Shown here: positions 1 through 64,000 of the stretch, in pieces | Layout: each line of letters starts with the position of its first letter | How positions within the stretch are numbered: position 1 is the first letter of the stretch | Assembly: GCA_016934215.1 (NCBI GenBank) | Contig: JAFGTE010000033.1 | Location: 8,781 to 72,780 of the forward strand | Length of the DNA: 64,000 nt | Direction of reading: 5' to 3' | Source of the DNA: Candidatus Peregrinibacteria bacterium | Lineage (GTDB): Bacteria > Patescibacteriota > Gracilibacteria > UM-FILTER-43-11 | Position numbers and translations under genes: made by a program | The notes under the pieces: model-generated | Database searches by the model: none | What the model saw: the letters and a program-made list of their open reading frames with translations, nothing else | What the model was told of the DNA's origin: nothing

Positions 1-2405
1 ATATTGAGGAATGGTTGGTTTTCAAAAATCCTACACCGGGTTTTGTGAATGAACTGGAGGTCAATGCTTTGCCCGTGGCAGTTATTGAAGTACAAAAAGA
101 TACCCGTCGGATGAAACTGAATGTAACAGGAGCTGGTAGTTATGATCCCGATGGCGATAAACTGACTTTTATGTGGGAATTTGAGGAGGGGAGCTATGAT
201 CAGCGGGAAAATCCGCTTATTTATACTTACCAGACTCCCGGTGAAAAAGTGATTCGGCTTACTGTCACCGATTCCCTTGGCGATTCCGGTCAGGCTGAGA
301 TGCTTTTTTTTGCAGCGGAAGAAGATACTGAAGAAGAAACTCAATTGGAAGTATTTCCGGTTTACGCTCTTTTTAGTGAAGTGATGCCCTCACCTGTTGG
401 TGTCGATGATGAAAATGAATGGATCGAACTTTACAATGAACATTCTTTTGGAATTGATCTTTCCGGTTGGTATTTAGATGATGATGAAGGAAAGAGCAGC
501 CCCTATAAAATTCCGGACGGGACCGTTATTTATCGGAATTCTTATATGGTTTTTTCGGAACCGGGCTTAGGTCTCTCTTTTAAGAATTCTGATGATGTTG
601 TGCGGATTCTTGATCCGAATAAAAATGTAAATCAGGCAATTCATTACTTTGAAGCCCGGGAAGGCTGGAGCTTTGCCCGTCAATCATTTGATGTGTTTGA
701 GTGGACCCCTTTATTTACTCCGGAATTGCCGAATAAATTCCCGCCCCCGCCAATTTCATATAATTTTGGTGATATTGTGTTTGAGGCGGTACTTCCTAAT
801 CCTGAGGGGGAAGATTCTGGTAATGAACAGATTGTTTTAAAAAACACACTGGATGAGGAAGTCGATCTGACGGGGTGGACAATGGTTGATGCCGGTGGCG
901 CTGAAAAGAGTTTGTCGGAGCAGGTTATTCCTGTCGGGGGTAATCTTACGATGCTTTCGTCAGAATTTAAATTATCCCTTAATAATTCAGATGAAAGTCT
1001 CAGTCTTTTTGATGCAACGGGGGGGCTGATTGATGAGATCAGGTGGCAGACTTCCTCTTCAGGACAGTGGCTTTTTAACCCGAATTCATTTAAAAATGGT
1101 ATGGAGGTTAAAGTGGTGAGAGTGATTGATGGGGATACTTTTGTTATCGATTTAAATGAAAAACAGTTTACCGTTCGGATGATCGGAATTGACACCCCTG
1201 AAACGGTTCATCCTTTTAAACCAATCGAGTATTACGGCAGGCAGGCTGCCGATTTTCTTAAAAGTATTTTGTCAGGGCAGTGGGTGACGCTTGAATTCGA
1301 TGCAAACAAGATTGATAAGTATGGGCGGGTACTGGCTTATGTTTATTGGGGTGATGAAATGATAAATGAGAGGATCTTAAAAGAAGGATATGGTTATGCT
1401 TATACTCGTTTTCCCTTTCAGTTTTTGAAGGAATTTCTTGCCCTGGAAGCTGAAGCACGTCAGGCCGGTATAGGACTTTGGGAGAATCAAAAAGTAGAGA
1501 GCATCATTAATGAAATAATTAGTATGGAGTTATTGACAGAGGAGGAAGAACTCCCGGAAGAGCTCTTATTACCTCTGATTGAAGAAGGTGTGCTGTCTGA
1601 GGAAGAAACTGAAATTGTGGGGGAGGTATTGGTATTGCCTGATTGCTCTTCTGAATATTTAAAAATTGATTCTTTTTTGCCCAATCCTCAAAAAGGTGAA
1701 GAGGTTGAATACATTAGGTTAATCAATATTGGTTCCGACAATATTTGTTTATCTGGTTGGATGTTAGATGATGTGATTCAAGGAGGGTCAAAGCCTTTTT
1801 CAATCCGGGGCGGTTCCATTGCATCGGGGGGAATGAGAACATTCAGGAAACAGGAAACAAAATTGGCTTTAAATAATAGTGATGATTGCGTTCACTTGAT
1901 TGACCCAAAGGGTAACGTGGCTGATCAGATTTGTTATAAAAAAACTCATAAAAACGAAATATTTACTCATGCGGGAGGTGACTGGGTTCCTAAGCCAAAA
2001 TCTAAAAAAACGAAGGTGTCTAATGTGACGTTGCGCCACAAATTTAAACGCGACTTTATTTCTTACCAATCTGATCTACTCACCAACAGTTATGTTGGAA
2101 AAGTAGTCTCTTTTGGTGAAGCCACGGAGGTCATGGTGATGGAACTGGAGGCAGGGCGGCACATTCATATTTCTTATGCCGGTTCCCCTGTTAATATGGC
2201 TTTAGCAAAGGAACTGATTGATTTTTCAGAGCCTGTAAAAGTGCAGGTTTATGAATCGGGTGATTTAATCACACTACTTTCCATTGAACCCTTTCACTTT
2301 TTTACTCAAATATCACGAAATGAAGCCGGAGTTGGCATCTGGATATGGCTTCTTATTTTGCTTATGCCGTTACCCTTGCTTATGTTTTTGAGAAAAAGGG
2401 GTTAA
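1..2405 (+). CDS. Secreted/membrane-anchored extracellular nuclease with a PKD-like N-terminus, three lamin-tail (LTD) domains, an SNase/thermonuclease core and a C-terminal TM anchor. The 5' end probably lies outside the window.
   Basis: The frame is open to the window edge (track start 15 is a TTG). LTD signatures are NEWIELYN..LSGWYLDD, NEQIVLKN..LTGWTMVD and VEYIRLIN..LSGWMLDD. The SNase core reads VVRVIDGDTFVI..RMIGIDTPE..YYGRQA..GRVLAYVY..NERILKEGYGYAY. The C-terminus is hydrophobic (IWIWLLILLMPLPLLMF). Confidence 0.75.
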   Translation, partial: IEEWLVFKNPTPGFVNELEVNALPVAVIEVQKDTRRMKLNVTGAGSYDPDGDKLTFMWEFEEGSYDQRENPLIYTYQTPGEKVIRLTVTDSLGDSGQAEMLFFAAEEDTEEETQLEVFPVYALFSEVMPSPVGVDDENEWIELYNEHSFGIDLSGWYLDDDEGKSSPYKIPDGTVIYRNSYMVFSEPGLGLSFKNSDDVVRILDPNKNVNQAIHYFEAREGWSFARQSFDVFEWTPLFTPELPNKFPPPPISYNFGDIVFEAVLPNPEGEDSGNEQIVLKNTLDEEVDLTGWTMVDAGGAEKSLSEQVIPVGGNLTMLSSEFKLSLNNSDESLSLFDATGGLIDEIRWQTSSSGQWLFNPNSFKNGMEVKVVRVIDGDTFVIDLNEKQFTVRMIGIDTPETVHPFKPIEYYGRQAADFLKSILSGQWVTLEFDANKIDKYGRVLAYVYWGDEMINERILKEGYGYAYTRFPFQFLKEFLALEAEARQAGIGLWENQKVESIINEIISMELLTEEEELPEELLLPLIEEGVLSEEETEIVGEVLVLPDCSSEYLKIDSFLPNPQKGEEVEYIRLINIGSDNICLSGWMLDDVIQGGSKPFSIRGGSIASGGMRTFRKQETKLALNNSDDCVHLIDPKGNVADQICYKKTHKNEIFTHAGGDWVPKPKSKKTKVSNVTLRHKFKRDFISYQSDLLTNSYVGKVVSFGEATEVMVMELEAGRHIHISYAGSPVNMALAKELIDFSEPVKVQVYESGDLITLLSIEPFHFFTQISRNEAGVGIWIWLLILLMPLPLLMFLRKRG

Positions 2406-3853
2406 TGCGGTTTGGTAGGCCACAGGTTTTCATGGGCCCGCTGCATCACTCTGTCGTGAGCCGCTTTTCTGTCCAGTTCTCCGTAGTGCTTTTCGGGGAA
2501 AAGTAATTTATCGACCCCTTCCTTAAAGAATCGGTCTGCGCGGTATTCTTCCCAGCTGACACCTTTGCGATATTTGGCATCCGCATAACCATCGGGAAGA
2601 AAAATCTGGAATTCATATTTATGCTGCTGACCGTTGGCGCGCGTAACATTCAGTCTGAACTTTAAGACTTTAAATTCCTTTGAGCTTGCAAGGGAACCGC
2701 CTTCAAATCCATTGCCAGCCAGACTGTCTTTCACGTCCATTATTTGAATGCAGTCATCTAAGTTATCAAGACGCGTCGTCATTGTTACCCGTTCTGTTTC
2801 ACTGATATCTTCCTTTTTCAGCCTTTCACGCAAAGCTTCCCCGATTTCACATTTGATTTCTGCCTGAAACATGGCAAAAAAGTCTTCCCAATCTTCCCTT
2901 TTTTCAAAGACAAGTTTCAGACCATTGCGATCCACATCTCTCTCACCGATGTGACTGCCGTATCTGAGTGCTTTTGTGAGTCTGGATTCTTCTCCTTTTT
3001 CCCGAGGATCCAGCCCAAAGAATATTTCCCTCTTCTTGCCATTCGTGCCGATAACAGTGGTTTTTCGACTGGGCAGATGAGTGACCTGGGTCAGTCCTCC
3101 TTTTGAAATATGAGTTGGTTTCTTATCCAGTATGTCAGTATGAACGGTTTCATAGGTGTTTGGTGCATGTCTTGATACCAAGTATCTGGGGGTGGTGTGA
3201 CCCATCCTTGCTCCTTCCGGCAGTCTCAGAATTCTTTCATTAAATAATCCCAGTATATAGTGCAGGGCTTCGTTACTGTCTTCATCAGGGTTATTGTAGT
3301 TTCTAATTTCACCGACATATTGCATCAGAAGCAGTTTGCGGGCGGCCTCAAATTTAACCCTTTTATCCACATCATCGTTGAAAGCCAGCATAACTAAACC
3401 GGCTGCGTCGTTACAAATTTCCACCTCGCTCTTCGTTTCCAGCGATTCTTCTCCCGGAAAATAATACACTCTAAGTCGGTTTAAATAGTTATTGGCTTCA
3501 GTGCCCATTCTGCGAAGACCGGCCTCACGGTGTTCTTCTGCATAGGTCTGCAGAAAGGATATGTTGGCGCAAATGCTGGTGCGAATCTGTTCCTGAAGTG
3601 CGGCATAACTTTCTGATGTCGGAAAAGTACCATTGGGGGCGATTTCTGAAAGTTCAGCCGGCCTGATACCCACAATTTTTGTAAAATAGTCACGCGTCTG
3701 GCGTACAATTTCATCACATCTGAGTCCGAGCCGTTCGCGATACTGCTGAAAGGCATGTCGGTCAAAATCTTTGCCTGTGCCGAACTGAATGATCTGAAAA
3801 AATTCGCGCGGAGTAACAGGTTCCTCTGGTTTAGGAGGGTGATAAGAAGACAT
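2402..3853 (-). CDS. Hypothetical protein with a weak RelA/SpoT-like nucleotidyltransferase signature in the C-terminal half (tentative).
   Basis: This is a 483-aa ORF. DRNGLKLVF and HKYEFQIF...SWEEYRADRFF resemble the DxxGxRxI and EIQIRT...H..Y motifs of RelA/SpoT-fold synthetases. Its stop overlaps the stop of the convergent nuclease gene (TTAA). Confidence 0.5.
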   Translation of the reverse strand: MSSYHPPKPEEPVTPREFFQIIQFGTGKDFDRHAFQQYRERLGLRCDEIVRQTRDYFTKIVGIRPAELSEIAPNGTFPTSESYAALQEQIRTSICANISFLQTYAEEHREAGLRRMGTEANNYLNRLRVYYFPGEESLETKSEVEICNDAAGLVMLAFNDDVDKRVKFEAARKLLLMQYVGEIRNYNNPDEDSNEALHYILGLFNERILRLPEGARMGHTTPRYLVSRHAPNTYETVHTDILDKKPTHISKGGLTQVTHLPSRKTTVIGTNGKKREIFFGLDPREKGEESRLTKALRYGSHIGERDVDRNGLKLVFEKREDWEDFFAMFQAEIKCEIGEALRERLKKEDISETERVTMTTRLDNLDDCIQIMDVKDSLAGNGFEGGSLASSKEFKVLKFRLNVTRANGQQHKYEFQIFLPDGYADAKYRKGVSWEEYRADRFFKEGVDKLLFPEKHYGELDRKAAHDRVMQRAHENLWPTKPH

Positions 3854-3958
3854 GTCGAAGTTCTTAGGCGTGCATTATGATTGAATTTTTGATTTTTGTC
3901 AACTGCTAGCCATGTACATTGAAGCATCAACTATTTAATATATTCACAGCAAATTTGT

Positions 3959-4918
3959 ATGCATATGCTCACTTATACTCTCTTCGTCATTGGTTTTATA
4001 TTTCTGATTAAAGGTGCGGACTATCTGGTAGACGGCAGCAGTTCACTGGCTTCACGGGCGGGCATTTCCCAATTGGTCATTGGCTTAACGATTGTATCGT
4101 TTGGCACCTCGGCTCCGGAACTGTTGGTCAATATTGTGGCTAGTTTGAAAGGGGCAAGCGATATCGGGATCGGAAATATATTGGGTAGTAATATTGCCAA
4201 TATCTTTTTGATTTTAGGTGTGGCGGCTGCTATCTACCCTTTACGCATTCAAAAGAGCACGACCTGGAAAGAAATTCCGCTCAACTTTCTTTCGGCGATT
4301 GTTTTACTGGTTTTAGCGAATGATATTTTTCTTGATGGAGCTGAAACCTCTATTTTAAGTCATATTGATGGGCTTATATTGATGTTCTTTTTTATCATTT
4401 TTGTTTATTACACGGTTGGTCTGGCGAAAGCAGAAAAAAATCATACAGATGGTTACAAAAAATACGGAATACCCAGGTCTATTATTATGATTCTGGTTGG
4501 TATTGTTGGTTTGGCTTATGGTGGTAAATGGGTAGTCGACGGAGCCGTTGATGTTGCTTCCCGTTTTGGGGTGAGTGAGGCTTTAATTGGGCTCACCATT
4601 GTAGCGGTGGGCACTTCGCTTCCTGAACTGGCCACGTCTGCTGTGGCGGCTATGAAAAGAAATGCGGATATCGCTATCGGTAATGTTGTTGGCTCAAATC
4701 TTTTTAACGTTTTTTGGGTATTGGGGCTTTCGGCTGTTATTAAGCCGCTGCCATTCCGACCTGAAATAAATACAGATATACTCGTTTATCTGGTTGCGAC
4801 TATTTTGCTCTTTCTTTTTGCCTTTACCGGAAAAAAAGAACATGTCAGCCGGGTCGATGGGTGGATCTTTCTGTCCTGTTACGCAGCTTATATTGTGTTT
4901 CTTGTTTATCGCGGATAA
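3959..4918 (+). CDS. Ca2+/Na+ (CaCA, YrbG-type) cation antiporter.
   Basis: Two alpha-repeat signatures are present: GTSAPELLVNIVA..GNILGSNIANIFLILG and GTSLPELATSAVAA..GNVVGSNLFNVFWVLG. The protein is polytopic. Confidence 0.85.
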   Translation: MHMLTYTLFVIGFIFLIKGADYLVDGSSSLASRAGISQLVIGLTIVSFGTSAPELLVNIVASLKGASDIGIGNILGSNIANIFLILGVAAAIYPLRIQKSTTWKEIPLNFLSAIVLLVLANDIFLDGAETSILSHIDGLILMFFFIIFVYYTVGLAKAEKNHTDGYKKYGIPRSIIMILVGIVGLAYGGKWVVDGAVDVASRFGVSEALIGLTIVAVGTSLPELATSAVAAMKRNADIAIGNVVGSNLFNVFWVLGLSAVIKPLPFRPEINTDILVYLVATILLFLFAFTGKKEHVSRVDGWIFLSCYAAYIVFLVYRG

Positions 4919-6178
4919 ATGAAATCATTGTTTCGGTTCATTATCGGTTTCATGCTTGCTTCCAAAGCCCGGGCTTATTTAAAAAGGCACCGGGTTCAGG
5001 TGATTGCCGTTACCGGCAGTGTGGGTAAAACCAGCACAAAAGAGGCTATTTATCAGGTACTAAAATCAAAATTTGATGTATACGTCAGCAAAAAGAGCTT
5101 CAATACAGAAATTGGATTGAGTTTAGCCGTTTTACAGGAAGAGGAATCAGGTTTTAGTTCCCTGATGGCTTGGCTGAAAATTTTGAACAAGGCTCTTTTT
5201 AAAAAGAAAAAAGTCTATGCAAAAGCAGTTCTTGAAATGGGGGCTGATAAGCCCGGTGATATTAAAAAATTGGTGCGAATTGCGCCGCCCAAAATCGCAG
5301 TAGTCACCGCGGTACGTCCGGTGCACATGGCCGAGGGGCAGTTTGCCAATCTTGAAGCGATAGCCCATGAAAAAGGAATGCTGGTAAGAGCATTGCCGCA
5401 CAAAGGCATGGCTATTTTGAATAATGATGATGAATACGTACGCAACATGCAGACTGAGGCCGGTAAATTTTCTTATGGTGTGAAAAGACCTGCCATGCTG
5501 ATGGCTTATCAAATTAAAGCCGGCCCCAAAGATTTAAGGTTTAAGGCAACGTATCGCGGAAAGACGGGTGATTTTGTTGTGCCGGTTATCGGAGAGTTCC
5601 AGGTTTATGTTTTACTTCCCGCTGTTGCTGTCGGACTTCAGCTGGGCATGCAGCTCGGTGAATGCGCTTCCGCCCTCAGAGATTTTCAATTGCCGCCCGG
5701 CCGAATGAATCCCATTTCTGGCATCAACCGTTCACAAATCATCGATAGTTCTTACAATGCGTCACCTACCACTATGGACACTGCGCTTGATGTTCTGGAT
5801 CACATTTATTCCCCCCGTAAAATCGCTGTACTCGGAACCATGAATGAATTAGGCGAAATGACTTACGAAGCACATATTGCCGTTGGTCAAAAGGCAGGGC
5901 GCGTGGCGGATATTTTGATTGCGGTGGGTCATGAAGCCCCTACTATTAAACGTGGGGCGCTTGAAGCGGGTATGAAGGAAACGGATATATATACATTTTT
6001 TGATTCTGAAGAAGCGGGCGAATTTATGAAAGACCGTCTGAAACAGGGGGATTTAGTTTTGGTAAAAGGATCGCAAAATAAAGTACGGATGGAACGCTTT
6101 GTAAAACTCATTATGAAAGATCCTCACAAAGCAAAAAATCTTTTGTGCCGGCAGGGTGCGGCTTGGGAAAGTATTTAG
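4919..6178 (+). CDS. murF: Mur ligase family protein, most like UDP-MurNAc-tripeptide--D-Ala-D-Ala ligase with a short N-terminus.
   Basis: It has the P-loop VTGSVGKTSTKE, the motifs NNDDEYV and DSSYNASPTTM, and a C-terminal GDLVLVKGSQNKVRMERFV typical of MurF. Confidence 0.7.
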   Translation: MKSLFRFIIGFMLASKARAYLKRHRVQVIAVTGSVGKTSTKEAIYQVLKSKFDVYVSKKSFNTEIGLSLAVLQEEESGFSSLMAWLKILNKALFKKKKVYAKAVLEMGADKPGDIKKLVRIAPPKIAVVTAVRPVHMAEGQFANLEAIAHEKGMLVRALPHKGMAILNNDDEYVRNMQTEAGKFSYGVKRPAMLMAYQIKAGPKDLRFKATYRGKTGDFVVPVIGEFQVYVLLPAVAVGLQLGMQLGECASALRDFQLPPGRMNPISGINRSQIIDSSYNASPTTMDTALDVLDHIYSPRKIAVLGTMNELGEMTYEAHIAVGQKAGRVADILIAVGHEAPTIKRGALEAGMKETDIYTFFDSEEAGEFMKDRLKQGDLVLVKGSQNKVRMERFVKLIMKDPHKAKNLLCRQGAAWESI

Positions 6179-6181
6179 TTT

Positions 6182-6256
6182 TGGAGCGGATAACGGGAGT
6201 CGAACCCGTCTCTCGGCCTTGGGAAGGCCGCATAATAGCCGATATACTATACCCGC
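6182..6256 (-). tRNA. tRNA-Gly(CCC) with encoded CCA.
   Basis: The reverse complement GCGGGTATAGTATATCGGCTATTATGCGGCCTTCCCAAGGCCGAGAGACGGGTTCGACTCCCGTTATCCGCTCCA folds as a cloverleaf. The anticodon loop is TTCCCAA and the T-loop is GGTTCGACTCC. Confidence 0.9.
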
Positions 6257-6257
6257 G

Positions 6258-7280
6258 TTATTTAATCCTGCTTCTTTTGTGAAGAAGCCGATAGATAAAA
6301 TGGCTCTCTTTGTAATAATAGGTAATGGCCATCAGCCCGATGACAATCAGTGGCACCGTGATAAAAGCCAGGTCGAGTTCAAAAAGAATATTGGCCATGG
6401 TATGAAACAGGGTGGCCATCACAAGCCCCTGGGCTATCTTTTCTTCTTCATAAATGTCTGATTTCTTCATACGCAGAACTGTGTGAAACCATTTGAATCT
6501 TATCTGGTATTTTCTCTCTTTTTTTTCGGCGATCAGAATTGATTTGGCGAACAGGGCCAGTCCGTAATAATAACCGAATATGCCTGAAGCTATCAGGTGG
6601 ATTGGCATGGTTAAAAGAGCGCGGGGAAGGACAATAGCCATATCACCGGTATTGATCGCGTAGATGATCGTTTCGATAAATGAAAATGCCAGGCCCACCA
6701 CAATACTCAAAGTAATGGCATCATCCACATCCTTAATTCTCTTGTCATCAATAAACCGTACTGTCAGGTGTTTCACGTATTCTTCAATAACAGCCAGGAA
6801 CATGATCACGCCTACCATGGTGTGGATGATAGCAACGTCCAGATATTCTTCGAGCAGTCTTTCGCCAAAAATAAGCAAGGCCAGCATCGAGCTCATGGTC
6901 ACATATTCGAACTCATCATCTTTTAGGGTATTGCGAATGTTTTGAAGGGTCTCATGTTTAAAACGTGTCAGTATCAGGCTGACGATTCCTGAAAAAGCTG
7001 TCAGCAAACTAACAACAATGAGCATATTTACAAAAAAGAACAGTAAACCGTCAAAAAAAGCTGACTGCACCAGTGACTCGAGAATCCGAATCTCTGAAAG
7101 TTGCGGGAAAAAATTTATGTAGACGTATTTATATCCGAACACAGGAAGCATCGACAACAACCCCGCAATAAAACTGACCGCTATTACTTTTTTTGGCTGA
7201 GGGTGATATTCCTTTTTGTAGAATATCCATCCCCATATAAAGGTTGCTATGGTCAGTAGTATTGAATAGAATAAGGTCAC
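6258..7280 (-). CDS. Polytopic membrane protein, possibly a PrsW-family intramembrane protease.
   Basis: It has about 8 hydrophobic segments. The EEYVKH and FHTMANILFE motifs resemble the PrsW EExxK / HxxxN signatures. Confidence 0.5.
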   Translation of the reverse strand: MTLFYSILLTIATFIWGWIFYKKEYHPQPKKVIAVSFIAGLLSMLPVFGYKYVYINFFPQLSEIRILESLVQSAFFDGLLFFFVNMLIVVSLLTAFSGIVSLILTRFKHETLQNIRNTLKDDEFEYVTMSSMLALLIFGERLLEEYLDVAIIHTMVGVIMFLAVIEEYVKHLTVRFIDDKRIKDVDDAITLSIVVGLAFSFIETIIYAINTGDMAIVLPRALLTMPIHLIASGIFGYYYGLALFAKSILIAEKKERKYQIRFKWFHTVLRMKKSDIYEEEKIAQGLVMATLFHTMANILFELDLAFITVPLIVIGLMAITYYYKESHFIYRLLHKRSRIK

Positions 7281-7326
7281 TTTTTCTGTTTATTATTCGA
7301 AAGCATTATAACTCCTCTCCTCGGCT

Positions 7327-8586
7327 GTGCATACACATCGTTTTTTAGTCACCGGCGGTAAAAAGCTTGAAGGCATAGTTCAGGTGGGCGGTTCCAAAAA
7401 CGCCGCTTTGCCCATTATTGCCGCATCCCTTTTAACCAATGAAGAAGTGGTGTTAAAAAATGTGCCGGATATCGCAGATATCGCCACGATGGAACATATT
7501 CTGCATTACATTGGTGCGGAGACGGATTTTGACGGCAAAACATTTAAGGTTCAGGCAAAGAAGCTTAAAAATGTGGAAATCAAACATGAACTGGTTAGCA
7601 AGCTTCGTGGTTCCAGCCTTCTTTTGGGGCCGCTTCTGGCACGCAATGGCGAAGTAAAACTGGCTTTTCCGGGCGGCTGCGTACTTGGCAAACGACCGAT
7701 TGATGCCCATCTCCATGCATTAGAATCTTTAGGCGCAGAGGTGGCAGATTCCAAAGAAGTTTTACATCTTAAAGCGAAAAAGCTTATTGGGAATAAGTTC
7801 ACCATGACTGAAGCCAGTGTCACGGCGACTGAGAATGCCATTATGGCGGCTGTGCTGGCAGAGGGAAAAACTACGATCCGTTTGGCTGCTTGTGAACCGC
7901 ATGTGCAGGATCTCTGTCATTTTCTGAATGCAATGGGAGCAAAAATAACCGGTATCGGAACCCATACGGTGCGTATTACAGGGGTAAAGAAGCTTCATGG
8001 AGCGGAGCACCGAATCACGCCTGATTATCTTGAAACGGGCACGTTGGTTTTGGCGGCTGCCATTACAGGGGGTACAGTTGATGTGATTGATATTGTACCG
8101 GAACACCTTGATATATTCTGGCAAAAGCTTCGTGAAGTGGGCGTGCATTTTGATCTGGGCCGCGATTCAGTGCGCGTGCTTCCTTCAAAAAATTTAAGAG
8201 CCATTCGTTTGCAGACGGCTATTTTCCCCAGTTTTCCCACCGATTTACAGGCACCGTTTGCCACCTTGCTCACTCAGGCAAAGGGAAAGAGTTTTATTTT
8301 TGAAACGTTATTTGACGGCCGGCTTCAGTATCTGTACGAACTTGAAAAAATGGGACTTCGGCCAAAAATCCTCAATGCTTATCAGGCTGAAATTGAGGGG
8401 CCGGTAAAACTTCAGGGGGCCAGTGTGGCCAGTTGTGATATCCGTGCCGGTGCGGCCATTGTGCTAGCCGCTTTGGCGGCGGAAGGGCAAACCGAAATCA
8501 GTAATATCTATTACATCGACCGCGGTTATGAGCGGCTCGATGAAAAACTCAATAGTATTGGCGCGCAGATTGAGCGGCTGAAATGA
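7327..8586 (+). CDS. murA: UDP-N-acetylglucosamine 1-carboxyvinyltransferase.
   Basis: The N-terminus GGKKLEGIVQVGGSKNAALPIIAASLL matches MurA, and similarity holds along the full length. It has a GTG start and a TGA stop. Confidence 0.92.
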   Translation: MHTHRFLVTGGKKLEGIVQVGGSKNAALPIIAASLLTNEEVVLKNVPDIADIATMEHILHYIGAETDFDGKTFKVQAKKLKNVEIKHELVSKLRGSSLLLGPLLARNGEVKLAFPGGCVLGKRPIDAHLHALESLGAEVADSKEVLHLKAKKLIGNKFTMTEASVTATENAIMAAVLAEGKTTIRLAACEPHVQDLCHFLNAMGAKITGIGTHTVRITGVKKLHGAEHRITPDYLETGTLVLAAAITGGTVDVIDIVPEHLDIFWQKLREVGVHFDLGRDSVRVLPSKNLRAIRLQTAIFPSFPTDLQAPFATLLTQAKGKSFIFETLFDGRLQYLYELEKMGLRPKILNAYQAEIEGPVKLQGASVASCDIRAGAAIVLAALAAEGQTEISNIYYIDRGYERLDEKLNSIGAQIERLK

Positions 8587-8588
8587 GA

Positions 8589-9116
8589 TTATTTGTATTG
8601 CTCCAGAAATTCCTCATCGCCGATGACGGGGAATTTGCCGAGAATGCCATTCAGAGCCACCAGCATGGTCTCGATTTCGGATAAAAATACACGATCCGGC
8701 TCCATGATTCCGTGTCTTTCAAAAAATTCCATGGCAAATTCAACGCGAACCATGTCGATCATTTGCTCCTGCATAAACTTGGAAATCGCCATTCTTTTTT
8801 CGCGGGTAGTTTTGGGCAGTCCTTTACTTCCAAATTTTTTCAGAATTTTAACCAGTTCCCCGGCTTCCTGCCGGGTGTAGGGCATAATAGGTATCAGTTG
8901 CCTTTTTCCAAGTCGGTAATTGCCTGCATCGATTCTCATAATTTCTTTATAGAACGGCAGACGGCTTCGCGGCCTTATATTTATGGCCAAAATATCCGTG
9001 ATCTGATCCCGGCAGGTATCACATAAAACCGGCAGACAGTTTTGTTCACTGTCTTCCGTCAGTCTTGCGGCAAGGGTACTGGCTTCAGAGAGCCATAAGT
9101 GACGATGCTCAGTCAT
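8589..9116 (-). CDS. Hypothetical protein.
   Basis: This is a 175-aa ORF with no recognisable motif. It is tightly packed between murA and pheS. Confidence 0.5.
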   Translation of the reverse strand: MTEHRHLWLSEASTLAARLTEDSEQNCLPVLCDTCRDQITDILAINIRPRSRLPFYKEIMRIDAGNYRLGKRQLIPIMPYTRQEAGELVKILKKFGSKGLPKTTREKRMAISKFMQEQMIDMVRVEFAMEFFERHGIMEPDRVFLSEIETMLVALNGILGKFPVIGDEEFLEQYK

Positions 9117-9231
9117 TATAGTGATGTAGGAAGATCATTTTAGTTTGTCTGCGCTTATTGTCAATCTGTTGTGTTTTTCTGATTGCTCAGCCTTTTTGGC
9201 TTTGTTAATATGTTTTCGTTTAACAGAGGCT

Positions 9232-10278
9232 ATGAAAAGCAGAATTGAATCGCTTAAATCTCAGGCGCTTACGGCACTCAAAGCGGCAAAATCTGAGGCA
9301 GAAGTTCGTGATTTAGAGGTGAAATACCTTGGACGTAACGGGGCATTCAATGAAATCATGAAAAGTCTGAAAGATCTTTCAGATGATGAAAAGCGAACTG
9401 TTGGTAAGCTGGCCAATGAAACGAAGAGTGAACTGGAAACTGCTATTTTGAAGAAATACAGCGAGCTTGAAATGGCGGCTTTTGATGTCATCGCGGAAAA
9501 AGAATGGATCGATGTAACGGTACCGGGAGTAAAGCCCAGTGTGGGACATCGGCATCTGATTTCAAAGTTTATTGATGATCTTGAAGTGGTATTTGGTCGA
9601 ATGGGTTTTGCGGTGGCTGAAGGTCCTGACATAGAACAGGAGCATTATAATTTCAACCAACTCAATATGCCTGAAGACCATCCGTCACGTGATATGCAGG
9701 ATACTTTTTGGGTGAAAAATTTAAAAAGAGTAGCACTTCGTTCACAGACTTCGCCTGTTCAGATTCGCTATATGGAAGCTCATGAACCTCCTGTAAGAAT
9801 CATTAGTATGGGCAAAACATTCCGGAGAGATAATGACGCTACTCATTCACCTATGTTTCATCAAATTGAAGGGCTGATGGTGGATACTGATATTTCGATT
9901 GCTAATTTAAAGGCTGTGCTTACCCATTTTCTTCAGCAGGTATTTGAGGATCCCAGCATTAAAACACGCTTCAGAACCAGTTACTTTCCTTTTGTGGAAC
10001 CTGGGATGGAAGTGGACTGCACTTGTCCGATCTGTCATGGGGAAGGCAAGCTTTCTGATGGTGTGCCCTGCAAACTTTGTAAACAATGCGGCTGGCTTGA
10101 AATCGGGGGGGCTGGCATGGTCCACCCCAAAGTACTTGAAAATGTTGGCTACGATTCGAAAAAATACACCGGTTTTGCTTTCGGGTTTGGCATCGACCGC
10201 ATGATTATGATCAAATACCGTATCAATCATCTGCGTCTTTTCTTTGAAAATGATCTGCGTTTTATAACTCAGTTCTAA
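9232..10278 (+). CDS. pheS: Phenylalanine--tRNA ligase alpha subunit.
   Basis: Class II motifs are present: HPSRDMQDTFW, FRRD..DATHSPMFHQIEG and GAGMVHPKVLE..GFAFGFGIDRM..ENDLRF. I chose the internal ATG at 9232 (MKSRIESLK) over the track start at 9145. Confidence 0.9.
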   Translation: MKSRIESLKSQALTALKAAKSEAEVRDLEVKYLGRNGAFNEIMKSLKDLSDDEKRTVGKLANETKSELETAILKKYSELEMAAFDVIAEKEWIDVTVPGVKPSVGHRHLISKFIDDLEVVFGRMGFAVAEGPDIEQEHYNFNQLNMPEDHPSRDMQDTFWVKNLKRVALRSQTSPVQIRYMEAHEPPVRIISMGKTFRRDNDATHSPMFHQIEGLMVDTDISIANLKAVLTHFLQQVFEDPSIKTRFRTSYFPFVEPGMEVDCTCPICHGEGKLSDGVPCKLCKQCGWLEIGGAGMVHPKVLENVGYDSKKYTGFAFGFGIDRMIMIKYRINHLRLFFENDLRFITQF

Positions 10279-10279
10279 G

Positions 10280-10864
10280 TTGGAGGATCACTACAAAACT
10301 CTTGGCTTAAGTCATTCTGCCACTCCGGAAGAAGTGAAAAAAGCTTATTTTAAAATGGCTAAAAAATATCATCCTGATTCAGGTGATGAAACGGAGGTGA
10401 AAAAATTTCATGAAGTGGCCGAAGCTTATAAGGTTCTTGCTGATCCGGAAAGCAGAAAGGCTTATGATATCAGTTTGGGGGTGTTTAAATCAGAAGCCAA
10501 ACAAGTAGCTACGTCTTCATCTGCCCAGGCATACCACCACCAAAAACGCGCCGCTTATCGTGATGATGAGCTTAAAGAATATCACCGGAACCGCTATCAG
10601 AAAGCGGTATTTCGTGTGGTTCTTTTTTCTGCAATACTTGGAGTTATTGGTGGGGTAGTTGGCCTCATACTTGGCGGCATACTGTTTTGGGGTTTTTTGG
10701 CTGGCGTGTGTGTCGGTTTCAATTTTTCGATTAACCAGAATTTTAAAGTAAAAACTTTCTTTAAATCCGCTGTTGCCCATAAAGCATTTCGGCTTTTTAC
10801 CTGGTTACTGTTTTTGAGTGGACTTGGATATTTTGTTTGGTTGATTGTGCAGGACTTATTCTAG
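10280..10864 (+). CDS. J-domain (DnaJ-like) protein with C-terminal transmembrane segments.
   Basis: The J-domain reads YKTLGLSHSATPEEVKKAYFKMAKKYHPD. Two or three hydrophobic helices follow at the C-terminus. The start is TTG. Confidence 0.7.
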   Translation: MEDHYKTLGLSHSATPEEVKKAYFKMAKKYHPDSGDETEVKKFHEVAEAYKVLADPESRKAYDISLGVFKSEAKQVATSSSAQAYHHQKRAAYRDDELKEYHRNRYQKAVFRVVLFSAILGVIGGVVGLILGGILFWGFLAGVCVGFNFSINQNFKVKTFFKSAVAHKAFRLFTWLLFLSGLGYFVWLIVQDLF

Positions 10865-10891
10865 TATTGTGTAAACGTAATATTTTTTTAT

Positions 10892-11338
10892 ATGCAGAAA
10901 GTTGTCATCGGTTCTGATCATGCCGGCTTTGAAATGAAAGAAAGAATCAAAAAAGAACTTAGTTCGGAGTTTGAGTTTGTTGATGTCGGCTGTCATAGCC
11001 CTGAGTCTGCTGACTATCCGGTTTATGCCGAGAAAGTCGGTCAGCAAGTGGCTCTCACACCTGGTCAAAAAGGGGTGCTTATCTGCGGAAATGGCGTGGG
11101 CATCGCTATTGCTGCCAATAAAGTTAATGGTGTGCGGGCGGCCACCGTTTACAGTGTTGAATCTGCCATGCATGCGCGTCAGCACAATGATGCCAATGTG
11201 GTGGCGATAGGGGGTCGTTCGCCGATGCTCGATGATCCGATTAAAATTGTAAAGACATTTTTAACGACTGATTTTTCCGGCGAAGCGCGACATGCACGCC
11301 GGGTACAAAAGATCATGGAAATTGAAAAAAGAAACTGA
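10892..11338 (+). CDS. rpiB: Ribose-5-phosphate isomerase B.
   Basis: GSDHAGFEMKE...LICGNGVGIAIAANK matches the RpiB/LacAB family. The TGA stop overlaps the rpe ATG. Confidence 0.85.
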   Translation: MQKVVIGSDHAGFEMKERIKKELSSEFEFVDVGCHSPESADYPVYAEKVGQQVALTPGQKGVLICGNGVGIAIAANKVNGVRAATVYSVESAMHARQHNDANVVAIGGRSPMLDDPIKIVKTFLTTDFSGEARHARRVQKIMEIEKRN

Positions 11339-11979
11339 TGAAAATTAAAATAGCTCCCTCAATCTTAGGCATCGATTACGGACGACTGAACGAACATCTG
11401 GCCGAATTGGCTCCCTATGTGGATTACTTTCATGTGGATGTAATGGACGGCAATTTTGTCGATAACCTGACACTGGGGGCACCGGTGATCAAATGGATCA
11501 ATACCGATGTGCCGTTGGATGTTCATTTAATGATCAATAATCCCCACAAGTACATCAAGGATTTTGCGGAGGCCGGTGCTTATTCCATTACGATTCATGC
11601 CGAAGCCAGCAAGCATCTTTCGGATGACATTCAGAAAATCAAAGATGCCGGCTGCAAAGCGGCGGTATCTTTAAACCCTGATACGCCGATCGATAAGATT
11701 TCCAAAGTACTGCCTATGTTGGATATGGTTCTTGTCATGTCGGTGCATCCAGGGTTCGGCGGGCAGACGTTTATGCCTGAGGTTCTTGAAAAAGTAAAAT
11801 GGCTTCGTGAGCATTATCCAAATCTCGATATTCAGATTGACGGCGGCATCAATGATGAAACTGGTCAGTTGGCAGTGAAGGCAGGAGCTAATGTTTTAGT
11901 GGCGGGTTCTTATATTCTGAAGAATCAGGATCCGATTAAAGCAATTGAAAAATTGCGTGCCCTGAAAGAGTATATGTAG
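11338..11979 (+). CDS. rpe: Ribulose-phosphate 3-epimerase.
   Basis: Diagnostic motifs are PSIL..D...L, HVDVMDGNFV, MSVHPGFGGQTF and DGGIN. Confidence 0.9.
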   Translation: MKIKIAPSILGIDYGRLNEHLAELAPYVDYFHVDVMDGNFVDNLTLGAPVIKWINTDVPLDVHLMINNPHKYIKDFAEAGAYSITIHAEASKHLSDDIQKIKDAGCKAAVSLNPDTPIDKISKVLPMLDMVLVMSVHPGFGGQTFMPEVLEKVKWLREHYPNLDIQIDGGINDETGQLAVKAGANVLVAGSYILKNQDPIKAIEKLRALKEYM

Positions 11980-11993
11980 CTTTTTATTGGGGG

Positions 11994-13160
11994 CTATCTT
12001 TGGTGCAGCAGATGGTCGCTTCTTTTCATAGTGCTGATTCCCAGTACAAAAAATGGACCGATAAACATGATAAACCATAGGAAATGATTTGGCAGGAAGT
12101 AAAAGGAAATAGCCAGAATCAGTGAAACTGAAAGACGCCCCAGGTTAATGTAGAATTCTCTGATCAAAGGAATTTCTGCAGGATTTATTTTCTGACTATA
12201 AGAATACAGATAAGAGTCGCTGACGTTTTTCTGCATTTCAAAGGCCAGCCGGTTAATGAATTCCACTATCCAAACGTAGGCTAAGTGTCTGTTAAAATAA
12301 ATGCTTAAATATAACATCAAACAGAGCGTTCTTAAATTTGTCAGTTTGGTGAGCAAAGTTGTTCTTTTTCTCTTATCAAACCAATGGCCCGATAACCAAA
12401 TACCCAGGGAAGTAATGAGTGTGGTCACGCCGATCAGCAACCCCAGGTTAAGAATACTGCCGATAAATATGGTAAAAATAAGCAACCAAGCTTGTGACAG
12501 AGAAGTGAAGGCGGCTCCTTCAGAAAAAAATGCAAAACGAATAGCTTTCACTTCGGGTAATTTCATGGTGTGCAGGACTTTTTTGAAGTTGATATGTTCC
12601 GTGTGGGGTGGCGCATGAAAGAGTAGCATGGGGATTAAACCGCATAGACTGGCTGCTGCCCCCAGTAAATAAGTTGTATTGAATGAAACGAAGTGACTTA
12701 AAAAACCTGCCGTAATCGGTGCGATAAAACTGATCAGCATTCTGATGATCCCCATGATGCTTACCTGTTTTCCCATTCTTTCAAGATCAACGTTGACTGA
12801 AAGAAACCAGTGTTTAACCATCCAGTAAAAACTCACATAAAGAGCGAAACAGAAAATGGCCGGAATCAGTAAGTACAAGTTTTCGGGTGTTGTGCTGCCC
12901 ATGAATAACTGAGAGCTTATATAAAAAAGCACACCGAACATCATGAACAATTTTGGTTTTTTCAGCTTCATCGCCAGATTAAAAACCGGAATAAAGGCGA
13001 TACTGTGGATAACATTCCATAAAAAAATGAAAGCGAAAACGGCACTGATAGAACTGGTCAGTTTATACAGAAAAACGGGCGTTACAATAAGCAACATGCT
13101 GTCACTGAACTGGAAAAAGAGTTCGTGAAGGTAAAATAATCTGATGTTCCTTTGTTTCAT
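11994..13160 (-). CDS. MFS-like polytopic membrane transporter.
   Basis: It is 388 aa with about 11-12 hydrophobic helices. No specific substrate signature is visible. Confidence 0.55.
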   Translation of the reverse strand: MKQRNIRLFYLHELFFQFSDSMLLIVTPVFLYKLTSSISAVFAFIFLWNVIHSIAFIPVFNLAMKLKKPKLFMMFGVLFYISSQLFMGSTTPENLYLLIPAIFCFALYVSFYWMVKHWFLSVNVDLERMGKQVSIMGIIRMLISFIAPITAGFLSHFVSFNTTYLLGAAASLCGLIPMLLFHAPPHTEHINFKKVLHTMKLPEVKAIRFAFFSEGAAFTSLSQAWLLIFTIFIGSILNLGLLIGVTTLITSLGIWLSGHWFDKRKRTTLLTKLTNLRTLCLMLYLSIYFNRHLAYVWIVEFINRLAFEMQKNVSDSYLYSYSQKINPAEIPLIREFYINLGRLSVSLILAISFYFLPNHFLWFIMFIGPFFVLGISTMKRSDHLLHQR

Positions 13161-13166
13161 ATTTTA

Positions 13167-13243
13167 TGGTGCGCCAGACAGGAATCGAACCTGTGACCTC
13201 CCGGACCGCAACCGGACGCTCTAATCCCCTGAGCTACTGGCGC
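13167..13243 (-). tRNA. tRNA-Arg(GCG) with encoded CCA.
   Basis: The reverse complement is GCGCCAGTAGCTCAGGGGATTAGAGCGTCCGGTTGCGGTCCGGGAGGTCACAGGTTCGATTCCTGTCTGGCGCACCA. The anticodon stem is TCCGG/CCGGG, the loop is TTGCGGT, and so the anticodon is GCG. Confidence 0.85.
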
Positions 13244-13309
13244 TTAAGCCAGGTCATATTAGTAAAAAGTGTCATTGATGGCAAGTGAAAACTCCCTTAG
13301 AATAAAGCC

Positions 13310-13957
13310 ATGATCAGCTTCCACAACGTTACCAAAAAATACGATTCTCATTTAGTGCTCGACCGAGTCAGTTTTAGTATTGAAAACAACGAGTTTGTGG
13401 TGCTTACAGGGACTTCTGGGGCCGGCAAGTCCACGGTGATTGCACTGCTTATTGGGGCTGAAAAACCAACGAGCGGAAGTGTTGAGGTCGACGAAATGCA
13501 TGTGAGTGAAATGGACTTAGAAACCCTGCAATTGTACCGCCGCAAGATCGGAGTGGTTTATCAGGATTACAAATTACTTGAGAAAAAGACAGTTTTTGAG
13601 AACGTGGCTTTTGCTTTGGAGGTATGTAATGAATCGGATGAACTGGTTCATGAAAGGGTGCCACAGGTTCTTGGAAAAGTCGGGTTGTTAAGTTTTCAGG
13701 ATAAATTTCCTGACCAGCTTTCCGGTGGTGAAAAGCAGCGGCTCGCTATTGCACGCGCGCTCGTGCATAAACCACGTCTGATTATTGCTGATGAGCCAAC
13801 GGGTAATTTAGATGAGGCTAATGTGAGAGGGATAATAGAATTGCTTAACCAACTTCATGAAGAAGGAAACACGGTACTTTTGACTACGCACGATCCTTTT
13901 GTGCGGGAGCTGGTAGGGGGAAGGAGCCTGAAGCTGGAAAATGGTAAAATTATTTAA
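13310..13957 (+). CDS. ftsE: FtsE-like ABC transporter ATP-binding protein.
   Basis: It has Walker [10 protein letters not shown], the motif [14 protein letters not shown], the signature [15 protein letters not shown] and Walker [13 protein letters not shown]. No ftsX gene is adjacent. Confidence 0.7.
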
Positions 13958-13968
13958 TTCCTTATTTA

Positions 13969-15081
13969 ATGGCAAAAAAGATCGATTACAAATCAAGTGG
14001 CGTTCATTACGATTTACTGGATCCATTTAAAGTTGCTGCACAAAAGGCAGCCGCTTCCACTGACGGAAACATAAATTATTTAAAAGGATTCAAAGAAGTT
14101 CCTAAAAGCCGGGGTGAAAGCGCTTTTTTAATCGAAACGGATTCCGGTTATATCGCTCATGTAGAAGAAACCCTGGGAACTAAAAATTTGATTGCGGATG
14201 CTATGTATAAGATCACAGGGAAATCCTATTACGATTCTATTGCTATTGATACCGTTGCGGCGATTGTAAATGATCTGATCACCATGGGTGCGCTTCCGAT
14301 GACCCTCGCTATGCATTTGGCCGTAGGGGATTCGCATTGGTTTGAAGATCAGCAGAGACAAAATGATCTTGTTATGGGTTGGAAAAAGGGCTGTGATTTA
14401 TCTTCTGCCTTATGGGCAGGCGGGGAAACGCCGACCTTGCAGGGAATTTTACAAAAGGATGCCGTTCTTCTTTCTGGGTCAGCTGTGGGGATTATTCAGA
14501 ATAAAGATTCGGTTATTCGTTCCTCTGATCTGCAAGACGAAGACCGGATTATTCTCCTTGAGAGTTCCGGTATTCATGCTAATGGGGCTAGTTTATGCCG
14601 TAAGATCGCTTCAGAAATTCCTGAAGGGTATCAAACCAAAATATCTGATGGACGCATGTTTGGTGAAGCAGTACTCGATCCCACTGTTATCTATGTTCCT
14701 GTTTTAAAAGATTGCATGCTGAATAACATTAAACTGCATTATGTGTCACATATTACAGGTCATGGCTGGAGGAAAATTATGAGAGCGGTTGAACCTTATT
14801 CATATATTATTCAAGCTATTCCGGAGCCCCCGGCTGTATTCGGATTTCTTCAGGAACAATCCGGACTCAGCGATGAAGAGATGTATGGAACTTTTAATAT
14901 GGGTGCGGGTTTTGCGCTTTATGTGGCACCGGAAGATACGAAAGCCGTTCTGGATATATGTGTGAAAAATAACATTAAAGGAATTGATGCGGGTTATGTG
15001 AAAACCCGAGGCGAAGAAAAAAAAGTGTCTATCGTTCCGAAAGGAATTAAATTTGGAAGCGAAACATTAGCTGTCCGATAA
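13969..15081 (+). CDS. AIR-synthase-related (PurM-like) protein.
   Basis: Supporting motifs are YKSSGV, IAIDTVAAIVNDLITMGALP, AGGETP and LESSGIHANGASLCRKI, which correspond to PurM family motifs. Confidence 0.6.
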   Translation: MAKKIDYKSSGVHYDLLDPFKVAAQKAAASTDGNINYLKGFKEVPKSRGESAFLIETDSGYIAHVEETLGTKNLIADAMYKITGKSYYDSIAIDTVAAIVNDLITMGALPMTLAMHLAVGDSHWFEDQQRQNDLVMGWKKGCDLSSALWAGGETPTLQGILQKDAVLLSGSAVGIIQNKDSVIRSSDLQDEDRIILLESSGIHANGASLCRKIASEIPEGYQTKISDGRMFGEAVLDPTVIYVPVLKDCMLNNIKLHYVSHITGHGWRKIMRAVEPYSYIIQAIPEPPAVFGFLQEQSGLSDEEMYGTFNMGAGFALYVAPEDTKAVLDICVKNNIKGIDAGYVKTRGEEKKVSIVPKGIKFGSETLAVR

Positions 15082-15100
15082 AAACCGCACATGGGGTGAG

Positions 15101-15334
15101 TTATTGATCTGTCGGATCCAGAAAAGTTTTGCGCTGGCTTTTTTTGATTGAATTAATAGCTTTGGTGTGGTCTTTTAAAACATCATCGGAAGTCAGTAGT
15201 TTTTTTTCGTTGCGAATGAATTCCATGGCCAGATAGCGAAAAAATTCAGCTTGGCTGTTAAACCCCCAGCGATTTATTGATTTGTTGATTTGCTCAAAAA
15301 GCTCGTCATAGATTCTAAAGTGGATTCTTTTCAT
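15101..15334 (-). CDS. Small putative ribbon-helix-helix (CopG/Arc-like) DNA-binding protein.
   Basis: An N-terminal beta-strand-like segment (KRIHFRIYDELFEQI) is followed by SQAEFFRYLAMEFI. This matches the RHH pattern of beta strand, helix and helix. The gene is divergent from dprA. Confidence 0.45.
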   Translation of the reverse strand: MKRIHFRIYDELFEQINKSINRWGFNSQAEFFRYLAMEFIRNEKKLLTSDDVLKDHTKAINSIKKSQRKTFLDPTDQ

Positions 15335-15435
15335 ATGGGTTCATTTATATACTATTAGTTCATTGGAATGCGGTGCCTGATGTTACACTTATGTTTCTAT
15401 TTGAGCAAGTGGGGGGATCCTTTTTTTGGTATGTC

Positions 15436-15499
15436 ATTCTGATGCGCCATATTGGCGCCATATTGGCGCCAAAGTGGCGCCACTTTGGCGCATCAGAAT
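15436..15499. promoter_or_regulatory. Operator-like array of five TG(G/C)CGCCA palindromic boxes at about 11-bp spacing, enclosed by a 14-bp inverted repeat.
   Basis: ATTCTGATGCGCCA (15436-15449) is the reverse complement of TGGCGCATCAGAAT (15486-15499). Inside lie the tandem ATATTGGCGCC x2 (15449-15470) and the perfect 16-bp palindrome AAAGTGGCGCCACTTT (15471-15486). Confidence 0.5.
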
Positions 15500-15645
15500 T
15501 TTCTTTGAAATTTGGATATACCCCTGAGTTTGCTAAAAACCTTGATTGCTTTGAATTTTGCAGATTATTTTGCCTGATTTGCACATTTTTTTGAGCGTGT
15601 TACTTTTGAGCCGCGCTTTTTTACTTATTTTTTTACGCATTTTTT

Positions 15646-16713
15646 ATGAATGATGAGTATCTTTTTCTGTTTGCACAATGGGGTATTTTTACGACAGAAC
15701 AATGCCGCCTTATTTTAAGCAAATTCGGTTCTTTTAAAACTGCCTGGAAGCAGCTTACTGCAGAAGATATTCGTCAGCTTAACGTTCGACACGAAAAATC
15801 CTCACGTGTACTTGAAATCCGGGAAAGAATTTCTTTTGAGCAAATGATGACATTGGTACGCGATCTGGATATAAAAATACATTATGTTGATGACGAAGAT
15901 TATCCGATGACACTCAAAAATGTTGAATCTCCGCCTCCTTTTCTGTTCGTGCGTGGTAAGTTACCCGAATTTCATAAGGCTATAGCGGTGGTTGGCACCC
16001 GCGGTAACACAGATTATGGCAAAAATGTCACTAAACGTTTTACTTCTGATCTGGTGCGGCATGGTTTTGTGATTGTGAGCGGGTTGGCCATTGGTATCGA
16101 TAGCATTGCTCATCGTACGGCTCTTGAACTCAATGGCACAACGGTCGCTGTTCTTGGTTCAGGGATTGATGTTATTACCCCTTTTTCCAATCATCGGCTT
16201 GCCCAGGAAATCATTCAGTCAGAGGGCGCGATTCTTTCGGCTTACCCCCTTGGCACACCGGCGCGCAAACATCATTTTCCTGAAAGAAACGCCATTATTT
16301 CAGGTTTATGTCAGGGGGTTCTGGTTACTGAAGGAGGTTGCCATTCAGGAGCTTTGCATACCGTTAAGGCGGCTCATGAACAAGGACGTGAAGTTTTTGC
16401 TGTACCGATAGACGTCAATAAATATGCCTTGAGTGGTACAAATCGATGTATACGGGAAGGTACTGCTAAACTGGTTGAGAATGTGGAACATATTCTTGAG
16501 GAGTTTAAAATGAAGATAAAAAATATGACTCAGCCAATTGAATTTACCCATGAAGAACGTATAGTGATGGAAAAACTGGCTACCGGTGAGAAGTCTATGG
16601 ATGATCTTGTTTATGCGACTGAATTTGATGTACCGAAACTTTCTGAAATTATTCTGCATCTTCAGTTAAAAAACGCTGTTGTTCAGCAGGAGTATGGTTA
16701 TGTTATCGCTTAG
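15646..16713 (+). CDS. dprA: DNA-processing protein A (Smf).
   Basis: The Rossmann-like core reads VVGTRGNTDYG..VSGLAIGIDSIAHRTALE..TVAVLGSGID..HFPERNAIISGL. Confidence 0.88.
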   Translation: MNDEYLFLFAQWGIFTTEQCRLILSKFGSFKTAWKQLTAEDIRQLNVRHEKSSRVLEIRERISFEQMMTLVRDLDIKIHYVDDEDYPMTLKNVESPPPFLFVRGKLPEFHKAIAVVGTRGNTDYGKNVTKRFTSDLVRHGFVIVSGLAIGIDSIAHRTALELNGTTVAVLGSGIDVITPFSNHRLAQEIIQSEGAILSAYPLGTPARKHHFPERNAIISGLCQGVLVTEGGCHSGALHTVKAAHEQGREVFAVPIDVNKYALSGTNRCIREGTAKLVENVEHILEEFKMKIKNMTQPIEFTHEERIVMEKLATGEKSMDDLVYATEFDVPKLSEIILHLQLKNAVVQQEYGYVIA

Positions 16714-16723
16714 ATATGGCGAA

Positions 16724-16752
16724 GCCCCGCGCAAGGTATGCGCGGGGCTTTT
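16724..16752. terminator. GC-rich hairpin followed by a T-run, located between the convergent dprA and lipoprotein genes.
   Basis: GCCCCGCGCA (16724-33) pairs with TGCGCGGGGC (16739-48) around the loop AGGTA, and TTTT follows. Confidence 0.6.
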
Positions 16753-16777
16753 CACTCGCCAACCCGATGCCAGTCGT

Positions 16778-17503
16778 CTACGGCGTCGCAGACTCAGCTT
16801 CGGGGCCTCGGATCACGACGGGGAGGTCGATTCCCTGTTCCAGGGGGCTAGGCTCGTCTTCCGGACTGAGCTCCCGAACCCTGACCAGGACAGTGACTTC
16901 TTCGCCGGCGGGGACACGATCGGAACGGGCCCGAACATTCAGGCTCGTGGGATGACCGCCCGAGACGATTCCGAATTCCCCGGTTGCTTCCAGATAGCTG
17001 GGGTCACTGATGGATTCGATCCCCATCCAGTACGTTTCCTCGTAGTTGAGGCCGTACTCGCAGTGGGTGGCCGTGCTGTAGCCCAACCAGGGGCTCAAAC
17101 TGACTTCGTCGTCATCGGGCCCCAAGGTGATGGCGTTGTAGCACAGACTGTCGACGAGCCGGCTATCGTAGAACTCGTTCTGGTCCTCCGGAGTAGGGTT
17201 GGCTTCGACGGGGACTTCCACATACCCGACCAGCCGGTCGCCGCACTCGGCATCGATCCGGTAGTTCCCCGGCTGTCCGAAGACGAGCCACTGTCCTTCG
17301 GGGCAGCTGGCGTGGCCTTCGTAGACGTCTGTGCCGGCAGGCAGGTCGTAGGTCAGGTCGCAGTCGGTCATCAGGGTGTCCCACTGGTCCAGAATAGCCA
17401 GGCAAACCCAGCCGTCGGGTTCAGCGGTGCACTTGTCGTCATCGCCGCAGGCACTGGCAAGCAGAGCAACCAGGCTCAGCACCAGAATCAGCGTTCTTTT
17501 CAT
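16778..17503 (-). CDS. Cys-rich lipoprotein encoded in a high-GC segment that looks foreign.
   Basis: The signal peptide and lipobox read MKRTLILVLSLVALLASAC. AGGAGG lies 8 nt upstream of the ATG, and third codon positions are GC-rich. Antisense ORFs here are compositional artefacts. Confidence 0.65.
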   Translation of the reverse strand: MKRTLILVLSLVALLASACGDDDKCTAEPDGWVCLAILDQWDTLMTDCDLTYDLPAGTDVYEGHASCPEGQWLVFGQPGNYRIDAECGDRLVGYVEVPVEANPTPEDQNEFYDSRLVDSLCYNAITLGPDDDEVSLSPWLGYSTATHCEYGLNYEETYWMGIESISDPSYLEATGEFGIVSGGHPTSLNVRARSDRVPAGEEVTVLVRVRELSPEDEPSPLEQGIDLPVVIRGPEAESATP

Positions 17504-17642
17504 GTTTTTAGCCTCCTCGGCTAAAGGTGTGGGTTGGCGAGTTGTGTAAGACCAAGCTTCAGAGGAATTTCACACCCAAAAGGCATAATCTCCCATAATA
17601 AGCTTAGGAGTTATATTAACAACAAAACTTTAATTTGTCAAT

Positions 17643-18758
17643 CTAGAACTCGGGCGCCGGATAATCTTCGTCGTAAAACCACTCATCTTCGTCAAAATTG
17701 TTTTCATAGGTCCCGAATATATCCTCCATTTCTTTGTATTCTATGGGTGCTTTGACGCTATTTTCAATATTAATGTCTCTGAGTTTAAAACGATAATTAA
17801 GTTCGAAATTGTTGAGTGGGCCGGCTTCGCGCAGTTTAAATCTTATAAGAAAATTATCGAGGGTGTCATACAGGGGGTCAACTCTGTAAATACCTGAAAG
17901 GCTGATTTTCCCTAATTCTGTCCGGAGCATTAACTTGTCTTCTGCTCTCATCTCTTCTCCAAAAACATGGGCTACTTCTTCTACCAGATTCAAAATAGCT
18001 CCTTTATTAAGATTAAAGAATTTGAATCCGGTATTCTGGCCGGCAATGATGTCTCTTACTGTAAATAGATTTGAATCCAGCAGCATTTCCAGGCCATCCA
18101 GAAATGGATTTATCTCTTCTTCCGTAAAGTCTTCGTCGGAATCATAAAGGATTAATTCTGAAAGCCCCAAAATAGCTTCTTTTGGGTTTTTTTTCAGTTC
18201 CTCTTCAAAGGCCATGTAAGCTTCCGTATCAATCATTTCCTCACCGTATTCATCCACCGCTAATTCATTTACCGTAGTGTGATACCAGGTTCCCCGATAT
18301 AAATTGACCGTTGCCAAGGCATTTTCCACGTCGACTACGGCAAACGGCAGCGGCTTCATAAGGCCGATATTAAAATTATTTAGTTTGAAATACATATCCT
18401 TTTGATCGCGCATTATCACTTCGCCGTTTGCCTGTACCGTCATTTCTTTAAAAGGAGTGGAATCGCTGACTTCATTATGATTCACGAACTTAATGAAGGC
18501 GCTTATCCGGCTGAAACTATCTTCTTCGAGGCCGGCATCTACAGTGCTGTTAATACTGACCCGAAAGTCAGCACTGAAATGATCTTCCCCCTCTTCAAAT
18601 TCCAGATTTCCGTAGAAAGACTGAATTAATTTATAGTCTTTTAGGTAGCCCCTATTTCCCAGAGCTTCAAAAAAAGGCATGTCAGCGGTGGCCAGCAGAG
18701 AATGACCGGGCAAAATGACAAGCGTGAAGGTTAGTAGCAGTGTCAGTAACTTTTTCAT
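17643..18758 (-). CDS. Secreted hypothetical protein.
   Basis: The N-terminal signal peptide is MKKLLTLLLTFTLVILPGHSLLATA. The protein is acidic and has no known motif. Confidence 0.6.
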   Translation of the reverse strand: MKKLLTLLLTFTLVILPGHSLLATADMPFFEALGNRGYLKDYKLIQSFYGNLEFEEGEDHFSADFRVSINSTVDAGLEEDSFSRISAFIKFVNHNEVSDSTPFKEMTVQANGEVIMRDQKDMYFKLNNFNIGLMKPLPFAVVDVENALATVNLYRGTWYHTTVNELAVDEYGEEMIDTEAYMAFEEELKKNPKEAILGLSELILYDSDEDFTEEEINPFLDGLEMLLDSNLFTVRDIIAGQNTGFKFFNLNKGAILNLVEEVAHVFGEEMRAEDKLMLRTELGKISLSGIYRVDPLYDTLDNFLIRFKLREAGPLNNFELNYRFKLRDINIENSVKAPIEYKEMEDIFGTYENNFDEDEWFYDEDYPAPEF

Positions 18759-18850
18759 GGTGTGATCTTTAGGAAATAAGAGCTTAATCAGTTTACTCCT
18801 TTTCCAAAATCGAATAAAATACTTCTCCTGATGTTAAGACTAAGGACTAA

Positions 18851-19300
18851 GTGAAAAGTGTATTTCAGATCATCGGCAGTCTTCTGATTATTTCGCTACT
18901 AATAGCGCACTTTTTCTTAATTGCTCTTTTAGTGGCACCTACCAATAAGCTACTTGGCTTGCTTATTGAAAATGATCAGGGCTTTGTCTCGGTTACAGAA
19001 ATTTCTGAAGCAGTACAAAGTTTTTTGGTTGATAACAAAGTGAGTGTTAATGGCGATTATCAGTTAAATCAAAGCAATAAAGGAAGATTTATTTTTGGGA
19101 TTCTTCAACTGCGCCGCAAATATTTTATGGAACCTACGGAACAGATTGCCTTGGATGCGAATTTACTCAATTATGGCGGAGGCCTTATTGGTGTTGAATC
19201 GGCTTCAGAGTATTTTTATGGTAAATCACTTTCAGAAATTTCTGATCGGGAGTGGATCACACTGGTGAATTTAAACAGTATCTTCTCAAAAAATAATTAG
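18851..19300 (+). CDS. Membrane-anchored protein resembling the C-terminal part of a GT51 peptidoglycan glycosyltransferase domain; probably degenerate.
   Basis: It has an N-terminal TM segment. LNYGGGLIGVESASEYFYGKSLSEISDREWITLVNL resembles the GT51 motif YLN..YfG.g.yGv..Aa..YFgK....L...E.a.L. The catalytic EDxxFxxHxG and GGSTITQQ motifs are absent. Confidence 0.4.
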   Translation: MKSVFQIIGSLLIISLLIAHFFLIALLVAPTNKLLGLLIENDQGFVSVTEISEAVQSFLVDNKVSVNGDYQLNQSNKGRFIFGILQLRRKYFMEPTEQIALDANLLNYGGGLIGVESASEYFYGKSLSEISDREWITLVNLNSIFSKNN

Positions 19301-19332
19301 CCTTTTTTGTCAATTAATTTTTCTTAGACAAT

Positions 19333-19360
19333 TTGACTATATTGAACAATTGTCTATAAT
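19333..19360 (+). promoter_or_regulatory. Sigma70-like promoter candidate upstream of rpoB.
   Basis: TTGACT (19333-38), a 16-nt spacer and TATAAT (19355-60) are present. The promoter is flanked and overlapped by the 9-bp inverted repeat TAGACAATT (19325-33) / AATTGTCTA (19348-56). Confidence 0.45.
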
Positions 19361-19461
19361 GCATTGGCTAATTTAAGCGCTAACGATTGTGTTGTGGCTG
19401 CTAAGCGTGTGTCCATTAAGGACTTTAGCAAGCCTTTATTTCGCACATATCCTTTTCATCT

Positions 19462-22400
19462 ATGGCTAAAACTAAAACGGCTCCTAAGCTGATCACCAAA
19501 CCAACCAAGGTCATAAGTGGTCGGCATTATTTTACCGAGACGGAAGATAGTTTTAAATTACCCCCCCTGATTGAGATTCAGCTGAATTCTTATCAGTGGT
19601 TTTTGACCGAGGGCTTAAAGGAGCTTTTGCAGGAAATCTCTCCCATTACTGATTTTTCCGGTAAAAAAATGGAACTTCATTTCCTGAGTCATTCCCTTGA
19701 TAAACCCAAACATGATCCCCTTACGGCTAAACGCAAGAATCTGACTTATGAAGCTTCTTTGAAGGCTCATGTTCAGCTTATTAATAAAGAAACAGGGGAA
19801 ATTAAGGAACAGGACATCTTTTTAGGTTCGGTTCCCCTGATGACGGACAAGGGTACCTTTATTATTAATGGTATCGAAAGAGTGGTGGTCAATCAGATCG
19901 TGCGAAGTCCGGGTGTTTTTTACTCTAAAAATCCCGCTGCTCCTCAATTTTTTAATGCAAAAATTATTCCTAAACGTGGTGCCTGGCTGGAACTTGAAAC
20001 AGACAAGAAAGGAGTGATTTCAGTCAAAATTGACCGCAAGCGTAAAATTCCGGTCACTCAGCTTTTACGTATCTTTGGTTATCACAAAGATTCCGAGATG
20101 CTGGATGTGTTTAAAGATGTGAATGTCGACCTCAATAATGATTATGTTCAGAATACCCTTGAAAAAGACGGAGCCCGTAGTGTAGACGATGCTTATCAGT
20201 CTATTTATAAAAAAATCCGGCCGGGTGATCTGGCCACGCCGGAGAATGCGAAACAACTCATCGAAGGTCTTTTCTTCGATTTCAAGCGTTACGACATGGG
20301 TCTCATTGCCCGCTATAAACTTAACAAACGTTTTGGCACCAATATTCCGTCTGATATGAAGCATCGCGTGTTCCAGATTGATGACTTCATTAATATTCTT
20401 AAAGGACTGATTGAGTTGAATAATGGTGAAGGCGAAGAAGATGATATTGATCATCTCTCTAATCGTCGTATTCGTTCGGTGGGTGAGCTTGTTCAGAACA
20501 AATTCCGCATGGGGCTTTTGCGTACCGATCGTATTGCCAAGGACCGTATGACTATTATGGATCTTGAGACGGCAACACCGACTCAGCTTATTAATTGCCG
20601 CCCCATTACGGCAGCTCTCCGTGAGTTTTTTGCCAGTTCACAGCTTTCTCAATTCATGGATCAGACGAATCCTCTTTCTGAGCTGGCTCATAAACGCCGT
20701 ATTTCAGCGATGGGTCCCGGCGGTCTTTCCCGTGAGCGCGCTTCCTTTGACGTACGTGATGTGCACGCTTCTCATTACGGCCGTATTTGTCCAATCGCCA
20801 CGCCGGAAGGTCCAAACATTGGTTTGGTAGTGCATTTGGCTACCTATGGGCGGGTAAACCAGTACGGATTTATTGAGACACCTTATCGGAAAGTACAACA
20901 TTTTAAATCACCGAATGTTACTGAAATCACCGGAATAATTATTGATGAAGAAATTAAAGATGGTCGTAAGATTGTCGCCCGAGTTGGTGACAAGCTTACC
21001 AAAGAACAGGCCGGCAAAGTGTCTAAAATCAAAAAAGCCATCAAAAATACACCGCCTGAAATCATTAAAGAACCGATTATTTCTCAATTGGTCGGTAAAC
21101 TGGCCGCTCAGGATATCAAGATCGGCCGCAAAGTGCTTGTAAAGAAAGGAGAGGAAATTGATGTGGAAGTAGCAAAGCAAATTGTCGCCAGTAAAAAGGT
21201 GATGACAGTTAAAATCCAGAATAAACCTCAGAATCTGGTAAAGGTGAGAGCATTTATTACGGAAGATATTGATTATTACGATGCGGATGCTGAGAGACAT
21301 TTTGTTGTGGCTGAAACCAATGCCGCCATTGATGAGAATGGTCAGTTTGTGAATTCCCGTGTTGCTGCCCGAAGACGCGGTGAACCAAACCTGGTGCATG
21401 TGCGTGATCTCACTCATATGGATATTGCTCCTAAGCAGATTGTTTCGGTGACGACTTCACTTATTCCCTTTTTGGAACACGATGATAATACCCGTGCTTC
21501 TATGGGTTCAAACATGCAGCGTCAGGCCGTTTCTTTGCTTTCTCCTAAAGCTCCGATTGTTGGAACAGGTATGGAAGGGCTGACTGCAGAAAGTTCCGGG
21601 CAGGCAGTATTAGCACGGTCCAATGGGACGGTTAGTTCAGTGGATGCGGATCACATCGTTGTAAAATACAGTGATGGGAAAAAGGAGGAATATCCAATCC
21701 TCAGTTTTCAGCGTTCAAATCAGGCGACTGCCATCAATATGCGTCCTGCGGTAATCAAAGGCCAGAAAGTCAAAAAAGGCGATGTTTTGATTGACGGAGC
21801 GGCGGTTGAACAAGGTGAACTTGCACTTGGCCGAAATCTGCTGGTCGCTTATATGTCCTGGGGCGGTTATAACTATGAAGATGCGATCATTGTTTCGGAC
21901 AGTGTAGCCAAAAAAGGTTTTTATGATTCAGTTCACATTGAATCTTTTTCTGTGGATGTTCGCGATACAAAACTTGGTCCTGAAATTGTGACTCGTGATA
22001 TTCCGAATGTGGGTGAAGCCCGTCTCAAAGATTTGGATGTCGACGGTATTGTTCGCATCGGGGCCACTGTTCACGAAGGAGATATTCTTGTTGGTAAAAT
22101 TACCCCTAAGGGAGAAACTGAATTGACCGCTGAGGAAAGACTTTTGCAGGCTATTTTTGGTGACAAGGCGAAAGATGTAAAAGATACCTCCCTCCGTCTT
22201 CCCGGAGGGGAAGGAGGGAAAGTCGTCGATGTTCAGATTTTCAGTCGCCAGGAGGGGGACGAACTGCCTACGGGTGTCATTCGCCAAATTAAGGTGTACG
22301 TGTCGCAAACCCGTAAGATTCAGGTGGGTGATAAAATGGCCGGCCGTCATGGTAATAAGGGGGTTATTTCAAAAATCGTACCTGAAGAAGACATGCCATT

Positions 22401-23295
22401 TATGGCGGATGGTACCCCGGTCGACATCATTTTAAATCCGCTTGGTGTGTCCAGTCGTATGAATATTGGTCAGATTCTTGAAACCCACCTTGGTTGGGCA
22501 GCTTATGAGCTTGGCATTAAAGTGGCAACACCCGCTCTTAACGGTATGCAACTTGAGCAAATTGCCGTTCTGATGAAAGAAGCAGGGTTACCTGCGGATG
22601 GAAAAATTCAGCTTTATGACGGGCGAACCGGCGAACCGTTTCAGTATCCCACGGTTGTCGGAAGGGTATATATGCTTAAGTTGCTTCACTTGGTTGAAGA
22701 CAAGCTGCATGCACGCAGCGTTGGCCCTTACTCGTTGGTGACTCAGCAGCCGCTCGGTGGTAAAGCACAACATGGTGGGCAGCGATTTGGTGAAATGGAG
22801 GTGTGGGCGCTGGAAGCTTACGGCGCTGCTTACACATTGCAGGAAATGCTTACGGTTAAATCCGATGACGTTGTTGGACGTGCTAAAGCGTATGAAGCCA
22901 TTGTAAAAGGTGAAAGTATAAAAACACCAAGTGTTCCTGAATCTTTTAATGTACTTGTTAAAGAATTAAAGAGTTTGTGTCTCGATGTTGAGCTGCTTAA
23001 ATCGAAGGGGAATGAACTCGAAGAAGTTGAACTCGAAGAAGTCATTGATCATGAACAGGAATCTGAGGCTGTCATTCCTGAAGATGATCGCATCAGTGAT
23101 TTGGATGAAGGACGGGAAGCTGAAGGTGAAGTTCAGGATGAAATTGAAGGGGACAATACGGGAATGAAGGAAGCTGCTGAAGAATTGACGGATGAGCTTA
23201 CTGATGATGAGGGGTCCGATGCCGTTCTGTCTGAAGAAGAGATCGATAAAATGGAAGAAGTTATAGAAGAACGGGAAGATAAATCAAATAAGTAA
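19462..23295 (+). CDS. rpoB: DNA-directed RNA polymerase beta subunit, with a lineage-specific insertion of about 115 aa and an acidic C-terminal tail.
   Basis: Conserved blocks include GTFIINGIERVVVNQ, SQLSQFMDQTNPL, GRICPIATPEGPNIGL, IPFLEHDD, GDKMAGRHGNKGV and GGQRFGEMEVWALEAYGA. Confidence 0.97.
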   Translation: MAKTKTAPKLITKPTKVISGRHYFTETEDSFKLPPLIEIQLNSYQWFLTEGLKELLQEISPITDFSGKKMELHFLSHSLDKPKHDPLTAKRKNLTYEASLKAHVQLINKETGEIKEQDIFLGSVPLMTDKGTFIINGIERVVVNQIVRSPGVFYSKNPAAPQFFNAKIIPKRGAWLELETDKKGVISVKIDRKRKIPVTQLLRIFGYHKDSEMLDVFKDVNVDLNNDYVQNTLEKDGARSVDDAYQSIYKKIRPGDLATPENAKQLIEGLFFDFKRYDMGLIARYKLNKRFGTNIPSDMKHRVFQIDDFINILKGLIELNNGEGEEDDIDHLSNRRIRSVGELVQNKFRMGLLRTDRIAKDRMTIMDLETATPTQLINCRPITAALREFFASSQLSQFMDQTNPLSELAHKRRISAMGPGGLSRERASFDVRDVHASHYGRICPIATPEGPNIGLVVHLATYGRVNQYGFIETPYRKVQHFKSPNVTEITGIIIDEEIKDGRKIVARVGDKLTKEQAGKVSKIKKAIKNTPPEIIKEPIISQLVGKLAAQDIKIGRKVLVKKGEEIDVEVAKQIVASKKVMTVKIQNKPQNLVKVRAFITEDIDYYDADAERHFVVAETNAAIDENGQFVNSRVAARRRGEPNLVHVRDLTHMDIAPKQIVSVTTSLIPFLEHDDNTRASMGSNMQRQAVSLLSPKAPIVGTGMEGLTAESSGQAVLARSNGTVSSVDADHIVVKYSDGKKEEYPILSFQRSNQATAINMRPAVIKGQKVKKGDVLIDGAAVEQGELALGRNLLVAYMSWGGYNYEDAIIVSDSVAKKGFYDSVHIESFSVDVRDTKLGPEIVTRDIPNVGEARLKDLDVDGIVRIGATVHEGDILVGKITPKGETELTAEERLLQAIFGDKAKDVKDTSLRLPGGEGGKVVDVQIFSRQEGDELPTGVIRQIKVYVSQTRKIQVGDKMAGRHGNKGVISKIVPEEDMPFMADGTPVDIILNPLGVSSRMNIGQILETHLGWAAYELGIKVATPALNGMQLEQIAVLMKEAGLPADGKIQLYDGRTGEPFQYPTVVGRVYMLKLLHLVEDKLHARSVGPYSLVTQQPLGGKAQHGGQRFGEMEVWALEAYGAAYTLQEMLTVKSDDVVGRAKAYEAIVKGESIKTPSVPESFNVLVKELKSLCLDVELLKSKGNELEEVELEEVIDHEQESEAVIPEDDRISDLDEGREAEGEVQDEIEGDNTGMKEAAEELTDELTDDEGSDAVLSEEEIDKMEEVIEEREDKSNK

Positions 23296-23304
23296 TTTTT
23301 ATTC

Positions 23305-23733
23305 ATGAGAAGTGTTAATAAAGTCATTTTGGTCGGGAATCTCACGCGGGATCCTGAACTCAAACAGACCACCAGTGGTCAGTCGATCGTCACTTTTGGT
23401 TTAGCTACCAATCGTGAATGGGTGGCAGGTTCCGAAAAAAAGTCGCTTGCTGAATATCATAATATTGCGGCTTGGGGTACTTTGGCCGATATATGCGGTA
23501 AATATCTCAGAAAAGGCAAACTGGTTTATGTGGAAGGCTATCTTAAAACCCGCTCCTGGGATTCTCCCGAGGGAGTAAAGATTTTTCGTACGGAAGTTGT
23601 GGCTACCGATATGATCATGCTTGATAAACGCCCCAAAGCAGATGAGAGTGAAGAATATTCAGTATTTCTGCCCGGTGAAGGCAGTGGTGAAGAACTTCCC
23701 GTAGATGATGCATTTAATCCAACAGAAGAATAA
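23305..23733 (+). CDS. ssb: Single-stranded DNA-binding protein.
   Basis: The OB-fold region reads NKVILVGNLTRDPELKQTTSGQSIVTFGLATNR...YHNIAAWG..A....YLRKGKLVYVEGYLKTRSW. The acidic tail ends DDAFNPTEE. Confidence 0.9.
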   Translation: MRSVNKVILVGNLTRDPELKQTTSGQSIVTFGLATNREWVAGSEKKSLAEYHNIAAWGTLADICGKYLRKGKLVYVEGYLKTRSWDSPEGVKIFRTEVVATDMIMLDKRPKADESEEYSVFLPGEGSGEELPVDDAFNPTEE

Positions 23734-23788
23734 ATAATAAAAAATAAGGATATATCGTCCTTAGTCCTTACTATCTAGTCTTACTATT

Positions 23789-27706
<3,918 letters not shown>

Positions 27707-27763
27707 AGCCATTCTTAGGGCTAAGTAGTAAGGACTAAGAGAGATTTTAATTTCAATCCAATT

Positions 27764-28183
27764 ATGCCAACCATAAATCAATTAGTTAGAAAGGCCAGGC
27801 GTACGCCGAAAAAGAAGAGCAAGGCTCCGGCGCTTCAGTTTACTTTTAATTCACTTAAAAACCGTGCGGTTTTTCTTGACCGGGGGGCGCCTCAGAAACG
27901 GGGGGTTTGCATCAAGGTGACTACCATGACTCCCAAGAAACCGAATTCGGCTTTACGTAAAATTGCCCGTGTGAGGCTGACCAACGGAAAAGAAATAAAT
28001 GCTTATATTATGGGTGAAGGTCATAATCTTCAGGAACATTCTGTTGTTACGATTTATGGAGGCAGAGTGAAGGATTTACCTGGTGTGCCTTATCATATTA
28101 CCCGCGGTGTGCTTGATTGTCAGGGGGTCCAGAAACGAAAACAGGGGCGCAGCCGTTACGGAGCCAAAAAACCTAAAGAATAG
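27764..28183 (+). CDS. rpsL: 30S ribosomal protein S12.
   Basis: [10 protein letters not shown]...[10 protein letters not shown]...GHNLQEHS matches S12. Confidence 0.97.
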
Positions 28184-28219
28184 CATTTAATTTCAGATTT
28201 TGAATTTCAAATTTTCATT

Positions 28220-28678
28220 ATGACGAAAACTAAATATATACCAGAGGGATCTACCAAATGGCAGGAAAAATTTATTAACTGCATGATGTTACGTGGTAAA
28301 AAATCTATTTCGCGAAGTATTTTTGGTAACGCTATGAAAATCATGCGTGATCAGGGTATTAAGCATCCTGAAGAGGTTTTTGAAAAAGCGATCCGTAACG
28401 TGATGCCTAATATGGAAGTACGCGCTCGTCGGGTCGGCGGCAGTGTGTATCAGATTCCTGTGGAAGTAAAACCCAAAAGGCAGCTGGCACTTTCTATGCG
28501 CTGGATTATCGGTGCATGTCGCGGCAAAAAAGGTAAGGCTATGGCTGAAAAACTGGCTGCAGAGTTTTTAGAAGCGAGCAAAGAAACTGGTAACGCCTTC
28601 AAAAAACGTGAAGATGTACACCGAATGGCTGCAGCTAATAAAGCTTTTGCGCATTTGGCCCGGTATAGTAAAGGATAG
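28220..28678 (+). CDS. rpsG: 30S ribosomal protein S7.
   Basis: FINCMMLRGKKS...VEVRARRVGGSVYQIPVEV...ANKAFAH matches S7. Confidence 0.95.
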   Translation: MTKTKYIPEGSTKWQEKFINCMMLRGKKSISRSIFGNAMKIMRDQGIKHPEEVFEKAIRNVMPNMEVRARRVGGSVYQIPVEVKPKRQLALSMRWIIGACRGKKGKAMAEKLAAEFLEASKETGNAFKKREDVHRMAAANKAFAHLARYSKG

Positions 28679-28726
28679 ATAATCTTAATTTTATTGGTGG
28701 TAAATCACTTCTGCGTGTCATCACAC

Positions 28727-28981
28727 GCGTATGACTTTTTGCTTGGTTTGTTTCTTTTTCGCACCTTTTTGGAAAGGTGCGCCAAAACACTGGGGCTTTT
28801 TGAAGTGATTCATCTTACTTCCTTGTCCCATCTTTTTCCACGCAAAAAGCCCCAGACCCCGAAGCCTTAATTCATTGTATCACTTCCGTATGTTTCATCT
28901 TGAGCCTGCCAACGCTTTCCGGAAAAGAGGAAAGTTTTCTCGGTGCCAGGAATTCTTAGATATGAGAAAAAAGTCATATGC
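28727..28981. other. Intergenic element with nested helices (candidate structured RNA or DNA element) at the rpsG-side island boundary.
   Basis: The outer pairing is GCGTATGACTTTTT (28727-40) with AAAAAGTCATATGC (28968-81), 14 bp with one G-T. An inner 9-bp hairpin is CGCACCTTT/AAAGGTGCG (28760-81). A 13-bp helix is CTGGGGCTTTTTG (28790-802) / CAAAAAGCCCCAG (28843-55). Confidence 0.3.
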
Positions 28982-29015
28982 GTGCGCTTATAGCGAGAAA
29001 AGAGTAGGATTTTAC

Positions 29016-29044
29016 TTGCTGAGAAGAGCTAAATATGCTAAAAT
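29016..29044 (+). promoter_or_regulatory. Sigma70-like promoter candidate for the SLH-domain gene.
   Basis: TTGCTG (29016-21), a 17-nt spacer and TAAAAT (29039-44) lie about 27 nt upstream of the ATG at 29071. Confidence 0.4.
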
Positions 29045-29070
29045 TTCATCGCAAAAATAAAAAAACAAAC

Positions 29071-30132
29071 ATGCAAACAAAGAAGCGATTAAGTTTTTAT
29101 ATAAAAGGCGTTAGTTCTGTGACTCTGGCGCTGTTTTTGATGCTGAATTTCGTATCTCCTGTTCTGGCTCAGACAGTTGGAACTACTTCTTCCGGAACGC
29201 AGCTTGTGAGTACCGGTTTTAGTGATGTGAACCGCACTCATCCTAATTACACGGCGATTACTTATCTTAGTCAGAAGGGCGTTATTGGAGGATATGCCGA
29301 CGGTACTTTTAAACCTGATAATGCTATTAATCGGGCTGAGGTACTTAAAATCATTTTAAGCGGATCCGGAATCGAAACGGATGAAGCTTTTGGCGCTCAT
29401 TTTCCGGATGTAACTGAAGGTGATTGGTTTGCCCCTTACGTCATGAAGGCGCGGGCTATAGGTTTTGTGAAAGGGAATGATGCGGATGGTACATTTACCC
29501 CGGGGAGACAGGTGAATATGGCAGAATTCTTAAAAATGCTTCTGGTGGCTAATGGTATTGATGTATCAGCTTTTGAGGGCAAACAGGTAGCCTCCAACAT
29601 TCCTCTGGATGCCTGGTACGCTAATTATGTGAACTATGCCGTAGCGCTTGGTATTGCGCCGCGTGACAGCAAAGGTAATGTCGATGCCGCTAAACTTCTG
29701 ACCCGTGGGGAAGTCGTGGATATGATGTATCTGCTTTCCATTATTCAGAATGGCAGTGATACTCAGTTTCTGCTCACCCGGGCAGAATCTGAAATGGCCC
29801 AAATCGAAGTTTATATTGCGGCCAATATGGTGGCGCATGCCAAAAATGCTTCAGACTTGGCAGTGGATCTGACCCAGCAGGCTTACAAAAATATGCCTAC
29901 GAATAATGTTGTTCTCGGTGCCGCTAAAATTGCCCGTGCTTATGACTGGCTCGTGGATTCCTTTATTCTGGGGATTCAGGGGGATAATGAAGGGGCCGCA
30001 AAAGTCGCGAACGATGCCATTGATAAAGCGACGGAAGCCTGGGAAGCCAATAACGCGACTCAACCTATTGCCAAGCATATTAAAGACCGGGCCCGGGAGA
30101 TTTTGCAGCAGGTTGGTGGGGTGGAGACTTAA
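29071..30132 (+). CDS. Secreted protein with three S-layer-homology (SLH) domains and a helical C-terminal region.
   Basis: The signal peptide is MQTKKRLSFYIKGVSSVTLALFLMLNFVSPVLAQ. SLH repeats are FSDV..HPNYTAITYLSQKGVIGGYADGTFKPDNAINRAEVLKII, FPDV..DWFAPYVMKARAIGFVKGN.DGTFTPGRQVNMAEFLKML and DAWYANYVNYAVALGI...LLTRGEVVDMMY. I chose the ATG at 29071 over the track start. Confidence 0.8.
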   Translation: MQTKKRLSFYIKGVSSVTLALFLMLNFVSPVLAQTVGTTSSGTQLVSTGFSDVNRTHPNYTAITYLSQKGVIGGYADGTFKPDNAINRAEVLKIILSGSGIETDEAFGAHFPDVTEGDWFAPYVMKARAIGFVKGNDADGTFTPGRQVNMAEFLKMLLVANGIDVSAFEGKQVASNIPLDAWYANYVNYAVALGIAPRDSKGNVDAAKLLTRGEVVDMMYLLSIIQNGSDTQFLLTRAESEMAQIEVYIAANMVAHAKNASDLAVDLTQQAYKNMPTNNVVLGAAKIARAYDWLVDSFILGIQGDNEGAAKVANDAIDKATEAWEANNATQPIAKHIKDRAREILQQVGGVET

Positions 30133-30134
30133 GT

Positions 30135-32228
30135 CTAAGTACCAATCGCAATCCAGTTAAAACTTTCACCGTTGTTACTTGAATCAACGGTTATGGTGAA
30201 TTGAGTAGTGGTTGTATTTGAAATATGATACCAAGTGTCGTTGTTACCGATTGTATCGGAACTATTCGGAGTAACTACCACAACAGGCGGACTGGTGAAA
30301 GTTTTATTAAAGGCTGTTGTTACGGAGTTGCCCGCTGTATTGGCAGTAGTTCCGTAGTCGATTACAGGTACACCAGTAGCGATAGCTTCAAAGGCTCCTC
30401 CGTCATTGCTTAATACCCATTGATTACTTGCGGCATCATATCCAATGATGCCGTTATTATCGGAACCCTGATTTACGATAATACCAACGTTTGCTCCGGG
30501 GCCGGTGTTATCATAATCAAGTGTAATAATGGTTCCATTAGTAAAGATATTGTCAGTGAATCCAAAAGCTGCGTTTGAGCTATCCCAGCCGAATAAATGA
30601 TCTGTTCCGTCATCAAAAGTAATATAGGAAAGTGCGGCGTTTCCATTGCCGATTTCCATTACCGCTCCTGTTCTTTCGATATCTATCGGGGCTGTTGCTG
30701 AAGCAATGCCGATACCGATGTTACCGGATGCGTCGATACTCCAATCGTTACTTGCCACAATAAAATCGTTGGTGCCGGTGTTGATTGTGAAGGCGCCATT
30801 GCCTGTAGTAAGGGTTTTGTCCACGTCGGTTGTATAAACACCCTCGAAATCCGAAGAACCGCCACCACCTGAGGCCGTAATGTCTTCCCAGACACTTCCG
30901 CTCCAGATGTAGGTGTTGTTGTCACTCGTGTTGTGGTAGATTTGACCCGCGACCGGACTTCCGGGGGCTGAAGACGCATTGTGCAAAGCGACATCGCGGA
31001 TCTGATTCTGGCCAAAGCTCAGATCGTCTGAAATCTGAAACTGGTCATTTGTATCGTTCCAGGTCAGGTTTTCCCAGGTGTTGCTATTTCTGCCTAAGCT
31101 CAGGGTTCCGTCGCTGTCGGTAGCCGCGTGGTCGTCTGCGACGTAGGCTTGTCCAATAACTGCTAAGTTGCCTTCAGCCCTCAGAGCGTCTGTTAAGGTG
31201 AAACGGCTATTGGAAGAATCCCAGAAAAGAGTTTCAGCCAGAGCGGTTCCAAATTGTAAGGTTACGTTGCCTCCGGTATCATCGTTATCAAGGATGAATG
31301 TATTTGAATCAGTTCCGATGTCAGTGTTTTGGGTATGGTTTCCTTCGCCTCCGCCACCCCCTTCCACTCTGGAAATCACCAGTGCAGAACCGCCTGCCAA
31401 AGTAGCAATGTTGGAGCTACCACTACTGCGTTGGGCCTGTATTTTAAGTTTATCCCCGGCACTCAGGTCTAAAGTGAAACTGCGGCTTGCTGTGGCATCC
31501 CCCTGAGTCGCGGTTCGGTTATACATTTTTGCGATAGAGCCAGCAACAGCGGCATAGCCTGAACCGGTATCCAGCATCAGCCTGGCTTCTGATTCACTTC
31601 GGTTGGTGCCGGAGGTAATATCGGTTGTGACTGCGTAGTTTACATAATAGGTTCCGTCAGTATTTACGGTGATTTCAGCTGAACCGGTTGAATGAGTGAA
31701 GTCAGTCGTTTTCTTTCTTTCTGTTCCCAGGGGTATATCCGTGAAGCCTGCATCAATACTGGTTCCTCCCGTTGAATCGTAGGCATCAAAGTATTCTGCG
31801 GTTCCACTACTTCCTCCACTACCAAAAGTCGTGAAGGCACCCCCATCGTTGCTATATTCCCACTCGTTAGTTGTGGCATTGTAGCGAATGGTTCCGTCAT
31901 TGTCGGAACCCTGGTTGGCGATAATATTAACCGTATTACCCGCTCCTGCATTATCTGCGTCCAGTGTTATATTTAAACCGTTCTGGCTAAAACCTCCGTC
32001 TATCGTGAGATCATCACTCAGATCAAAATTGAGGGTTGAGCTGTTCCATCTCAGGTATTTCCCAAGTGAAGCGCCGAACTGAAGGGTCACATTGCCTCCG
32101 GTATCATCAGCGTCCAGAATAATCGTGTTGGAAGCATTTTCATCTTCGTCGCTTGGCACAAAGTCGGCCAGTGCAAGTTGTGGAAGCAGTAGGGTAATAC
32201 CTGCGATGATGACGAGGAGTTTTTTCAT
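30135..32228 (-). CDS. Large secreted repeat protein A, a member of the TLQFG / NQNQIK / GQIYHNT module family.
   Basis: The signal peptide is MKKLLVIIAGITLLLPQLALA. Modules include NTIILDADDTGGNVTLQFGASLGKYLRWNSS, NTFILDNDDTGGNVTLQFGTALAETLFWDSSNSRF and NDQFQISDDLSFGQNQIRDVALHN..PVAGQIYHNTSDNNTYIWSGSVWEDIT. Confidence 0.75.
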   Translation of the reverse strand: MKKLLVIIAGITLLLPQLALADFVPSDEDENASNTIILDADDTGGNVTLQFGASLGKYLRWNSSTLNFDLSDDLTIDGGFSQNGLNITLDADNAGAGNTVNIIANQGSDNDGTIRYNATTNEWEYSNDGGAFTTFGSGGSSGTAEYFDAYDSTGGTSIDAGFTDIPLGTERKKTTDFTHSTGSAEITVNTDGTYYVNYAVTTDITSGTNRSESEARLMLDTGSGYAAVAGSIAKMYNRTATQGDATASRSFTLDLSAGDKLKIQAQRSSGSSNIATLAGGSALVISRVEGGGGGEGNHTQNTDIGTDSNTFILDNDDTGGNVTLQFGTALAETLFWDSSNSRFTLTDALRAEGNLAVIGQAYVADDHAATDSDGTLSLGRNSNTWENLTWNDTNDQFQISDDLSFGQNQIRDVALHNASSAPGSPVAGQIYHNTSDNNTYIWSGSVWEDITASGGGGSSDFEGVYTTDVDKTLTTGNGAFTINTGTNDFIVASNDWSIDASGNIGIGIASATAPIDIERTGAVMEIGNGNAALSYITFDDGTDHLFGWDSSNAAFGFTDNIFTNGTIITLDYDNTGPGANVGIIVNQGSDNNGIIGYDAASNQWVLSNDGGAFEAIATGVPVIDYGTTANTAGNSVTTAFNKTFTSPPVVVVTPNSSDTIGNNDTWYHISNTTTTQFTITVDSSNNGESFNWIAIGT

Positions 32229-32231
32229 TTT

Positions 32232-34403
32232 TTATTGAAGTTTTTTACCGGTGTAATTAAGGCGTAGCATTAAGATATTGATGTCGTTTGTATAGGTGTT
32301 GGCTACGTTGCCGGCTTCGCGGCTGAGGCGAATATTTACCATATCATCAGCGTCCAGAGCGGCGGCAGGAATGGTAAACGTAAAACGAGTGAGTTCCAAA
32401 GCTGTTCCTGGGGCAGCCTGTGTTGAATTTAATGTAGTAGCTCCTGAAATCGTTTCGCCGTTGGCCCAGGACTGATAATCGAGTTCAAAATAAACGTTGC
32501 CGGCTGTGACATCTTCCGGGGACCAGAAAACTTCCACCTGCAAATCGGTGCCGCTTTGCCAGTCGTCCGGTATAGGAAATGAATATGACATCCGACTGTT
32601 CCCGCCAGCGTCGAAGTTCACAGCCGGAGAGGTGCCGCTATTTACAGTACCTGCTGCCGCCGAAGTTCTAACGGCTCCATTGATATCCAGCCACACATAT
32701 TTGGTGGCGGTGGCGTCGGTGTATATGGGGCCTTTCACTCCAAGTGAATCTTCAATAAAGACGTCATTACCATCCAGAGTAAATGCTGGATTCGTGATTG
32801 TTTCAGCACTCGCTCCGATTGTTAAATCGTCTATGATATTCAGGCTGTCTGTTAAGACAAAGGCACTTTCTGAATTGTCCCAGAAGAGACTTTCTGTTAA
32901 TGTTCCTCCAAATTGCAGTGTGATATCAGTTCCGTCTCCATCAGAATCAATGGTGAAAGTGTTTGATGTGGTCCCAACGTCGGTGTTCTGTTCGTGTGCT
33001 CCGGCACCAGTTCCACTACTACCCTGTATTCCGCGCAGATCAATAATACGCAATACGTCTGTGCCCCCTTCCTGCATAATCAAATGAGCAATTGGAAAGC
33101 CGACAGTGCCCCATGCGACTGGAACTCCATTGACAGCTACTTTGTCGGGATCTTCAATAGCTTGTTCAATCGAAGTATATTCAGCGGTTGGTGGATTAAG
33201 TTGTCTTTCCATATGTAAACCACCATAAATATCACCCCAAATAAATAGTTTGAAATATTTGTTGTTACCAATTGGGTCATTTCCTCCTGCGCCGTCATCA
33301 TAATTTGTTACATCCAGTACACCGTAAGTGTTGTAATACTGATCCAGCATTAAATCGGTACTTGCAGTGTTTTTAGCAGGGTAATCAATTTCTTGGTGAA
33401 TGTGCATGACTGAACCCGCAGAAATCTGCACTTCAAGTCCGGTATTGGTGAATTCAGTGCCGCTTAACCACAAAGTCTGATCTAATCTTAGTCGTCTGTT
33501 GACGTCGCGGATAAAGTTCCTGATAAAGTTCGTCAGGTTTTCAATATAATAGTAGGTGGCATCAGAAGCGCCAACGGTTCCCACCAAAACTTCAGCGATC
33601 GGTACCCAGTCAAAAGTTTGGGTATCAGGGTTAGTTGTGCTTGCTTCCACAATACCCCCATCTTTTACGTATACGTAGTTTAAGGTCGGGTTAGTATCGG
33701 TTCCTCCCGTTAAGGCAATTCCCGGACTGATATTGTTGTTGATTTCGTATTCTGTGTTTTCGATATTAGCTACAAAAAAAGTATCTTCTGGATTTTCATA
33801 CGTCAAATAAGCCACGTTGCTTATCACGTTTTCACCGAGTACTAAATTATTGTCGATGGTATTTCGGTTGATCTCGTCGCTTTGGGCTGCCAGGGTATTC
33901 AGTTCTACCACCTGAGTCCAGTCCATTAAGCCCTTTGTTGTTTCAGTCGCTAAAGGGATATCATCTTCTCCGTTAATGTGAGTTAAGGCATGATAGCCAA
34001 TGGGTTCCCAGCCGGTTGACGTGTACATGTAAGTCTGTTCGTCGGTGGTGTTGTAGTACACCTGTCCTTCCATGGGTGTGAGGGGTGCGGTAGCAAGATT
34101 GTCGATTGTAAAGTTTTTGATTTGGTTTTGGTTGAGGTTTAGATCGTTGCTGAAATCGAACCAATCATTGCTGGTGTCGAAGGTGATTGTTTCAGAAAGT
34201 GAGTTTCCAAATTGTAAACTGACATTTCCGGTAACGTCGCCCCCGGCGTCAATAATAAAAGTGTCACTTCCATTGTCTTCGATTAGAAATTCGCTTTTAA
34301 AAACAATTCGAGCGTAAACGGGGTTGATTCCTGTCAGGAGTATGATTCCGGATAGTAATAAGACAGTGCTTTTTCCAATGATTTTTTGGAAGTGTTTTAG
34401 CAT
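32232..34403 (-). CDS. Large secreted repeat protein B of the same module family.
   Basis: It has a signal peptide. Modules are DTFIIDAGGDVTGNVSLQFGNSLSETITFDTSNDWFDFSNDLNLNQNQIKNFTIDNLATAPLTPMEGQVYYNTTDEQTYMYTSTGWEPIG and NTFTIDSDGDGTDITLQFGGTLTESLFWDNSESAF. Only 3 nt separate it from protein A, so the two are likely an operon. Confidence 0.75.
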   Translation of the reverse strand: MLKHFQKIIGKSTVLLLSGIILLTGINPVYARIVFKSEFLIEDNGSDTFIIDAGGDVTGNVSLQFGNSLSETITFDTSNDWFDFSNDLNLNQNQIKNFTIDNLATAPLTPMEGQVYYNTTDEQTYMYTSTGWEPIGYHALTHINGEDDIPLATETTKGLMDWTQVVELNTLAAQSDEINRNTIDNNLVLGENVISNVAYLTYENPEDTFFVANIENTEYEINNNISPGIALTGGTDTNPTLNYVYVKDGGIVEASTTNPDTQTFDWVPIAEVLVGTVGASDATYYYIENLTNFIRNFIRDVNRRLRLDQTLWLSGTEFTNTGLEVQISAGSVMHIHQEIDYPAKNTASTDLMLDQYYNTYGVLDVTNYDDGAGGNDPIGNNKYFKLFIWGDIYGGLHMERQLNPPTAEYTSIEQAIEDPDKVAVNGVPVAWGTVGFPIAHLIMQEGGTDVLRIIDLRGIQGSSGTGAGAHEQNTDVGTTSNTFTIDSDGDGTDITLQFGGTLTESLFWDNSESAFVLTDSLNIIDDLTIGASAETITNPAFTLDGNDVFIEDSLGVKGPIYTDATATKYVWLDINGAVRTSAAAGTVNSGTSPAVNFDAGGNSRMSYSFPIPDDWQSGTDLQVEVFWSPEDVTAGNVYFELDYQSWANGETISGATTLNSTQAAPGTALELTRFTFTIPAAALDADDMVNIRLSREAGNVANTYTNDINILMLRLNYTGKKLQ

Positions 34404-34532
34404 CTATATAATTCCCTATATTTTAGCATAATTTGACTTATTTTTCAATGGATTGTGGTTTTTGATACCTCCTTGTCCGCCCCACCATATGGCAGGGCGG
34501 GCAGAAGGCGTTTGTGCCAATTTTGGATTTAT

Positions 34533-34549
34533 TAACTATCACCAACATC
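34533..34549. repeat. Left arm of a perfect 17-bp inverted repeat bracketing gene 34557-36848.
   Basis: TAACTATCACCAACATC lies 8 nt beyond the stop codon. Its reverse complement is at 36996-37012. Confidence 0.8.
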
Positions 34550-34556
34550 TGCAGGA

Positions 34557-36848
34557 TTACTTGGTATAAGCCCAATCAATCCATGCCATGTCGGCCCAGT
34601 CAGCCGCACCAGTATCGTCCAGAAGCTTGATCTGGAACTCGATCTGGTCATCGGCGCTAAGACCCGCACAGCCAGCATTGATGGTGGCGGCTGGAATGTT
34701 TTGAGTTGCCCAGACGTTGGCCGAGTTGTTGTCATTGTCCGTAAAACAGGTGGCGGCATCGGTCACGTTGTACATGATAACTTCAACATCGTTAGAAGCG
34801 GCGGTGGTGGTACCTGTTCGGAATCTGAAATCAACGTCACCTGTGGCGTTAAAATCTTCTGGAACAAAAACCGTGAAGCGGATATCGATGTCCTGCTGAT
34901 TACCATTATTGGTCGTCCATTCGTAGTAACCGCTGTCTTCACCGGTGTCATAGAAGGATTCCAGAGTACCCTTATTATTGGTCCCATCGGCGTGTACGAC
35001 GGCATTTTGATATTCCGGATAGAAAGTCAGGATCTCGTAGTTGGCACCGTATAGGTCGCCGGCAATCTCCTGAATGGCACCTTCAACGTCGGTGGCTGTC
35101 AGGTAGGCGCCCGCGTCTTCGATTCCGACTAATGACGCGCCTTCTCCGTTGGCCGTGGAAGCCAGGTCGCCCCATTTTAGATCAAGCTTGTTTAAAGCGG
35201 TGTAAACAGGGTCGTTGTCAGCGAGTACGTTGTCTTCTGTGAAATTGAAGGTATTGCTGGTCGTTGAACCGAACAAAGTTTCGATTTCATTCAAAGCGGC
35301 TTCTATTTCAGCTCCTGTGAACCAAGCGGAGGCATCTTCAATGCCAACATTACTTGCACCATTACCATTGGTAGTAAGGGCAAATGAGTTGATGTTGTCG
35401 ACAATACCATCTTCATTAAAGGTGGGATTCCAGTCGGTGGTTGCCGGGTTGCTGGTTAACTGAACGATTCCCGTTAGCTGAGCGTCGTCAAAAATGACAT
35501 CATCACCGGCGTTGATAGAGATATCGCTGGTTCCGGTGGTCGTGATATCCGAATCAGCCGCGCCCTGAAAACTGAGAGCGCCTGCGGCGTCAACAGTGAT
35601 ACCGCCGGCTGTGGCATTTAAGTCAATGGCGTCAGTTCCGGTACCGGATGAATTCAAGACAACGCTTGAATCGGTGGCTCCTGTTACGGCGATCGTCAGA
35701 TCATCGCCCGCTCCGTCGGAAGCGACAGTAAAGTCAGACGCGTCAGCGGCGCCGATATGAACAGCGGTTGTTGAATCCAGATTAAAAGCGCCTGTAGCGT
35801 CCCAATCGACGATCAGAGAGTTGATGTCGATGGTATTACCACCGCTATCCAGAAAGTCAATCAATGAGGTTCCGCCGCTGTTTTCAAGTGAAAACAGGGT
35901 ATCACCGTTAGCGTTGGCAATAATTTCGAAAGGATTACTTCCGCCGGCTGCCAGACTGATTTCATGAGCACCTGCTCCGTCCTGATCGTAAGCTGACTGC
36001 AAGTCAACGGTGGCTGCGGGAGCAGAGCTCGCCCACGTACCTGGATTACCTACTCCGGTACAAATGTAGATCAAGTTCTCAGTTGTATCGAGTACGATTT
36101 CATCCAGATTTGTACAAGCTGCGGTTGCTTCGTCAGTGACTTCACGAATGTGAAATTCGCTTGAACCCTGAAATTGCAGAGCGCCAGTTGTTCTTAAATC
36201 GGCATCCGTGAAATCAAAAGAATCACCGGGTGCGGAAAGGGTGACCTTTTCATTGTTTGGATCGTAGCTGATCACAGCGTCTGTACCATCATTGCCTAAC
36301 TGAATCTCAACCGTGTCACCGAGCACGCCACCGGTTAAGTTGGCGCCTGTGGCGGTAAGTGTGCCTGCAGTAGAGGTATCTCCAGCGGTGGTTGTGAAGT
36401 TGTTAGCGGGGTCTGCCACTTCAGCGGTAACAGTAATGGTGTTCGCACTATAGGCAGCGTCTATAATGTGGCCTACCGTGTAGTTGTTATTGATAGCAGC
36501 CGTTAAACCTTGCAGTACAGCAGCTGTGTCAGCGGTATCGCCACCGGCACAATCTGTGGTGGTGGCTGTGTATACAACAGCGGTGCCGTTAATGGTGGCG
36601 GTAAAGGTTTCGCCAGCCACACAAGCGGCGTCAACCATGGTATAGGTTCCGGTTGATAGAGTTCCGTCAACCATATTGTCATTCTGATCTAGAATAATGC
36701 CCTCTGATTCGATGTTGAACCACTCATCATCTTCGAAGAGGATACGCGCGTTGGCTGCACCGGCGGTTGTGATAACCAGTGTAATGGCCAGCAAGGAGCC
36801 GGTTATGCGTTTAACCCACTTCGTGAATTTTGGGTTATGTGTATTCAT
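34557..36848 (-). CDS. Large secreted Thr/Ala/Gly/Asp-rich repeat protein C. Its C-terminal domain is shared with protein D, and the gene is bracketed by the 17-bp inverted repeat.
   Basis: The signal peptide is ...SLLAITLVITTAGAANA. The C-terminal block FYPEYQNAVVHADGTNNKGTLESFYD...YYEWTTNNGNQQDIDIRFTVFVPEDF parallels FHVEYEDTTIQGDGTNNRGLLSSYF...YYEWTTRRSTMQDVDIILSFRLPEDF in protein D. G+C is visibly higher than in its neighbours. Confidence 0.75.
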   Translation of the reverse strand: MNTHNPKFTKWVKRITGSLLAITLVITTAGAANARILFEDDEWFNIESEGIILDQNDNMVDGTLSTGTYTMVDAACVAGETFTATINGTAVVYTATTTDCAGGDTADTAAVLQGLTAAINNNYTVGHIIDAAYSANTITVTAEVADPANNFTTTAGDTSTAGTLTATGANLTGGVLGDTVEIQLGNDGTDAVISYDPNNEKVTLSAPGDSFDFTDADLRTTGALQFQGSSEFHIREVTDEATAACTNLDEIVLDTTENLIYICTGVGNPGTWASSAPAATVDLQSAYDQDGAGAHEISLAAGGSNPFEIIANANGDTLFSLENSGGTSLIDFLDSGGNTIDINSLIVDWDATGAFNLDSTTAVHIGAADASDFTVASDGAGDDLTIAVTGATDSSVVLNSSGTGTDAIDLNATAGGITVDAAGALSFQGAADSDITTTGTSDISINAGDDVIFDDAQLTGIVQLTSNPATTDWNPTFNEDGIVDNINSFALTTNGNGASNVGIEDASAWFTGAEIEAALNEIETLFGSTTSNTFNFTEDNVLADNDPVYTALNKLDLKWGDLASTANGEGASLVGIEDAGAYLTATDVEGAIQEIAGDLYGANYEILTFYPEYQNAVVHADGTNNKGTLESFYDTGEDSGYYEWTTNNGNQQDIDIRFTVFVPEDFNATGDVDFRFRTGTTTAASNDVEVIMYNVTDAATCFTDNDNNSANVWATQNIPAATINAGCAGLSADDQIEFQIKLLDDTGAADWADMAWIDWAYTK

Positions 36849-36995
36849 TTTATGAATTTTAGTTATTAATATCTGAGCCCTTTGGAGGGGATAGGCTCAC
36901 TTCCCCGTTAGACCTCATTGGCGTAAGGCCCCACTCCTTCCACTGCAAACCACTGTTATTGTGTTTCCCCCGTTTGGGGTCTGCAGAGGGAGAAG

Positions 36996-37012
36996 GATGT
37001 TGGTGATAGTTA
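36996..37012. repeat. Right arm of the perfect 17-bp inverted repeat.
   Basis: GATGTTGGTGATAGTTA lies 148 nt upstream of the ATG at 36848 and 168 nt downstream of the stop of gene D. Confidence 0.8.
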
Positions 37013-37179
37013 TTCGATCACATAGGCGTGTTGGTTAGTTAGTAATTTGTTTGAGTCTTCTTATGGACTCGATGGTGATTCCGATGCTAGAGTGATCGTG
37101 ACTTTGTTCACTGGTCTGCCGTTCCAATGAAAGTCCTCTAGATCAGAATCACCATTCAGTCCACAATGGTGAATTTGGT

Positions 37180-40100
37180 TTAAGTGCCGTTATAGTTAAA
37201 TATCACGTCGGAAACGCGAGTGTATCCGGTACTGGTTGTTTGCGGTTTGATGACAAGCGTTACGACATCTCCCGCATTAAAGGTGGGTGAACCGCCAAAG
37301 GTAATGCTGGCGGTCGTCCAGGTGGCGTTGGCTAAATCGGTTCCGCCAGTAAGTGAAACAGCGGTACCCGTTGTGTCGTACAGTGTAATATCAATCTGGT
37401 TGGTAGTCAGTACTCCATTACTGGTCTGGTACAGAATGGTAAGCGGTGTACTGGTAAAGCTCTGGAAATCTTCAGGAAGTCTAAATGACAAAATAATATC
37501 CACGTCCTGCATGGTGCTTCTTCTGGTGGTCCATTCGTAATAGTTGTATTTGCTCGTTCCGCCGGCATCGGCAAAATATGAACTGAGTAAGCCCCGATTG
37601 TTAGTGCCGTCTCCCTGAATGGTGGTGTCTTCATATTCCACATGGAAGACGGCCGTCTTTCCTTCCAGGCCGCCAAGCTGAATCCAGCCGGTGTTGGTTG
37701 AGTTTCCGGAATTTTTTATGTAAGCATTTCCGTTGCCGCTGTCTACAAGCAAATCACCGACTGAGCCTGTAATGGCACCTTCCGGGCTGGAGTCACTGCG
37801 AAAGAACTGAATATCACCACCAGTGTTTTCCAGAGTCGCGATAGCAGCAGTATTGGCTGCATTGGAATCGATGTGAAAAACACTGATAGGGTTTGTGTTG
37901 CCAATGCCGACCGAACCACCGTCGGTGAATATGACAAACGGCGTGCCGGCATCCTGCACCACGAAATCCCCGGTGCTCTGCAAATCCACCACAATATCAC
38001 CGGCCACACTTGATTCAAATTCAAGCCCACTGGCATTATTCACGGCCATTTTTTTATCGGCGTCTGCTCCATATACTCCATCCAGGTCGTCGACTCCGGT
38101 GGCTCCGGCTGTAATGTCATCCCAGCTCGCACCGTTCCACACGTAAGTATTTCCGTCTGCGGTGTTGTGATAAATCTGGCCTGCTACTGGTGCAAGTGGT
38201 GCCACTGCCAGATTATCAATGGCTACGTTTTTGATCTGATTCTGATTGAAATTGACATCATTACTGAAAGAAAACCAGTCATTCGTGATGTCGAAAGAAA
38301 GAAATTCGGCGAGTGTGGCACCAAAGAACAAATCAATTGTGCTACCAGCCCCTACCGTGTCGTCTGAATCGATGGTCCAGGAGTCAGCATTAGTTCCTCC
38401 CGGAATGTAGTTGATATTCCAAAGTCCTCCAATGCCCAGAGTAGCAATGTCTCCGGCTCCTGTGCCGACTTCTGCATTGTCAATAAAGTCCGCGTTGTTG
38501 GTATATGGCACTGAGCCTACAGTCTGTCGGTCATCCGTATCAGTACCGTTATCACCCGTTGGATCCATCACTTCATAAGCGGTGTCGGCAGCCCCTGTAA
38601 CCTTGATTTCCACCATCAGGTGTGTATGGGTGCTGAGCAGCATATTCGGCAAAGGTACGCCGCTGCCCAATTCCACAAAAAAGGTTCCGTCTGTGTTTGG
38701 CGTCAGCGTATGAGTCTCGAACCACCCGCCATAATTGGGCGCTGCTCCGTTAATGGCACCGACGCCATCAATATCCCCGGCTACTAAATCATCAGAATTC
38801 CATAAAGAAAACCGGAAGGTCTGCGAGGTGGTAATCGGATTATTGGAGCTGTCCAAAAGCTTTCCTTCGTACACAAACACAGTCGGTGTGGTTACCGCGG
38901 CAAAAGCTATCTGCTGGATCAGCATTGTGATAACCAGTGAAACTGACAACAGACTTCTTACTTTGAATTCACTCTTTCGTTTGTTTGACTTGCATGATTG
39001 TCCGATGGCGAAGATAAGAAGAATGCTCAAAAGCACCCAGATATTTTTTGAATCTTCAGATGCTTCGATGTTGAAGATATAGCGCTTGTTTCGCTGCACC
39101 TTTCCATCTTCGTATACCTGCACGATGTGCATCAGATAGCTTCCGTCTTTTAATTTCTCCGGAATTTCAAGTTTGTAGTCACCGTACGCATCAGCCTGGG
39201 TGCTTATGTGGGTGATGTCACTGACTCTGCTCCGCTGTTTTTCAATTGGCTGAATGTAGGCGTGATATTTTGTATTTGGTTTGCCGTTACCGGTAAAATT
39301 GCTCAGTTCTTCCACAGAGCCCAGACAAATATATTCACGGCTGATTTCGCCGTTTATAGCCAGATTATCGTGCAGTCGGTACTTACGGTCTTCAATGGTA
39401 ATCGTCCAATTTTTGTAAATTGCTCGGTTCTGATCGAATAGAGCGATGCCATAAGTCTTGTATTCCAGGAATGGAACACTTTCCATCATCAGCACACCTT
39501 CGGCGGTGCTCTTTACCCCCTGTCTGGTCACCGCATTTCCGTTTTCATCAAAGATGACCATTTCGTAGACAGTGTTCGGTTTAGCCTGAGTGACTAGGAA
39601 CGGCGTTTCATCCAGTACAGTAATTAGCTGACCTTTCTGGTATTGGCTGAAGTGATAGTCATAATAAGATAGTTTTTCTTCCAGCACTTCTTCTGTCGGA
39701 GCGGCGGGTTTCAGACCGGGTTCTTCGAGGCTGACCTCTTCCGGAGCGGCGGGTTTCAGACCGGGTTCTTCCAGTGCTTTAATTACAAATGCAAGGTCGG
39801 GATTGAATTCGGGTTCAAAAATCAGCTGTGATTCTTCTTCCGATTTTTCTTCCGGAGGGATTTCTTCCCCAGTTTCTATGGTGCAGAGTGGTGTACATCC
39901 ATCTTCGTAGTCTACGTTTCCGTCGTCACATTGTTCGCCGATTTCTTTGATTCCGTTGCCACAATGATGATCTTCAATCCGGCAACCTTTCGAACAGCCG
40001 TCGCCGTTAAGTAAGTTGCCATCATCACATTGTTCACCGGCTTCCCGTTTGCCGTTTCCGCAAGTAAATGTGTCACTGCCTCCGGGGCTGGTGTTGAAAC

Positions 40101-40470
40101 AGCTGGTGGTGACAATCTGGCAATTGACGCATTGCAGATTGCCGCTATTAAAACCATAACTGCTACAAGTGAGCCCATTGAAATCCGTTCCCTCACACTG
40201 TTCACCGGTTTCGATGATTCCGTTTCCGCATGTTGGGCCAACAACGGCAGGACTTGCGTAAACGTTGCGCAAATTGTAGCTGGCGGAACTGCCATCAGCG
40301 CTTATATCTGAAATGGAATCTGTGAGATTGTAGCTGGAACTTGTCTTTTGGTCTGAGTCGCTGATGAACCTGGCATAGTCGAGCCGGTAACTAGCACTGG
40401 TGCTGCTTTCGGCCAGGGCTCCTGGAGCCATTAAAATACCCAGAAGCACTAACATGAAAACAATACTCAT
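37180..40470 (-). CDS. Giant composite surface protein D. It has a signal peptide, three Myxococcus-type Cys-rich repeats, a proline-rich duplicated linker, a mid-protein TM segment, a second signal-like segment, the module-family region and the shared C-terminal domain.
   Basis: The ATG at 40470 gives [20 protein letters not shown]; the track's GTG at 40620 is an alternative start. Cys-rich repeats are [41 protein letters not shown] and [27 protein letters not shown]. The family module reads [79 protein letters not shown]. Confidence 0.75.
   Translation of the reverse strand: [1096 protein letters not shown]
39697..39771. repeat. Tandem duplication with a 45-bp period inside gene D.
   Basis: CGGAGCGGCGGGTTTCAGACCGGGTTCTTC occurs at 39697-39726 and again at 39742-39771. 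It encodes [10 protein letters not shown] twice. Confidence 0.9.
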
Positions 40471-40847
40471 GCGCGCGCGCGTATAAGAAAACAAGCCGGA
40501 TTTCAAAATACGCAAAAACCAGGCTACGTGGCCTTCGTTTTTTTCAAGCAGATTGGATTTTTGTTTGGGTTTTAAGGCAAACCCATTCCCGGCAGATGTA
40601 TAGGGTTCGGCAGATAACACGTTGGCAATTAGTGTTTGTTTTTATTTTCGTGACGGCAGTTCACGACGGCAGGCAAATAAAGGTTGATTTAGGTTTTTTC
40701 TACTTGTTTATTTGATTGATTTTTTAGAAATAAATCTTTATATTATAGCAGAAATAAAAGGCAAAGTCGAGGAAGGTACCTTGTCATAAGACAATATATG
40801 TTTTTTGCTTTTATATTGCATGAATCATAAAATATGGTCTGGTATTC

Positions 40848-40876
40848 TTGACATAAACTAAAAAACATAATATATT
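40848..40876 (+). promoter_or_regulatory. Sigma70-like promoter candidate upstream of gene 40901 and of fusA.
   Basis: TTGACA (40848-53), a 17-nt spacer and TATATT (40871-76) lie in an AT-rich divergent intergenic region. Confidence 0.45.
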
Positions 40877-40900
40877 CGCTTCCATTTATGATTGTTTCTT

Positions 40901-41305
40901 ATGAAATTAGAGGATGCTAAAGATTTAGGGGAAAGACTCGAATGTTTAACGTCTTCTGAGCAAGCTAATTGCAAGTCTTTTCTTATTCTGCTGCGGGAAC
41001 TGGATCATGCGATGCACATGGAACAGCAGGTCAAGGCTTTAGATGTGTCGCTGTCTGAGCCGGAAGCTGTTTATTTGGCGATGAGCAGGCGAAGAATGAT
41101 CAGAGTTCTGATGCAGGTTGCCCAAGATGATAACGTTAAGGAATTTATGAATTTGCAGGAGTGGGAATTGGAAAAGAGAAGAATCGAAAAACACGGCGGC
41201 ATTGGAAATCCTACGCGTGATAAATTCATAAATTGTATGCATGTTTATCTGGAAGAAAAACTGAAAAAGGTAAGAGAAGCAGAAGAGGATGAAAGAGCTG
41301 CCTAA
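40901..41305 (+). CDS. Hypothetical helical protein.
   Basis: It is 134 aa from the ATG at 40901 (the track uses TTG at 40892). No known motif is present. Confidence 0.5.
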   Translation: MKLEDAKDLGERLECLTSSEQANCKSFLILLRELDHAMHMEQQVKALDVSLSEPEAVYLAMSRRRMIRVLMQVAQDDNVKEFMNLQEWELEKRRIEKHGGIGNPTRDKFINCMHVYLEEKLKKVREAEEDERAA

Positions 41306-41400
41306 AAATATGTATGATAAGTCGGGCTTGTCTTTTTTCGGCTAGTCTGTATACTGGCTGCGCGATTTTTAATTTTTGTAATTTTTAAATTTTTTATTCA

Positions 41401-43488
41401 ATGGCAGATTTTAAAGAAGCTCTTAAAATGGTACGCAATTTCGGTATTATTGCGCATATTGATGCCGGTAAAACAACCGTTACGGAGCGTGTTTTGTATT
41501 ACACCGGTAAAAACTACAAAATCGGCGAAGTACATGAAGGAGAAGCTACGATGGACTGGATGGAACAGGAACAGGAGCGTGGTATTACGATCACAGCAGC
41601 CGCCACAACCTGTTTTTGGAAGGGGCATCAATATAACATTATCGATACTCCCGGGCATGTAGATTTTACAGCGGAAGTAGAACGTTCTATGCGCGTGCTT
41701 GATGGAGGCGTTGTGGTGTTTGATGGTGTGGCCGGAGTGGAACCTCAGTCGGAAACGGTATGGCGTCAGGCTGATAAATACCATGTGCCTCGTATGTGCT
41801 TTATCAATAAACTGGATCGTACAGGTGCCAGTTTTGAAAAATCTTTCCAAAGTATTTTAAAAAGACTGACCAAAAAAGCTTCCCCCTTACAGCTGCCTAT
41901 TGGTATTGAAAGTGGTTTTAAAGGACTCATTGATTTAATTGAGATGAAGGCCACCATTTATAAAGATGATATGGGCAAGGAAATGGAACAGATTGATATT
42001 CCGGAAGACATGAAAGCTTCGGCTGAAGAATGGCGTGCCAAGCTTCTTGAAAAAGTGGCGGAGGGAGATGAAATTTTTATGGAAAAATATCTGGGAGGTG
42101 AGGAGTCTACTGTGGAAGAGTTAAAAGCGGCTATTCGCCGTGCAGTGATTGCCAATCAGTTTGTGCCGGTTCTAACGGGTACGGCGCTTAAAAATAAAGG
42201 GGTACAGCTGCTTCTGGATGCGGTCAACGATTATCTGCCCTCGCCTCTTGATATTCCGCCAATTCATGGCCATATGGTTGATGACGAAGCTAAAATAGTA
42301 GAACGTCATACCAGTCCTGATGAACCGCTTGGCGCTCTGGTGTTTAAAATTGCCACGGATCCTTTTGTCGGCCGTCTGTGTTTTGTGCGCGTGTATTCCG
42401 GTGTGCTTAAATCCGGCTCTTATATATATAATTCTTCTCAGGGGGAAAAAGAGCGCATTGGCCGACTTGTTGAAATGCATGCCAATGAACGAAAAGAAAT
42501 CCAGGAAATTTCAGCCGGTCATATTGGTGCGGTCATCGGACTCAAGTCAGTTCGCACGGGAAGCACGCTGGTGGGTGACGGCGCGCCAAAAGTTATTCTG
42601 GAATCCATTACCTTTCCTGAACCGGTTATTTCCATTGCCATTGAACCCAAGACCAAGGCGGATCAGGAAAAGATGGCCCTTAGTTTGCAGAAACTGGCCG
42701 AAGAAGATCCCACATTCCGGGTGCGTACGGATGAGGAAACCAATCAGACCATTATTTCCGGTATGGGAGAGCTTCATCTGGAGGTTTTGGTGGATCGCAT
42801 GAAACGTGAATTCAAAGTGGAGGCCAATGTCGGCCGCCCTCAGGTAGCTTATCGGGAGACTGTTCAGAAAGAAGTGGAGGAAGAAGAAAAGTACGCTAAG
42901 CAGACAGGTGGCCGCGGTCAGTACGGACACGTTTTAATCCGCATCATGCCGAACGAAGCCGGTAAAGGATACGAATTTATCGATTCCATCGTGGGAGGAC
43001 GCATTCCCAGGGAATATATTCCCGGTGTGCAGAAAGGAATTCTGGAAGCCCTGACGCGTGGTGTGATTGCCGGGTACCAGGTGGTTGATGTGAAGGTAGA
43101 GCTTTACGATGGTTCCTATCATGATGTGGACTCTTCGGAACTTGCTTTTAAAATGGCGGCCAGCATTGCTTTCCAGCGTGGCGCCAAAAAAGCGGATCCC
43201 ATTCTTTTAGAGCCCATGATGAGCGTGGAAGTGGTCACTCCGGAAGAGTTTATGGGCGATGTGATGGGCAATCTTAATTCCAAACGCGGTCAGATTGATA
43301 GCATGGGAGACCGCGGAGAAGCCAAAACCATTACGGCTAAGGTGCCGCTTTCTGAAATGTTCGGTTATGCCACCGATCTTCGCTCTATGACTCAGGGAAG
43401 AGCCAGTTATACGATGGAATTTTCTCACTACGCCAAGGTTCCGAAGAACATCGAAGAGAAAATCAAGACGGAGCGTGGAATGACCTGA
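41401..43488 (+). CDS. fusA: Elongation factor G.
   Basis: Conserved blocks are [31 protein letters not shown] and [16 protein letters not shown]. Confidence 0.97.
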
Positions 43489-43623
43489 TTCTGAAACCTT
43501 GCAAACAAGCCAGAATATATTGGGAACTTATTCCTTATTTTTGACAAGCAAAAGCGTTTTCTTTGTTTGTCATTAAAGTCTTTTTTTGCTACACTTTTTA
43601 AGAAAATAATTTCAAAACAAAAA

Positions 43624-44124
43624 ATGAAAAAGAAATCAATAAAAAGCTTTTCCAAATCGCTTATGTCAGCCACACTCAGGGGTCTGGCGATTTTTGCCAT
43701 ATTCGGAACTGCCTTGTATGCTTACGCGTCAGTGACCTATCCGGTCAGCCAGCCTAACCCCGTTTCCGGCGTGGTGGGGCTTTATGTGGGGGCCACGGAT
43801 GGTACCACGGATGGAGATATAGGTGGTTATGATGCGGCTGCTAGTGATTGTACGTCAAAGTTTCCTGATAGCCATATATGTACCCCTATGGAAATAATTA
43901 ACACTTACAATCATAATTTATCGGCTGTTTCTGGTGTAAGTGGGGCTGTTTGGCTGAATTCAGGTGCTCCTGCAAATACAACACCAGCTGTCAATGATTG
44001 TCAGGGGTGGACGAAAGGTGCGGGAGAATATGGTTTTTATGGCGTAATCTGGTTATTCGATAATGTTGATTCCTCTGGAATTGCGCCGTGTCCTTTTGGA
44101 CTTCCATTCGCATGCTGTAAATAA
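43624..44124 (+). CDS. Small secreted Cys-containing protein of unknown function.
   Basis: The ATG at 43624 gives MKKKSIKSF...LAIFAIFGTALYAYA, a signal peptide. It has 7 Cys, including a C-terminal FACCK. The block GGYDAAASDC...HICTPMEI...AVWLNS...CQGWT loosely recalls DUF1554/endostatin-like lectin-fold proteins, but this is unverified. Confidence 0.55.
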   Translation: MKKKSIKSFSKSLMSATLRGLAIFAIFGTALYAYASVTYPVSQPNPVSGVVGLYVGATDGTTDGDIGGYDAAASDCTSKFPDSHICTPMEIINTYNHNLSAVSGVSGAVWLNSGAPANTTPAVNDCQGWTKGAGEYGFYGVIWLFDNVDSSGIAPCPFGLPFACCK

Positions 44125-44164
44125 TTTATAAATGTTTGAAATAACAATAAAATCTAAGATAAAT

Positions 44165-47100
44165 ATGAAAACTATAAAGTCATTATTTATTATTCCATTT
44201 CTAGCTCTTCTGTTTTTATTTCCGCAAGTTGGTTATGCAGTTAATGAAGTATGTTATGCAGGTCAGGATGGCTGTCCTGATCCGCCAGATTCTTCAAAAT
44301 GTGTACCTCCTCCAGTACTACTTTTGGGTTGTCCACCAGGGACTGTTTGGATTGGAAATGCTTCCACTGGTCAATGTTCCCCTGCAGTTACTTGTTCTGC
44401 GGGAGTGGATAGATTCTATTGTGAAACGGGTAGTTGCTGGACGCAGCCCACAGCCGGGCCGCCTCCACCACCAGCTGCCTGTACCACTGCCAATGTGACC
44501 ACTGGGTCCGCAAATGCCTGTTGTACGGACGGTCAGATTGTTGTAAGGAACGGTACAAGCAATACCTGGGAATGTGCTGATCTTACGCCGGGACTTTGGT
44601 CCGAAACAGGAGTCAATGATATCTATTTTGATGGTGGAAATGTGGGAGTTGGAACAGATGCACCTCTTTCAAAATTCCATGTGGATGGTCAACTCAGAAT
44701 TTCGAATGCTGCAAATAGTGCCAATTATCTGACTATTGGACATGGTGGTACTCATTCCTATTTTAATAATGAAGGAGTAGGTAATATTGAACTTAGAATA
44801 GGGGGGAATACTAAATTAGCAGTTGAACCTGATGGAAGTGTAATTTCCGATGAATATTGTTTGGGTACCGATTGTATTACTGAATGGCCTAGTGGTGGCC
44901 TTTGGTCTGAGAGCACTGATCCCGGAAGTATTTATTATAATGACGGTAATGTGGGAATTGGCACCAATATTCCGGCTTATGAACTAGATGTTGCTGGGGA
45001 CGCAAATGCGACCCGGTTATGTATTAATGGTGATTGTAAACCTGCCTGGCCTACTTATACAGGTGCTGATTTATGGGAAGAAAATTGGGGTCATGTTTAC
45101 AGGCCCACAGGTCATGTTGCTGTAGGACTTCCTACTACTACTACTCCTGGCGGGGTGTTGCAGGTGGCAACGGATGTCCCTGTTGTAATAAATAATTGTG
45201 AGTCTTCTTTTCTTATCGGTACCTGTACCGGCCCTCATGTTGAGATGGACTCCAATTCACTTCAGGCAAAAGCAACTAATGTTACCGTTGCTACTTTGAA
45301 TCTTCAGGAATTGGGGGGTAATTTGCAAGTCGATGGCAGTACGCTGGTGGTGGATGGCACCAATAACAAAGTGGGTATTGGTACCACTTCTCCGGCCGGG
45401 GCATTACATATTGCAACCTACCAGGAAGCTGATCTTACAAATGCGGAAGCGTCCTTTATGATAGGGCCGACTACAAGTTACCATCTTGAAATGGATTCGA
45501 ATGATATTCAGGGTAAGGCGGATACCGTGCATGCCGGTACACTCAATTTACAGGCGGATGGCGGAAGTTTAGATGTTGGCAATAACAACAATCTTTTTGT
45601 TGAAACGGCTACCAGCAGAGTCGGTATTAATACTGATGATCCTGCTTATGCTTTGCATGTCATAGGGCAGGTAAATGGAAGCACAGGGCTTTGTATAGCT
45701 GGTGTTTGCAGAACCACCTGGCCTGAAAGTAGTACCAGTCTATGGACTGAGAATGGTTCAAATATCTATAGGAGTGGCGGTGGTAATGTGGGGATTGACG
45801 ATACGGTTCCGTTGGCAACATTAAGTGTTGTCGGTCAGGTACGCGCTTCTGACCTGGCTGATGAAGCCGAGTATATAGAAATAGATCACGGGGGTGCCAA
45901 TGCTCTTATAAATTGGGCTGGTGACGGCAATCTGGATTTCAGAAGAACCGGTACCACTTTAATGACTTTGGAGCAGGATGGTGATCTGGGAATTGGTGAT
46001 ACGACACCGGATGCAAAACTTGATGTTGAAGGTGGTATTAGAGCGCATAGTATTTATGGCGAAAATAACGATACTTTCGATATTACATCGGCTGATAACT
46101 ACTTTATTGATTTAGAGTCCAATGATGATACTTACGGGCTTATTATAAGGGAAAGTACCGTACAAAATGGTGACGCAACTGCGGATTATTTAAACATTGA
46201 GCCAAAAGATACTTATACTGGATTTGGCGCTTCTCAATCTGGTGCAGATTTGCTGCTTTATGAAGATGGTAAGCTCGAAATTGTGAATGGACCTGATAAT
46301 AACGGTAGTACGGCTTCTTTGGTGGTAGGGGATGGTTCAAATACGCTTTACATGGATGGAAATGAAATAGACAGTGACGGGTCGTTGTATTTGCAACATA
46401 ATAGCAGCGGAAATGTTTATATCGATGGCGGTGGTAAGGTTACGATTGGGACTGCTACTCCTGCTGCTTCAACTTCATTAACAATAGTTACTCCAACCAG
46501 CAGTGAATTATACTATACAGGTATCGATGTTAGTTCACCGTCTAATGGGGTTGGTATTATCGGCAGATCTACGGGCAATACGGGTGTTATGGGTACAACT
46601 GATTACGGCGTTGGTGTTATTGGTATGGCTACACATGGTAATGGTATGGAGGCACAAGGTGGTTATGCAGGGATTATGGCAGGCGGTGATACCGCTGGTG
46701 GTATTTTCCAAAGCGGAGCTACTAGTGCCTATATCGCTTATGCTGGTTATGTTGTAGATGGTAATGGTGATATTCGTGCAAGTGGCAGTATACTTCCTGG
46801 TTCAAGTAAAATATACACAACTAACGGTGATCTGGTTTTTGAACCGAATAGTGAATCTGCTGATCGTTTTTATGTTTCGAATGAAGGTCAAATGGTATTG
46901 GTCGGCACTAATGGAATTTGGCTGGCCAGCGCCAGTTATGCCGGTAAGATTGGGGGCGGAACCTGGACGAATAGCTCTGATGCAAGGTTAAAAGATGTGC
47001 ATGGTGCTTATGAAAAGGGCTTGGCAGATATTCTTGGGCTGAAGCCGGTCACTTTTAATTATAAGAAGGATAACCCAAAAGGTCTTCCTTCCAATGACGA

Positions 47101-47314
47101 ATATATTGGTTTTATTGCTCAGGATGTGGAACCGATTTTCCCGGAGGCGATCAGTACGGATGATGACGGATATTTACAGTTTGATATGCATTCAATTAAT
47201 GTTGCCGCTATCAATGCAATCAAACAGCTAAAAGCTGAAAAGGACGCTGAAATTGCTGAACTCAAGGCAGTAGTTTGCGAACTTAAACCGGAGGCGGAAG
47301 TTTGTAATAAATAA
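44165..47314 (+). CDS. Tail-fibre-like secreted protein with a C-terminal peptidase-S74 (endosialidase intramolecular chaperone) domain.
   Basis: The signal peptide is MKTIKSLFIIPFLALLFLFPQVGYA. The N-terminus is Cys/Pro-rich. It carries repeated LW(S/T)E...IYY.DGNVGIGT..P...L.V.G units and repeated C(I/L)xGxCxxxWP units. The C-terminus reads SSDARLKDVHGAYEKGLADILGLKPVTFNYKKD...YIGFIAQDVEPIFPEAIS...INAIKQLKAEKDAEIAELKA. Confidence 0.8.
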   Translation: MKTIKSLFIIPFLALLFLFPQVGYAVNEVCYAGQDGCPDPPDSSKCVPPPVLLLGCPPGTVWIGNASTGQCSPAVTCSAGVDRFYCETGSCWTQPTAGPPPPPAACTTANVTTGSANACCTDGQIVVRNGTSNTWECADLTPGLWSETGVNDIYFDGGNVGVGTDAPLSKFHVDGQLRISNAANSANYLTIGHGGTHSYFNNEGVGNIELRIGGNTKLAVEPDGSVISDEYCLGTDCITEWPSGGLWSESTDPGSIYYNDGNVGIGTNIPAYELDVAGDANATRLCINGDCKPAWPTYTGADLWEENWGHVYRPTGHVAVGLPTTTTPGGVLQVATDVPVVINNCESSFLIGTCTGPHVEMDSNSLQAKATNVTVATLNLQELGGNLQVDGSTLVVDGTNNKVGIGTTSPAGALHIATYQEADLTNAEASFMIGPTTSYHLEMDSNDIQGKADTVHAGTLNLQADGGSLDVGNNNNLFVETATSRVGINTDDPAYALHVIGQVNGSTGLCIAGVCRTTWPESSTSLWTENGSNIYRSGGGNVGIDDTVPLATLSVVGQVRASDLADEAEYIEIDHGGANALINWAGDGNLDFRRTGTTLMTLEQDGDLGIGDTTPDAKLDVEGGIRAHSIYGENNDTFDITSADNYFIDLESNDDTYGLIIRESTVQNGDATADYLNIEPKDTYTGFGASQSGADLLLYEDGKLEIVNGPDNNGSTASLVVGDGSNTLYMDGNEIDSDGSLYLQHNSSGNVYIDGGGKVTIGTATPAASTSLTIVTPTSSELYYTGIDVSSPSNGVGIIGRSTGNTGVMGTTDYGVGVIGMATHGNGMEAQGGYAGIMAGGDTAGGIFQSGATSAYIAYAGYVVDGNGDIRASGSILPGSSKIYTTNGDLVFEPNSESADRFYVSNEGQMVLVGTNGIWLASASYAGKIGGGTWTNSSDARLKDVHGAYEKGLADILGLKPVTFNYKKDNPKGLPSNDEYIGFIAQDVEPIFPEAISTDDDGYLQFDMHSINVAAINAIKQLKAEKDAEIAELKAVVCELKPEAEVCNK

Positions 47315-47333
47315 TCATTGATTTTAATTTTTT

Positions 47334-48023
47334 ATGAATAATTTCAGAAAATTTTTACCTTTATTAGTACTGGCACTGATGGTGCTTGCGGCTTGTGCTA
47401 AAGAGCAAATGGGACAGGAGGTAAAAACTATGGTGCAGGTGCAGCCGGCCACGGAAGCGGCGACGGATGATGCTGATACTGAGGAAATGGTGCGTGAATC
47501 CAGATATGGTATGGGCCTTAAATGTAGTATGTTAAAAAACACTCAAACACAGCAAGAATGCGAAGTTGAATTAAATGATGTGATTGGCTCAATGCTGTCT
47601 TCCGAAATTGTCAGTACTTTTGACGCAAAGCGTTGTAAAGAATTAGCGCCTGCTGTTGCCGCGGATTGTGAAAGTAAAATTGCCGCTATGGGTGTGCAAG
47701 GGCCTGTGAGTGAAGAAGAGCGCGCCATGTTTGCTGAGGCTATCAAACCTGTTCGACCTGAAGCTGCCGGACCTGATGCTGAAGAAGCTGAATCAATTTA
47801 TGATAAAACCAAGTGTGCTGAATTAAAAACACCTGGTTATCAGGCTTATTGTGAAAAAACGATAGATAGTCGTATGGATCAGGATAAACTCGGATCAATA
47901 GTTGAATCAGATAATGTCAGTCGGTGCGATGAATTGGTGACGGAAAGCCTCAGAGAAGATTGTAGGGCATATTTTGGCATTGAACCTGAAGAAGTTGAGG
48001 AAGAAACACCTGACGAAGTTTGA
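47334..48023 (+). CDS. Acidic lipoprotein with repeated C-x-E-L-x(7-8)-C units.
   Basis: The lipobox is LVLALMVLAAC. Repeats are RCKELAPAVAADC, KCAELKTPGYQAYC and RCDELVTESLREDC. Confidence 0.6.
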   Translation: MNNFRKFLPLLVLALMVLAACAKEQMGQEVKTMVQVQPATEAATDDADTEEMVRESRYGMGLKCSMLKNTQTQQECEVELNDVIGSMLSSEIVSTFDAKRCKELAPAVAADCESKIAAMGVQGPVSEEERAMFAEAIKPVRPEAAGPDAEEAESIYDKTKCAELKTPGYQAYCEKTIDSRMDQDKLGSIVESDNVSRCDELVTESLREDCRAYFGIEPEEVEEETPDEV

Positions 48024-48081
48024 CTTTCACTTCTTTTTGACTGAGAATCTTATCGTTCATTAATTACTTAAATTTTTTAAT

Positions 48082-48348
48082 ATGTCACTCAAGAAAGCGC
48101 CCGTACTAAAAGTTATCGCTATTATCTGGATCGTTTTTGCCAGTCTATATGTGGTTTACAGTGAATACCAGCGCGTGCAGATCATGGTGGCTCAGCGGGC
48201 TTATAACACCGGTTTGCGAGATGCTGTAAATCAGCTTATTACGCAAGCTCAGACCTGCAAAGCTATACCAGTTACTTCCGGTGAAGTAAGTGTGAACCTG
48301 ATCAATATTGACTGTCTGAATGCTGCTGCCGAAGAAACAGCTGAATAG
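48082..48348 (+). CDS. Small membrane-anchored hypothetical protein.
   Basis: It is 88 aa with a single N-terminal TM segment (VLKVIAIIWIVFASLYVVY). Confidence 0.45.
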   Translation: MSLKKAPVLKVIAIIWIVFASLYVVYSEYQRVQIMVAQRAYNTGLRDAVNQLITQAQTCKAIPVTSGEVSVNLINIDCLNAAAEETAE

Positions 48349-48375
48349 ATTTTATGATCGGTTTTATAAAATGTT

Positions 48376-48404
48376 TTGACACTAAAAATTCTATTTGCTA
48401 AAAT
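48376..48404 (+). promoter_or_regulatory. Near-consensus sigma70-like promoter candidate for tuf.
   Basis: TTGACA (48376-81), a 17-nt spacer and TAAAAT (48399-404) lie 40 nt upstream of the tuf ATG. Confidence 0.5.
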
Positions 48405-48444
48405 CCTCGTGCTTTAATTTTATTTTTAATAAACTCAAATAATT

Positions 48445-49638
48445 ATGGCTGAAGGAAAATTCGATCGCAGTAAGCCACATGTAAACGTTGGTACCATTGG
48501 TCACGTGGATCATGGTAAAACCACTCTTACCGCTGCTATTACTGCTGTTGCCGCTGCGAAAATGGGCGGCATTAACAAAGCCGTTGCATTTGATCAGATC
48601 GACAATGCGCCGGAAGAAAGAGAACGTGGGATTACCATCGCTACGTCTCACCAGGAATACGAAACCAGTAAGCGTCATTACGCTCACGTAGACTGTCCTG
48701 GTCATGCTGACTATGTAAAGAACATGATTACAGGCGCAGCACAAATGGATGGTGCCATTTTGGTTGTATCTGCGGCTGATGGACCTATGCCACAGACCCG
48801 TGAACACATTCTGCTTGCCCGTCAGGTAAATGTACCTTATGTCGTTGTTTTTCTGAACAAGTGCGATATGGTGGATGATCCTGAACTTCTTGATCTTGTA
48901 GAGATGGAGGTTCGTGAGCTTCTGACGAAATACGAATTTCCGGGTGACGATATTCCTATTGTCCGCGGTTCTGCTCTTAAGGCACTTGAAAACCCAACCG
49001 GTCCGGATGCTGAGCCTGTTGTTGAACTGCTTGCTAAACTGGATGAATATATTCCGCAACCAGAACGCGCTTTGGATAAAGAATTCCTAATGCCTGTTGA
49101 AGATATCTTCTCTATCAAAGGTCGTGGTACGGTGGCTACCGGTCGTATTGAACAAGGTGTCGTGAACGTGAACGATGAAGTAGAAATTGTTGGTCTTAAG
49201 CCTACCCGAAAAGTGGTGGTTACCGGTGTTGAAATGTTCCGCAAACTGCTGGATCGTGGCGAAGCCGGTGATAACGTAGGACTTCTCCTTCGCGGTGTGG
49301 AACGTGATGAAATCGAAAGAGGCCAGGTGTTGGCAAAACCGGGTTATATTACCCCCCACACTGAATTTACGGCTGAAATTTACGTTCTGACCAAAGAGGA
49401 AGGCGGACGCCATACGCCATTCTTTAAAGGTTACAAACCTCAGTTCTATATTCGAACCACCGATGTAACCGGTGAGGTTCATTTGCCTGCCGGAACCGAG
49501 ATGGTGATGCCTGGTGATAGTATCAACCTTGATATCACTCTTGGTAAGCCTATCGCGATGGACGAAGGTACCCGCTTCGCTATTCGTGAGGGAGGCCGCA
49601 CGGTTGGTGCCGGTGTGGTTACCAAAGTGAAGAAATAG
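48445..49638 (+). CDS. tuf: Elongation factor Tu.
   Basis: Conserved blocks are [41 protein letters not shown] and NKCD. Confidence 0.98.
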
Positions 49639-49647
49639 ATTTTTAGC

Positions 49648-49666
49648 CCCCCCGCTAAGCGGGGGG
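49648..49666. terminator. GC hairpin downstream of tuf, a weak terminator or attenuator candidate.
   Basis: CCCCCCGC-TAA-GCGGGGGG forms the hairpin. T-runs are not immediately adjacent on the + strand. Confidence 0.35.
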
Positions 49667-49756
49667 ATTGTAAAGTTTATTTAGACCAATGTTCTGCTAC
49701 GCCACGGCGCACTTTAGCGCGGCAAACAAGTCTCATACAATTAGCAACCCTCTCCT

Positions 49757-50086
49757 ATGGCTGAAAAAAAGAAGGAAAGTACCCAGCGCATTCGCATCAC
49801 CCTCAAAGCTTTCGATCATACGATTATCGATAAAGCTGTTGAAACCATCATACAAACCGCGGAACGCACGGGGGCTATTGTGGCTGGGCCCATTCCGTTG
49901 CCTACCAAAATCAAGAAATTCACCATCAATCGTTCCACTTTCATTTCCAAAGATGCCCGTGAACAGTTTGAAATGAGAATTCACAAGCGGTTAATTGATT
50001 TGCGTGAGACTACCTCTGCCACCATTGAAGCGCTGACTAATCTTTCTTTGCCGGCCGGCGTGGATATTGAAATTAAGATGCTCTAA
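49757..50086 (+). CDS. rpsJ: 30S ribosomal protein S10.
   Basis: [41 protein letters not shown] matches S10. Confidence 0.95.
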
Positions 50087-50089
50087 TAG

Positions 50090-50123
50090 AAGGACTAAGT
50101 AGTAAGTAGTAAGGACTAAGTAG
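50090..50123. repeat. Left block of the GGACTAAGTAGTAAG-family repeat flanking the four-helix-bundle gene.
   Basis: The block is AAGGACTAAGTAGTAAGTAGTAAGGACTAAGTAG. Positions 50091-50106 pair with 50512-50527 over 16 bp, including one G-U. Confidence 0.8.
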
Positions 50124-50143
50124 AATTTAAGTGAATAATAAGT

Positions 50144-50494
50144 ATGAAATCGTTCAAAGAGGCTATTGTGTGGCAGAAGAGTTATAAACTCACTCTGTTC
50201 ATTTACCGAATAACTGCTCAGTTCCCAAGGGCTGAAGAATTTGGTTTAAAATCGCAGTTGCGTAGAGCTGCTGTGTCTCTGATATCTAATTTTGCAGAAG
50301 GGTTTAAGCGTATCAGCTATAAAGAGCGTATTCAGTATTACAAGATGTCTGAGGGTTCTTTGGAAGAGATAAAGTGTCAAACGGAGTTATGTAAGGATTT
50401 AGGTTATCTGAGTTTGAAGATTTATGGTCAATTGGAGGTGTTGGAAGAAGAAGTTGGTAGATTGCTATGGCGTTGGATAAGCGTTCAAAAATAG
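50144..50494 (+). CDS. Four-helix-bundle protein of the 23S rRNA intervening-sequence protein family.
   Basis: Family-typical sequence is present: AIVWQKSYKLTLFIYRITAQFPRAEEFGLKSQLRRAAVSLISNFAEGF.R.SYKE..QYY.MSEGSLEE. Confidence 0.85.
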   Translation: MKSFKEAIVWQKSYKLTLFIYRITAQFPRAEEFGLKSQLRRAAVSLISNFAEGFKRISYKERIQYYKMSEGSLEEIKCQTELCKDLGYLSLKIYGQLEVLEEEVGRLLWRWISVQK

Positions 50495-50527
50495 GTACTT
50501 ACTACTTAGTTCTTACTACTTAGTTCT
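50495..50527. repeat. Right (inverted) block of the same repeat family.
   Basis: The block is GTACTTACTACTTAGTTCTTACTACTTAGTTCT. Its reverse complement is AGAACTAAGTAGTAAGAACTAAGTAGTAAGTAC. Confidence 0.8.
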
Positions 50528-50566
50528 AATTCTGGACAATTCGTCCAAAAAAAGTCCATTTTTCCC

Positions 50567-50594
50567 TTGACTTTGGCCTTTTCGCAGGTAAAAT
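50567..50594 (+). promoter_or_regulatory. Sigma70-like promoter candidate upstream of rplC.
   Basis: TTGACT (50567-72), a 16-nt spacer and TAAAAT (50589-94) are present. They are enclosed by the 9-bp inverted repeat GTCCATTTT (50554-62) / AAAATGGAC (50590-98). Confidence 0.4.
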
Positions 50595-50672
50595 GGACAG
50601 GCAAAAATCGTTTTAAGTTAGTCGCGAGGTCTATCCGCTGCGGTGGAAAAAACCTCCTTAACCTCTAAAAAA

Positions 50673-51251
50673 ATGCCCGGAATAATCGGAAAAAAATTAG
50701 GAATGAGCCAAATCATTCAAGATGATGGCTGTGTGATCCCTGTCACTTTCGTCACATGCGAACCCAATGAGGTTGTGCAGATCAAAACGGAAGAGACAGA
50801 CGGATATCCGGCGATAGTCCTAGGATTTGATGCGTATAAGAATCCTTCCAAGAATAGAAAGTTTAAAGCAATAAAGGAATTCCGCGTCGAAAATACAGAA
50901 GGCTATAAAAAAGGCCAAAAGATTTCTGTCGAGAGCCTCAAGGAAGTTAAAGCCATCACTGTTACCGCGTATTCCAAGGGAAAGGGGTATCAGGGGGTGA
51001 TGAAACGGCATAAATTTGCTGGCGGCCCCGAAACCCATGGTTCCGTATTCCATCGGGAACCCGGTTCGGTTGGTACCTGTGCCAAGCCTGGTCGGGTCAT
51101 GAAGGGGAAGAAACTGCCTGGTCAGATGGGAAATGCTCAAGTCACTCTTAAAAATCGTCCTCTTATCTCAGTGATGGCTGATAAAAATCTTCTGGCTGTC
51201 AAAGGCGGTGTACCTGGGGCCAACAATTCCTATGTTTATATTAAATTCTAA
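50673..51251 (+). CDS. rplC: 50S ribosomal protein L3.
   Basis: MPGIIGKKLGMSQI...GKGYQGVMKRH.F.GGP.THGS matches L3. I preferred the ATG at 50673 over the track's GTG at 50643. Confidence 0.93.
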   Translation: MPGIIGKKLGMSQIIQDDGCVIPVTFVTCEPNEVVQIKTEETDGYPAIVLGFDAYKNPSKNRKFKAIKEFRVENTEGYKKGQKISVESLKEVKAITVTAYSKGKGYQGVMKRHKFAGGPETHGSVFHREPGSVGTCAKPGRVMKGKKLPGQMGNAQVTLKNRPLISVMADKNLLAVKGGVPGANNSYVYIKF

Positions 51252-51253
51252 TA

Positions 51254-51877
51254 ATGAAGATTGATCTCTACACACAATCAGGCGTAAAAAAAGGTACCGT
51301 TGAGGTATCTGATGCTATGTTTAAGGCTGAGATCAACGATGAACTCATTCGACAGGCAGTGCTTCGTCAGATGGCCAACGGCAGGCAGGCAAATGCTCAT
51401 GTCAAAACCCGTGCCGATGTACGCGGTGGCGGTAAAAAACCCTGGCGTCAGAAAGGAACCGGTCGTGCGCGTTTTGGTTCTTCCCGCAATCCGATCTGGC
51501 GAGGTGGCGGTGTTGCTTTTGGTCCGCGTAATGTTCGGAATTTTGCTATCGCAATGCCGAAAAAGGCACGTCGCTTAGCGCTTTACTCCTGTCTGTCTCA
51601 GAAAACCGCTGACAGCAAGGTTTTTGCTCTTGATGCTTATAAATCCGATGCACCCAAGACCAAAGATTTTGCTGCCATGATCAAAAAGCTCCCGCAGGGA
51701 CGAAGCCTTTTAATTGTTCTTGAGAAGAAAGATCAGCTGATTGAAAAATCTGCCGGCAATTTGCCTGATGTAAAGACGATTTTGGTGGATTACCTCAATC
51801 CTCACGATCTTCTTTTTTATGATAATATTATGTTTATGGAACCTTCGCTGAAAAAGGCGGAGGAACTTTTTTTATAA
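51254..51877 (+). CDS. rplD: 50S ribosomal protein L4.
   Basis: GGGKKPWRQKGTGRARFGSSRNPIWRGGGVAFGPR matches L4. Confidence 0.95.
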   Translation: MKIDLYTQSGVKKGTVEVSDAMFKAEINDELIRQAVLRQMANGRQANAHVKTRADVRGGGKKPWRQKGTGRARFGSSRNPIWRGGGVAFGPRNVRNFAIAMPKKARRLALYSCLSQKTADSKVFALDAYKSDAPKTKDFAAMIKKLPQGRSLLIVLEKKDQLIEKSAGNLPDVKTILVDYLNPHDLLFYDNIMFMEPSLKKAEELFL

Positions 51878-51880
51878 ATT

Positions 51881-52180
51881 ATGCAACAGACGGACATTCT
51901 TATAGCACCGGTTGTCACTGAAAAGAGCACGAATGCTCAGAGTAAACGAAAATATACTTTTCGTGTGAACATGGCGGCAACCAAGGTCGAAATTTCGCAG
52001 GCTGTCAGTAAGGCTTACGGTGTGGATGTAACCGCTGTCAACATTATGCCCATTCGTAAAAAGGAGCGATTGGTGGGGCGGGGCCGCAGTATTACAAAGC
52101 GGCCGGCTTCCAAAAGAGCTATTATCAGCATTAAAGCTAAACAAAATATTGATTTCAATAAACTAAAAACCTCCAAGTAA
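51881..52180 (+). CDS. rplW: 50S ribosomal protein L23.
   Basis: DILIAPVVTEKS...YTFRVNMAATKVEISQAV matches L23. Confidence 0.93.
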   Translation: MQQTDILIAPVVTEKSTNAQSKRKYTFRVNMAATKVEISQAVSKAYGVDVTAVNIMPIRKKERLVGRGRSITKRPASKRAIISIKAKQNIDFNKLKTSK

Positions 52181-53022
52181 TGGCCATTAAAAAGTATAAG
52201 CCTACAACACCGGGACGGAGGGCAATGAGTGTAATCGATTACAGCCATCTTAATAAGGCTGAACGCCGGAAAAAATTGACGAAAGTCATCAAAAAGAATG
52301 CCGGTCGCAATAATCAGGGGCGAGTTACTGTCAGGCACCGGGGCGGAGGCGTGAAACGGCTCTATCGTACGATTGACTTTAAACGATTCGATAAAATAGA
52401 TGTACCGGCCAGAGTTGAAAAAATCGAATATGATCCCAATCGAACCGCTTTTATTGCGTTGCTGCTGTATGAAGATGGTGAAAGACGTTACATTTTGGCG
52501 CCGGAGGGTCTGAAAGTGAGTGATAAGGTGATATGCAGTAAAAAAGCAAAAATCAAGCTTGGAAATCGTGTCCAGATCGGGCACATTCCTGTTGGTTTTA
52601 ATGTTCACGATGTTGAAATACAGCCTGGAAAAGGAGCTCAGATGATTCGGTCGGCTGGCAGTTACGGTCAGATTTCTTCTCAGGATGGAAAATTAGCTCA
52701 AATCACTCTTCCTTCCGGTTCCGTCCGTTATATCGCTAAAGAATGTTACGCTACCATTGGCCAGGTTTCTAATCTGGATCATAGTAACATTACCATTGGT
52801 AAGGCGGGCCGCAAAAGAAAAATGGGATGGCGTCCTCAGGTGCTTGGTAAGTCTATGAATGCGACGGATCATCCTCATGGGGGTGGTGAAGGTCATACGG
52901 CGATCAGTCCCAAAATGCCTAAAACGCCTTGGGGGATGCCGGCGCTTGGTGTAAAAACAAGACGCCGAAAAAGATATAGTGATTATTTAATTATTAAAAG
53001 CCGACGCAAAAAAAAGAAATAA
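52180..53022 (+). CDS. rplB: 50S ribosomal protein L2.
   Basis: YKPTTPGRR...GRNNQGRVTVRHRGGG...HPHGGGEG matches L2. Confidence 0.97.
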   Translation: MAIKKYKPTTPGRRAMSVIDYSHLNKAERRKKLTKVIKKNAGRNNQGRVTVRHRGGGVKRLYRTIDFKRFDKIDVPARVEKIEYDPNRTAFIALLLYEDGERRYILAPEGLKVSDKVICSKKAKIKLGNRVQIGHIPVGFNVHDVEIQPGKGAQMIRSAGSYGQISSQDGKLAQITLPSGSVRYIAKECYATIGQVSNLDHSNITIGKAGRKRKMGWRPQVLGKSMNATDHPHGGGEGHTAISPKMPKTPWGMPALGVKTRRRKRYSDYLIIKSRRKKKK

Positions 53023-53030
53023 GGAATAAA

Positions 53031-53073
53031 GACTAAGTAATAAGTACCATTTGTTAACTTAGTCCTTACTACT
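53031..53073. repeat. Hairpin-forming copy of the GACTAAGTA-family intergenic repeat between rplB and rpsS.
   Basis: GACTAAGT (53031-38) pairs with ACTTAGTC (53057-64). The flanking sequences AATAAGTAC and CTTACTACT are repeat-family sequence. Confidence 0.7.
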
Positions 53074-53087
53074 AACATATTGTTGTT

Positions 53088-53366
53088 ATGAGCAGAAGTT
53101 TAAAAAAAGGCATTTATGTAGACCCAAGACTCCTGAAAAAGGTTCAGATGATGGAAGCTTCCGGTCAGAAGAAGGTTATCAAAACCTGGTCTCGTAAGTG
53201 CACGATTGCTCCTGAATTTGTAGGTCATACTTTTGGTGTTCATAATGGTAAAACTCACATTTCCGTTTACGTCACAGAGAATATGGTCGGCCACAAACTT
53301 GGTGAATTTTCTCCCACTCGTAAATTCAAATCTCACGGTGGTAAATTAGCTAAAACAACAGCCTGA
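53088..53366 (+). CDS. rpsS: 30S ribosomal protein S19.
   Basis: [11 protein letters not shown]...IKTWSR...VHNGK...V matches S19. The stop is TGA. Confidence 0.95.
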
Positions 53367-53833
53367 TGAAAGCACATTTACGAAAAATTCGGATTTCTCC
53401 TAAAAAAGCCAATTTGGTGGCTGGTATCGTGCGCGGAAAGAAAGTGACTGAAGCACTTGATCTTCTGAAATTCATGCCTAAAAAAGGGGCTGACATTCTA
53501 TATAAAGTTGTTCATTCGGCTGCTTCCAATGCTAAAAACAACTTTAAGCAACCGATGGATGAACTTTATGTCACTCATATTCTGGTGACAAAAGGGCCTA
53601 CCTATAAGCGATCCGTTCCGATATCGCGTGGCCGGGTTCATCCGATCGCTAAAAGGACTTCTCATATTACGGTTGAGGTGGGCTTGCCTGTCGGCAAAGA
53701 ACTGAAAGCAATTCGCCCAAAAGAGGAAAAGGTAAAAAAAGAAGAACCTGAAAAGAAAGTGAAGAAATCTGCTGTTAAAAAAGCCGAGAAAAAAGCTCCT
53801 GCTAAAAAAACCGATAAAAAAACAGCTAAATAA
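53366..53833 (+). CDS. rplV: 50S ribosomal protein L22 with a Lys-rich C-terminal extension.
   Basis: RISPKKANLVAGIVRGKKVTEALDLLKF matches L22. The tail reads KEEKVKKEEPEKKVKKSAVKKAEKKAPAKKTDKKTAK. Confidence 0.93.
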   Translation: MKAHLRKIRISPKKANLVAGIVRGKKVTEALDLLKFMPKKGADILYKVVHSAASNAKNNFKQPMDELYVTHILVTKGPTYKRSVPISRGRVHPIAKRTSHITVEVGLPVGKELKAIRPKEEKVKKEEPEKKVKKSAVKKAEKKAPAKKTDKKTAK

Positions 53834-53842
53834 TCCAATTTT

Positions 53843-54532
53843 ATGGGTCAAAAAGTTAATCCCAAATCATTGCGCATCGGCATCATAAACAGCTGGCCAT
53901 CCAGATGGTTCGCTGGAAAGAGGGAATATGCCAAAAAATTTCATGCTGACCTGGAACTAAAAAAATTCCTTAGCAATAAGCTCAAGAGCGCCGGGATTGT
54001 GAAGATAGAAATAGAGCGTTCTGCCAAAAAAGTTGTTGCCAATATCAGTGCTGCAAAACCCGGACTCATCATTGGGAGACAGGGGGTGGCTATCGAAGAT
54101 TTACGCGATATCCTGAGCCGGAAATTTAATGAAAATATTGAGGTAAACATCCATGAAGTAGCTGATCCTGATCTTTCCGCTGTACTGATAGCTGAAGTCG
54201 TAGTACAGCAGATTGAAAAGCGTGTCGCTTATCGCCGGGCTGTAAAAATGGGAATTAAGAAAGCCATTGAGGCAGGTGCCAGAGGAGTTAAGATTCAGGT
54301 TTCCGGCAGGCTCAATGGAGTGGAGATTTCCCGAAGCGAAATTTATAAAGAAGGTAATATTCCGCTGCATACATTACGTGCTGATATCGATTATACGCAG
54401 ATGCCTGCCAACACGACTTATGGTGTGATCGGAGTCAAGTGCTGGATCTATCGCGGTTTAGTGTTTAAATCTGATAAACCTACCAGAGTCGAGGCAGAAC
54501 AGATAGAAGATGAAGATACTCAAGAAAAATAA
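53843..54532 (+). CDS. rpsC: 30S ribosomal protein S3.
   Basis: MGQKVNPKSLRIGI...GRLNGVEISR matches S3. Confidence 0.96.
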   Translation: MGQKVNPKSLRIGIINSWPSRWFAGKREYAKKFHADLELKKFLSNKLKSAGIVKIEIERSAKKVVANISAAKPGLIIGRQGVAIEDLRDILSRKFNENIEVNIHEVADPDLSAVLIAEVVVQQIEKRVAYRRAVKMGIKKAIEAGARGVKIQVSGRLNGVEISRSEIYKEGNIPLHTLRADIDYTQMPANTTYGVIGVKCWIYRGLVFKSDKPTRVEAEQIEDEDTQEK

Positions 54533-54542
54533 TAATCATTAA

Positions 54543-54959
54543 ATGCTCCAACCTAAGAAGCAAAAATACAGGAAATTACATCGTGCCAGATCCGCTCTGA
54601 AGGGTCTGTCAAAGGGGGGAAATGCGGTTGCCTTCGGGGCAGTCGGTCTCAAGGCAGTGGAGGCTGGTGAGCTGACATCGCGTCAAATCGAAGCAGCCCG
54701 TCGTGCCATGACCCGGGCGATCAAGCGTGGCGGTAAAATCTGGATTCGCATCTTTCCTCACATACCCATCACCCGAAAAGCTTCCGAAGTTCCCATGGGG
54801 TCCGGTAAAGGGACAGTTGAGTTTTATGTTTCCCGCGTTAAACCCGGCAAAATTATCTTTGAAATGGACGGTATTTCGGAGGTCTTGGCTCGTGAAGCGC
54901 TTAAGTTAGCTGCTTCAAAATTACCCGTGAAAACGAAAATTGTTTTAAAACATCTTTAA
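54543..54959 (+). CDS. rplP: 50S ribosomal protein L16.
   Basis: [13 protein letters not shown]...[13 protein letters not shown]...GKIWIRIFP matches L16. Confidence 0.96.
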
Positions 54960-55187
54960 ATGCTTTCTAATCAGGAACTCAAATCATCGACCCGCAAAGA
55001 ACTGCTGAAAGAGCTCAAAGAGGCTCGTGAGCTGGTGCAGAAGAGTCGCGTTACGGTTAAAACCAAACATCATAAAGACACCAGTTCTGTTTCTAAACAA
55101 AAAAAGTATGCTGCCCGCATTTTAACTGCATTGAAGGAGTTGGATCTGGAGGAGGCCGTGGAAAATTCCAAGAAAGTAGATCAATAA
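54960..55187 (+). CDS. rpmC: 50S ribosomal protein L29.
   Basis: The call rests on position, size and the helical ELLKELKEARELV...KQKKYAARILTALKE pattern. Confidence 0.85.
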   Translation: MLSNQELKSSTRKELLKELKEARELVQKSRVTVKTKHHKDTSSVSKQKKYAARILTALKELDLEEAVENSKKVDQ

Positions 55188-55205
55188 GCTAATTAATCAT
55201 TTGTT

Positions 55206-55430
55206 ATGAGAACCAAGACAGGAATCATCACCAGTAATAAAATGACGAAGACACTGGTCGTTACGGTACATACATATAAGAATCATCCTAAATATAAAAA
55301 AAGATACAGAGTTTCTAAAAAGTTTTATGCACATGCTGAGGATCCTTCCAAGTTCAATATTGGTGATACGGTTACCATTGCTGAAACCAAGCCACTCAGT
55401 AAGTTAAAAAGATGGAAAATCGTTACTTAA
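55206..55430 (+). CDS. rpsQ: 30S ribosomal protein S17.
   Basis: GIITSNKMTKTLVVTV......HPKYKKRYRVSKKFYAH...GDTVTIAETKPLSK.KRW matches S17. Confidence 0.94.
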   Translation: MRTKTGIITSNKMTKTLVVTVHTYKNHPKYKKRYRVSKKFYAHAEDPSKFNIGDTVTIAETKPLSKLKRWKIVT

Positions 55431-55439
55431 TTACTTAAA

Positions 55440-55808
55440 ATGATTCAACCACAAACATTACTTAATGTTGCAGACAACACCGGGGCGAAAAGAGTGATGT
55501 GTATCAAGGTGCTGGGTGGCTCGAAACGCAAGTATGCCGGCATCGGTGATCTGATTGTTGTGGCGGTTAAAACGGCATCCGTCAAAGGAGTGGTTAAAAG
55601 CCACACTGTGCAGCGAGCCGTGGTCGTTCGTACTAAAAGCAATATTCGCCGAAAAGATGGTTCCTATCTTCGTTTTGATGATAATGCGGTGGTCATTGTC
55701 GGTAATGACGGGCTACCCAAAGGAACCCGTGTATTCGGACCTATTGCCCGTGAGCTACGCGGACGTGGTTATCAAAAAATTATTTCTCAAGCCCCTGAAG
55801 TCCTATAA
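55440..55808 (+). CDS. rplN: 50S ribosomal protein L14.
   Basis: [28 protein letters not shown] matches L14. Confidence 0.97.
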
Positions 55809-55811
55809 ATT

Positions 55812-56150
55812 ATGAAAATTAAGGTTAAAGACAAAGTATTGGTGATCGCTGGTAAATACAAGGGTAAAACCGGTAATGTGATGCGTGTTTATGACAAGCA
55901 AAGCAAGGTTACGGTTGAAAAAGTGAATATCAGAACTCGTCATATCAGAAAAACGGCCACCCGTGCCGGACAAAAGCTCCAGTTTGAAGCTCCTTTCTCC
56001 ATTTCAAATGTTCAGCTCATTTGCCCCAGCTGCAATAAAGTGACCCGCATTGCCTATAAAACACCTGATAAAGGGAAAAAATACCGAATTTGTAAAAAAT
56101 GCGGTGAATCTGTTGAGCAGGCAAAATCTAAAGTTGAAAAGAAAAAATAA
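55812..56150 (+). CDS. rplX: 50S ribosomal protein L24, a form with a CxxC...CxxC pair.
   Basis: The KOW motif is VKDKVLVIAGKYKGKTGNVMRV. The C-terminal half contains CPSCNKVTRIAYKTPDKGKKYRICKKCG. Confidence 0.92.
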   Translation: MKIKVKDKVLVIAGKYKGKTGNVMRVYDKQSKVTVEKVNIRTRHIRKTATRAGQKLQFEAPFSISNVQLICPSCNKVTRIAYKTPDKGKKYRICKKCGESVEQAKSKVEKKK

Positions 56151-56180
56151 AACTAAAGACTGAATACTTAATACTAATCG

Positions 56181-56726
56181 ATGTCATATTACGACACATT
56201 CAACAAAAAGGTGGTCCCGATGCTCCAAAAAGAGCTTGGTATCAAAAATAAGATGGCCGTCCCCAGGTTTTCCAAAGTGAAACTGAATGTGGGAATTGGC
56301 ACCTTGCTCAAGAATACCAAGGATTATTCAGATGTTGTTTCAAATGTGGCCAAAATTGCCGGTCAGCATCCGGTGGTAACAAATGCAAAATTAGCCATTT
56401 CTAACTTCAAATTGCGAAAAGGTATGCCAACCGGTATTACAGTTACTCTCCGGGGTAAGAAAATGTATGAATTCATTTATCGTTTGGTTAATATCGTTTT
56501 TCCCCGTGTACGTGATTTTCGTGGTCTTAATCCCAGATCTTTTGATGGCCATGGCAATTATTCTATTGGTTTCAAGGAAGCGCTCGTGTTTCCTGAAATA
56601 AATCCCGATGATGTTTTGAATATTCACGGAATTCAGATAACGATAGGCACAACGGCTAAGAATGATGAAGAGGGTCTCGCTCTTCTTACCCAAATAGGAT
56701 TCCCTTTTAAAAAAGCGAATCAATAA
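56181..56726 (+). CDS. rplE: 50S ribosomal protein L5.
   Basis: VTLRGKKMYEFIYRLVNIVFPRVRDFRGLNPRSFDGHGNYSIGFKE..VFPEI matches L5. Confidence 0.95.
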   Translation: MSYYDTFNKKVVPMLQKELGIKNKMAVPRFSKVKLNVGIGTLLKNTKDYSDVVSNVAKIAGQHPVVTNAKLAISNFKLRKGMPTGITVTLRGKKMYEFIYRLVNIVFPRVRDFRGLNPRSFDGHGNYSIGFKEALVFPEINPDDVLNIHGIQITIGTTAKNDEEGLALLTQIGFPFKKANQ

Positions 56727-56742
56727 TATTTAATTTATTTTC

Positions 56743-56967
56743 ATGGCTCGAAAAGCATTAATGGTCAAAACGGCCCGGAGACAAAGGAAGATGAAGAACA
56801 GTCTGGCGAATGGCAAGAAACCGACGAAATGGGTAAGAACCTATAACCGCTGTAAACTCTGCGGACGGTCACGCGGTTACATCAGATTTTTTGAAATCTG
56901 TCGTATTTGCTTCCGGGAACTGGCCGCGAAAGGCGAGATCATGGGAGTGAAAAAATCCAGTTGGTAA
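56743..56967 (+). CDS. rpsN: 30S ribosomal protein S14, zinc-binding short type with a small insert.
   Basis: [41 protein letters not shown] matches the zinc-type S14. Confidence 0.92.
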
Positions 56968-56992
56968 TATCAATTTTTTAAATCAGTTCATT

Positions 56993-57376
56993 ATGATTAC
57001 TGATCCGATTGCAGATCTGCTCACAAGAATTCGGAACGCCGTCAAGGCGAAGCATTCTAAAACAATAGTGGCTTATTCTAAGCTGAAAGTGGCCATACTC
57101 GAGGTTCTTAAAAAGAACAAGTATATCGATGATTTTAAGGTCATTAAGGTAGGAAATTTTGATCAGATCGAAATCAGTTTGAATGAAGCTCAGTTGGCTA
57201 TTCATCTGAAGCGAATCAGTAAGCCGGGCCAACGAATCTATGTGAAAAAAGGCGATCTTAAACCTGTTTTAAATGGGTATGGTATCGGTGTTATTTCTAC
57301 TCCTAAAGGGGTCATGACTACAACAGATGCCAGAAAAAGCGGCCTTGGCGGAGAGCTTTTATGTGAAGTGTGGTAA
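56993..57376 (+). CDS. rpsH: 30S ribosomal protein S8.
   Basis: MITDPIADLLTRIRNA...GVISTPKGVMT...GGELLCEVW matches S8. Confidence 0.96.
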   Translation: MITDPIADLLTRIRNAVKAKHSKTIVAYSKLKVAILEVLKKNKYIDDFKVIKVGNFDQIEISLNEAQLAIHLKRISKPGQRIYVKKGDLKPVLNGYGIGVISTPKGVMTTTDARKSGLGGELLCEVW

Positions 57377-57410
57377 TTTTATAGTTTTTAATTTTTAGTT
57401 CTTAGTACGA

Positions 57411-57974
57411 ATGTCAAGAATTGGTCAGCAAATCATCATTATTCCTTCTGGTGTTGAGGTTACACTCAACGGAAGTCAGGTAAAAATAAAAGGACCTAAA
57501 GGGGAACTGGAAATGAATGTAGATCCTGTTATCAAAGTCACAAAAGAAGATAGTAATATTAAAGTAAAGCGCCGTTCAGATGATCCGCATATGCGAAGTT
57601 TACATGGCTTAACGAGGGCGCTGCTCGCCAATATGGTGAAAGGTGTTTCTGAAGGTTTTGAGAAACGATTGGAGATCATAGGTGTTGGTTACAGAGCTCA
57701 GGTTTCCGGTAAAAAACTAACATTGAATCTGGGTTTTTCACATCCGATTGATTTGACGATTCCTGGGGGACTTTCTGTTGAAATGGATCAGGAAGCTAAA
57801 AATACGCTCGTTATTTCCGGCATTGATAAACAGCTTGTCGGTCAGTTTGCAGCAAATGTCCGAAATTTCAGACCTCCTGAACCTTATAAGGGCAAAGGTA
57901 TTCGTTATGTAGACGAATATGTAGCCAGAAAGGCCGGTAAATCTGCGGTTTCCGGTGGCGGCTCAGGGGCTTAA
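57411..57974 (+). CDS. rplF: 50S ribosomal protein L6.
   Basis: MSRIGQQIIIIPSGVEV...VKIKGPKGEL...GVGYRA matches L6. Confidence 0.95.
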   Translation: MSRIGQQIIIIPSGVEVTLNGSQVKIKGPKGELEMNVDPVIKVTKEDSNIKVKRRSDDPHMRSLHGLTRALLANMVKGVSEGFEKRLEIIGVGYRAQVSGKKLTLNLGFSHPIDLTIPGGLSVEMDQEAKNTLVISGIDKQLVGQFAANVRNFRPPEPYKGKGIRYVDEYVARKAGKSAVSGGGSGA

Positions 57975-57992
57975 TAAGATAAACAATTTATC

Positions 57993-58337
57993 ATGAAACT
58001 ATCTAAATTACAGCAACGACGAAGAAGACAGGTGCGGATTCGCACCAGGGTTTCAGGAACTGCTACCTGCCCAAGACTTTCCGTTCACCGCAGTCTGAGA
58101 AGTATTTATGCTCAACTCATTGATGATGAGGCGGGTAAGGTACTGGCAGCCAGTTCAAGTATGAAAGAAAAGAAAGGTGCCGGTATCGAAGCAGCTAAGA
58201 AGGTAGGAGCTGATATTGCCAAGAAAGCTAAAGCCAAAAAGATCGGAACATGTATATTCGATCGTTCTGGTTATCTTTATCATGGTCGTGTGAAAGCGCT
58301 TGCTGACGCTGCCCGTGAAGGTGGATTACAATTTTAA
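57993..58337 (+). CDS. rplR: 50S ribosomal protein L18.
   Basis: PRLSVHRSLRSIYAQLIDD...FDRSGYLYHGRVKALADAAREGGLQF matches L18. Confidence 0.95.
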   Translation: MKLSKLQQRRRRQVRIRTRVSGTATCPRLSVHRSLRSIYAQLIDDEAGKVLAASSSMKEKKGAGIEAAKKVGADIAKKAKAKKIGTCIFDRSGYLYHGRVKALADAAREGGLQF

Positions 58338-58361
58338 TTCTAGATTTTAGATTTATTAATT

Positions 58362-59000
58362 ATGGCTAAAAAGAACGCAAGAAAAGCAGATGCACATGTT
58401 AAAGAGCAAAAAGAATTTGAAGAAGAAGTTTTGCAGATTGATCGCGTTACCCGCGTGGTGAAAGGAGGTCGTCGTTTAAGATTCCGGGCTACAGTAGCAG
58501 TGGGCGACAAAAAGGGTCGTGTTGGTGTGGGTGTAGGTAAAGCCTCAGAGGTCGTCTTTGGGATCCAAAAGGCAGTTTCTAAGGCAAAAGCAAGTCTTAT
58601 CAAAGTGCCTATTACCAAGGGGGATACGATTCCCCATGCAGTTCGTGTTAAATATAAAGCATCTGAAATGATCGTTATGCCAGCTTCTCCGGGTACGGGA
58701 GTTATTGCCGGTGGGAGTTTGCGTAAAGTACTTCATTTGGCAGGAGTCAAAAACGTGCTGAGTAAAAATGTCGGCTCGCGAAATACGCTGGTGACGGCTC
58801 AGGCGGCTATTAAAGCGCTTAAAGCTCTTCGGCCTGTCAAAGCATCCCAGATGAAAAAATTTGAAGAGGAAAAACCCAAAAATGAGGAAAGGGTAAAAGA
58901 AGAGAATGCTGAAAAACCTAAAAAACAAAGAATGGAGAAAAAAGCAAAAACGGAAAAAACTGAAAATGAAAGTCAATCCAAGGAGACAACTAAGAAATAA
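58362..59000 (+). CDS. rpsE: 30S ribosomal protein S5 with a Lys/Glu-rich C-terminal extension of about 50 aa.
   Basis: IDRVTRVVKGGRRLRFRATVAVGDKKGRVGVGVGKA matches S5. The tail reads KKFEEEKPKNEERVKEENAEKPKKQRMEKKAKTEKTENESQSKETTKK. Confidence 0.95.
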   Translation: MAKKNARKADAHVKEQKEFEEEVLQIDRVTRVVKGGRRLRFRATVAVGDKKGRVGVGVGKASEVVFGIQKAVSKAKASLIKVPITKGDTIPHAVRVKYKASEMIVMPASPGTGVIAGGSLRKVLHLAGVKNVLSKNVGSRNTLVTAQAAIKALKALRPVKASQMKKFEEEKPKNEERVKEENAEKPKKQRMEKKAKTEKTENESQSKETTKK

Positions 59001-59002
59001 TT

Positions 59003-59440
59003 ATGAAACTAAATGAAATGAAATCAAAGGCTGGTTCGACCAAAAGCCGAAAACGTATTGGCCGCGGAAATGCTTCGGGACATGGTACCTATTCCGGACG
59101 TGGCTGTAAGGGGCAGGGGCAGCGAAAAAGCGGAAAAGTCCGGCCTGGTTTTGAAGGAGGTCAGACTCCTTTAATTAACCGCCTTCCTAAACTCCGAGGT
59201 TTTAAAAATCCCACAAAGATTGGTTTTCAGGTGATTAATGTGGGCAAGCTTGATATTTATAAAGATAATGAAGAAGTCAATATTCAAACCCTGCTTGAAA
59301 AGAAACTTGTTTCCAGAAAAGATGTCCCGGTGAAAGTTCTTGGTGATGGCAAAATCACTAAAAAAGTGATTTTAAAAGTTCAAAAGGCCTCCAGGGCAGC
59401 GAAAAATAAAATCATTGCAGCGGGAGGCAAGGTTCTTTAA
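59003..59440 (+). CDS. rplO: 50S ribosomal protein L15. It starts 2 nt after rpsE, so no L30 gene lies between them.
   Basis: RKRIGRGNASGHGTYSGRGCKGQGQR...FEGGQTPLINRLPK matches L15. Confidence 0.95.
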   Translation: MKLNEMKSKAGSTKSRKRIGRGNASGHGTYSGRGCKGQGQRKSGKVRPGFEGGQTPLINRLPKLRGFKNPTKIGFQVINVGKLDIYKDNEEVNIQTLLEKKLVSRKDVPVKVLGDGKITKKVILKVQKASRAAKNKIIAAGGKVL

Positions 59441-59451
59441 TTATTTGAGAC

Positions 59452-60759
59452 TTGTTTAAATACTTACATCAAATTTGGCAGTCTAAAACCCTCAGAAAAA
59501 AGATACTCTTTACCTTGTTTGTTCTGATAATTTTCAGGTTGGCTGCTCATATTACGGTTCCGGGGGTCAATATTGATGCTATTGGTAATATTTTCCAGCA
59601 AAATGATCTACTCGGTGTTTTTTCAGCGTTGACGGGCGGGTCTATGGAAAACTTTTCTATCGTACTGATGGGACTCTCACCCTATATCAATGCTTCTATT
59701 ATTATTCAGCTCATGACAGTGGTTATTCCTAAGCTGGAAGCACTGTCAAAAGAGGGGATGGAGGGGCGTCGTCAGATTAATCATTATACGCGAATACTTA
59801 CCGTGCCTTTTGCTTTACTTCAGTCCTATGGCATGATCATTTTGCTTAATCAGAGTTCAGCTACTGCGGGAGTGCCTTTGATTTCCAGTGTTACTGATTT
59901 GAGTGTGGTTGTTCCGATTATGATCATTGTTACAGCCGGCACCATCTTCCTTATGTGGCTGGGTGAGCTGATTACTGAAAATGGGATTGGAAATGGAATC
60001 AGTTTGCTGATTTTTGCCAGTATTATTTCGGGTATGCCTACTATTGTCGGTCGCATGCTCGGTATTGCGCAAGGGGGTGACACAACCAAATTGGGGTATT
60101 TCCTTGTTTTTATAGTGCTTACCATTCTGATGCTGATGTTTGTGGTGCTCATTACCGAAGGACAGCGAAATATTCCTATTACTTATGCCACGAGGGCTAC
60201 GGGAGGCAAGGGCGAAAAAGCGGGGTTGCCCATTCGCGTCAACCAGGCGGGTATGATCCCCATCATTTTTGCCATTTCGATGATGACTTTTCCCAGTGTG
60301 ATGGCTCAGTTCTTTCAGGCATCTGCTTCCCCTGTTTTGCAGAAGGTTGCGGATTTTATTCTGAAGTATTTTAATGCCACGAATCCGACTTATGTTTATA
60401 TCGTGGTCTACTTCCTGCTCATCATGGCTTTCTCTTATTTTTATGTGAGCGTTACATTTAATCCTGAGCAGGTAGCTGAGAACATCCAGAAACGAGGCGG
60501 TTTTATTCCCGGTATTCGTCCCGGTTCACAAACGGCTGAGTTTTTAGCCAAAGTCTCTGGTCATTTGAATCTTTTTGGAGGAGGTTTCCTGGCCATTGTA
60601 GCCGTTATCCCCATCCTTTTTACAAAGTACACAACTTTATCTTCCGGTGATTTAATTATATCCGGTTCCGGGCTGATCATTGTGGTGGGAGTGGTTCTTG
60701 AACTAATTCGCCAGATTGATGCCCAGTTAGTCATGCACGATTACGATAAACTTTACTAG
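59452..60759 (+). CDS. secY: Preprotein translocase subunit SecY.
   Basis: It has ten TM helices and the motifs GLSPYINASIIIQLM and GELITENGIGNGISLLIF. The start is TTG. Confidence 0.96.
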   Translation: MFKYLHQIWQSKTLRKKILFTLFVLIIFRLAAHITVPGVNIDAIGNIFQQNDLLGVFSALTGGSMENFSIVLMGLSPYINASIIIQLMTVVIPKLEALSKEGMEGRRQINHYTRILTVPFALLQSYGMIILLNQSSATAGVPLISSVTDLSVVVPIMIIVTAGTIFLMWLGELITENGIGNGISLLIFASIISGMPTIVGRMLGIAQGGDTTKLGYFLVFIVLTILMLMFVVLITEGQRNIPITYATRATGGKGEKAGLPIRVNQAGMIPIIFAISMMTFPSVMAQFFQASASPVLQKVADFILKYFNATNPTYVYIVVYFLLIMAFSYFYVSVTFNPEQVAENIQKRGGFIPGIRPGSQTAEFLAKVSGHLNLFGGGFLAIVAVIPILFTKYTTLSSGDLIISGSGLIIVVGVVLELIRQIDAQLVMHDYDKLY

Positions 60760-60829
60760 TAATAAGTAGCGAAGACTCAATATTAAGTATTTATTTGATT
60801 CTGCACTATTACTACTTAGTCCTAATTAA

Positions 60830-61471
60830 ATGGATATTATATTATTTGGAATGCAGGGCTCAGGGAAAGGAACACAAGGTAAAATTTTAGCGGAACGATA
60901 TGGACTCAAGGTTTTTGATATGGGTTCTGCTTTACGTGCCATGATTGCGTCCGGCAGTGAATTAGGCAATAGAATCAAAAATACGGTCGAAAGCGGGAAT
61001 CTGGTGAGTGATGACATTATTATGGAAGTGGTGGAAAAGTTTTTGGCATCAGAGGGGCAAGGTCATAATGTATTATTTGACGGCATACCACGCACAGCAA
61101 ATCAGGCTGAAAAACTTTTAGCTCTTTTGAGTTCTCATGAGCGGGATGCTTTTGCTTTGGATATCAAAATTTCTGAAAAAGTGGCCATAGAAAGACTGAC
61201 TAAAAGACGTATGTGCCTTGACTGTAAAGAAATTTATCCTGCTTTTTTCAAAGGGGATAAGTGCGGTGAGTGTGGCGGTGATTTAGTGACTCGTAGCGAT
61301 GACAGCAATTTAGATAGTATTAAACAAAGGCTTCATAATTTTGAATTAGAAACCAAGCCGGTTATAGAAGATTTTTATCAACGTGACCGTTTGATTGAAG
61401 TGGATGGCGAGCAGGCAATTCCGGATGTTACAGAAGAAATGATTGAGAAAGCGGGCTATCTGTTTTCCTAA
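60830..61471 (+). CDS. adk: Adenylate kinase with a zinc-type lid.
   Basis: The P-loop is GMQGSGKGTQ. Also present are DGIPRT and the lid CLDCKEIY...CGECGGDLVTRSDD. Confidence 0.93.
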   Translation: MDIILFGMQGSGKGTQGKILAERYGLKVFDMGSALRAMIASGSELGNRIKNTVESGNLVSDDIIMEVVEKFLASEGQGHNVLFDGIPRTANQAEKLLALLSSHERDAFALDIKISEKVAIERLTKRRMCLDCKEIYPAFFKGDKCGECGGDLVTRSDDSNLDSIKQRLHNFELETKPVIEDFYQRDRLIEVDGEQAIPDVTEEMIEKAGYLFS

Positions 61472-62227
61472 ATGGGTGATATTACAATTAAAACACCGGA
61501 AGAAATCGAAGTCATGCGTTATGCAGGGGCAGTTTTAACAAGAACACTCGATCGATTAGGGGGGGCGATCAAAGTGGGCATTTCAACAAAGGAGCTGGAT
61601 GATATTGCTGATGAATTTATTTGTAGTCATGAGGGCTGCATACCTGGTTTTAAGGGATATCATGGTTTTCCCGGGTCACTCTGCGCTTCTATTAACGAAG
61701 AAACGGTTCATGGTATTCCGTCAGCGGACCGAATTTTAAAAAACGGTGATATCATTGGTTTGGATTGCGGGGTCTATTATAAAGGGCTTCATACCGATGC
61801 CTGCAGAACGTACATTGTCGGTGAAGCTTCCCCTCAGGTAAAACAATTTGTAAAAGTAACCAAAGGTGCCTTAAAAGAGGCTGTTCAGCAGGTACGTCCC
61901 GGGGGGACTATCGGTGATATTTCAGCGGCGATTCAGGGGGCTTTGGAGCCTTTTGGTTATGCGCCTGTCATTGAGTGCACCGGACATGGTGTGGGACATG
62001 ATTTACATGAAGCCCCCGAAATCCTCAATGCAGGTAAAAAAGGAACAGGGCCTGTGATGAGACCCGGAATGGTACTGGCAATCGAGCCTATTTCGGCAAT
62101 GGGGTCAGGAAAAATCAGACAGGCAAAAGATCACTGGACGCTTTGTACTGTAGACGGCAGTCTTTCCGCTCATTTTGAGGCAACGGTGTTGGTAACTGAA
62201 AAAGGCCATGAAATATTAGCAGGATGA
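61472..62227 (+). CDS. map: Type I methionine aminopeptidase.
   Basis: Diagnostic blocks are FKGYHGFP...CASINEETVHGIP, GDIIGLDCG, GHGVGHDLHE and LAIEP. Confidence 0.94.
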   Translation: MGDITIKTPEEIEVMRYAGAVLTRTLDRLGGAIKVGISTKELDDIADEFICSHEGCIPGFKGYHGFPGSLCASINEETVHGIPSADRILKNGDIIGLDCGVYYKGLHTDACRTYIVGEASPQVKQFVKVTKGALKEAVQQVRPGGTIGDISAAIQGALEPFGYAPVIECTGHGVGHDLHEAPEILNAGKKGTGPVMRPGMVLAIEPISAMGSGKIRQAKDHWTLCTVDGSLSAHFEATVLVTEKGHEILAG

Positions 62228-62339
62228 AATATTATTTACTTCTGTCTATATAAAATTCAAAATCAAAGAAATTCGCTTGATATGCATGTTTTATTTATGT
62301 AAACTCTTACCGCTTACGCTTACGTAAATCAATTTTCTT

Positions 62340-62585
62340 ATGGCCAAGGAAGTTATCGAAGTTGAAGGAAAGGTAATTGAAGCCCTTTCCAACGCGACTT
62401 TCAAGGTTGAGCTGGTCGGAGAAAATTATAAAGGGCATACGATCACGGCACACATTTCCGGCAAGATCCGAATGAATTATATCCGAATTTTACCAGGAGA
62501 TGTCGTGACAGTTGAAATGACCCCTTACGATCTTACGAAAGGGCGTATCATTTACAGACAGCCAACTGTCAAAAAAGAACAATAG
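62340..62585 (+). CDS. infA: Translation initiation factor IF-1.
   Basis: [20 protein letters not shown]...[36 protein letters not shown] matches IF-1. Confidence 0.95.
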
Positions 62586-62608
62586 TTTTGTTATCCATTT
62601 CAGCCCCT

Positions 62609-62725
62609 ATGAAAGTTAGAGCATCCGTAAAGAAAATGTGTGAATACTGCCGTATTATCAAACGCAAAGGGGTTGTGCGGGTGATTTGTCCCCGATCCAA
62701 AAAGCATAAACAAAGACAAGGCTAA
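62609..62725 (+). CDS. rpmJ: 50S ribosomal protein L36. At 38 aa it is below the ORF-track cutoff and was read directly from the sequence.
   Basis: Translation gives [38 protein letters not shown] with a TAA stop at 62723-62725. Confidence 0.93.
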
Positions 62726-62763
62726 ATCAGTTCTTAGTTTTAGTTATTATCTCTTAGTTAAAT

Positions 62764-63144
62764 ATGGCAAGAATTGCCGGAGTAAACCTACCAAAAGGAA
62801 AACGAATCGAAGTAGCCCTGACATATATTTATGGAATTGGGCGTAGTGCGAGCAGAAAGCTGCTGATGGAGCTTAAAGTTAATCTGGATACAAAGGTAGA
62901 AGATTTAAAACCTGATCAGGAACAGAAAATCCGTGATGCGGTTGGTAAACTTGTTACTGAAGGTGATCTTCGCAGAAAGGTTGGTGATGACATTAAACGG
63001 TTGCAGGAAATTGGTACTTATCGGGGTTTCCGTCATCGTCGTCATTTACCTGTTCGTGGTCAACGTACCAAGACCAATGCCCGCACGAAACGTGGTAAAC
63101 GAAAAACAATGGGTAGTGGAAAGGTAAAGCTTACTAAAACGTAA
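62764..63144 (+). CDS. rpsM: 30S ribosomal protein S13.
   Basis: [26 protein letters not shown]...[23 protein letters not shown] matches S13. Confidence 0.96.
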
Positions 63145-63168
63145 TAATGACTAATTGACCGATACCTT

Positions 63169-63561
63169 ATGGTTGAGAAAGTTGAAAAAAAGAGTCCGAA
63201 AAAAACCAGGAAGAATGTTCCTGAAGCAAACGTGTATGTAACTGCTTCTTATAATAATACACTTATGTCCCTGACGGATCTGGAAGGTAATCTTATTGCG
63301 CAATCCAGTTCAGGTAGTTGTGGCTTTAAGGGGTCTCGAAAGTCCACTCCTTATGCTGCTACAGTAACGGCTGAAAAATTGATTGAAAAAGTCGCTCCTT
63401 ACGGTGTTGAAAAGGTTAAAGTTTTTATCAAAGGAGTCGGAACCGGTCGCGAACAGGCCGTTCGGGGGCTTCAGGCGGCAGGTCTGGAGCTTATGGCTAT
63501 TTTTGACACAACACCCAGGCCTCATAATGGCTGCCGAAAGAAAAAATCCCGCCGTGTTTAA
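63169..63561 (+). CDS. rpsK: 30S ribosomal protein S11.
   Basis: VYVTASYNNTLMSLTDLEGNLIAQSSSGSCGFKGSRKSTPYAA...TPRPHNGCRKKKSRRV matches S11. Confidence 0.96.
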   Translation: MVEKVEKKSPKKTRKNVPEANVYVTASYNNTLMSLTDLEGNLIAQSSSGSCGFKGSRKSTPYAATVTAEKLIEKVAPYGVEKVKVFIKGVGTGREQAVRGLQAAGLELMAIFDTTPRPHNGCRKKKSRRV

Positions 63562-63593
63562 TTTTTGTTTTGAATTTTCAATTTTGAATTGTT

Positions 63594-64000
63594 ATGAGAT
63601 ATACCGGACCTAAAGCAAAGTTGTGCAGAAGACTCGCAGTGAACCTTTTTGGTACTGAAAAATACACTAAAATTCTTCGAAACAGGCAAAGTAAGCCCGG
63701 CATGCATGGTGCCAAGTTTGCTAAAAAAAGTGAGTATGGTCGTCAGCTTGAGGAAAAGCAAAAAGTCCGCTATTTGTTTGGTGTTTCTGAAAAACAAACG
63801 GCTTCTTATATGAGGAAGGCTGTTTCTCAGCCGGGTGATACCGGTCAGAACTTTTTGCGCCTCTTTGAACGTCGGCTGGATAACGTAATTTATGTCGTTC
63901 AGTTGGCGGTAACCCGTCCTCAGGCTCGTCAGATGGTGACCCATGGTCACTTTAAGCTGAACGGCCGTCGTGTGGATATTCCTTCCATTCTCGTTCGTCC
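63594..64000 (+). CDS. rpsD: 30S ribosomal protein S4, 3'-truncated by the window edge.
   Basis: The ATG at 63594 gives MRYTGPKAKLCRRL...GVSEKQ...RRLDNVIY. The frame is open to the end of the window. The antisense track ORF 63558-63950 is spurious. Confidence 0.9.
   Translation, partial: MRYTGPKAKLCRRLAVNLFGTEKYTKILRNRQSKPGMHGAKFAKKSEYGRQLEEKQKVRYLFGVSEKQTASYMRKAVSQPGDTGQNFLRLFERRLDNVIYVVQLAVTRPQARQMVTHGHFKLNGRRVDIPSILVR

Follow-up and report, generated by a model that had tools for sequence, protein, structure and literature searches.

Gene content of the divided str operon

The window, i.e., the complete 64,000-nucleotide stretch of DNA that was analysed, carries rpsL and rpsG, and fusA only beyond an rpsG-fusA interval of 12,722 bp. 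The first-pass annotation had described rpsL and rpsG without an adjoining fusA and about 12.7 kb between them, and the gene identities and coordinates hold in Pfam searches and ORF calls. The interval contains an SLH gene on the plus strand, four large ORFs for exported proteins on the minus strand (697, 723, 763 and 1146 aa; 30135-40620) and one small ORF on the plus strand. Of the six genes, the four antisense ones converge on rpsG and the SLH gene, as had been described. The str operon is in fact interrupted twice, the second break lying between fusA and tuf (43567-48023) and holding three genes for exported proteins. The features are:

27764-28183, plus strand: rpsL, ribosomal protein S12 (PF00164 Ribosom_S12_S23, E value 5.8e-36)
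28220-28678, plus strand: rpsG, ribosomal protein S7, final gene before the first break of the operon (PF00177 Ribosomal_S7, E value 4.6e-50)
28679-29034, plus strand: structured rpsG-SLH spacer (terminator scan, inverted repeat, RNA fold)
29036-29044, plus strand: extended -10 motif TGCTAAAAT, putative promoter of the SLH gene (sequence and relatives)
29071-30132, plus strand, ORF open from 29035: SLH-domain envelope protein, 353 aa (PF00395)
30135-32228, minus strand: P697, exported fibre-like protein (Pfam, PHROG, internal module repeats)
32232-34403, minus strand: P723, mosaic fibre-like protein (PHROG, homologues, AF2/Foldseek)
34420-34448, minus strand: putative promoter 5' of P723, TTGAAA-17-TAAAAT preceded by TG (consensus scan, 10/12)
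34557-36848, minus strand: P763, most conserved fibre component (homologues, AF2/Foldseek)
37180-40620, minus strand: P1146, fusion protein (TIGR02232, DUF4215, shared modules, orthologues)
40742-40876, both strands: putative divergent promoter region (highest-scoring pair of sites in the scan)
40892-41305, plus strand: P137, small helical fast-evolving ORF, 137 aa (small ORFs of relatives)
41328-41360, plus strand: putative promoter (41328-41355) overlapping a hairpin and T run (41339-41360) just 5' of fusA (consensus scans)
41401-43488, plus strand: fusA, EF-G (complete set of EF-G Pfam domains)
43567-48023, plus strand: second surface island, with P185, P1060 and P229 (Pfam, PHROG, sequences)
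43567-44124, plus strand: P185, secreted cysteine-rich protein
44132-47314, plus strand: P1060, tail-fibre-like, C-terminal Peptidase_S74 chaperone domain (PF13884, 45.6 bits)
47334-48023, plus strand: P229, putative lipoprotein
48445-49638, plus strand: tuf, EF-Tu (Pfam EF-Tu domains)

In a survey of diverse bacteria, rpsG was found upstream of fusA in 73 of 80 fusA loci, with a median gap of 75 bp and a maximum of 2,077 bp. The 12.7-kb gap is far beyond this range.

The rpsG-SLH spacer includes a terminator-like hairpin with a T run (28712-28729) and a 35-nt inverted repeat (28709-28743 and 28965-28999) that encloses 221 nt, and its predicted RNA fold has an energy of -101.4 kcal/mol (z = -3.4). 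A search of the spacer against Rfam gave no match. In relatives the spacer is shorter, only 41-330 bp, with the exception of one locus (1,209 bp) whose SLH protein is 53% identical. Most of the 13 spacers listed from relatives have a TGnTAAAAT-like motif at the corresponding place 5' of the SLH gene, and because this conserved extended -10 overlaps the first ATG at 29035, the most likely start is the ATG at 29071. The SLH protein matches PF00395 in three stretches (96 bits, E value 1.2e-27) and comprises a predicted signal peptide, three SLH repeats and a helical C-terminal domain of ~125 aa. Its homologues number 415; over 120 of them are orthologues with at least 59% identity, and orthologue length is uniform (343-368 aa).

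Pfam, PHROG and TIGR searches with P137 gave no matches, and its position is also taken by a small ORF in three relatives (L084, L126, L129) at only 20-24% identity. In the adjacent divergent region, the minus-strand site (40770-40742; TCGACT-17-TATAAT with TG) faces P1146, while the plus-strand site (40848-40876; TTGACA-17-TATATT) faces P137 and fusA. The latter, already proposed as a promoter candidate, has the top score of the region (11 of 12 positions), in a scan that overall is barely above chance (36 promoter-like sites vs 28.1 +/- 4.9 in shuffles). Terminator-like matches show a slight excess only (22 vs 17.5 in shuffles).

Fibre-like proteins of the two islands

The initial view that the cargo is surface or exported, not housekeeping, is supported by the domains detected: SLH, BclA_C, H_lectin, the myxo cysteine-rich repeat, tail-fibre-type necks in PHROG and CBM-like beta-sandwich tips. 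The large proteins of the interval are T/S/G/N/D/A-rich and K/R-poor, and a BFVD search returned matches to tail-fibre-like models. P697, whose stop codon lies 2 bp from that of the SLH gene, is composed of two fibre-like units. Unit 1 includes a BclA_C domain (TNF/C1q-like; residues 153-288) scoring 37.6 bits, just under the cut-off of 38, and the second an H-type lectin/Gp53-like C-terminal domain (residues 623-696; H_lectin, 25.3 bits vs a cut-off of 24). The phrog_8309 neck motif and internal module repeats are also present.

A Pfam search with P723 gave no match. It is predicted to comprise a signal/anchor, the shared modules A and B (residues 46-135), a central domain that is conserved (59-523) and, at the C-terminus, a beta-sandwich tip (residues ~560-723); the N-terminal motif corresponds to phrog_38707/8309, and segments of the protein are recombined among homologues. 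In P763, a signal/anchor is predicted to be followed by an extended shaft, modelled at low confidence, and by a CBM-like jelly-roll tip (~600-763); many of its 64 homologues are full-length, with 46-59% identity. AF2 gave poor full-length models (mean pLDDT 50 and 60), usable only for the C-terminal domains, which reach pLDDT 70-86 in P723 and 75-94 in P763. Foldseek matches of these domains are fold-level only (E values about 1e-5 to 1e-4, 8-16% identity): weak jelly-roll matches for the P723 tip, among them the Bd2133 fibre tip (8ond), and CBM6, CBM11, CBM61, the EphA2 ligand-binding domain and a tailspike C-terminal domain for the P763 tip (TMt 0.5-0.64).

P1146 has a cysteine-rich N-terminal half (myxo_disulf_rpt/DUF4215; TIGR02232 at 83 bits, with DUF4215 also matched), after which come two TM segments; its C-terminal half resembles a fibre and contains modules A and B plus a relative of the P763 tip. 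Its orthologues are 65-71% identical at full length, and in one relative (L127) the two halves are separate genes. This gene had been given a start at ATG 40470; the GTG at 40620 is most likely instead, since the protein sequences of two relatives conserve the resulting 50-residue N-terminal extension. In the second island, the S74 domain of P1060 contains the motif SDARLK, of the SDxxxK type, and tail-fibre PHROG matches reach E values down to 1.4e-19. Cargo between fusA and tuf is also present in relatives L108, L129 and L132. As judged from sequences and models, the fibre proteins are mosaics in which N-terminal and neck modules are common and the tips (BclA_C/TNF-like, H-type lectin or CBM-like beta-sandwich) are interchangeable.

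Conservation of the split and competing explanations

Comparison of rpsG-fusA spacing in relatives, as called for in the first-pass annotation, revealed that the split recurs. In locus L084 (rpoC 89%, rpsG 86% and fusA 93% identical) the island measures 12.6 kb, the flanks share 86-94% identity with the window and the cargo 37-65%, as a mosaic. In L129/L130 the island is 13.5 kb on a 250-kb contig, and relatives with an rpsG identity of only 79-86% retain the island position. fusA follows the SLH gene after 0.3-0.8 kb, with almost no cargo, in L099, L108 and L132/133; antisense fibre genes lie between the two in at least nine loci; and L085, L110, L126 and L134 combine antisense fibre genes with a sense-strand pilB-pilC-pilin operon (type IV pilus). 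Only the SLH-to-fusA cargo is variable across the clade. Thus, the term accessory island is apt for this cargo, but not for the SLH gene, which is conserved, uniform in length and fixed after rpsG. In the two nearest species representatives found by fusA (L002 and L003; 71-72% identical), neither rpsG nor tuf was found within 10 kb of fusA, and no fibre homologues were nearby.

Since the SLH gene lies directly 3' of rpsG in 28 of 28 related loci with upstream sequence, the arrangement is not a recent insertion in the genome of the window. Nor does the island bear marks of recent acquisition from a foreign source: a search for an integrase, a tRNA and flanking repeats beyond chance level found none, and the unusual codon use of the antisense genes is common to other minus-strand genes of the window. 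We consider it probable that this is a lineage-fixed split of the str operon, in one clade of uncultured Candidatus Peregrinibacteria, whose gap is a hotspot for adhesin and pilus surface genes.

The locus might instead encode the organism's own S-layer or envelope scaffold, i.e., an SLH anchor with large acidic lattice proteins, as a structural housekeeping module and not as ligand-binding adhesins. The SLH domain (PF00395) is the classical S-layer anchor, SLH, P1146-like and P763-like genes co-occur as a module also away from rpsG (L111, L113, L114, L120, L127), and the full-length conservation of P763 in many relatives, the amino acid composition of the proteins and S-layer genes described from Peribacteria (PMC4736985) would all fit. 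However, the non-SLH part of the SLH protein is only ~125 aa, the Pfam search detected no SLH repeats in the large proteins, the tips belong to binding folds (lectin, TNF or CBM-type), the necks match phage proteins, genes of the P723/P697 type are mosaic and vary in presence between relatives, and the L132 interval is without the whole fibre set. We regard a scaffold as unlikely.

It is quite improbable that the fibres are type IV pilus accessories (tip or shaft adhesins, or DNA- or surface-binding partners) and not free-standing. Fibre homologues do adjoin pilB-pilC-pilin genes in L083, L085, L110, L126, L127 and L134, and the window encodes a secreted nuclease and DprA, which would fit a DNA-uptake lifestyle; but in the window, L084 and L129 there are fibres with no pilus gene in the interval, the Pfam search found the N_methyl prepilin motif in none of the fibre proteins, and the linkage may reflect merely a common hotspot for surface genes. 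A decayed prophage, tailocin or other recently acquired mobile element that landed in the str operon by chance is very improbable. It would account for phrog_8309, phrog_38707, several tail-fibre PHROGs, Peptidase_S74, Gp53-like_C, the BFVD matches and a faint Y1 transposase match adjoining fusA in L129, but we were unable to find integrase, terminase, capsid, tube, sheath or baseplate genes, a tRNA or above-chance flanking direct repeats, codon use is accounted for by strand, the position persists in relatives with as little as 79% rpsG identity, and the proteins bear cellular signal peptides or anchors.

An assembly or binning chimera, in which the island would not truly lie between rpsG and fusA, is effectively refuted: although the independent Logan contig SRR13394437_765662 (13,565 bp) terminates within rpsL and within fusA, and such conserved genes are the usual branching points of assembly graphs, this product of a second assembler, independent of the assembly of the window, equals window positions 28015-41579 at 100% identity, encodes an exact copy of RpsG and crosses both junctions, and other samples yielded single contigs with an equivalent layout (L084, L129/L130), those with the same gene order measuring 16.5 kb, 16 kb and 250 kb. 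Both junctions, which had been singled out for this check, are thus free of chimera.

Known systems and predicted function

Interruptions of the ancient transcription/translation gene supercluster by non-mobile multigene blocks have been published, and in these, as in the present split, the downstream part needs new promoters. The published insertions lie between operons (e.g. str/S10) and are 3-4 genes long, whereas the present breaks are inside the str operon (rpsG/fusA and fusA/tuf), reach 12.7 kb, are mostly antisense, and are conserved in position and variable in content across a CPR clade.

The nearest functional analogue is the MAT (mosaic adhesive trimer) fibre superfamily of Bdellovibrio bacteriovorus, mosaic adhesins of fibre type from a bacterium that preys on others (Caulton et al. 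2024, PMC10769870). In both, the proteins measure ~600-1,100 aa, bear a signal peptide and combine a conserved presentation end at the N-terminus with a long fibre body and with C-terminal tips that can be exchanged (S74 chaperone/protease with SDxxxK, TNF/C1q-like, lectin-type and novel beta-sandwiches). Each genome has several paralogues, phage-tail-fibre ancestry is common to the two, and the carrier of MAT fibres must recognise other bacteria (PMC10769870). The likeness, which includes the weak match between the tips of P723 and Bd2133, is one of layout and tips, apart from the defining N-terminal domain of MAT, and a trimer is putative here. Unlike in Bdellovibrio, the carrier has a Gram-positive-like CPR envelope and an SLH partner gene, and the genes are concentrated at a fixed chromosomal hotspot within the str operon. 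P1060 resembles S74 phage tail fibres and tailspikes (PF13884) in its S74 domain with SDxxxK, and the neck motif is common to the N-termini of phrog_8309 and phrog_38707 phage proteins, but virion and tail genes are absent nearby and the proteins have cellular export signals. Similarly, P697 shares a BclA_C-like domain with BclA-type collagen-like fibres (PF18573), although collagen GXY repeats are absent.

Complete genomes of Peribacteria, members of the same phylum, encode large exported, often cysteine-rich proteins (Myxococcus cysteine-rich repeat/pappalysin-like), S-layer genes and type IV pili (Anantharaman et al. 2016, PMC4736985); the passages of that paper on S-layer, pili, ribosomal protein, operon and surface mention neither placement in the str operon nor fibre mosaicism. 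In Saccharibacteria, another CPR lineage, adhesins and type IV pili are required for epibiotic growth, and surface adhesins with lectin-like domains mediate host binding together with the pili (PMC10633639; PMC12206443). This is a different CPR class, and the comparison is by protein type, not by adhesin homology.

In the mechanism that we propose, synteny shows that a small SLH-domain envelope gene with its own extended -10 is fixed directly after rpsG, and that the SLH-fusA spacer is a variable cargo site, occupied by near-nothing, antisense fibres, or a pilus operon with antisense fibres. From the motifs, a hairpin would end the rpsL-rpsG unit, and the SLH gene, the antisense genes and P137-fusA would be separate transcription units with promoter-like sites of their own, so that expression of fusA may no longer depend on read-through from rpsL. 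Sequence and fold show cargo with an N-terminal signal/anchor, neck modules in common with phage protein N-termini, and swappable C-terminal tips, with segments shuffled between orthologous loci; the fibre of the fusA-tuf island adds an S74 autoproteolytic chaperone domain. The proteins would be exported by the Sec pathway and assembled into fibres, probably trimers, with the N-terminal anchor at the envelope, possibly with the SLH protein, and the ligand-binding tips outward. Acting alongside type IV pili, they may attach to glycans or proteins of partner cells, host cells or other surfaces. Given the fold types, the mosaicism and, in relatives, the linked type IV pilus genes, attachment to a host or other cells by these fibres is plausible.

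Gene order from rpoB to the spc series

The adjacency rpsL-rpsG-fusA-tuf is near-universal and among the most conserved gene orders in bacteria. In the window, whose surroundings hold the usual gene series rpoB/rpoC, str, S10 and spc, the str operon is interrupted after rpsG and again after fusA. The first-pass annotation had mapped rpsG, then cargo, then fusA, and this arrangement was confirmed by ORF listing and Pfam scans. The features are as follows.

27764-28183, + strand: rpsL (ORF listing and Pfam scan)
28220-28678, + strand: rpsG (ORF listing and Pfam scan)
28712-28729, + strand: hairpin with a T run after rpsG (motif scan)
29035-30132, + strand: ORF of an SLH-domain protein with three SLH stretches (ORF listing and Pfam)
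29036-29044, + strand: extended -10 motif before the SLH gene (sequence, relatives)
30135-40620, - strand: span of four large ORFs of 697, 723, 763 and 1146 aa, here P697, P723, P763 and P1146 (ORF listing)
40770-40742, - strand: TGCTATAAT, promoter-like site with TCGACT at -35, before P1146 (motif scan)
40848-40876, + strand: TTGACA-17-TATATT promoter-like site before P137 and fusA (motif scan)
40892-41305, + strand: 137-aa ORF, here P137 (ORF listing)
from 41401, + strand: fusA (ORF listing and Pfam scan)
43567-48023, + strand: second island, three genes (Pfam, PHROG, sequence)
50144-50494: Avd-like four-helix-bundle gene (TIGR02436 / 23S rRNA-IVS protein), between rpsJ (49757-50086) and rplC

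The rpsG-fusA spacer measures 12,722 bp, against typical spacers of < 300 bp in the canonical str operon. Among 80 loci from diverse bacteria, rpsG was found upstream of fusA in 73, with spacers of up to 2,077 bp (median, 75 bp), and the spacers exceeding 500 bp belonged mostly to other CPR genomes; the 12.7-kb spacer is far outside this range. Nor does tuf follow fusA immediately, as it does in the canonical operon, the gap being 4,956 bp with three genes inside (median in the comparison loci, 108 bp). In NCBI, the 723-aa and SLH proteins correspond to the locus tags JXD20_04730/35 of a Candidatus Peregrinibacteria MAG (81.6-kb contig). Promoter-like sites precede the SLH gene, P1146, P137 and fusA, and a hairpin follows rpsG; transcription is here inferred from motifs alone, the scans being only slightly enriched over shuffles.

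A false join of unrelated sequence, which the first-pass annotation had singled out for checking, is wholly improbable. Logan contig SRR13394437_765662 (13,565 bp), which was made by a different assembler and may stem from the same reads as the window, is 100% identical to positions 28015-41579 and crosses both junctions. In L084 (SRR23086384), the order rpoC-rpsL-rpsG-SLH, three large antisense genes, a small ORF, a GGDEF gene and fusA is found on one contig, and in L129, a 249,933-bp JGI contig, as well as in L130, a Logan assembly made independently of it and covering that region, rpoC-rpsL-rpsG-SLH is followed by five antisense genes, a small ORF and fusA, and then by a second island with a Peptidase_S74 protein. 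The island is 12.6 kb long in L084 and 13.5 kb in L129/L130. Because these two further assemblies come from other samples and share the layout, the question is settled and misassembly is ruled out for practical purposes. A contig scan with fusA as query returned only distant species representatives. The closest of them, L002 and L003 (71–72% identity), have neither rpsG nor tuf within 10 kb on either side of fusA and no fibre or SLH homologues near this stand-alone gene; with fusA relocated, they are uninformative on the island. In these Patescibacteria the str operon seems to have come apart in a further, different manner.

Other features of the window concern the same gene series. The ssb gene lies between rpoB and rpoC (23305-23733), an order shared by every Peregrinibacteria relative whose sequence covers this region (L087, L089, L091, L097, L098, L100, L110, L131, L132 and L134) and in the Gracilibacteria MAG L007, and in 0 of 32 other bacteria compared. 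The Avd-like gene (TIGR02436, 101.5 bits; DGR-Avd, 46.5 bits versus a cut-off of 80) is enclosed by a 32-nt inverted repeat (50091-50122 / 50496-50527), in a similar manner to four-helix-bundle ORFs of this type inside rRNA intervening sequences, and L129 carries two TIGR02436-type genes inside its islands. A diversity-generating retroelement acting on the fibre tips, which the Avd-like gene had brought to mind, was rejected: the annotated ORFs contain no RT domain, and the 27-51 kb region contains no TR/VR-like repeat. The stop-codon-rich 15-mer GGACTAAGTAGTAAG occurs 7 times (<= 2 mismatches) versus 0.02 expected, its copies at 27718, 50092-50113, 50498-50526, 53030 and 60808 all lying in intergenic spacers of the rpoC/str/S10/spc series. 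Elsewhere, the window encodes a large secreted nuclease (15-2405; PKD, three lamin-tail domains and SNase) and DprA (15646-16713), a pair compatible with DNA scavenging or uptake.

The SLH gene and the variable site behind it

The SLH protein scores 96.1 bits with PF00395 (gathering cut-off 20.8) over three tandem stretches. Its family comprises 415 matches at E <= 1e-20, and the orthologues are strikingly uniform at 343–368 aa. A metagenome scan with this protein, together with three context look-ups, yielded about 45 related loci. In all 28 of the loci which have an SLH orthologue of at least 58% identity and upstream sequence, rpsG is directly upstream on the same strand, with 66–91% identity to the rpsG of the window. 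The upstream regions of the orthologues have in common an extended -10-like motif, TGnTAAAAT, of which the window copy is TGCTAAAAT at 29036-29044. This position puts the SLH start codon most probably at 29071, in agreement with an independent gene call. The single 'major tail protein' PHROG match among the island ORFs falls on the SLH protein and covers its SLH repeats.

The spacer between rpsG and the SLH ORF (28679-29034) is 356 bp long in the window; relatives whose SLH orthologue is at least 58% identical have 41–330 bp. Folding predicts a stable long-range structure (-101.4 kcal/mol, z = -3.4) with a 35-nt inverted repeat as its closing stem, and the spacer may represent either a small insertion or a structure for processing or termination; an Rfam search of both junction spacers gave no credible match. 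The spacers of relatives contain short repeated or inverted 'words' of their own, for instance CCGATAGTAAAT in L100 and GGCTACATTGTGG in L102 and L094. At its other end the SLH gene converges with antisense P697, the two stop codons being only 2 bp apart (30132-30135). This leaves no room for intergenic terminators, and the two transcripts may therefore overlap.

What follows the SLH gene varies among the relatives. In L099, L108 and L132/L133, fusA comes only 0.3–0.8 kb after it, and the 126-kb contig L132 reads rpsG-SLH-two small ORFs-fusA. Antisense fibre genes come after the SLH gene in the window and in L084, L089, L091/L129, L094, L100, L102, L103 and L131, while L085, L126 and L134 have a sense-strand pilB-pilC-pilin operon and then antisense fibre genes. 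The same operon is present in L110, with no fibre homologue in the 10 kb downstream, and L095-L097 have unrecognised cargo. In more distant relatives (L127), the module of fibre genes with a convergent SLH gene is not located at rpsG, and here too pilus genes adjoin it. L108, L129 and L132 also have cargo between fusA and tuf. Comparison of the window with L084 indicates that the flanking genes are 86–94% identical at the protein level, and the cargo is 37–65% identical and rearranged. The positional counterparts of P137, a protein without a family match, are only 20–24% identical. The simplest reading is that the operon was split long ago by insertion of the SLH gene, which became fixed, and that the SLH-fusA spacer then became a site at which surface-gene cargo is gained, lost and reshuffled.

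Fibre-like proteins of the two islands

The N-termini of the four antisense proteins have a basic stretch, a hydrophobic stretch and an AxA-type site, as judged by eye without a predictor. Three modules are common to all four: module A, with a core like TGGNVTLQFG; a 'neck', module B (NQNQIKN..IDNL..AP..P..GQIY.NT....Y.W.G..W), which matches the N-termini of the phage families phrog_8309 and phrog_38707; and a C-terminal beta-sandwich. P697 contains a BclA_C (TNF/C1q-like) domain at 37.6 bits, just below the cut-off of 38, and a C-terminal H-type lectin domain (H_lectin, 25.3 bits versus a cut-off of 24). In P1146, a cysteine-rich N-terminal half (TIGR02232, 83 bits; the Cys-repeat assignment being the sole addition of the NCBIfam scan) is joined via two membrane segments to a fibre-type half. 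This fusion is kept in L084 and L126; L127 has a gene for each half.

Full-length AF2 models were poor (pLDDT 50 and 60), with a shaft pLDDT < 60 in the monomer models, and the structure comparison drew on their C-terminal domains alone. P763, the best-conserved member of the group, was modelled poorly overall, with a confident tip (residues 600–763, pLDDT 75–94) that matches CBM6, CBM11, CBM61, the EphA2 ligand-binding domain, MAM and a tailspike C-terminal domain at target-normalised TM-scores of 0.5–0.64. The tip of P723 is similar at lower confidence, and its weak matches include the fibre tip of Bdellovibrio Bd2133. The mosaic pattern is seen directly in homologues of P723: some retain both ends, N-terminus and tip, with an unrelated segment in between, and others share its N-terminus and central domain and differ in their tips, among them BclA_C. 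Sequence searches of the PDB gave no matches for P697, P723 or P763, pappalysin Cys-repeats only for P1146, and weak tail-fibre chaperone matches only for P1060.

The latter (1060 aa) lies in the second island, flanked by a 185-aa secreted protein rich in cysteine and a 229-aa putative lipoprotein. It matches tail-fibre PHROGs with E values down to 1.4e-19, and its C-terminal end is a Peptidase_S74 domain (PF13884, 45.6 bits) whose SDARLK sequence fits the SDxxxK catalytic motif at the sequence level. The earlier view of the cargo as surface proteins is borne out by tips of lectin, TNF and CBM type, by the export signals and by the phage-fibre affinities.

The nearest functional parallel is the mosaic adhesive trimer (MAT) fibre family of Bdellovibrio, whose members end in S74, TNF-like, lectin or novel beta-sandwich domains (PMC10769870). 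Tips of the MAT type, i.e., S74 with SDxxxK or an adhesive fold, are present in P1060, P697 (BclA_C below cut-off), P763 and P723 (CBM-like or jelly-roll tips in the last two). The MAT shaft is an intertwined trimeric beta-helix/prism; the shafts of the island proteins were modelled as monomers at low confidence. MAT proteins are defined by a conserved, beta-rich N-terminal domain of about 130 aa after the signal peptide; the island proteins share N-terminal modules A and B of their own. Membership is not claimed, and the parallel lies in a common plan, with a base that is conserved and a tip that is diversified.

Proposed role of the locus

The cargo proteins combine export signals, shared modules at the presentation end, swappable binding-type tips and phage-fibre affinities, and they are genetically linked to a putative wall-binding SLH protein and, in relatives, to type IV pilus genes. 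We propose that they would form fibres, probably trimers, with ligand-binding tips that would extend outward from the envelope and attach the bacterium to other cells or to surfaces. Saccharibacteria depend on adhesins and type IV pili to grow as epibionts (PMC10633639; PMC12206443), and by analogy host attachment by the cargo proteins would be a reasonable possibility.

The main alternative, an S-layer or envelope-scaffold role, is favoured by the conserved module made up of the SLH gene, P1146 and P763, and we consider it unlikely in view of the binding-type tips, the mosaicism of the proteins and the relatives with an empty site. It is more doubtful still that the fibre proteins are accessory parts of a type IV pilus. 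PilB/PilC and pilin genes occupy the same site in L085, L110, L126 and L134; in the window, no type IV pilus genes (PilB/PilC, N_methyl pilins) were matched. Descent from a decayed phage or mobile element is very improbable. When every ORF of the islands was scanned with Pfam and PHROG, the matches were of fibre type only, with no capsid, terminase, tube, sheath, baseplate or integrase gene, and a prophage or tailocin was rejected on these grounds. A mobile genomic island was likewise rejected; there is no integrase or transposase and no tRNA within 15 kb, and flanking repeats are only short and at chance level. Foreign composition also failed as a candidate: the odd codon use of the antisense genes is shared by the window's other minus-strand genes, used as controls, and thus reflects strand bias and not foreign origin.

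We regard it as a long shot that the rpsG-fusA and fusA-tuf spacers are a dedicated diversification site for partner-recognition genes, i.e., a selected way of evolving host range and not a neutral accident. The fibre genes would then lie beside the cell's strongest, permanently active promoters and would be opposed to the flanking transcription and, by GC skew, to replication, and head-on conflicts together with local recombination would speed up tip swapping and sequence change.

The locus does not amount to a system of a new type. Small blocks inserted between operons of the transcription/translation supercluster have been described (PMC6735719), whereas the split in the window is inside the str operon. 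For Peribacteria genomes, pili, S-layer genes and large cysteine-rich proteins that are exported have been noted (PMC4736985). In a limited literature search, we found no description of a clade-fixed split inside the str operon, of a conserved SLH gene after rpsG, or of a variable, mostly antisense fibre/pilus cargo site with a second island before tuf.

The locus shows that a str operon can be split, its parts probably coming under new promoters, and can stay so through long periods of evolution, a clear exception to a highly conserved bacterial adjacency. In marker-gene synteny checks on MAGs of this clade the split should not be flagged as misassembly. Very few Patescibacteria outside the Saccharibacteria have been cultivated, and partner recognition is therefore inferred almost entirely from genomes. 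The locus offers a concrete set of candidate recognition proteins, easily located downstream of rpsG-SLH, and its relatives form a natural comparative series of empty site, fibres, and fibres with type IV pilus genes. It is of use in locating candidate recognition proteins of an uncultured phylum, and it documents an exception to a near-universal adjacency.

Follow-up and report, generated by a model that had tools for sequence, protein, structure and literature searches.

Two exact inverted copies of a 17-nt sequence bracket a single gene for a predicted surface protein in a genome of Candidatus Peregrinibacteria (candidate phyla radiation), and we consider it probable, from comparison of related loci, that both arms form the core of a long-range RNA helix within one transcript. 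A DNA flip-switch and a mobile cassette agree far less well with the comparative data. A sequence-only reading of the window (the whole stretch of 64,000 nucleotides that was analysed) had offered DNA inversion, an acquired cassette and a long-range RNA helix bracketing the mRNA as three alternatives, and the last one is the reading favoured by the comparative data.

The inverted pair around the gene on the minus strand was real and perfect at the positions that this reading had given, and the gene is the sole long ORF between the arms, as it had claimed (Table 1). TAACTATCACCAACATC was found once on each strand of the window, and a search of the window with up to two mismatches revealed no further copies. 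The distance from the stop codon to the 3' arm is 7 nt and that from the 5' arm to the ATG is 147 nt. The independent Logan assembly L001 showed an identical arrangement of arms and gene. In shuffled windows, 0.133 non-overlapping 17-mer inverted pairs are expected at any distance, and about 0.007 are expected within 3 kb. The actual window has two such pairs, the second of which is part of an unrelated dispersed repeat. The 16-mer core of the arms is absent of internal dyad symmetry. The 16-mer CAACATCCTTCTCCCT had 18 matches in IMG/VR, but their flanks were unrelated and they were regarded as chance matches.

Table 1. Features of the bracketed unit and its surroundings (positions in the window)
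Feature	Position	Strand	Description
Candidate promoter of two-gene transcript	40742-40770	-	sigma-70-type, TCGACT-17-TATAAT, ahead of 1146-aa gene
Upstream gene	37180-40620	-	1146 aa, cysteine-rich acidic repeat (DUF4215)
Long conserved hairpin	37061-37166	-	between stop codon of upstream gene and 5' block
Conserved 5' block	37013-37029	-	ACGCCUAUGUGAUCGAA; 5' strands of outer H3 (A[U/C/A]GCC) and of H2
5' arm of H1	36996-37012	-	mRNA-sense UAACUAUCACCAACAUC; exact reverse complement of TAACTATCACCAACATC
Structured leader	36849-36995	-	147 nt; RNAalifold, 26 pairs, 12 compensatory
Leader P1	36988-36995 with 36934-36941	-	first helix
Leader P2	36942-36987	-	variable hairpin
Leader P3	36910-36932	-	hairpin, invariant loop GCCAAU
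Leader P4	36872-36909	-	GGGG/CCCC hairpin, possible pseudoknot
Bracketed gene	34557-36848	-	763 aa, predicted secreted/surface protein, family unassigned
3' arm of H1	34533-34549	-	mRNA reads GAUGUUGGUGAUAGUUA; exact 17-mer, TAACTATCACCAACATC on + strand
3'UTR stretch past arm	34514-34532	-	AAUAAAUCCAAAAUUGGCAC; 3' strands of H2 and H3
GC-rich hairpin past 3' arm	34475-34502	-	terminator-like, no U tract
Promoter of next gene	34420-34448	-	sigma-70-type, TTGAAA-17-TAAAAT; downstream limit of unit
23S-rRNA-IVS-type four-helix protein gene (PF05635)	50091-50527		flanked by dispersed repeat

The 763-aa protein has a hydrophobic signal-like segment at the N-terminus and showed no match in Pfam, NCBIfam or PDB sequences. 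It has 68 homologues, and the few of them with a source name belong to candidate-phyla-radiation bacteria. The AlphaFold model was poor (pLDDT 60), its confident part being only a generic C-terminal beta-sandwich, which in the model resembles carbohydrate-binding modules, the Eph ligand-binding domain and MAM domains. The start region of the gene is A/U-rich without a Shine-Dalgarno motif. A motif of this type is used by 0 of the 27 genes in the window, so we did not adopt the idea that GGAAGGAG of the leader acts as a Shine-Dalgarno sequence or as a stabilising ribosome-binding site and that the 5' arm mimics an anti-Shine-Dalgarno. The window does not contain a 16S sequence.

For comparison, eight more syntenic loci were taken from other metagenomes. 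Their orthologues are 54-70% identical (third codon positions about 43%, range 37-57%), and on these values the synonymous sites among the nine syntenic loci are near saturation. The neighbourhood is conserved in the relatives, with the DUF4215 gene upstream and an SLH gene and rpsG nearby. Both arms are present at fixed positions in all nine canonical loci. The 3' arm, invariant in sequence in eight of them, starts 5-8 nt past the stop codon and ahead of a GC hairpin in every one; the 16-nt core of the 5' arm is also found in all nine, the changes being one C>U, one C>A and two 1-nt insertions. The 5' arm directly abuts leader helix P1 with zero spacer, and the arms stay within 3 nt of these fixed RNA landmarks, the stop codon and P1.

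Scans of genome contigs and metagenome contigs added four distant loci only (L002, L007, L008 and L009). Arms and leader are both absent in L007 and L008, L002 keeps the leader and has no 3' arm, and L009 keeps the leader on a contig that ends before the 3' UTR. Of the 5' arm, L009 retains the proximal half (AACCAACAUCC), with AUUAUUA in place of AACUAUC in the distal half; L002 and L016 also retain the proximal half, neither of them with a matching 3' arm, which means that part of the 5'-arm conservation has another cause. In L015 (44% identity) the canonical arm is missing, and another 9-bp pairing, CUAUGUAAC with GUUACAUAG, is found in the same two places, 10 nt past the stop codon; it was equalled in 52 of 20000 shuffles (p ~0.003).

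Complementarity continues past the 17-mer and amounts to about 27-30 bp in three segments: H1, the arm pair, with 16-17 bp, and outside of it H2 (3-8 bp) and H3 (3-5 bp), with internal loops between them. The 5' block is nearly invariant in the alignments, contains a conserved unpaired CUAUGU(A/G) that separates the H3 and H2 strands, and is paired with the 3'UTR both in duplex folds and in those of the full-length mRNA. Some extensions are specific to a locus: AAACGAAU with AUUCGUUU in L005, AAGAA with UUCUU in L011, and AAGCC with GGCUU in L003, where most loci have AUGCC with GGCAU. The GGC of H3 may instead pair with the P3 loop or within a small local hairpin, and the apical loop of P3 is a second complement of the invariant AUUGGC in the 3'UTR stretch.

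For the 27 modelled pairs, 91.9% of cells can pair, against 23-52% with the partners slid. In H2/H3, three pairs changed on both sides, and 3 of 500 shuffles came to as many; the evidence for these two helices is thin, and the sequences used to test the structure are those from which it had been derived. Among the 16 core pairs, no compensatory double change was found in the nine loci: the core helix is invariant in sequence, while the neighbouring helices covary at equal divergence. L012 has an A.C mismatch with both partners changed. Wobble pairs gave no strand signal in the long-range helix (7 G.U vs 9 A.C cells).

The 5' arm is unpaired in the local consensus fold. Minimum-energy folding of the full-length mRNAs (2.1-2.9 kb) predicted closure of arm on arm in 9/9 loci, with 11-16 of 16 bp formed, and cofolds of the two UTRs predicted the same pairing. 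These two methods replaced RNAduplex on whole UTRs, which was uninformative because it ignores intramolecular folding. In all nine folds the 27 modelled pairs with their internal loops are predicted to make an imperfect stalk of at least about two helical turns, and the complementarity between 5'UTR and 3'UTR includes core and extensions, with the 3' arm past the stop codon and before the terminal hairpin. The helix in the sequence-only reading is favoured and extended in this way, to a stalk of this size stacked on a covarying leader, while the excision by RNase III that it also proposed is something that we can only infer.

The leader covaries: of its 19 pairs 10 are compensatory, with 95.6% of cells paired, which was as high in 0/500 shuffles, and one U.G pair is invariant. 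It was found in 12 loci by covariance model R1, two of them outside the seed. The pseudoknot in P4 was seen by eye only, in an alignment whose register shifts between loci. The leader had no match in Rfam. With Rfam 15 the whole window gave two tRNAs only at gathering score, and the region 34350-37250 gave two matches only at E up to 10, both far below gathering scores. An upstream ORF in the leader was considered and dropped, as the ATG of GCCAATG is ATA in several loci.

The long hairpin has an invariant apical loop, CGGCAGA, and 38 pairs, of which 14 are compensatory and several are G.U on the minus strand; its free energy is -53.5 kcal/mol (z = -7.7). It is present in L009 and in eight of the nine canonical loci (not in L012), and absent in L015. 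We also considered an integron attC-like site for it, which was rejected for the absence of core-site motifs, the fixed synteny and the RNA-type covariation. Judged from the alignments, leader and long hairpin are true sense-strand RNA structures. At the place of the GC-rich hairpin past the 3' arm a hairpin is found in 9/9 loci, the stem sequence differing from locus to locus.

The DUF4215 gene lies upstream of the bracketed gene and co-directional with it in every syntenic locus, and is probably the first gene of a two-gene transcript. Ahead of it, L001 and L006 share the promoter motif and L003 has a similar one (kept in 3/3), and the promoter of the next gene is kept at the same place in 8/11 loci. 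No sigma-70-type promoter was detected within the 170-370 nt upstream of the bracketed gene in 10/11 loci, by a canonical consensus that a non-consensus promoter would escape, and in L012 and L015 only 30-45 nt are left between the upstream stop codon and the 5' block. This absence suggests that the bracketed gene may be processed out of the two-gene transcript. A promoter within the 5' arm or immediately ahead of it is not favoured: TATGTA and TATCAC are without the conserved final T, a conserved -35 is missing, and CTATGTAA in L015 itself pairs with the 3'UTR.

The bracket had been described as more GC-rich than its neighbours. Its GC content of 50.3% is indeed above that of the window (43.8%), but the excess is not limited to the bracketed unit. 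The adjacent 1146-aa gene has 47.8% (GC3 of 49.8 against 50.9) and the 697-aa gene 47.4%, so the surface-gene cluster as a whole has raised GC.

Several other explanations can be given for the same arms. If a site-specific recombinase flipped 34550-36995, the inversion would switch the surface protein on or off with respect to the upstream operon promoter; one gene and its leader inside a perfect 17-bp inverted repeat, an arm sequence conserved as recombinase sites would be, and a promoter apparently outside the bracket, so that inversion would silence the gene, are all in line with that. However, the ten independent assembled loci with the pairing (nine canonical and L015) show a single orientation relative to the DUF4215 gene. 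It had been claimed that the window has no recombinase, and Pfam scans of its 45 ORFs (almost all >=150 aa) bear this out, with no recombinase or transposase family; no recombinase family was seen either among the genes called in the loci that were fetched by protein identity. A DNA switch also does not need arms tied to the stop codon and P1 within 3 nt, and two loci carry 1-nt insertions inside the 5' arm. We therefore regard DNA inversion, the first of the original three alternatives, as improbable. The second, in which the arms are terminal inverted repeats of a horizontally acquired cassette or transposon remnant, we regard as very improbable. It could explain inverted termini around one gene with raised GC, but the same neighbourhood is found in relatives with near-saturated synonymous sites, the 45 window ORFs lack a transposase, the motif is single-copy in the window, and no direct repeats (target-site duplication) exist beyond the arms, whose outer flanks are GGATTTAT and TCGATCAC; the excess of GC and GC3 is common to the neighbouring 1146-aa gene.

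The arms might also be two opposite copies of a DNA-binding site for a regulator, for example DNA-looping operators, without any base pairing. The core is invariant and not covarying, and the proximal half of the 5' arm is kept where the 3' partner is missing, as such sites might show. Against it, the 16-mer has no internal dyad symmetry and tolerates 1-nt insertions, and the copies are 2.4 kb apart, one of them 5-8 nt past a stop codon and not at a promoter. The complementary locus-specific flanks in L005, L011 and L003 and the re-created pairing in L015 are unexpected of independent sites, and we consider this explanation unlikely. A chance match without function has practically nothing in its favour. 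Short inverted matches arise in any 64-kb sequence, but so few are expected within 3 kb, and the pair is kept in eight further diverged loci; the arm pair is not a chance match.

The RNA helix would join the start of the 5' UTR to the first nucleotides past the stop codon of the 763-aa mRNA, both arms being presumably transcribed. H1 would stack directly on the first helix of the leader. This would make the 2.3-kb coding region an arm of a junction and keep the two ends of the mRNA double-stranded. The bracketed gene may be co-transcribed with the DUF4215 gene from the promoter of the latter, and the two messages could then be separated by a double-strand-specific nuclease (RNase III type) or by a single-strand cut at the CUAUGU loop, perhaps with participation of the long upstream hairpin. 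We saw no rnc gene within the window. The distal mRNA would keep paired, nuclease-resistant ends, which would suit a probably abundant surface protein. A helix over a translated 2.3-kb ORF must form after transcription, and its inner end would be frayed whenever a ribosome terminates. Excision and simple end-protection are not distinguishable on present evidence, and we infer the function from sequence. As a whole, the combination of a stalk like that of rRNA, by which the mRNA is excised and its ends are joined, the leader, a GCCAAU-AUUGGC contact and a Shine-Dalgarno-less lineage is a tentative picture, which we speculate on rather than expect.

If it is true, it would mean a base-paired closed-loop bacterial mRNA, with the terminating ribosome beside the leader and both ends protected. 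Among 5'-3' mRNA interactions it would be the first one kept between diverged species, and a sequence-specific factor would read its invariant junction. A real helix would offer a natural system for asking if end-to-end closure or rRNA-style excision stabilises the mRNA of a highly expressed gene or boosts its translation in bacteria. For the little-studied Peregrinibacteria, three undescribed conserved RNA elements (stalk, leader and long hairpin) are added, and for genome scanning it means that a gene-bracketing inverted repeat is not necessarily a DNA switch.

Within the same genome, the PF05635 gene at 50.1 kb had been compared with the bracketed gene. Both are single genes bracketed by inverted repeats, but the repeat there (AGGACTAAGTAGTAAG, 11 copies) is of a different family, unrelated in sequence to the 17-mer and not conserved as a unique pair, so it is not a similar element. 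Invertons, such as fimS, hin/hix and the promoter inversions of Bacteroides, have short inverted repeats that bracket a segment controlling a surface structure. The arms here likewise bracket a surface-protein segment, but neither a recombinase nor orientation polymorphism was found, and the arms are tied to RNA landmarks. Flaviviruses have cyclisation sequences, conserved complementary stretches of about 10-18 nt near both ends that close a long translated RNA and serve the replication of a eukaryotic RNA virus. The helix here has no relation to them by descent and shares with them that the sequence is conserved rather than covarying.

In rRNA operons, the flanks pair over kilobases into stalks cut by RNase III, as an imperfect helix with internal loops (PMC6582327). 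The helix here is also imperfect and kilobase-spanning, lies probably inside a longer precursor and has a second long hairpin in the spacer. Unlike in the rRNA operon, the bracketed RNA is a translated mRNA and the cleavage is putative. RNase III usually needs roughly two helical turns, and the core of 16-17 bp comes to this size only with H2 and H3.

Base-paired end-to-end contacts known in bacterial mRNA are few (hbs, icaR, RNAIII). In the hbs mRNA of B. subtilis, a highly expressed gene, a 14-bp helix between 5'- and 3'-UTR shields the leader from endonuclease (PMC5737220). It is an intramolecular helix of similar length from 5' UTR to 3' UTR, whereas the pair here is kept across deeply diverged genomes and spans 2.3 kb (about 0.3 kb in hbs), its 3' arm lies 5-8 nt past the stop codon, and the helix would stack on a multi-helix leader. 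In S. aureus, the 3'UTR of icaR pairs with its 5'UTR, RNAIII has a 5'-3' pairing, and the icaR duplex is a substrate of RNase III (PMC7821165). Here too the 3'UTR would pair with the 5'UTR of the same RNA. The icaR pairing covers the ribosome-binding site and represses translation, while here 147 nt lie from the arm to the AUG and the organism shows no use of Shine-Dalgarno motifs; the effect of the helix is likely stabilising or processing, not repression. Compared with these contacts, the one described here is longer, is found in nine genomes, and is nucleotide-exact relative to the stop codon and the leader.

The perfect 17-bp inverted repeat that the sequence-only reading had placed around one surface-protein gene was confirmed by exact search. 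TAACTATCACCAACATC and its exact reverse complement enclose a single long ORF of 763 aa, and no further copy of TAACTATCACCAACATC was found in the window at <=2 mismatches. On the mRNA strand, 147 nt lie between the end of the upstream arm and the ATG, while the downstream arm begins 7 nt past the stop codon. The expectation from shuffled windows was 0.007 non-overlapping inverted 17-mer pairs within 3 kb, rising to 0.133 with no limit on distance. The arm and gene arrangement is the same in L001, a second assembly of this organism.

The window covers the conserved rpoB-rpoC-rpsG ... fusA-tuf-S10-spc-secY-adk-map region, in which a 12.7-kb block with one SLH-domain gene and four large - strand genes breaks the rpsG/fusA interval. 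The otherwise conserved str operon carries two insertions, this one and another at fusA/tuf. The earlier GC claim holds only in part: the bracketed segment is GC-rich (50.3% against 43.8% for the window), but the neighbours are raised too (47.8% in the 1146-aa gene and 47.4% in the 697-aa gene), and GC3 of the adjacent 1146-aa gene is near that of the segment. NCBI annotates the exact 763-aa protein as hypothetical protein of Candidatus Peregrinibacteria bacterium. Since it has a signal-like N-terminus, no match in Pfam, NCBIfam and PDB sequence searches, and a structure model confident solely in a C-terminal beta-sandwich resembling carbohydrate-binding modules, the label "surface protein" is reasonable but generic. 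Large extracellular proteins, some cysteine-rich, are a noted trait of Peregrinibacteria (PMC4736985).

Features of the window (- strand where marked) and matches to the leader motif
Feature	Position	Strand	Description
3' arm	34533-34549		TAACTATCACCAACATC
5' arm	36996-37012		exact reverse complement
763-aa gene	34557-36848	-	signal-like N-terminus
1146-aa gene	37180-40620	-	cysteine-rich acidic repeat (DUF4215)
723-aa gene		-	
697-aa gene		-	BclA_C + H-lectin domains
Insertion, rpsG/fusA	29035-40620		SLH gene, four large secreted-protein genes
Insertion, fusA/tuf	44132-47314		1060-aa protein, Peptidase_S74 (endosialidase chaperone) domain
Leader motif	36849-37030	-	5' block, arm, P1-P3, possible P4 pseudoknot
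Leader motif, other loci	L002:5563-5667; L009:2149-2276		
P3 loop	36915-36925	-	GCCAAU
3'UTR match to P3 loop	34515-34520	-	AUUGGC
Upstream hairpin	37061-37166	-	106 nt
19-nt match	36675-36693 / 37137-37155		89% complementary
Promoter, next gene	34448-34420		TTGAWA-17-TAAAAT
Promoter, DUF4215 gene	40770-40742		TCGACT-17-TATAAT
AGGACTAAGTAGTAAG repeat sites	18836-18858, 23760-23783, 27716-27739, 50091-50127, 50496-50529, 53029-53078, 60808-60823		
rpoC	23789-27706		
Four-helix protein gene	50144-50494		PF05635, 23S rRNA intervening sequence
Palindrome	15436-15499		64 nt, two 32-nt arms, 88% complementary, spacerless
dprA-like gene	15646-16713		
43-nt inverted repeat	49724-49766 / 59415-59457		72% complementary, 9.6 kb apart

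Other repeats are present in the window. The dispersed repeat AGGACTAAGTAGTAAG has 11 copies at <=3 mismatches against 0.24 expected, and its inverted copies flank rpoC and the four-helix protein gene. The bracketing at 50.1 kb described as similar does exist, but it belongs to this family and is distinct from the 17-mer. A near-perfect palindrome precedes the dprA-like gene by ~150 nt, and a 43-nt inverted repeat, near the S10 operon start and directly before secY, may be chance.

Eleven more syntenic or related loci were recovered via homologues of the 763-aa protein. Eight of them, from different samples (L003-L006 and L010-L013), encode orthologues with 54-70% identity to the window protein (37-57% at third codon positions); in all eight, both arms are retained and a DUF4215 gene of unchanged orientation lies upstream. 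The 3' arm GATGTTGGTGATAGTT starts 5-8 nt past the stop codon, is invariant apart from one base in L012, and is followed by a GC-rich hairpin with a different stem sequence in each locus. The 5' arm runs directly into the invariant CCUUCUCCCU with zero spacer. Within this arm, C>T in L004 and L005 yields a G.U pair in the sense RNA; L010 and L011 each have a 1-nt insertion (predicted bulge), and L012 has C>A, facing the altered 3' arm base. Two loci, L016 (35% identity) and L002, retain the leader together with the proximal half of the 5' arm and have no 3' arm; L014 has neither the leader nor this half. The repeat is non-random and deeply conserved, and it keeps a fixed spot relative to the stop codon and a covarying leader.

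The leader from 5' arm to ATG contains three supported helices: P1 (CUUCUCC paired with GGAAGGAG), P2 (a variable hairpin) and P3 (a hairpin with invariant apical loop). A fourth hairpin, P4, may form a pseudoknot. RNAalifold gave 26 leader pairs, 12 compensatory. A covariance model built on the conserved block before the arm (5' block), the arm and P1-P3 matched 12 loci, of which L009 (81 bits) and L002 (43 bits) lay outside the seed; a MAG labelled Gracilibacteria is among the matches. In the model-fitted alignment, which is biased toward the model by construction, 95.6% of cells were paired and both partners had changed in 10 of the 19 pairs; slid partners paired 28-54%, and 0 of 500 shuffles matched any measure. 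No Shine-Dalgarno-like motif precedes the start codon in 27 confidently placed window genes, whose start regions are A/U-rich, so GGAAGGAG in the leader is unusual for this genome.

A 106-nt hairpin (38 pairs, 14 compensatory across loci; -53.5 kcal/mol, z = -7.7) occupies the spacer that separates the DUF4215 stop codon from the 5' block. It has several G.U pairs on the - strand and the invariant apical loop CGGCAGA, and could act as an RNase III site or as a 3' stabiliser. Its 5' strand also has a 19-nt match to the early 763-aa coding region; this match was reported in the window organism only and did not rank among the top inverted repeats in the other examined loci. Neither leader nor hairpin matched Rfam. 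The leader is an undescribed conserved RNA motif, and by these sequence patterns the surroundings of the arms appear to be structured sense-strand RNA.

The complementarity extends beyond the arms. The 5' block, A[U/C/A]GCC-UAUGU-[A/G]A[A/U]CGAAU, and the conserved 3'UTR stretch past the arm, U[U/A]CUCGUUU-AAACAAUU-GGCAU, are complementary, although asymmetric at first look. In segment H2, (A/G)A(A/U)CGA is paired with UCGUUU; it forms a contiguous 8 bp in L005 and is replaced by AAGAA/UUCUU in L011 and GA/UC in L010. In segment H3, AUGCC is paired with GGCAU, with the compensatory AAGCC/GGCUU in L003, a U.G wobble in L012 and just 3 bp left in the window and L010. Over 27 modelled pairs, 91.9% of cells were paired versus 23-52% with slid partners; both sides changed in three pairs, which 3 of 500 shuffles equalled. 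The pairing is also partly re-invented: L015 (44% identity) has no canonical arm, and its 3'UTR carries GUUACAUAG, 10 nt past the stop codon, complementary to CUAUGUAAC within the conserved 5' block (52 of 20000 shuffles). Two-UTR cofolds and minimum-energy folds of whole 2.1-2.9 kb mRNAs both closed arm to arm, stacked on P1, in 9/9 loci.

In 10 of 11 loci, a consensus scan of the 170-370 nt preceding the bracketed gene found no sigma-70-type promoter. The DUF4215 gene has a canonical promoter upstream, the next gene has one at a conserved position in 8 of 11 loci, and the upstream stop codon is only 30-45 nt from the 5' block in L012 and L015. Together this suggests that one transcript covers two genes, with the bracketed gene as its distal cistron.

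The long-range RNA helix, one of three earlier proposals, fits the conserved arms, covarying leader and extended complementarity, and we consider it rather probable that an RNA stalk joins both untranslated ends of this mRNA. DNA inversion, the main alternative, is considered very improbable; it would account for the invariant arm sequence and has no other support. All assemblies show one orientation, and no recombinase or transposase family was found among 45 window ORFs, in line with the earlier remark that the window has no recombinase gene. Paired DNA sites bound by a protein are slightly less improbable, and would leave unexplained both the locus-specific complementary flanks and the L015 re-pairing. 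A mobile cassette is effectively excluded, as mobile-element genes are absent from these ORFs and the same neighbourhood is kept across diverged loci; a chance match is effectively excluded with still greater confidence.

Some observations strain the RNA stalk. Compensatory double changes are absent from the 16-bp core, in contrast to the freely covarying helices next to it; the proximal half of the core is kept in two partnerless loci, wobble counts carry no strand signal, and in L012 the core pair changed on both sides is an A.C mismatch. Because of these, the junction region (arm and P1) is probably also read sequence-specifically, by a factor or an alternative partner. The P3 loop is complementary to the invariant 3'UTR AUUGGC in 12/12 loci having a 3'UTR, armless ones included, with a shifted 7-nt version in L016 (GCGCCAA with UUGGCGC); each match taken singly is weak (p ~0.01-0.07 per locus). 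This may be a second contact competing with H3, and the P3-loop, H3 and small-local-hairpin pairings are mutually exclusive as all use the same GGC.

If both arms are transcribed and the helix forms inside the cell, the mRNA could be excised from a bicistronic precursor by a cut in the stalk, in the long hairpin or in the unpaired, conserved CUAUGU, and the paired ends might stabilise the message. The stalk may be cleaved, as the likewise long-range rRNA stalks are by RNase III, or may only protect the ends, as in hbs mRNA (PMC5737220). Precedents exist both for intramolecular 5'-3' UTR pairing and for RNase III stalks. The novelty here would be a longer, multi-segment, deeply conserved pairing together with an undescribed structured leader, in an organism without Shine-Dalgarno use (0 of 27 genes).

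Follow-up and report, generated by a model that had tools for sequence, protein, structure and literature searches.

The interval between fusA and tuf in this Candidatus Peregrinibacteria bacterium probably holds a vertically inherited, fast-evolving cell-surface module that is fixed at this site in an uncultured, small-genome CPR/Patescibacteria family, and for which a role in attachment is the most likely. In the window, by which we mean the whole 64,000-nucleotide stretch of DNA that was analyzed, four co-directional + strand open reading frames (ORF1–ORF4, hereafter the cassette) lie between the fusA stop at 43488 and the tuf start at 48445.

41401–43488, + strand: fusA (EF-G), upstream flank; Pfam GTP_EFTU, EFG_III, EFG_IV, EFG_C
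43624–44124, + strand: ORF1, 166 aa
44165–47314, + strand: ORF2, 1049 aa
47334–48023, + strand: ORF3, 229 aa
48082–48348, + strand: ORF4, 88 aa
48445–49638, + strand: tuf (EF-Tu), downstream flank; Pfam; single copy by tblastn on its own genome

We take ORF1–ORF4 to be real genes because each has same-position homologs in relatives. These homologs, together with exactly one strongly hydrophobic segment in each predicted product, located N-terminally in the hydrophobicity analysis, bear out both the gene calls and the N-terminal export features proposed by the sequence-only reading on which this analysis follows up. The tight co-orientation described there stands as well; its 7-nt gap depends on an ORF2 start at 44132 and becomes 40 nt when 44165 is used. 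Relatives begin at the MK(K/T) equivalent of 44165 rather than at the alternative ATG at 44132, and they likewise favor 43624 as the ORF1 start over an alternative TTG at 43567; with these starts, the intergenic gaps from fusA to tuf are 135, 40, 19, 58, and 96 nt. There are no N runs in positions 41000–50000, and contiguity is supported by independent assemblies, among them the single-contig genome G014, in which the genes follow one another in the same order. On a larger scale, the gene order and orientation of the canonical str operon (rpsL-rpsG-fusA-tufA) are retained (rpsL 27764, rpsG 28220, fusA 41401, tuf 48445, rpsJ 49757); unlike the canonical operon, this one is split twice by surface-protein genes and its tuf has a conserved promoter of its own. 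The neighboring rpsG-fusA gap holds an SLH cell-wall-anchor gene and further fiber-like genes.

Of 24 family relatives, 21 have cassette genes adjoining fusA, tuf, or both, and the remaining three are uninformative (contig ends or missing genes). Both flanks are found on one contig in eight family relatives and in the sister-family genome G025, with intervals of 3.1–11.6 kb; the metagenome contig L032 covers the entire fusA-tuf interval, and contig L033 begins within fusA and stops 53 nt into tuf. The conserved order is fusA, a small Cys protein, one to three fibers, an anchored acidic protein, a membrane protein of ~88 aa, and tuf, and the sister-family genome has the full cassette minus ORF4 only. 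At the fusA-proximal junction some relatives carry extra unrelated genes (an IVS-protein gene, an AcrB-type pump, and a Bro-N gene), and one has an IS200-like gene before tuf. The sequence-only reading had interpreted the four genes as an island inserted between fusA and tuf. An island gained recently by horizontal transfer, or the remains of a prophage, that split an ancestrally contiguous fusA-tuf pair would suit the phage-like content, namely an S74 tail-fiber protein, and the atypical composition of the cassette, which is a tetranucleotide outlier (98th percentile) with a GC content of 42.5% against 45.1% for the genome (9th percentile). This composition could hint at a foreign origin; the biased Gly/Thr/Asn/Asp content of the fiber is, however, a sufficient cause of it. 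We consider recent insertion highly improbable given that it is contradicted by the family-wide gene order, by the identity of ORF1 to G000, which tracks that of fusA (Spearman 0.80) and tuf (Spearman 0.90; n = 11), by the failure to find flanking or direct repeats, a tRNA, integrase or mobility genes, or other phage genes around the cassette, and by the failure to find an empty junction, with fusA directly abutting tuf, in any relative searched. The synteny comparison thus goes against the proposed insertion, and the accompanying premise, that fusA and tuf normally adjoin each other, is the wrong baseline here because across the class's other sampled families they are mostly unlinked, usually not lying on the same contig. 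These comparisons argue that the cassette is inherited vertically and ancestral in the family. They also suggest that it evolves fast relative to its flanks: identity to the closest relatives is 88–94% for fusA and tuf (fusA 88–92% in genus relatives), 53–73% for ORF4, 51–67% for ORF1, 35–46% for ORF3, and a patchy 25–56% for ORF2.

Three candidate regulatory elements were located in the spacers next to fusA and tuf.

43542–43572, + strand: weak A/U-rich hairpin in the fusA-ORF1 spacer (RNA folding, hairpin scan)
43567–43595, + strand: candidate cassette promoter of the extended -10 type, TTGTCA-N17 (TGC)-TACACT (promoter scan)
48376–48404, + strand: tuf promoter candidate, TTGACA-17 (TGC)-TAAAAT, 11/12 consensus positions plus TG

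The tuf promoter candidate, already picked out in the sequence-only reading, is the top-scoring site of the region in the promoter scan, and all 13 relatives examined, the sister family included, have the element TTGACA-17-TGn-TA[AG]AAT ahead of tuf. A promoter-like element is also kept before ORF1 in 8/8 genus-level sequences, as TTGnnn-N14-TGn-TAnAnT 57–60 nt upstream in G000–G004, L032, and L033 and, in G020, as a variant with TATTCT at -56. In the window, the fusA-ORF1 spacer contains no hairpin plus T-run better than -5 kcal/mol, and no convincing terminator follows fusA; in close relatives, the place of the weak hairpin is taken by a GC-rich one that resembles a terminator and leads into a T-run, and a stable hairpin plus T-run occurs at this spot in four of the eight genus-level sequences (-17.2 kcal/mol in G002, -13.5 in L032, and -12.5 in G003). 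Because of the conserved promoter-like site before ORF1 and the hairpin and T-run in half of these sequences, expression of the cassette is probably not tied to fusA transcription. We posit that it is probably transcribed both from its own extended -10 promoter and by fusA read-through, and that transcription of tuf would restart at its own strongly conserved promoter.

ORF2 is predicted to be a Sec-exported tail-fiber-like protein with the following features.

44165–44239, + strand: signal peptide, aa 1–25, predicted cleavage VGYA|V (sequence inspection and hydrophobicity)
44240–44584, + strand: Cys-rich N-terminal domain, 12 Cys within aa 30–137 (Cys positions)
46976–46993, + strand: predicted autoproteolytic site SDARLK, aa 938–943, Ser938/Lys943 (motif search)
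47009–47182, + strand: Peptidase_S74 intramolecular chaperone domain, aa 949–1006 (Pfam PF13884)

The tail-fiber likeness recognized earlier is confirmed by the Peptidase_S74 match (E 8.4e-12, 45.6 bits vs. a cut-off of 22), the sole such domain in the genome, and by PHROG tail-fiber families that match ORF2 at E 2e-19 and span aa 130–1042. The chaperone region also matches PDB 6f45, a long-tail-fiber distal subunit (E 1.3e-3). Over this region ORF2 is 39% identical to Bdellovibrio "tail fiber domain-containing" proteins, with which it shares GNVGIGT fiber repeats, and its SDARLK aligns with SDARLKD in Bdellovibrionota fiber proteins; its N-terminal domain has no similarity to the two Bdellovibrionota fiber proteins compared. 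Residues 24–137 are instead 58% identical to the N-domain of L032 fiber A, which has a lectin-like tip, and residues 297–1049 are 38% identical to L032 fiber B, which is of the S74 type. ORF2 is therefore a mosaic that joins an N-terminal domain type from one fiber lineage to a shaft and chaperone type from another. Since the fibers of relatives begin with homologous N-domains, the Cys-rich domain is presumed to be the cell-proximal base and may serve in anchoring. ORF2 differs from phage tail fibers and tailspikes (endosialidase/Peptidase_S74; T4/S16-type gp37), with which it shares the S74 chaperone, the Ser-Lys cleavage motif, the GNVGIGT-type repeats, and the PHROG matches, in that it has no nearby phage genes or prophage boundaries, bears a Sec signal peptide, and appears to be inherited vertically with housekeeping genes.

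The N-terminus of ORF1 consists of a basic n-region followed by LAIFAIFGTALYAYA, and an alignment of 13 sequences has 22 invariant columns, among them six Cys and the ACCK at the C-terminus. ORF1 has no Pfam, NCBIfam, or PHROG match, and no Pfam lectin model fits at the sequence level. Its AF2 model (pLDDT 69.6, moderate confidence) resembles, weakly but consistently, a C-type-lectin-like fold: the top 50 Foldseek matches in the PDB are all of this fold (best E 4e-3; TM 0.34–0.48), and a viral library gives the same result. The predicted fold, shared with relatives' fiber tips, thus recalls the C-type-lectin-fold domains of snaclecs, endostatin, DUF1566/Lcl-C, and the DGR variable protein Mtd, as do the conserved disulfides and the position at the extreme fiber C-terminus; unlike those domains, ORF1 has no Pfam lectin match, and the structural matches that point to the fold are weak (E 4e-3 or worse). 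The genome has no reverse transcriptase and hence no DGR diversification. In relatives, the ORF1-type domain is the C-terminal, covalent tip of the neighboring non-S74 fiber or fibers, and in nearly all of the best 150 of at least 1348 cluster representatives it ends at the last residue or a few residues from it; the clusters whose proteins end in it have no Pfam model. We posit that ORF1 is a free-standing, exported or membrane-anchored copy of this C-type-lectin-like tip domain and infer that it is the ligand-binding element. It could alternatively be a detachable adhesin that docks on the tip of the S74 fiber once the chaperone has been cleaved, in the way that gp38 of T2/S16-type phages docks on gp37, an idea in keeping with the position of its gene directly upstream of the fibers and with the match of the ORF2 chaperone region to the S16 subunit 6f45. 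This arrangement is improbable given that the two do not always occur together (an S74 fiber is present without ORF1 in G009; G005 and G021 have ORF1, with no Pfam S74 in the three G005/G021 fibers scanned, the 486-aa fiber of G021 left out) and that ORF1 retains a hydrophobic N-terminus of its own, in keeping with a membrane-anchored protein.

ORF3 is predicted to be an acidic lipoprotein with the lipobox LAAC and four Cys-pair repeats (C-x11-13-C). Its matches in relatives reach E 1e-55, and homologs occupy the same slot in G001, G002, G004, G013, G020, L032, and L033; in other genera this slot holds unrelated anchored acidic proteins, for a total of at least three unrelated protein families. 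We read ORF3 as a lineage-restricted lipoprotein partner. ORF4 is predicted to be a single-pass membrane protein (one TM helix) with a two-Cys ectodomain; 10 aligned sequences have five invariant columns, and the AF2 model (pLDDT 67) comprises a helix at residues 6–56 and a hairpin at 62–73. Its family occurs in 82 of 301 genomes of the class, with other contexts outside the family studied here, where it lies away from fibers, between rplC and rplD or near trmD. We view ORF4 as a small membrane protein that is spread through the class, is linked to the fibers by position only, and may be unrelated to them; because it occurs away from fibers in other families, the four-gene unit may be three genes and a bystander. 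It is even conceivable, though we think it somewhat unlikely, that there is no single module and that the fusA-tuf spacer is a permissive, well-transcribed collector of unrelated exported-protein genes, with ORF4 and perhaps ORF3 unrelated to the fiber. The distribution of ORF4, the turnover in the ORF3 slot, and the extra genes at relatives' junctions agree with such a site; however, the order ORF1, fiber(s), anchored acidic protein, ORF4 survives the extra insertions across many genera, and since the ORF1 domain is physically fused to relatives' neighboring fibers, at least ORF1 and the fibers are tied together.

The closest known system to the cassette is the mosaic adhesive trimer (MAT) fiber superfamily of Bdellovibrio bacteriovorus (Caulton et al. 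2024, PMC10769870). MAT fibers are chromosomal, non-phage, signal-peptide-bearing proteins of ~1000 aa that are built like tail fibers and fall into two classes, one S74-terminated with the SDxxxK autoproteolysis motif defined in that study and the other non-S74 with swappable tips, such as the C-type-lectin-fold tip of Bd2740; the 21 paralogs of Bdellovibrio have mosaically shuffled domains (PMC10769870). The cassette similarly has an S74/SDxxxK fiber, non-S74 lectin-tipped fibers in relatives, and mosaic domains, and ORF2 resembles the Bdellovibrionota proteins over both the chaperone and the fiber repeats. In contrast to the Gram-negative predator, the host here is a monoderm-like ultrasmall CPR bacterium with one fiber gene, which encodes a Cys-rich N-terminal domain without detectable similarity to those of the Bdellovibrionota fiber proteins compared. 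The genes here are locked into the fusA-tuf interval, and they include one for a free-standing lectin-like protein as well as those for membrane partners.

A surface function other than adhesion, be it structural, as an envelope or a coat resembling an S-layer, or protective, with the proteins shielding the cell or acting as a decoy for phages that recognize similar receptors, is unlikely, although every product is predicted to be exported, a location beside two strong, constitutively transcribed units points to abundant structural proteins, the rpsG-fusA gap contains SLH-anchor and fiber-like genes, and phage pressure would also give fast sequence turnover. The S74 fibers and lectin-like tips that have been studied are recognition devices (phage receptor-binding proteins and MAT fibers; PMC10769870), and one fiber gene per genome is few for a coat. 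Under the attachment reading, which we prefer, ORF2 would be exported by Sec, trimerized by the intramolecular S74 chaperone at its C-terminus as in phage tail fibers, and then self-cleaved at Ser938, yielding a fiber whose Cys-rich N-terminal domain would stay at the cell surface and with end modules that recombination appears to shuffle. By analogy with the MAT fibers of Bdellovibrio, the role of this module in the family would most likely be attachment to other cells or surfaces.

Four plus-strand genes, hereafter the cassette, lie between the stop codon of fusA and the start codon of tuf, at exactly the coordinates that a sequence-only reading had assigned to them. The source genome comprises 1.01 Mb in 34 contigs and is 96% complete; the window is part of its contig C9, and each cassette gene is present in the genome once. 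The cassette and the ribosomal and elongation-factor genes around it, the latter identified by Pfam, are as follows:

27764-28183, rpsL (Pfam)
28220-28678, rpsG (Pfam)
41401-43488, fusA (Pfam)
43624-44124, plus strand, ORF1, small cysteine-containing protein of 166 aa
44165-47314, plus strand, ORF2, tail-fibre-like protein of 1049 aa
47334-48023, plus strand, ORF3, acidic lipoprotein of 229 aa
48082-48348, plus strand, ORF4, small membrane protein of 88 aa
48445-49638, tuf (Pfam)
49757-50086, rpsJ (Pfam)

The spacers from fusA through ORF1, ORF2, ORF3, and ORF4 to tuf measure 135, 40, 19, 58, and 96 nt. Shine-Dalgarno motifs are absent upstream of all six genes (41375-48444), whose leaders are A/T-rich. 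The N-terminal export feature previously noticed on all four products is present as one strongly hydrophobic N-terminal segment apiece: a basic n-region and then a segment ending ALYAYA in ORF1, a classical signal peptide with a hydrophobic core and the site VGYA/V in ORF2 (residues 1-25, judged by inspection), a lipobox (LAAC) in ORF3, and a transmembrane helix in ORF4. TGA is a stop codon in the source genome and is read in frame by some relatives within the class. Downstream of the cassette, a gene between rpsJ and rplC (50144-50494) matches 23S_rRNA_IVP and the bAvd-like fold of diversity-generating retroelement (DGR) accessory proteins, in a genome without a reverse transcriptase.

The sequence-only reading regarded these genes as an island that breaks the str operon a second time. 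Comparison with relatives overturns this view and indicates a conserved trait of the lineage instead. We mapped relatives of fusA, tuf, and ORF2 across 40 related genomes and compared 16 fusA-tuf intervals or half-intervals as well as two metagenome contigs (L032 and L033). Cassette genes adjoin fusA, tuf, or both in 21 of 24 family relatives, counting half-intervals at contig ends, the other three being uninformative, and in none of the family relatives does fusA directly abut tuf. Both flanks are on one contig in eight family relatives, with intervals that include 5.4 kb (G001), 7.7 kb (G005), 6.1 kb (G009), 7.8 kb (G013), 11.6 kb (G014), 3.1 kb (G020), and 4.2 kb (G024); the interval is about 5.5 kb on metagenome contig L032, and a sister-family genome (G025) has the same order over 6.8 kb. 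Gene order is constant: fusA, an ORF1 homolog, zero to two fibres with an ORF1-like end, a large fibre that usually terminates in a Peptidase_S74 (S74) domain, an anchored acidic protein, an ORF4 homolog, and tuf. L033 is an exact copy of the four-gene layout of the window (162, 963, 235, and 88 aa). Across relatives, ORF1 identity to the source genome drops together with that of fusA and tuf (Spearman 0.80 and 0.90, n=11), a descriptive correlation given that the relatives are not independent.

A genomic island or prophage remnant would account for the composition of the cassette, whose tetranucleotide distance is at the 98th percentile and whose GC content is 42.5% compared with 45.1% for the genome (9th percentile; 5-kb windows), with GC3 of 0.31-0.32 in ORF2 and ORF3 versus 0.40-0.45 in tuf and fusA. 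Composition is the only island-like property of the cassette, which we take to be vertically inherited, and a fibre rich in Gly, Thr, Asn, and Asp is sufficient to cause it. We rejected this explanation because boundaries and mobility genes are missing and no empty site occurs in the relatives compared: the cassette holds only the four ORFs, with no flanking repeats or mobility genes, and no tRNA gene occurs in 28000-52000. The assumption that fusA and tuf are normally adjacent also fails as a baseline for the class. Among 16 sampled genomes of other families, the two genes are on separate contigs in 13, 18-37 kb apart on opposite strands in G027 and G032, and 3.0 kb apart only in G031, with unrelated genes between them.

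The edges of the locus vary in several relatives. Lineage-specific genes have been gained at the fusA-proximal junction, namely a 23S-rRNA-IVS-protein gene in G013 (locus L017), an AcrB-type RND pump and its partner in G014 (L021), and a Bro-N protein in G025 (L023), and G013 carries a fragment of an IS200-like Y1 transposase between ORF4 and tuf. In L032, the gene annotated publicly from the stretch separating ORF4 and rpsJ (L032:11904-12995) is a 347-aa antisense ORF; tblastn on the plus strand matches only residues 1-362 of tuf there, and this tuf may be frameshifted or misassembled near its 3' end.

The separate promoter proposed for tuf holds up across relatives: TTGACA-17(TGn)-TA[AG]AAT lies upstream of tuf in 13 of 13, with a C-rich start region, likewise conserved, downstream of it. 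All eight genus-level sequences carry an extended -10 element (TTGnnn-N14-TGn-TAnAnT) 57-60 nt before the ORF1 start, and G020 has the variant TATTCT at -56. From this conservation we infer a putative promoter of the cassette's own. A stable hairpin followed by a T-run (-8.8 to -17.2 kcal/mol) overlaps the promoter-like site in G002, G003, G004, and L032; what is left of it in the window, G001, and L033 is no more than weak hairpins, and the ORF4-tuf spacer of the window has no terminator-like site. Judged from these signals, fusA transcripts probably read into the cassette in the source genome, and cassette transcripts into tuf. Farther upstream, a near-consensus promoter (40848-40876; TTGACA-17-TATATT, 11/12) precedes a 137-aa ORF (40892-41305) immediately 5' of fusA. 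This ORF may not be a gene, as it has no family match and does not resemble the 135-aa ORF in the equivalent position of L032, and the promoter may serve fusA.

The tail-fibre likeness of the 1049-aa ORF2 product is borne out by domain matches. Residues 949-1006 match the Peptidase_S74 intramolecular chaperone (PF13884; E 8.4e-12, with 45.6 bits versus a cut-off of 22), no second S74 domain occurs in the genome, and PHROG tail-fibre families span residues 130-1042 (best E 2e-19). The chaperone also matches the distal subunit of a long tail fibre (PDB 6f45, E 1.3e-3). Autoproteolysis of S74 proteins depends on trimerisation. Residues 938-943 of ORF2 (SDARLK) fit the catalytic Ser-Lys cleavage motif SDxxxK, which has been defined for phage S74 proteins and for the mosaic adhesive trimer (MAT) fibres of Bdellovibrio (PMC10769870). 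SDARLK aligns with the corresponding motif of "tail fiber domain-containing" proteins of Bdellovibrio and Pseudobdellovibrio (39% identity over ~170 residues), and GNVGIGT-type repeats are common to ORF2 and these fibre proteins. The signal peptide is followed by a Cys-rich domain with 12 Cys in residues 30-137. ORF2 most likely functions in the manner of MAT or phage fibres. ORF2 has no paralog in its own genome; a relationship to the four giant fibre-like proteins encoded between rpsG and fusA was considered and rejected, since a 22-residue GNVGVGT-type motif in one of them is all that they have in common with ORF2.

Sequence comparison within the genus identifies ORF2 as a mosaic whose base is of type A and whose shaft is of type B. 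The short fibre A of L032, which ends in a lectin-like tip, has an N-domain with 58% identity to residues 24-137, and residues 297-1049 are 38% identical to the S74 fibre B of the same contig; the junction is located somewhere between residues ~140 and ~300. The L033 fibre is alignable with ORF2 only from residue 118 on. Hence the two features, the type of N-domain and the type of end, assort independently of one another. At least two fibre genes are present in each of the closest genomes (G001, G004, and L032), compared with one in the source genome, and the G003 contig ends inside its second fibre gene.

Neither ORF1, ORF3, nor ORF4 matches Pfam, NCBIfam, or PHROG families, even at E up to 5. 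An alignment of 13 ORF1 orthologs has 22 columns without variation, among them six Cys and an ACCK at the terminus. No lectin or C-type-lectin-like domain (CTLD) Pfam model matches the ORF1 sequence at E up to 5, and a PDB profile search returned no relevant match. An AlphaFold2 model built with the ortholog alignment as input is of moderate quality (pLDDT 69.6), with an N-terminal helix (7-35) and a mixed alpha/beta domain. In a Foldseek search against the PDB, the top 50 matches to this model are all C-type-lectin-like (snaclecs, NK receptors, and endostatin), although they are weak (best E 4e-3, TM 0.34-0.48); in a viral library the top matches, CTLDs as well, are C-type lectins of poxviruses and herpesviruses along with DUF1566 proteins of phages. 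From this model we consider the ORF1 domain probably, not provenly, a CTLD.

The ORF1-like domain (profile positions ~45-166) also forms the C-terminal end of neighboring fibres in relatives and, in other families, the end of proteins of 1100-2100 aa. An exhaustive profile search with a limit of E 1e-3 recovers 1348 cluster representatives (50% identity clusters), of which 739 also pass E 1e-10. For almost every one of the best 150 of the 1348 the match stops at or a few residues short of the protein end, and the carriers among the matches listed range from 120 to 2200 aa (P0170-P0318). None of eight proteins with an ORF1-like C-terminus has a Pfam domain there. Diversification of this domain by a DGR was rejected, since the 96%-complete genome has no match to reverse transcriptase (PF00078). 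A gp38-like attachment of ORF1 to S74 fibres is not supported by co-occurrence, which is not strict: G009 has an S74 fibre without ORF1, and G005 and G021 have ORF1 with no S74 in the three of their fibres scanned.

ORF3 carries four C-x11-13-C repeats. Its homologs occupy the same slot in only part of the family (G001, G002, G004, G013, G020, L032, and L033); elsewhere it is filled by different anchored acidic proteins that are not detectably similar to ORF3. The ORF4 profile matches 82 of 301 genomes of the class, including 22/30, 30/40, and 9/12 in families f1, f10, and f17, and ORF4 as a query for related loci recovered only three, from Patescibacteria group bacterium or Candidatus Paceibacterota bacterium. 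Given this class-wide distribution and the location of its homologs away from fibres and tuf outside the source genome's family, ORF4 may be a bystander with its own membrane role. The homolog in G040 (L037:5977-6258) belongs to the S10 operon, where rplC and rplD flank it, and those in G093 and G051 are encoded near trmD, beside a 246-267-aa transmembrane protein; small membrane proteins of this type recur in or beside translation operons. In the ORF4 model, which is of low confidence (pTM 0.32), a long helix (6-56) precedes a hairpin and then a second, short helix.

Among described systems, the MAT fibre superfamily of Bdellovibrio comes closest. MATs share a beta-rich, conserved domain about 130 aa long just after the signal peptide, form an intertwined trimeric beta-helix/prism shaft shown on the cell surface, and terminate in S74 or a swappable adhesive tip with a TNF-like, C-type lectin, or beta-sandwich fold (PMC10769870). 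Like MATs, the cassette fibres are chromosomally encoded, mosaic tail-fibre-like proteins with a signal peptide, and both comprise S74 and non-S74 classes, a C-type lectin fold being one of the MAT tips. The MAT-type C-terminus is represented here by S74 on ORF2 and by the ORF1-like, putatively lectin-fold domain on the neighboring fibres of relatives. At the position of the MAT N-domain, ORF2 has a Cys-rich domain of ~115 aa, which has no BLASTP similarity to the two Bdellovibrionota S74 fibre proteins compared. Because the defining N-terminal domain is not recognizable in this comparison, membership of ORF2 in the MAT superfamily is not established. Unlike MATs, the cassette has a fixed place inside the str operon, a free-standing lectin-like gene, membrane proteins alongside, and a candidate phyla radiation (CPR) host. 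We regard it as a variant of the published MAT-fibre concept and not as a system of a new type.

Life in attachment to other cells is the presumed lifestyle of CPR/Patescibacteria, and to our knowledge almost nothing is known of their attachment proteins. We found no paper on a fusA-tuf fibre module, on tail fibres in Peregrinibacteria, or on Peptidase_S74 in Patescibacteria. As a tentative reading that we hold to be possible rather than probable, the module would be a host-attachment apparatus of a CPR lineage, composed of a self-cleaving trimeric fibre and a lectin-like domain for binding that belongs to a tip family of at least 1348 clusters without a domain model. Its retention within the str operon from a time before the family's divergence would couple fibre supply to expression of the translation apparatus, and specificity would evolve by swaps of N-terminal and tip modules between neighboring fibre genes, ORF2 being one such swap. 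The locus offers a concrete, conserved, and easily found attachment candidate, for which one need only search between fusA and tuf, and its biochemistry is testable: trimerisation, self-cleavage that depends on S938, and recognition of glycans by the lectin-like domain. The analysis also brings to light a large family of C-terminal tip domains without a Pfam model, and in this lineage the textbook str operon has stably housed surface-protein genes, while tuf has acquired a promoter of its own.

Follow-up and report, generated by a model that had tools for sequence, protein, structure and literature searches.

Trimeric fibres that are encoded by cells and end with an S74 chaperone domain have been described as mosaic adhesive trimer (MAT) proteins of Bdellovibrio (Caulton 2024, PMC10769870). 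A MAT chain carries a conserved, β-rich N-terminal domain of ~130 aa behind its signal peptide, followed by a β-helical shaft along which the capping-loop motif V-G-G/N-pi-x-x-P-x-x-x-L recurs (PMC10769870). Several structures of the S74 subgroup are available, e.g., of Bd3182 (PDB structures: 8OJN, 8ONB and 8ONC), and Bd3182, together with its S782A mutant, is the experimental precedent for a self-cleaving cellular S74 fibre (PMC10769870). CPR bacteria are not among the MAT-bearing organisms listed by Caulton 2024 (PMC10769870), and among the papers searched, none connects the S74 domain to Patescibacteria.

These bacteria probably live in attachment to other microbes, by way of contact molecules of which few are known. 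The window analyzed here, a stretch of 64,000 nucleotides, encodes a protein that is likely to be a cell-owned, Sec-exported, self-processing trimeric adhesion fibre of Patescibacteria (CPR), which follows the plan of a phage tail fibre, resides in a gene cassette between fusA and tuf, and is diversified by replacement of segments and by exchange of S74 and lectin-like ends. Cellular fibres with an S74 cap have been described before (Caulton 2024, PMC10769870), and the fibre of this family is a variant with another anchor module.

Domain architecture of the fibre

The fibre ORF occupies positions 44132-47314 of the plus strand; translation probably begins with the ATG at 44165, the start chosen also in the database gene call (P0001), which gives a protein of 1049 aa (44165-47314) with ordinary base composition of the gene. 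The first 25 residues (44165..44239) contain a hydrophobic stretch and form a Sec signal peptide, for which a heuristic check predicts cleavage after VGYA and before VNEVC. The same context, AxA followed by V(N/G)E(V/T)C, recurs at this site in homologues sharing the next module, and a hydrophobic N-terminus is seen in 67 of 93 S74-bearing homologues. The signal peptide is followed by a Cys/Pro-rich N-module (aa 26-143, 44240..44593), noticed already in the sequence-only reading of this DNA: its 118 residues include 12 Cys and 16 Pro, i.e., 10.2% and 13.6%, compared to 1.1% and 3.4% in the remaining protein. Among 1.84 billion proteins, the module is matched by 17 representatives at E<=1e-3, and the matches that cover most of it begin directly behind a signal peptide. 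We regard it as lineage-restricted and presume it to be the cell-proximal anchor.

The shaft (aa 144-625, 44594..46039) is made of repeated LW.E, GIGT..P...L.V capping-loop, and C(I/L)xGxCxxxWP motifs. At least six copies of a combined repeat had been proposed at the outset; the count holds for the GIGT loop, of which there are about seven (strict at aa 159, 262, 402 and 485, degenerate at 540, 607 and 758), but the full LW.E ... GIGT..P...L.V unit is found in just three to four copies (aa 144, 246 and 526, and a degenerate one at 303). Likewise, two of the three C(I/L)xGxCxxxWP motifs claimed are strict (aa 286 and 510), and the third, at 232, is the variant CLGTDCITEWP. Comparison of the fibre to itself by BLAST detected no long internal repeats, and repetition is confined to the level of motifs. 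A conserved middle domain (aa 626-760, 46040..46444) stands out by its identity to two relatives, 62-92% to P0002 and 56-88% to P0003, with flanking segments at 12-40%. It is followed by the variable distal tip (aa 761-937, 46445..46975), where the closest relatives display low identity and indels just ahead of the cleavage site. No recognisable ligand-binding domain was found in the tip, and the matching PHROG tail-fibre families (1.4e-19) extend into this region. We presume that the tip is the ligand-binding end, which release of the S74 domain would lay bare.

The C-terminal Peptidase_S74 domain (aa 938-1049, 46976..47311) is matched by Pfam profile PF13884 over HMM positions 1-56 of 58, with E-value of 8.4e-12 and 45.6 bits at a cut-off of 22 (51.3 bits in the whole-genome scan), so that the chaperone assigned by eye to 46973-47290 is borne out by a significant profile match. 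The SDARLK motif lies within that interval (aa 938-943, nt 46976-46993). In the alignment of 50 homologues, Ser938, Asp939, Lys943, Gly982, Ala985, Gln986 and Pro993 are invariant, and the Ser and Lys are invariant also in eight family members. On this conservation, Ser938 and Lys943 are the predicted catalytic pair, with a predicted cut between Ser937 and Ser938; the predicted released fragment of 112 aa would contain a long terminal helix and a Cys1038/Cys1047 pair.

Profile comparison relates the domain to solved structures of several S74 proteins, namely the tail fibres 8jov (5e-11) and 6f45 (5e-10), the eukaryotic MyRF (7dc3, 2.4e-8), and the GA-1 chaperone (3gud); SDARLK aligns with the very start of the GA-1 chaperone in its released form, the chain of which begins with SDERHK in 3gud. 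The AlphaFold2 model of the domain has pLDDT of 91-97 over aa 935-1040, and its Foldseek match to the MyRF ICA 7dc3 has E-value of 1e-4, probability of 1.0 and TM-score of 0.57-0.61 over 131 columns. The model of the full-length monomer has mean pLDDT of 54 and is poor outside of the S74 domain and the loops: in the shaft, only the loops are modelled well (pLDDT 70-90), and the N-module is at 30-40. By analogy with the proteins that share this domain, the fibre would be expected to trimerise and to cleave itself.

The gene cassette between fusA and tuf

The fibre gene is the second in a co-directional cassette of four, which we call p185, fibre, lipo229 and p88, placed between fusA and tuf. 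The first gene, p185 (43624..44124, plus strand), codes for a small exported protein that has a hydrophobic signal or anchor at the N-terminus and a six-Cys C-terminal domain, modelled with pLDDT of about 90 for aa 50-166. In Foldseek comparison to PDB, its best 50 matches are all C-type-lectin-like, though with weak scores (best E-value 1.4e-2, TM-score 0.4-0.5), and positions occupied by Cys, His, Trp and Asp are invariant in 18 homologues; the model suggests that the domain probably has a C-type-lectin-like fold. The gene is kept 3' of fusA in relatives, at 33-67% identity.

Downstream of the fibre, lipo229 (47334..48023, plus strand) encodes a predicted lipoprotein with the lipobox LAAC, a linker of acidic character, and Cys pairs in repeated units. 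Its homologues, found in 8 of 31 family genomes, are 39% identical in locus L002 and 33% identical in L003, where the gene again lies 3' of a fibre gene with S74, among other neighbours. Wherever both genes share a contig, lipo229 adjoins the S74 gene; in genome G012 a contig end separates them. The last gene, p88 (48082..48348, plus strand), specifies a protein with one N-terminal transmembrane helix (hydrophobic at about aa 1-29); it is 79% identical in L002 and is found in most related loci. None of the four cassette proteins is matched in NCBIfam, and Pfam offers nothing credible for p185, lipo229 or p88. A strong sigma-70-like promoter match precedes tuf (48376..48404, plus strand; TTGACA-17-TAAAAT, with TG); with 11 of 12 positions, it is the best site in the region, as a match to the consensus only.

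The position of the cassette is conserved in vertical descent. Of the 17 S74-positive family genomes, 14 have the S74 domain at a distance of 0.6-2.6 kb upstream of tuf, and fusA is found on the other side of the cassette in the seven loci examined. The same cassette is present in L002 and L018-L026, and the place upstream of tuf, with the same partner genes, is retained across many genera. In distant outgroup genomes (EF-G identity <=72%), fusA and tuf are contiguous. Of 301 Patescibacteria genomes sampled, 67 have a PF13884 match, which usually terminates a very large ORF. In the other Patescibacteria, 25 genomes were checked, and the S74 gene is adjacent to tuf in none of them. The gene had been called an orphan, which is accurate in that whole-genome scan with PF13884 finds it to be the sole S74 gene of its genome, but not in the sense of lacking kin, as homologues occupy the same slot in relatives.

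A broader, tentative scheme, possible but doubtful in our opinion, is that the four genes make up one dedicated attachment device of the family, in which lipo229 and p88 would dock the N-module at the membrane, p185 would serve as a second, exchangeable head, and placement in the str operon would couple production to the translation machinery, i.e., to growth on the host. We also considered, and rejected, the idea that the lectin-like gene is the target of a diversity-generating retroelement: a bAvd-like gene is present at 50144-50494, but there is no template-like DNA repeat in 28000-50000.

Proposed function and its alternatives

The likely course of events for an exported adhesion fibre can be outlined as follows. 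Removal of the signal peptide (aa 1-25) would leave the N-module by the cell surface, perhaps docked on lipo229 and p88. The S74 domain would then gather three chains and prime the folding of an intertwined β-helical shaft, after which it would cut itself off at Ser938 by means of Ser938 and Lys943, setting free its 112-aa fragment and uncovering the tip (aa ~761-937). The uncovered tip may then attach to another cell by way of a ligand there, for which a glycan is the most likely candidate. Anchoring, adhesion and the nature of the ligand are what we infer from this architecture.

A protein of this plan may do more than bind. It could be a surface-bound, tailspike-like enzyme, the distal β-helix of which, upon release of the S74 domain, cuts or de-acetylates the polysaccharide of another cell. 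The endosialidase of phage K1F is a classical S74 protein, and the fibre has a weak fold match to the β-helix of a hyaluronidase (4ufq, E-value 7e-3, probability 0.35). The fibre, however, is not matched by any glycoside hydrolase, lyase or esterase family in Pfam and NCBIfam, and its tip is short (~180 aa) and variable with indels, as would be expected of a binding end more than of a conserved active site; we consider the enzymatic role unlikely.

The evolutionary pattern of the fibre bears on another possibility, namely that it takes no part in recognising a partner cell and is a structural element of the envelope, which could be a spacer, a fibril associated with the S-layer, a decoy for phages or a fibre for self-aggregation. 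A constitutive envelope component could be encoded, as the fibre is, by a single-copy gene in a housekeeping operon with high expression, and recognition could be left to other fibres of the genome, which bear lectins and are encoded in the rpsG-fusA island. Yet the fibre is a mosaic that evolves much faster than its neighbours, with identity among relatives of 22-57%, versus 80-92% for fusA and 86-94% for tuf, and some relatives carry a lectin-like domain in place of the S74 end: among the proteins with the same N-module, P0123, P0129 and P0132 have the S74 end, and P0121, P0122, P0124, P0126 and P0127 have a lectin-like end of p185 type. Recognition proteins under diversifying pressure typically display such fast mosaic divergence along with swapping of ends, but the pattern could be that of decoys, too. 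A purely structural role thus seems to us quite improbable.

As to the origin of the gene, the fibre resembles phage tail fibres over its whole length, and 303 viral tail-fibre models match it. In tblastn search, weak matches were found to 11 phage records, e.g., to the distal tail fibre of phiFa; these are at most 40% identical and are mostly confined to the S74 domain (the last ~110 aa), and search of IMG/VR with the fibre found no relative. Virion fibres that are assembled in the cytoplasm are known to lack a Sec signal peptide, whereas this fibre carries one. Searches of the whole 1.01-Mb, 96%-complete genome for TerL_ATPase, Terminase_6N, HK97-type capsid, portal, sheath and Baseplate_J detected none of them, and the two tyrosine recombinases sit on other contigs. 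The sequence-only reading had seen no phage genes nearby and had taken the fibre for a cellular one; both points stand, as the window contains no phage structural gene and the neighbours of the fibre are fusA, tuf, and ribosomal and other housekeeping genes. The evidence supports cellular ownership of the gene, because of the signal peptide, the absence of phage hallmark genes throughout the genome, ordinary composition, the conserved slot upstream of tuf with its partner genes, and the lack of a close relative in public phage and viral collections. It is very improbable that the gene comes from the tail fibre of a prophage, tailocin or contractile injection system, as a remnant or in domesticated form, and serves a virion-like particle now or did so once, given the same signal peptide, the missing terminase, capsid, portal, sheath and baseplate genes, and the retention of the fusA-tuf slot and partners across many genera.

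As an exported adhesion fibre, the protein is a compact, expressible candidate for a contact molecule, with 1049 aa, a predicted cut at Ser938, a variable tip and conserved partners. The fixed slot between fusA and tuf is a handle with which fibre variants of the whole family can be pulled out from metagenomes, and their tips compared with the co-occurring hosts.

Likeness to phage fibres, MyRF and Bdellovibrio MAT fibres

With phage fibres, such as the K1F endosialidase (3GW6), the GA-1 neck appendage (3GUD), T5 pb1 (4UW8) and the long tail fibre of S16 (6F45), the fibre shares the Ser-Lys spacing, loops of the GIGT type, and the order of shaft and then chaperone; it differs from them in being exported by a signal peptide and in having no virion gene context. 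Foldseek search with the fibre model also lists 3gw6 and 3gud, weakly. The ICA of MyRF (7DC3) is the solved structure that superposes best with the S74 domain, and a loop motif ahead of the domain is common to both; MyRF, however, is a eukaryotic membrane-bound transcription factor, in which cleavage frees the DNA-binding part. The S74-capped giant fibres of other Patescibacteria have the same design, but the fibre of this family is shorter, comes with an N-module and partner genes of its own, and is bound to the place between fusA and tuf.

The MAT fibres, by which the predator Bdellovibrio takes hold of other cells, are the closest counterpart of the whole chain. The best PDB matches in Foldseek search with the fibre are Bd2133, Bd1334, Bd3182 and Bd2439, along with the MyRF ICA; for the shaft, these fold matches rest on a weak model, with E-values of 1e-4 to 1e-3 and low TM-scores. 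In profile search of PDB with aa 600-937, the sole meaningful matches are Bd2133, Bd3182 and Bd1334 (8ond, 8ojn and 8oml), through the loops, and direct phmmer comparison of shaft residues 396-509 to the Bd3182 chain 8ojn is not significant (E-value 0.021). Like Bd3182, the fibre is chromosomally encoded, Sec-exported and ~1000 aa long, has a conserved module right behind the signal peptide, a long shaft with V-G-x-x..P...L loops, and a C-terminal S74 domain with SDxxxK. The S74 end is replaceable by other tips in both families, and one such tip, in the MAT protein Bd2740, has a C-type-lectin fold. The loops of the fibre, about seven of the form (N/K)VGIGT..P...L.V, are one residue longer than the MAT consensus.

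Other differences concern the anchor, the gene setting and the host. The N-module, Cys/Pro-rich and with 17 representatives worldwide, is unrelated in sequence to that of MAT: in BLASTP comparison to Bdellovibrio and Pseudobdellovibrio homologues, the loops and the S74 end align, but aa 26-143 do not. The two modules, which occupy the same position, appear to be analogous rather than homologous. Unlike MAT genes, the fibre gene has a fixed place between fusA and tuf, next to the conserved lipoprotein gene and that for a small membrane protein. The fibre belongs to a CPR bacterium with a genome of ~1 Mb and one S74 copy, and MAT proteins to a diderm predator, with 13 such copies in Bdellovibrio. 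The locus extends the mosaic adhesive trimer design of Bdellovibrio to unrelated ultra-small bacteria, with a different anchor module.

Domain architecture of the fibre protein

The open reading frame of the fibre spans positions 44132-47314 on the forward strand of the window. Translation probably begins with the ATG at 44165, where the public gene call, P0001, also begins, giving a protein of 1049 aa, along which residues are numbered here. A hydrophobic signal peptide (aa 1-25) ends in VGYA, is continued by VNEVC, and leads into the Cys/Pro-rich segment that the sequence-only reading had pointed out (aa 26-143; 118 residues, of which 12 are Cys and 16 Pro). That reading had also counted at least six LW..GIGT repeats; only three full units, 'LW.E ... 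GIGT..P...L.V', are found (aa 144, 246 and 526), besides a degenerate one at aa 303, and the count holds for the loop part by itself, present in about seven copies (aa 159, 262, 402, 485, 540, 607, and 758). Two of its three C(I/L)xGxCxxxWP motifs stand, at aa 286 and 510; the third, at aa 232, is a variant.

The chain ends, as had been proposed, in a complete Peptidase_S74 domain (PF13884), matched in Pfam at 45.6 bits (E = 8.4e-12; cut-off 22 bits). The signature SDARLK occupies aa 938-943 (nt 46976-46993). Its Ser and Lys are invariant in an alignment of eight family members, and S938, D939, K943, G982, A985, Q986 and P993 are invariant in 50 diverse homologues. Among solved structures, the profile of this domain matches phage tail fibres (8jov, 5e-11; 6f45, 5e-10), MyRF (7dc3, 2.4e-8) and the released GA-1 chaperone (3gud), whose chain starts exactly at the residue aligned with the catalytic Ser. 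Modelled as a monomer with AlphaFold2, the domain reaches pLDDT of 91-97 and superposes on the MyRF ICA with TM of about 0.6. By analogy, the predicted cut falls between Ser937 and Ser938 and would yield a mature chain of 912 aa and a 112-aa fragment.

The monomer model is poor (mean pLDDT 54) except in the S74 domain and the loops, as expected of an obligately intertwined trimer, so that fold matches of the shaft are weak evidence. With this qualification, the best PDB fold matches are MyRF and Bd2133, Bd1334, Bd3182 and Bd2439, the four solved mosaic adhesive trimer (MAT) fibres of Bdellovibrio. The sequence profile of aa 600-937 has meaningful PDB matches only to Bd2133 (1.5e-4), Bd3182 (1.8e-3) and Bd1334 (0.018). 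At E<=1e-3, 303 predicted viral structures match the fibre with 14-19% identity, mostly tail fibres of cyanophages or uncultured phages labelled 'intramolecular chaperone auto-processing domain', and PHROG tail-fibre families match as far as aa ~574. Despite the weak model, fold, profile and tail-fibre matches of the shaft all appear to point one way.

The fusA-tuf cassette and its inheritance

Four closely spaced co-directional genes separate fusA (41401-43488) from tuf (48445-49638): p185 (43624-44124), the fibre gene, lipo229 (47334-48023; lipobox LAAC) and p88 (48082-48348; one membrane helix). This gene order recurs in the related loci L002 and L026 and in loci of eight related genomes. 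Identity to the window's proteins varies sharply from gene to gene: 80-92% for fusA, 86-94% for tuf, 40-79% for p88, 33-67% for p185, 27-46% for lipo229, and a patchy 22-57% for the fibre.

PF13884 and tuf positions were compared over whole genomes. Of the family's 17 S74-positive genomes, 14 have the S74 domain 0.6-2.6 kb upstream of tuf, with contig and strand shared; two more are split by contig ends, consistent with the slot, and in one the domain is elsewhere or not placed. Three S74-negative genomes have fibre-like ORFs lacking S74; these lie upstream of tuf in G014 and, in G005 and G021, within a few kb of it on one contig. Outside the family, the S74 gene lies away from tuf in all 25 genomes of the phylum with both positions listed, and rpsG-fusA-tuf-rpsJ is contiguous in four more distant CPR genomes. 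The cassette is thus an old insertion, vertically kept within one family. In a third context, the unrelated neighbourhood L003 beside murein genes, an S74 fibre gene is again paired with a p88-like gene and followed by a lipo229-like one.

The fibre gene is cellular, not phage, as the sequence-only reading had favoured over a prophage remnant. The window carries housekeeping genes only (rpoB, rpoC, rpsL, rpsG, fusA, tuf, the S10 operon, pheS, a Mur ligase, an EPSP_synthase-family enzyme, PF00275, and others), and GC content is ordinary. The assembly (1.01 Mb, 34 contigs, 95.8% complete) has one S74 gene by whole-genome scan and no match to TerL_ATPase, Terminase_6N, HK97 capsid, portal, sheath or Baseplate_J; its two tyrosine recombinases are on contigs other than the fibre's. 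Only 11 of 50,697 phage records match the fibre, every one at <=40% identity; ten span only about its last 100-150 aa, and the phiFa record covers 33% of the query. IMG/VR gave no match. Phage virion fibres assemble in the cytoplasm, and a signal peptide is hard to reconcile with such a fibre.

Several other features of these loci were noted. Directly upstream of tuf (48376-48404), a near-perfect match to the sigma-70-type consensus (TTGACA-17-TAAAAT, extended TG) suggests that tuf may have retained a promoter of its own downstream of the inserted cassette. At 13904-14995 of L002, the public call is an ORF of 347 aa on the minus strand; tblastn places tuf there in plus orientation (residues 1-362, 94% identical), and this is probably either an artefact of gene prediction or a truncated tuf. 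Between rpsJ and rplC (50144-50494) lies a gene for a 116-aa four-helix bundle of the 23S-rRNA-intervening-sequence or bAvd-like type; no retroelement-type repeat was found in window positions 28000-50000. The large protein at 15-2405, with PKD, three lamin-tail domains and one staphylococcal-nuclease domain, resembles a secreted or surface nuclease, for which nucleotide scavenging in a reduced genome is plausible.

Mosaic evolution, N-module and alternative tips

The fibre has evolved as a mosaic. Its identity to the related fibre protein P0002 is 84-92% at aa 301-400 and 651-700 and 12-40% elsewhere, and the patches conserved with another relative, P0003, are different ones. At the DNA level the conserved patches are 69-78% identical (76-78% for the P0002 locus). 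The most variable stretch, with insertions and deletions, is just before the cleavage site. Relatives of the Cys/Pro-rich N-module (aa 26-143) are rare, with only 17 representatives found in 1.84 billion proteins; the matches that span most of it begin directly behind a signal peptide, and these relatives terminate either in S74 or in a homologue of the C-terminal part of p185.

The p185 product is a small exported 6-Cys protein whose C-terminal domain is modelled with confidence (pLDDT about 90). C-type-lectin-like domains make up all of its 50 best PDB fold matches, agkisacucetin among them; since their scores are weak (best E 1.4e-2), the lectin-like fold is only probable. Relatives have duplicated this domain, to as many as 3 copies, and also carry it fused behind the fibre N-module. 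Lipo229, a predicted lipoprotein that matched no known family, combines an acidic linker with four units that resemble one another, each containing two Cys ~13 residues apart, (K/R)C..L ... C(E). In the rpsG-fusA island, a fibre at 30135-32228 (reverse strand) has BclA_C-like (TNF-like) and H-type lectin or gp53-like C-terminal domains; these being non-S74 tips, the two tip styles coexist in the genome, in separate islands of one operon.

Proposed mechanism and relation to known fibres

We consider it probable that the fibre is an exported adhesin-like trimer. The S74 domain would drive trimerisation and be shed at Ser938, the variable tip would then be presented to bind another cell, and the N-module would keep the fibre on the surface, anchored possibly on lipo229 and p88. 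What the sequences establish is the domain content, catalytic residues, signal for export, cellular inheritance and mosaic evolution of the fibre; its trimerisation, cleavage, anchoring and ligand are inferred. Action as a surface-bound depolymerase seems unlikely, and a purely structural or decoy role somewhat more so; that the gene is a phage or tailocin remnant is very unlikely.

S74-capped cellular fibres are already established, and the loop motif and S74/non-S74 split of the MAT family have been described (Caulton et al. 2024, PMC10769870); S782A mutation of Bd3182 blocks self-cleavage (PMC10769870). The MAT protein Bd2740 bears a C-type-lectin tip (PMC10769870), so that the parallel reaches the alternative tip too, the p185-type, probably lectin-like end of N-module relatives. 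The conserved N-domain, one defining feature of MAT proteins, was not found in the fibre by sequence comparison; the fibre is therefore classed as one that would work like a MAT fibre, and not as a member of that family. Listed MAT-bearing organisms include Micavibrio, Ca. Uabimicrobium and Omnitrophica, and no CPR organism (PMC10769870). Our literature search found no paper linking S74 with Patescibacteria; PF13884 itself is frequent there, in 67 of 301 sampled genomes of the phylum and in 17 of 31 from the fibre's family. Particular to the fibre system are its private N-module, its partner genes, and its fixed fusA-tuf slot.
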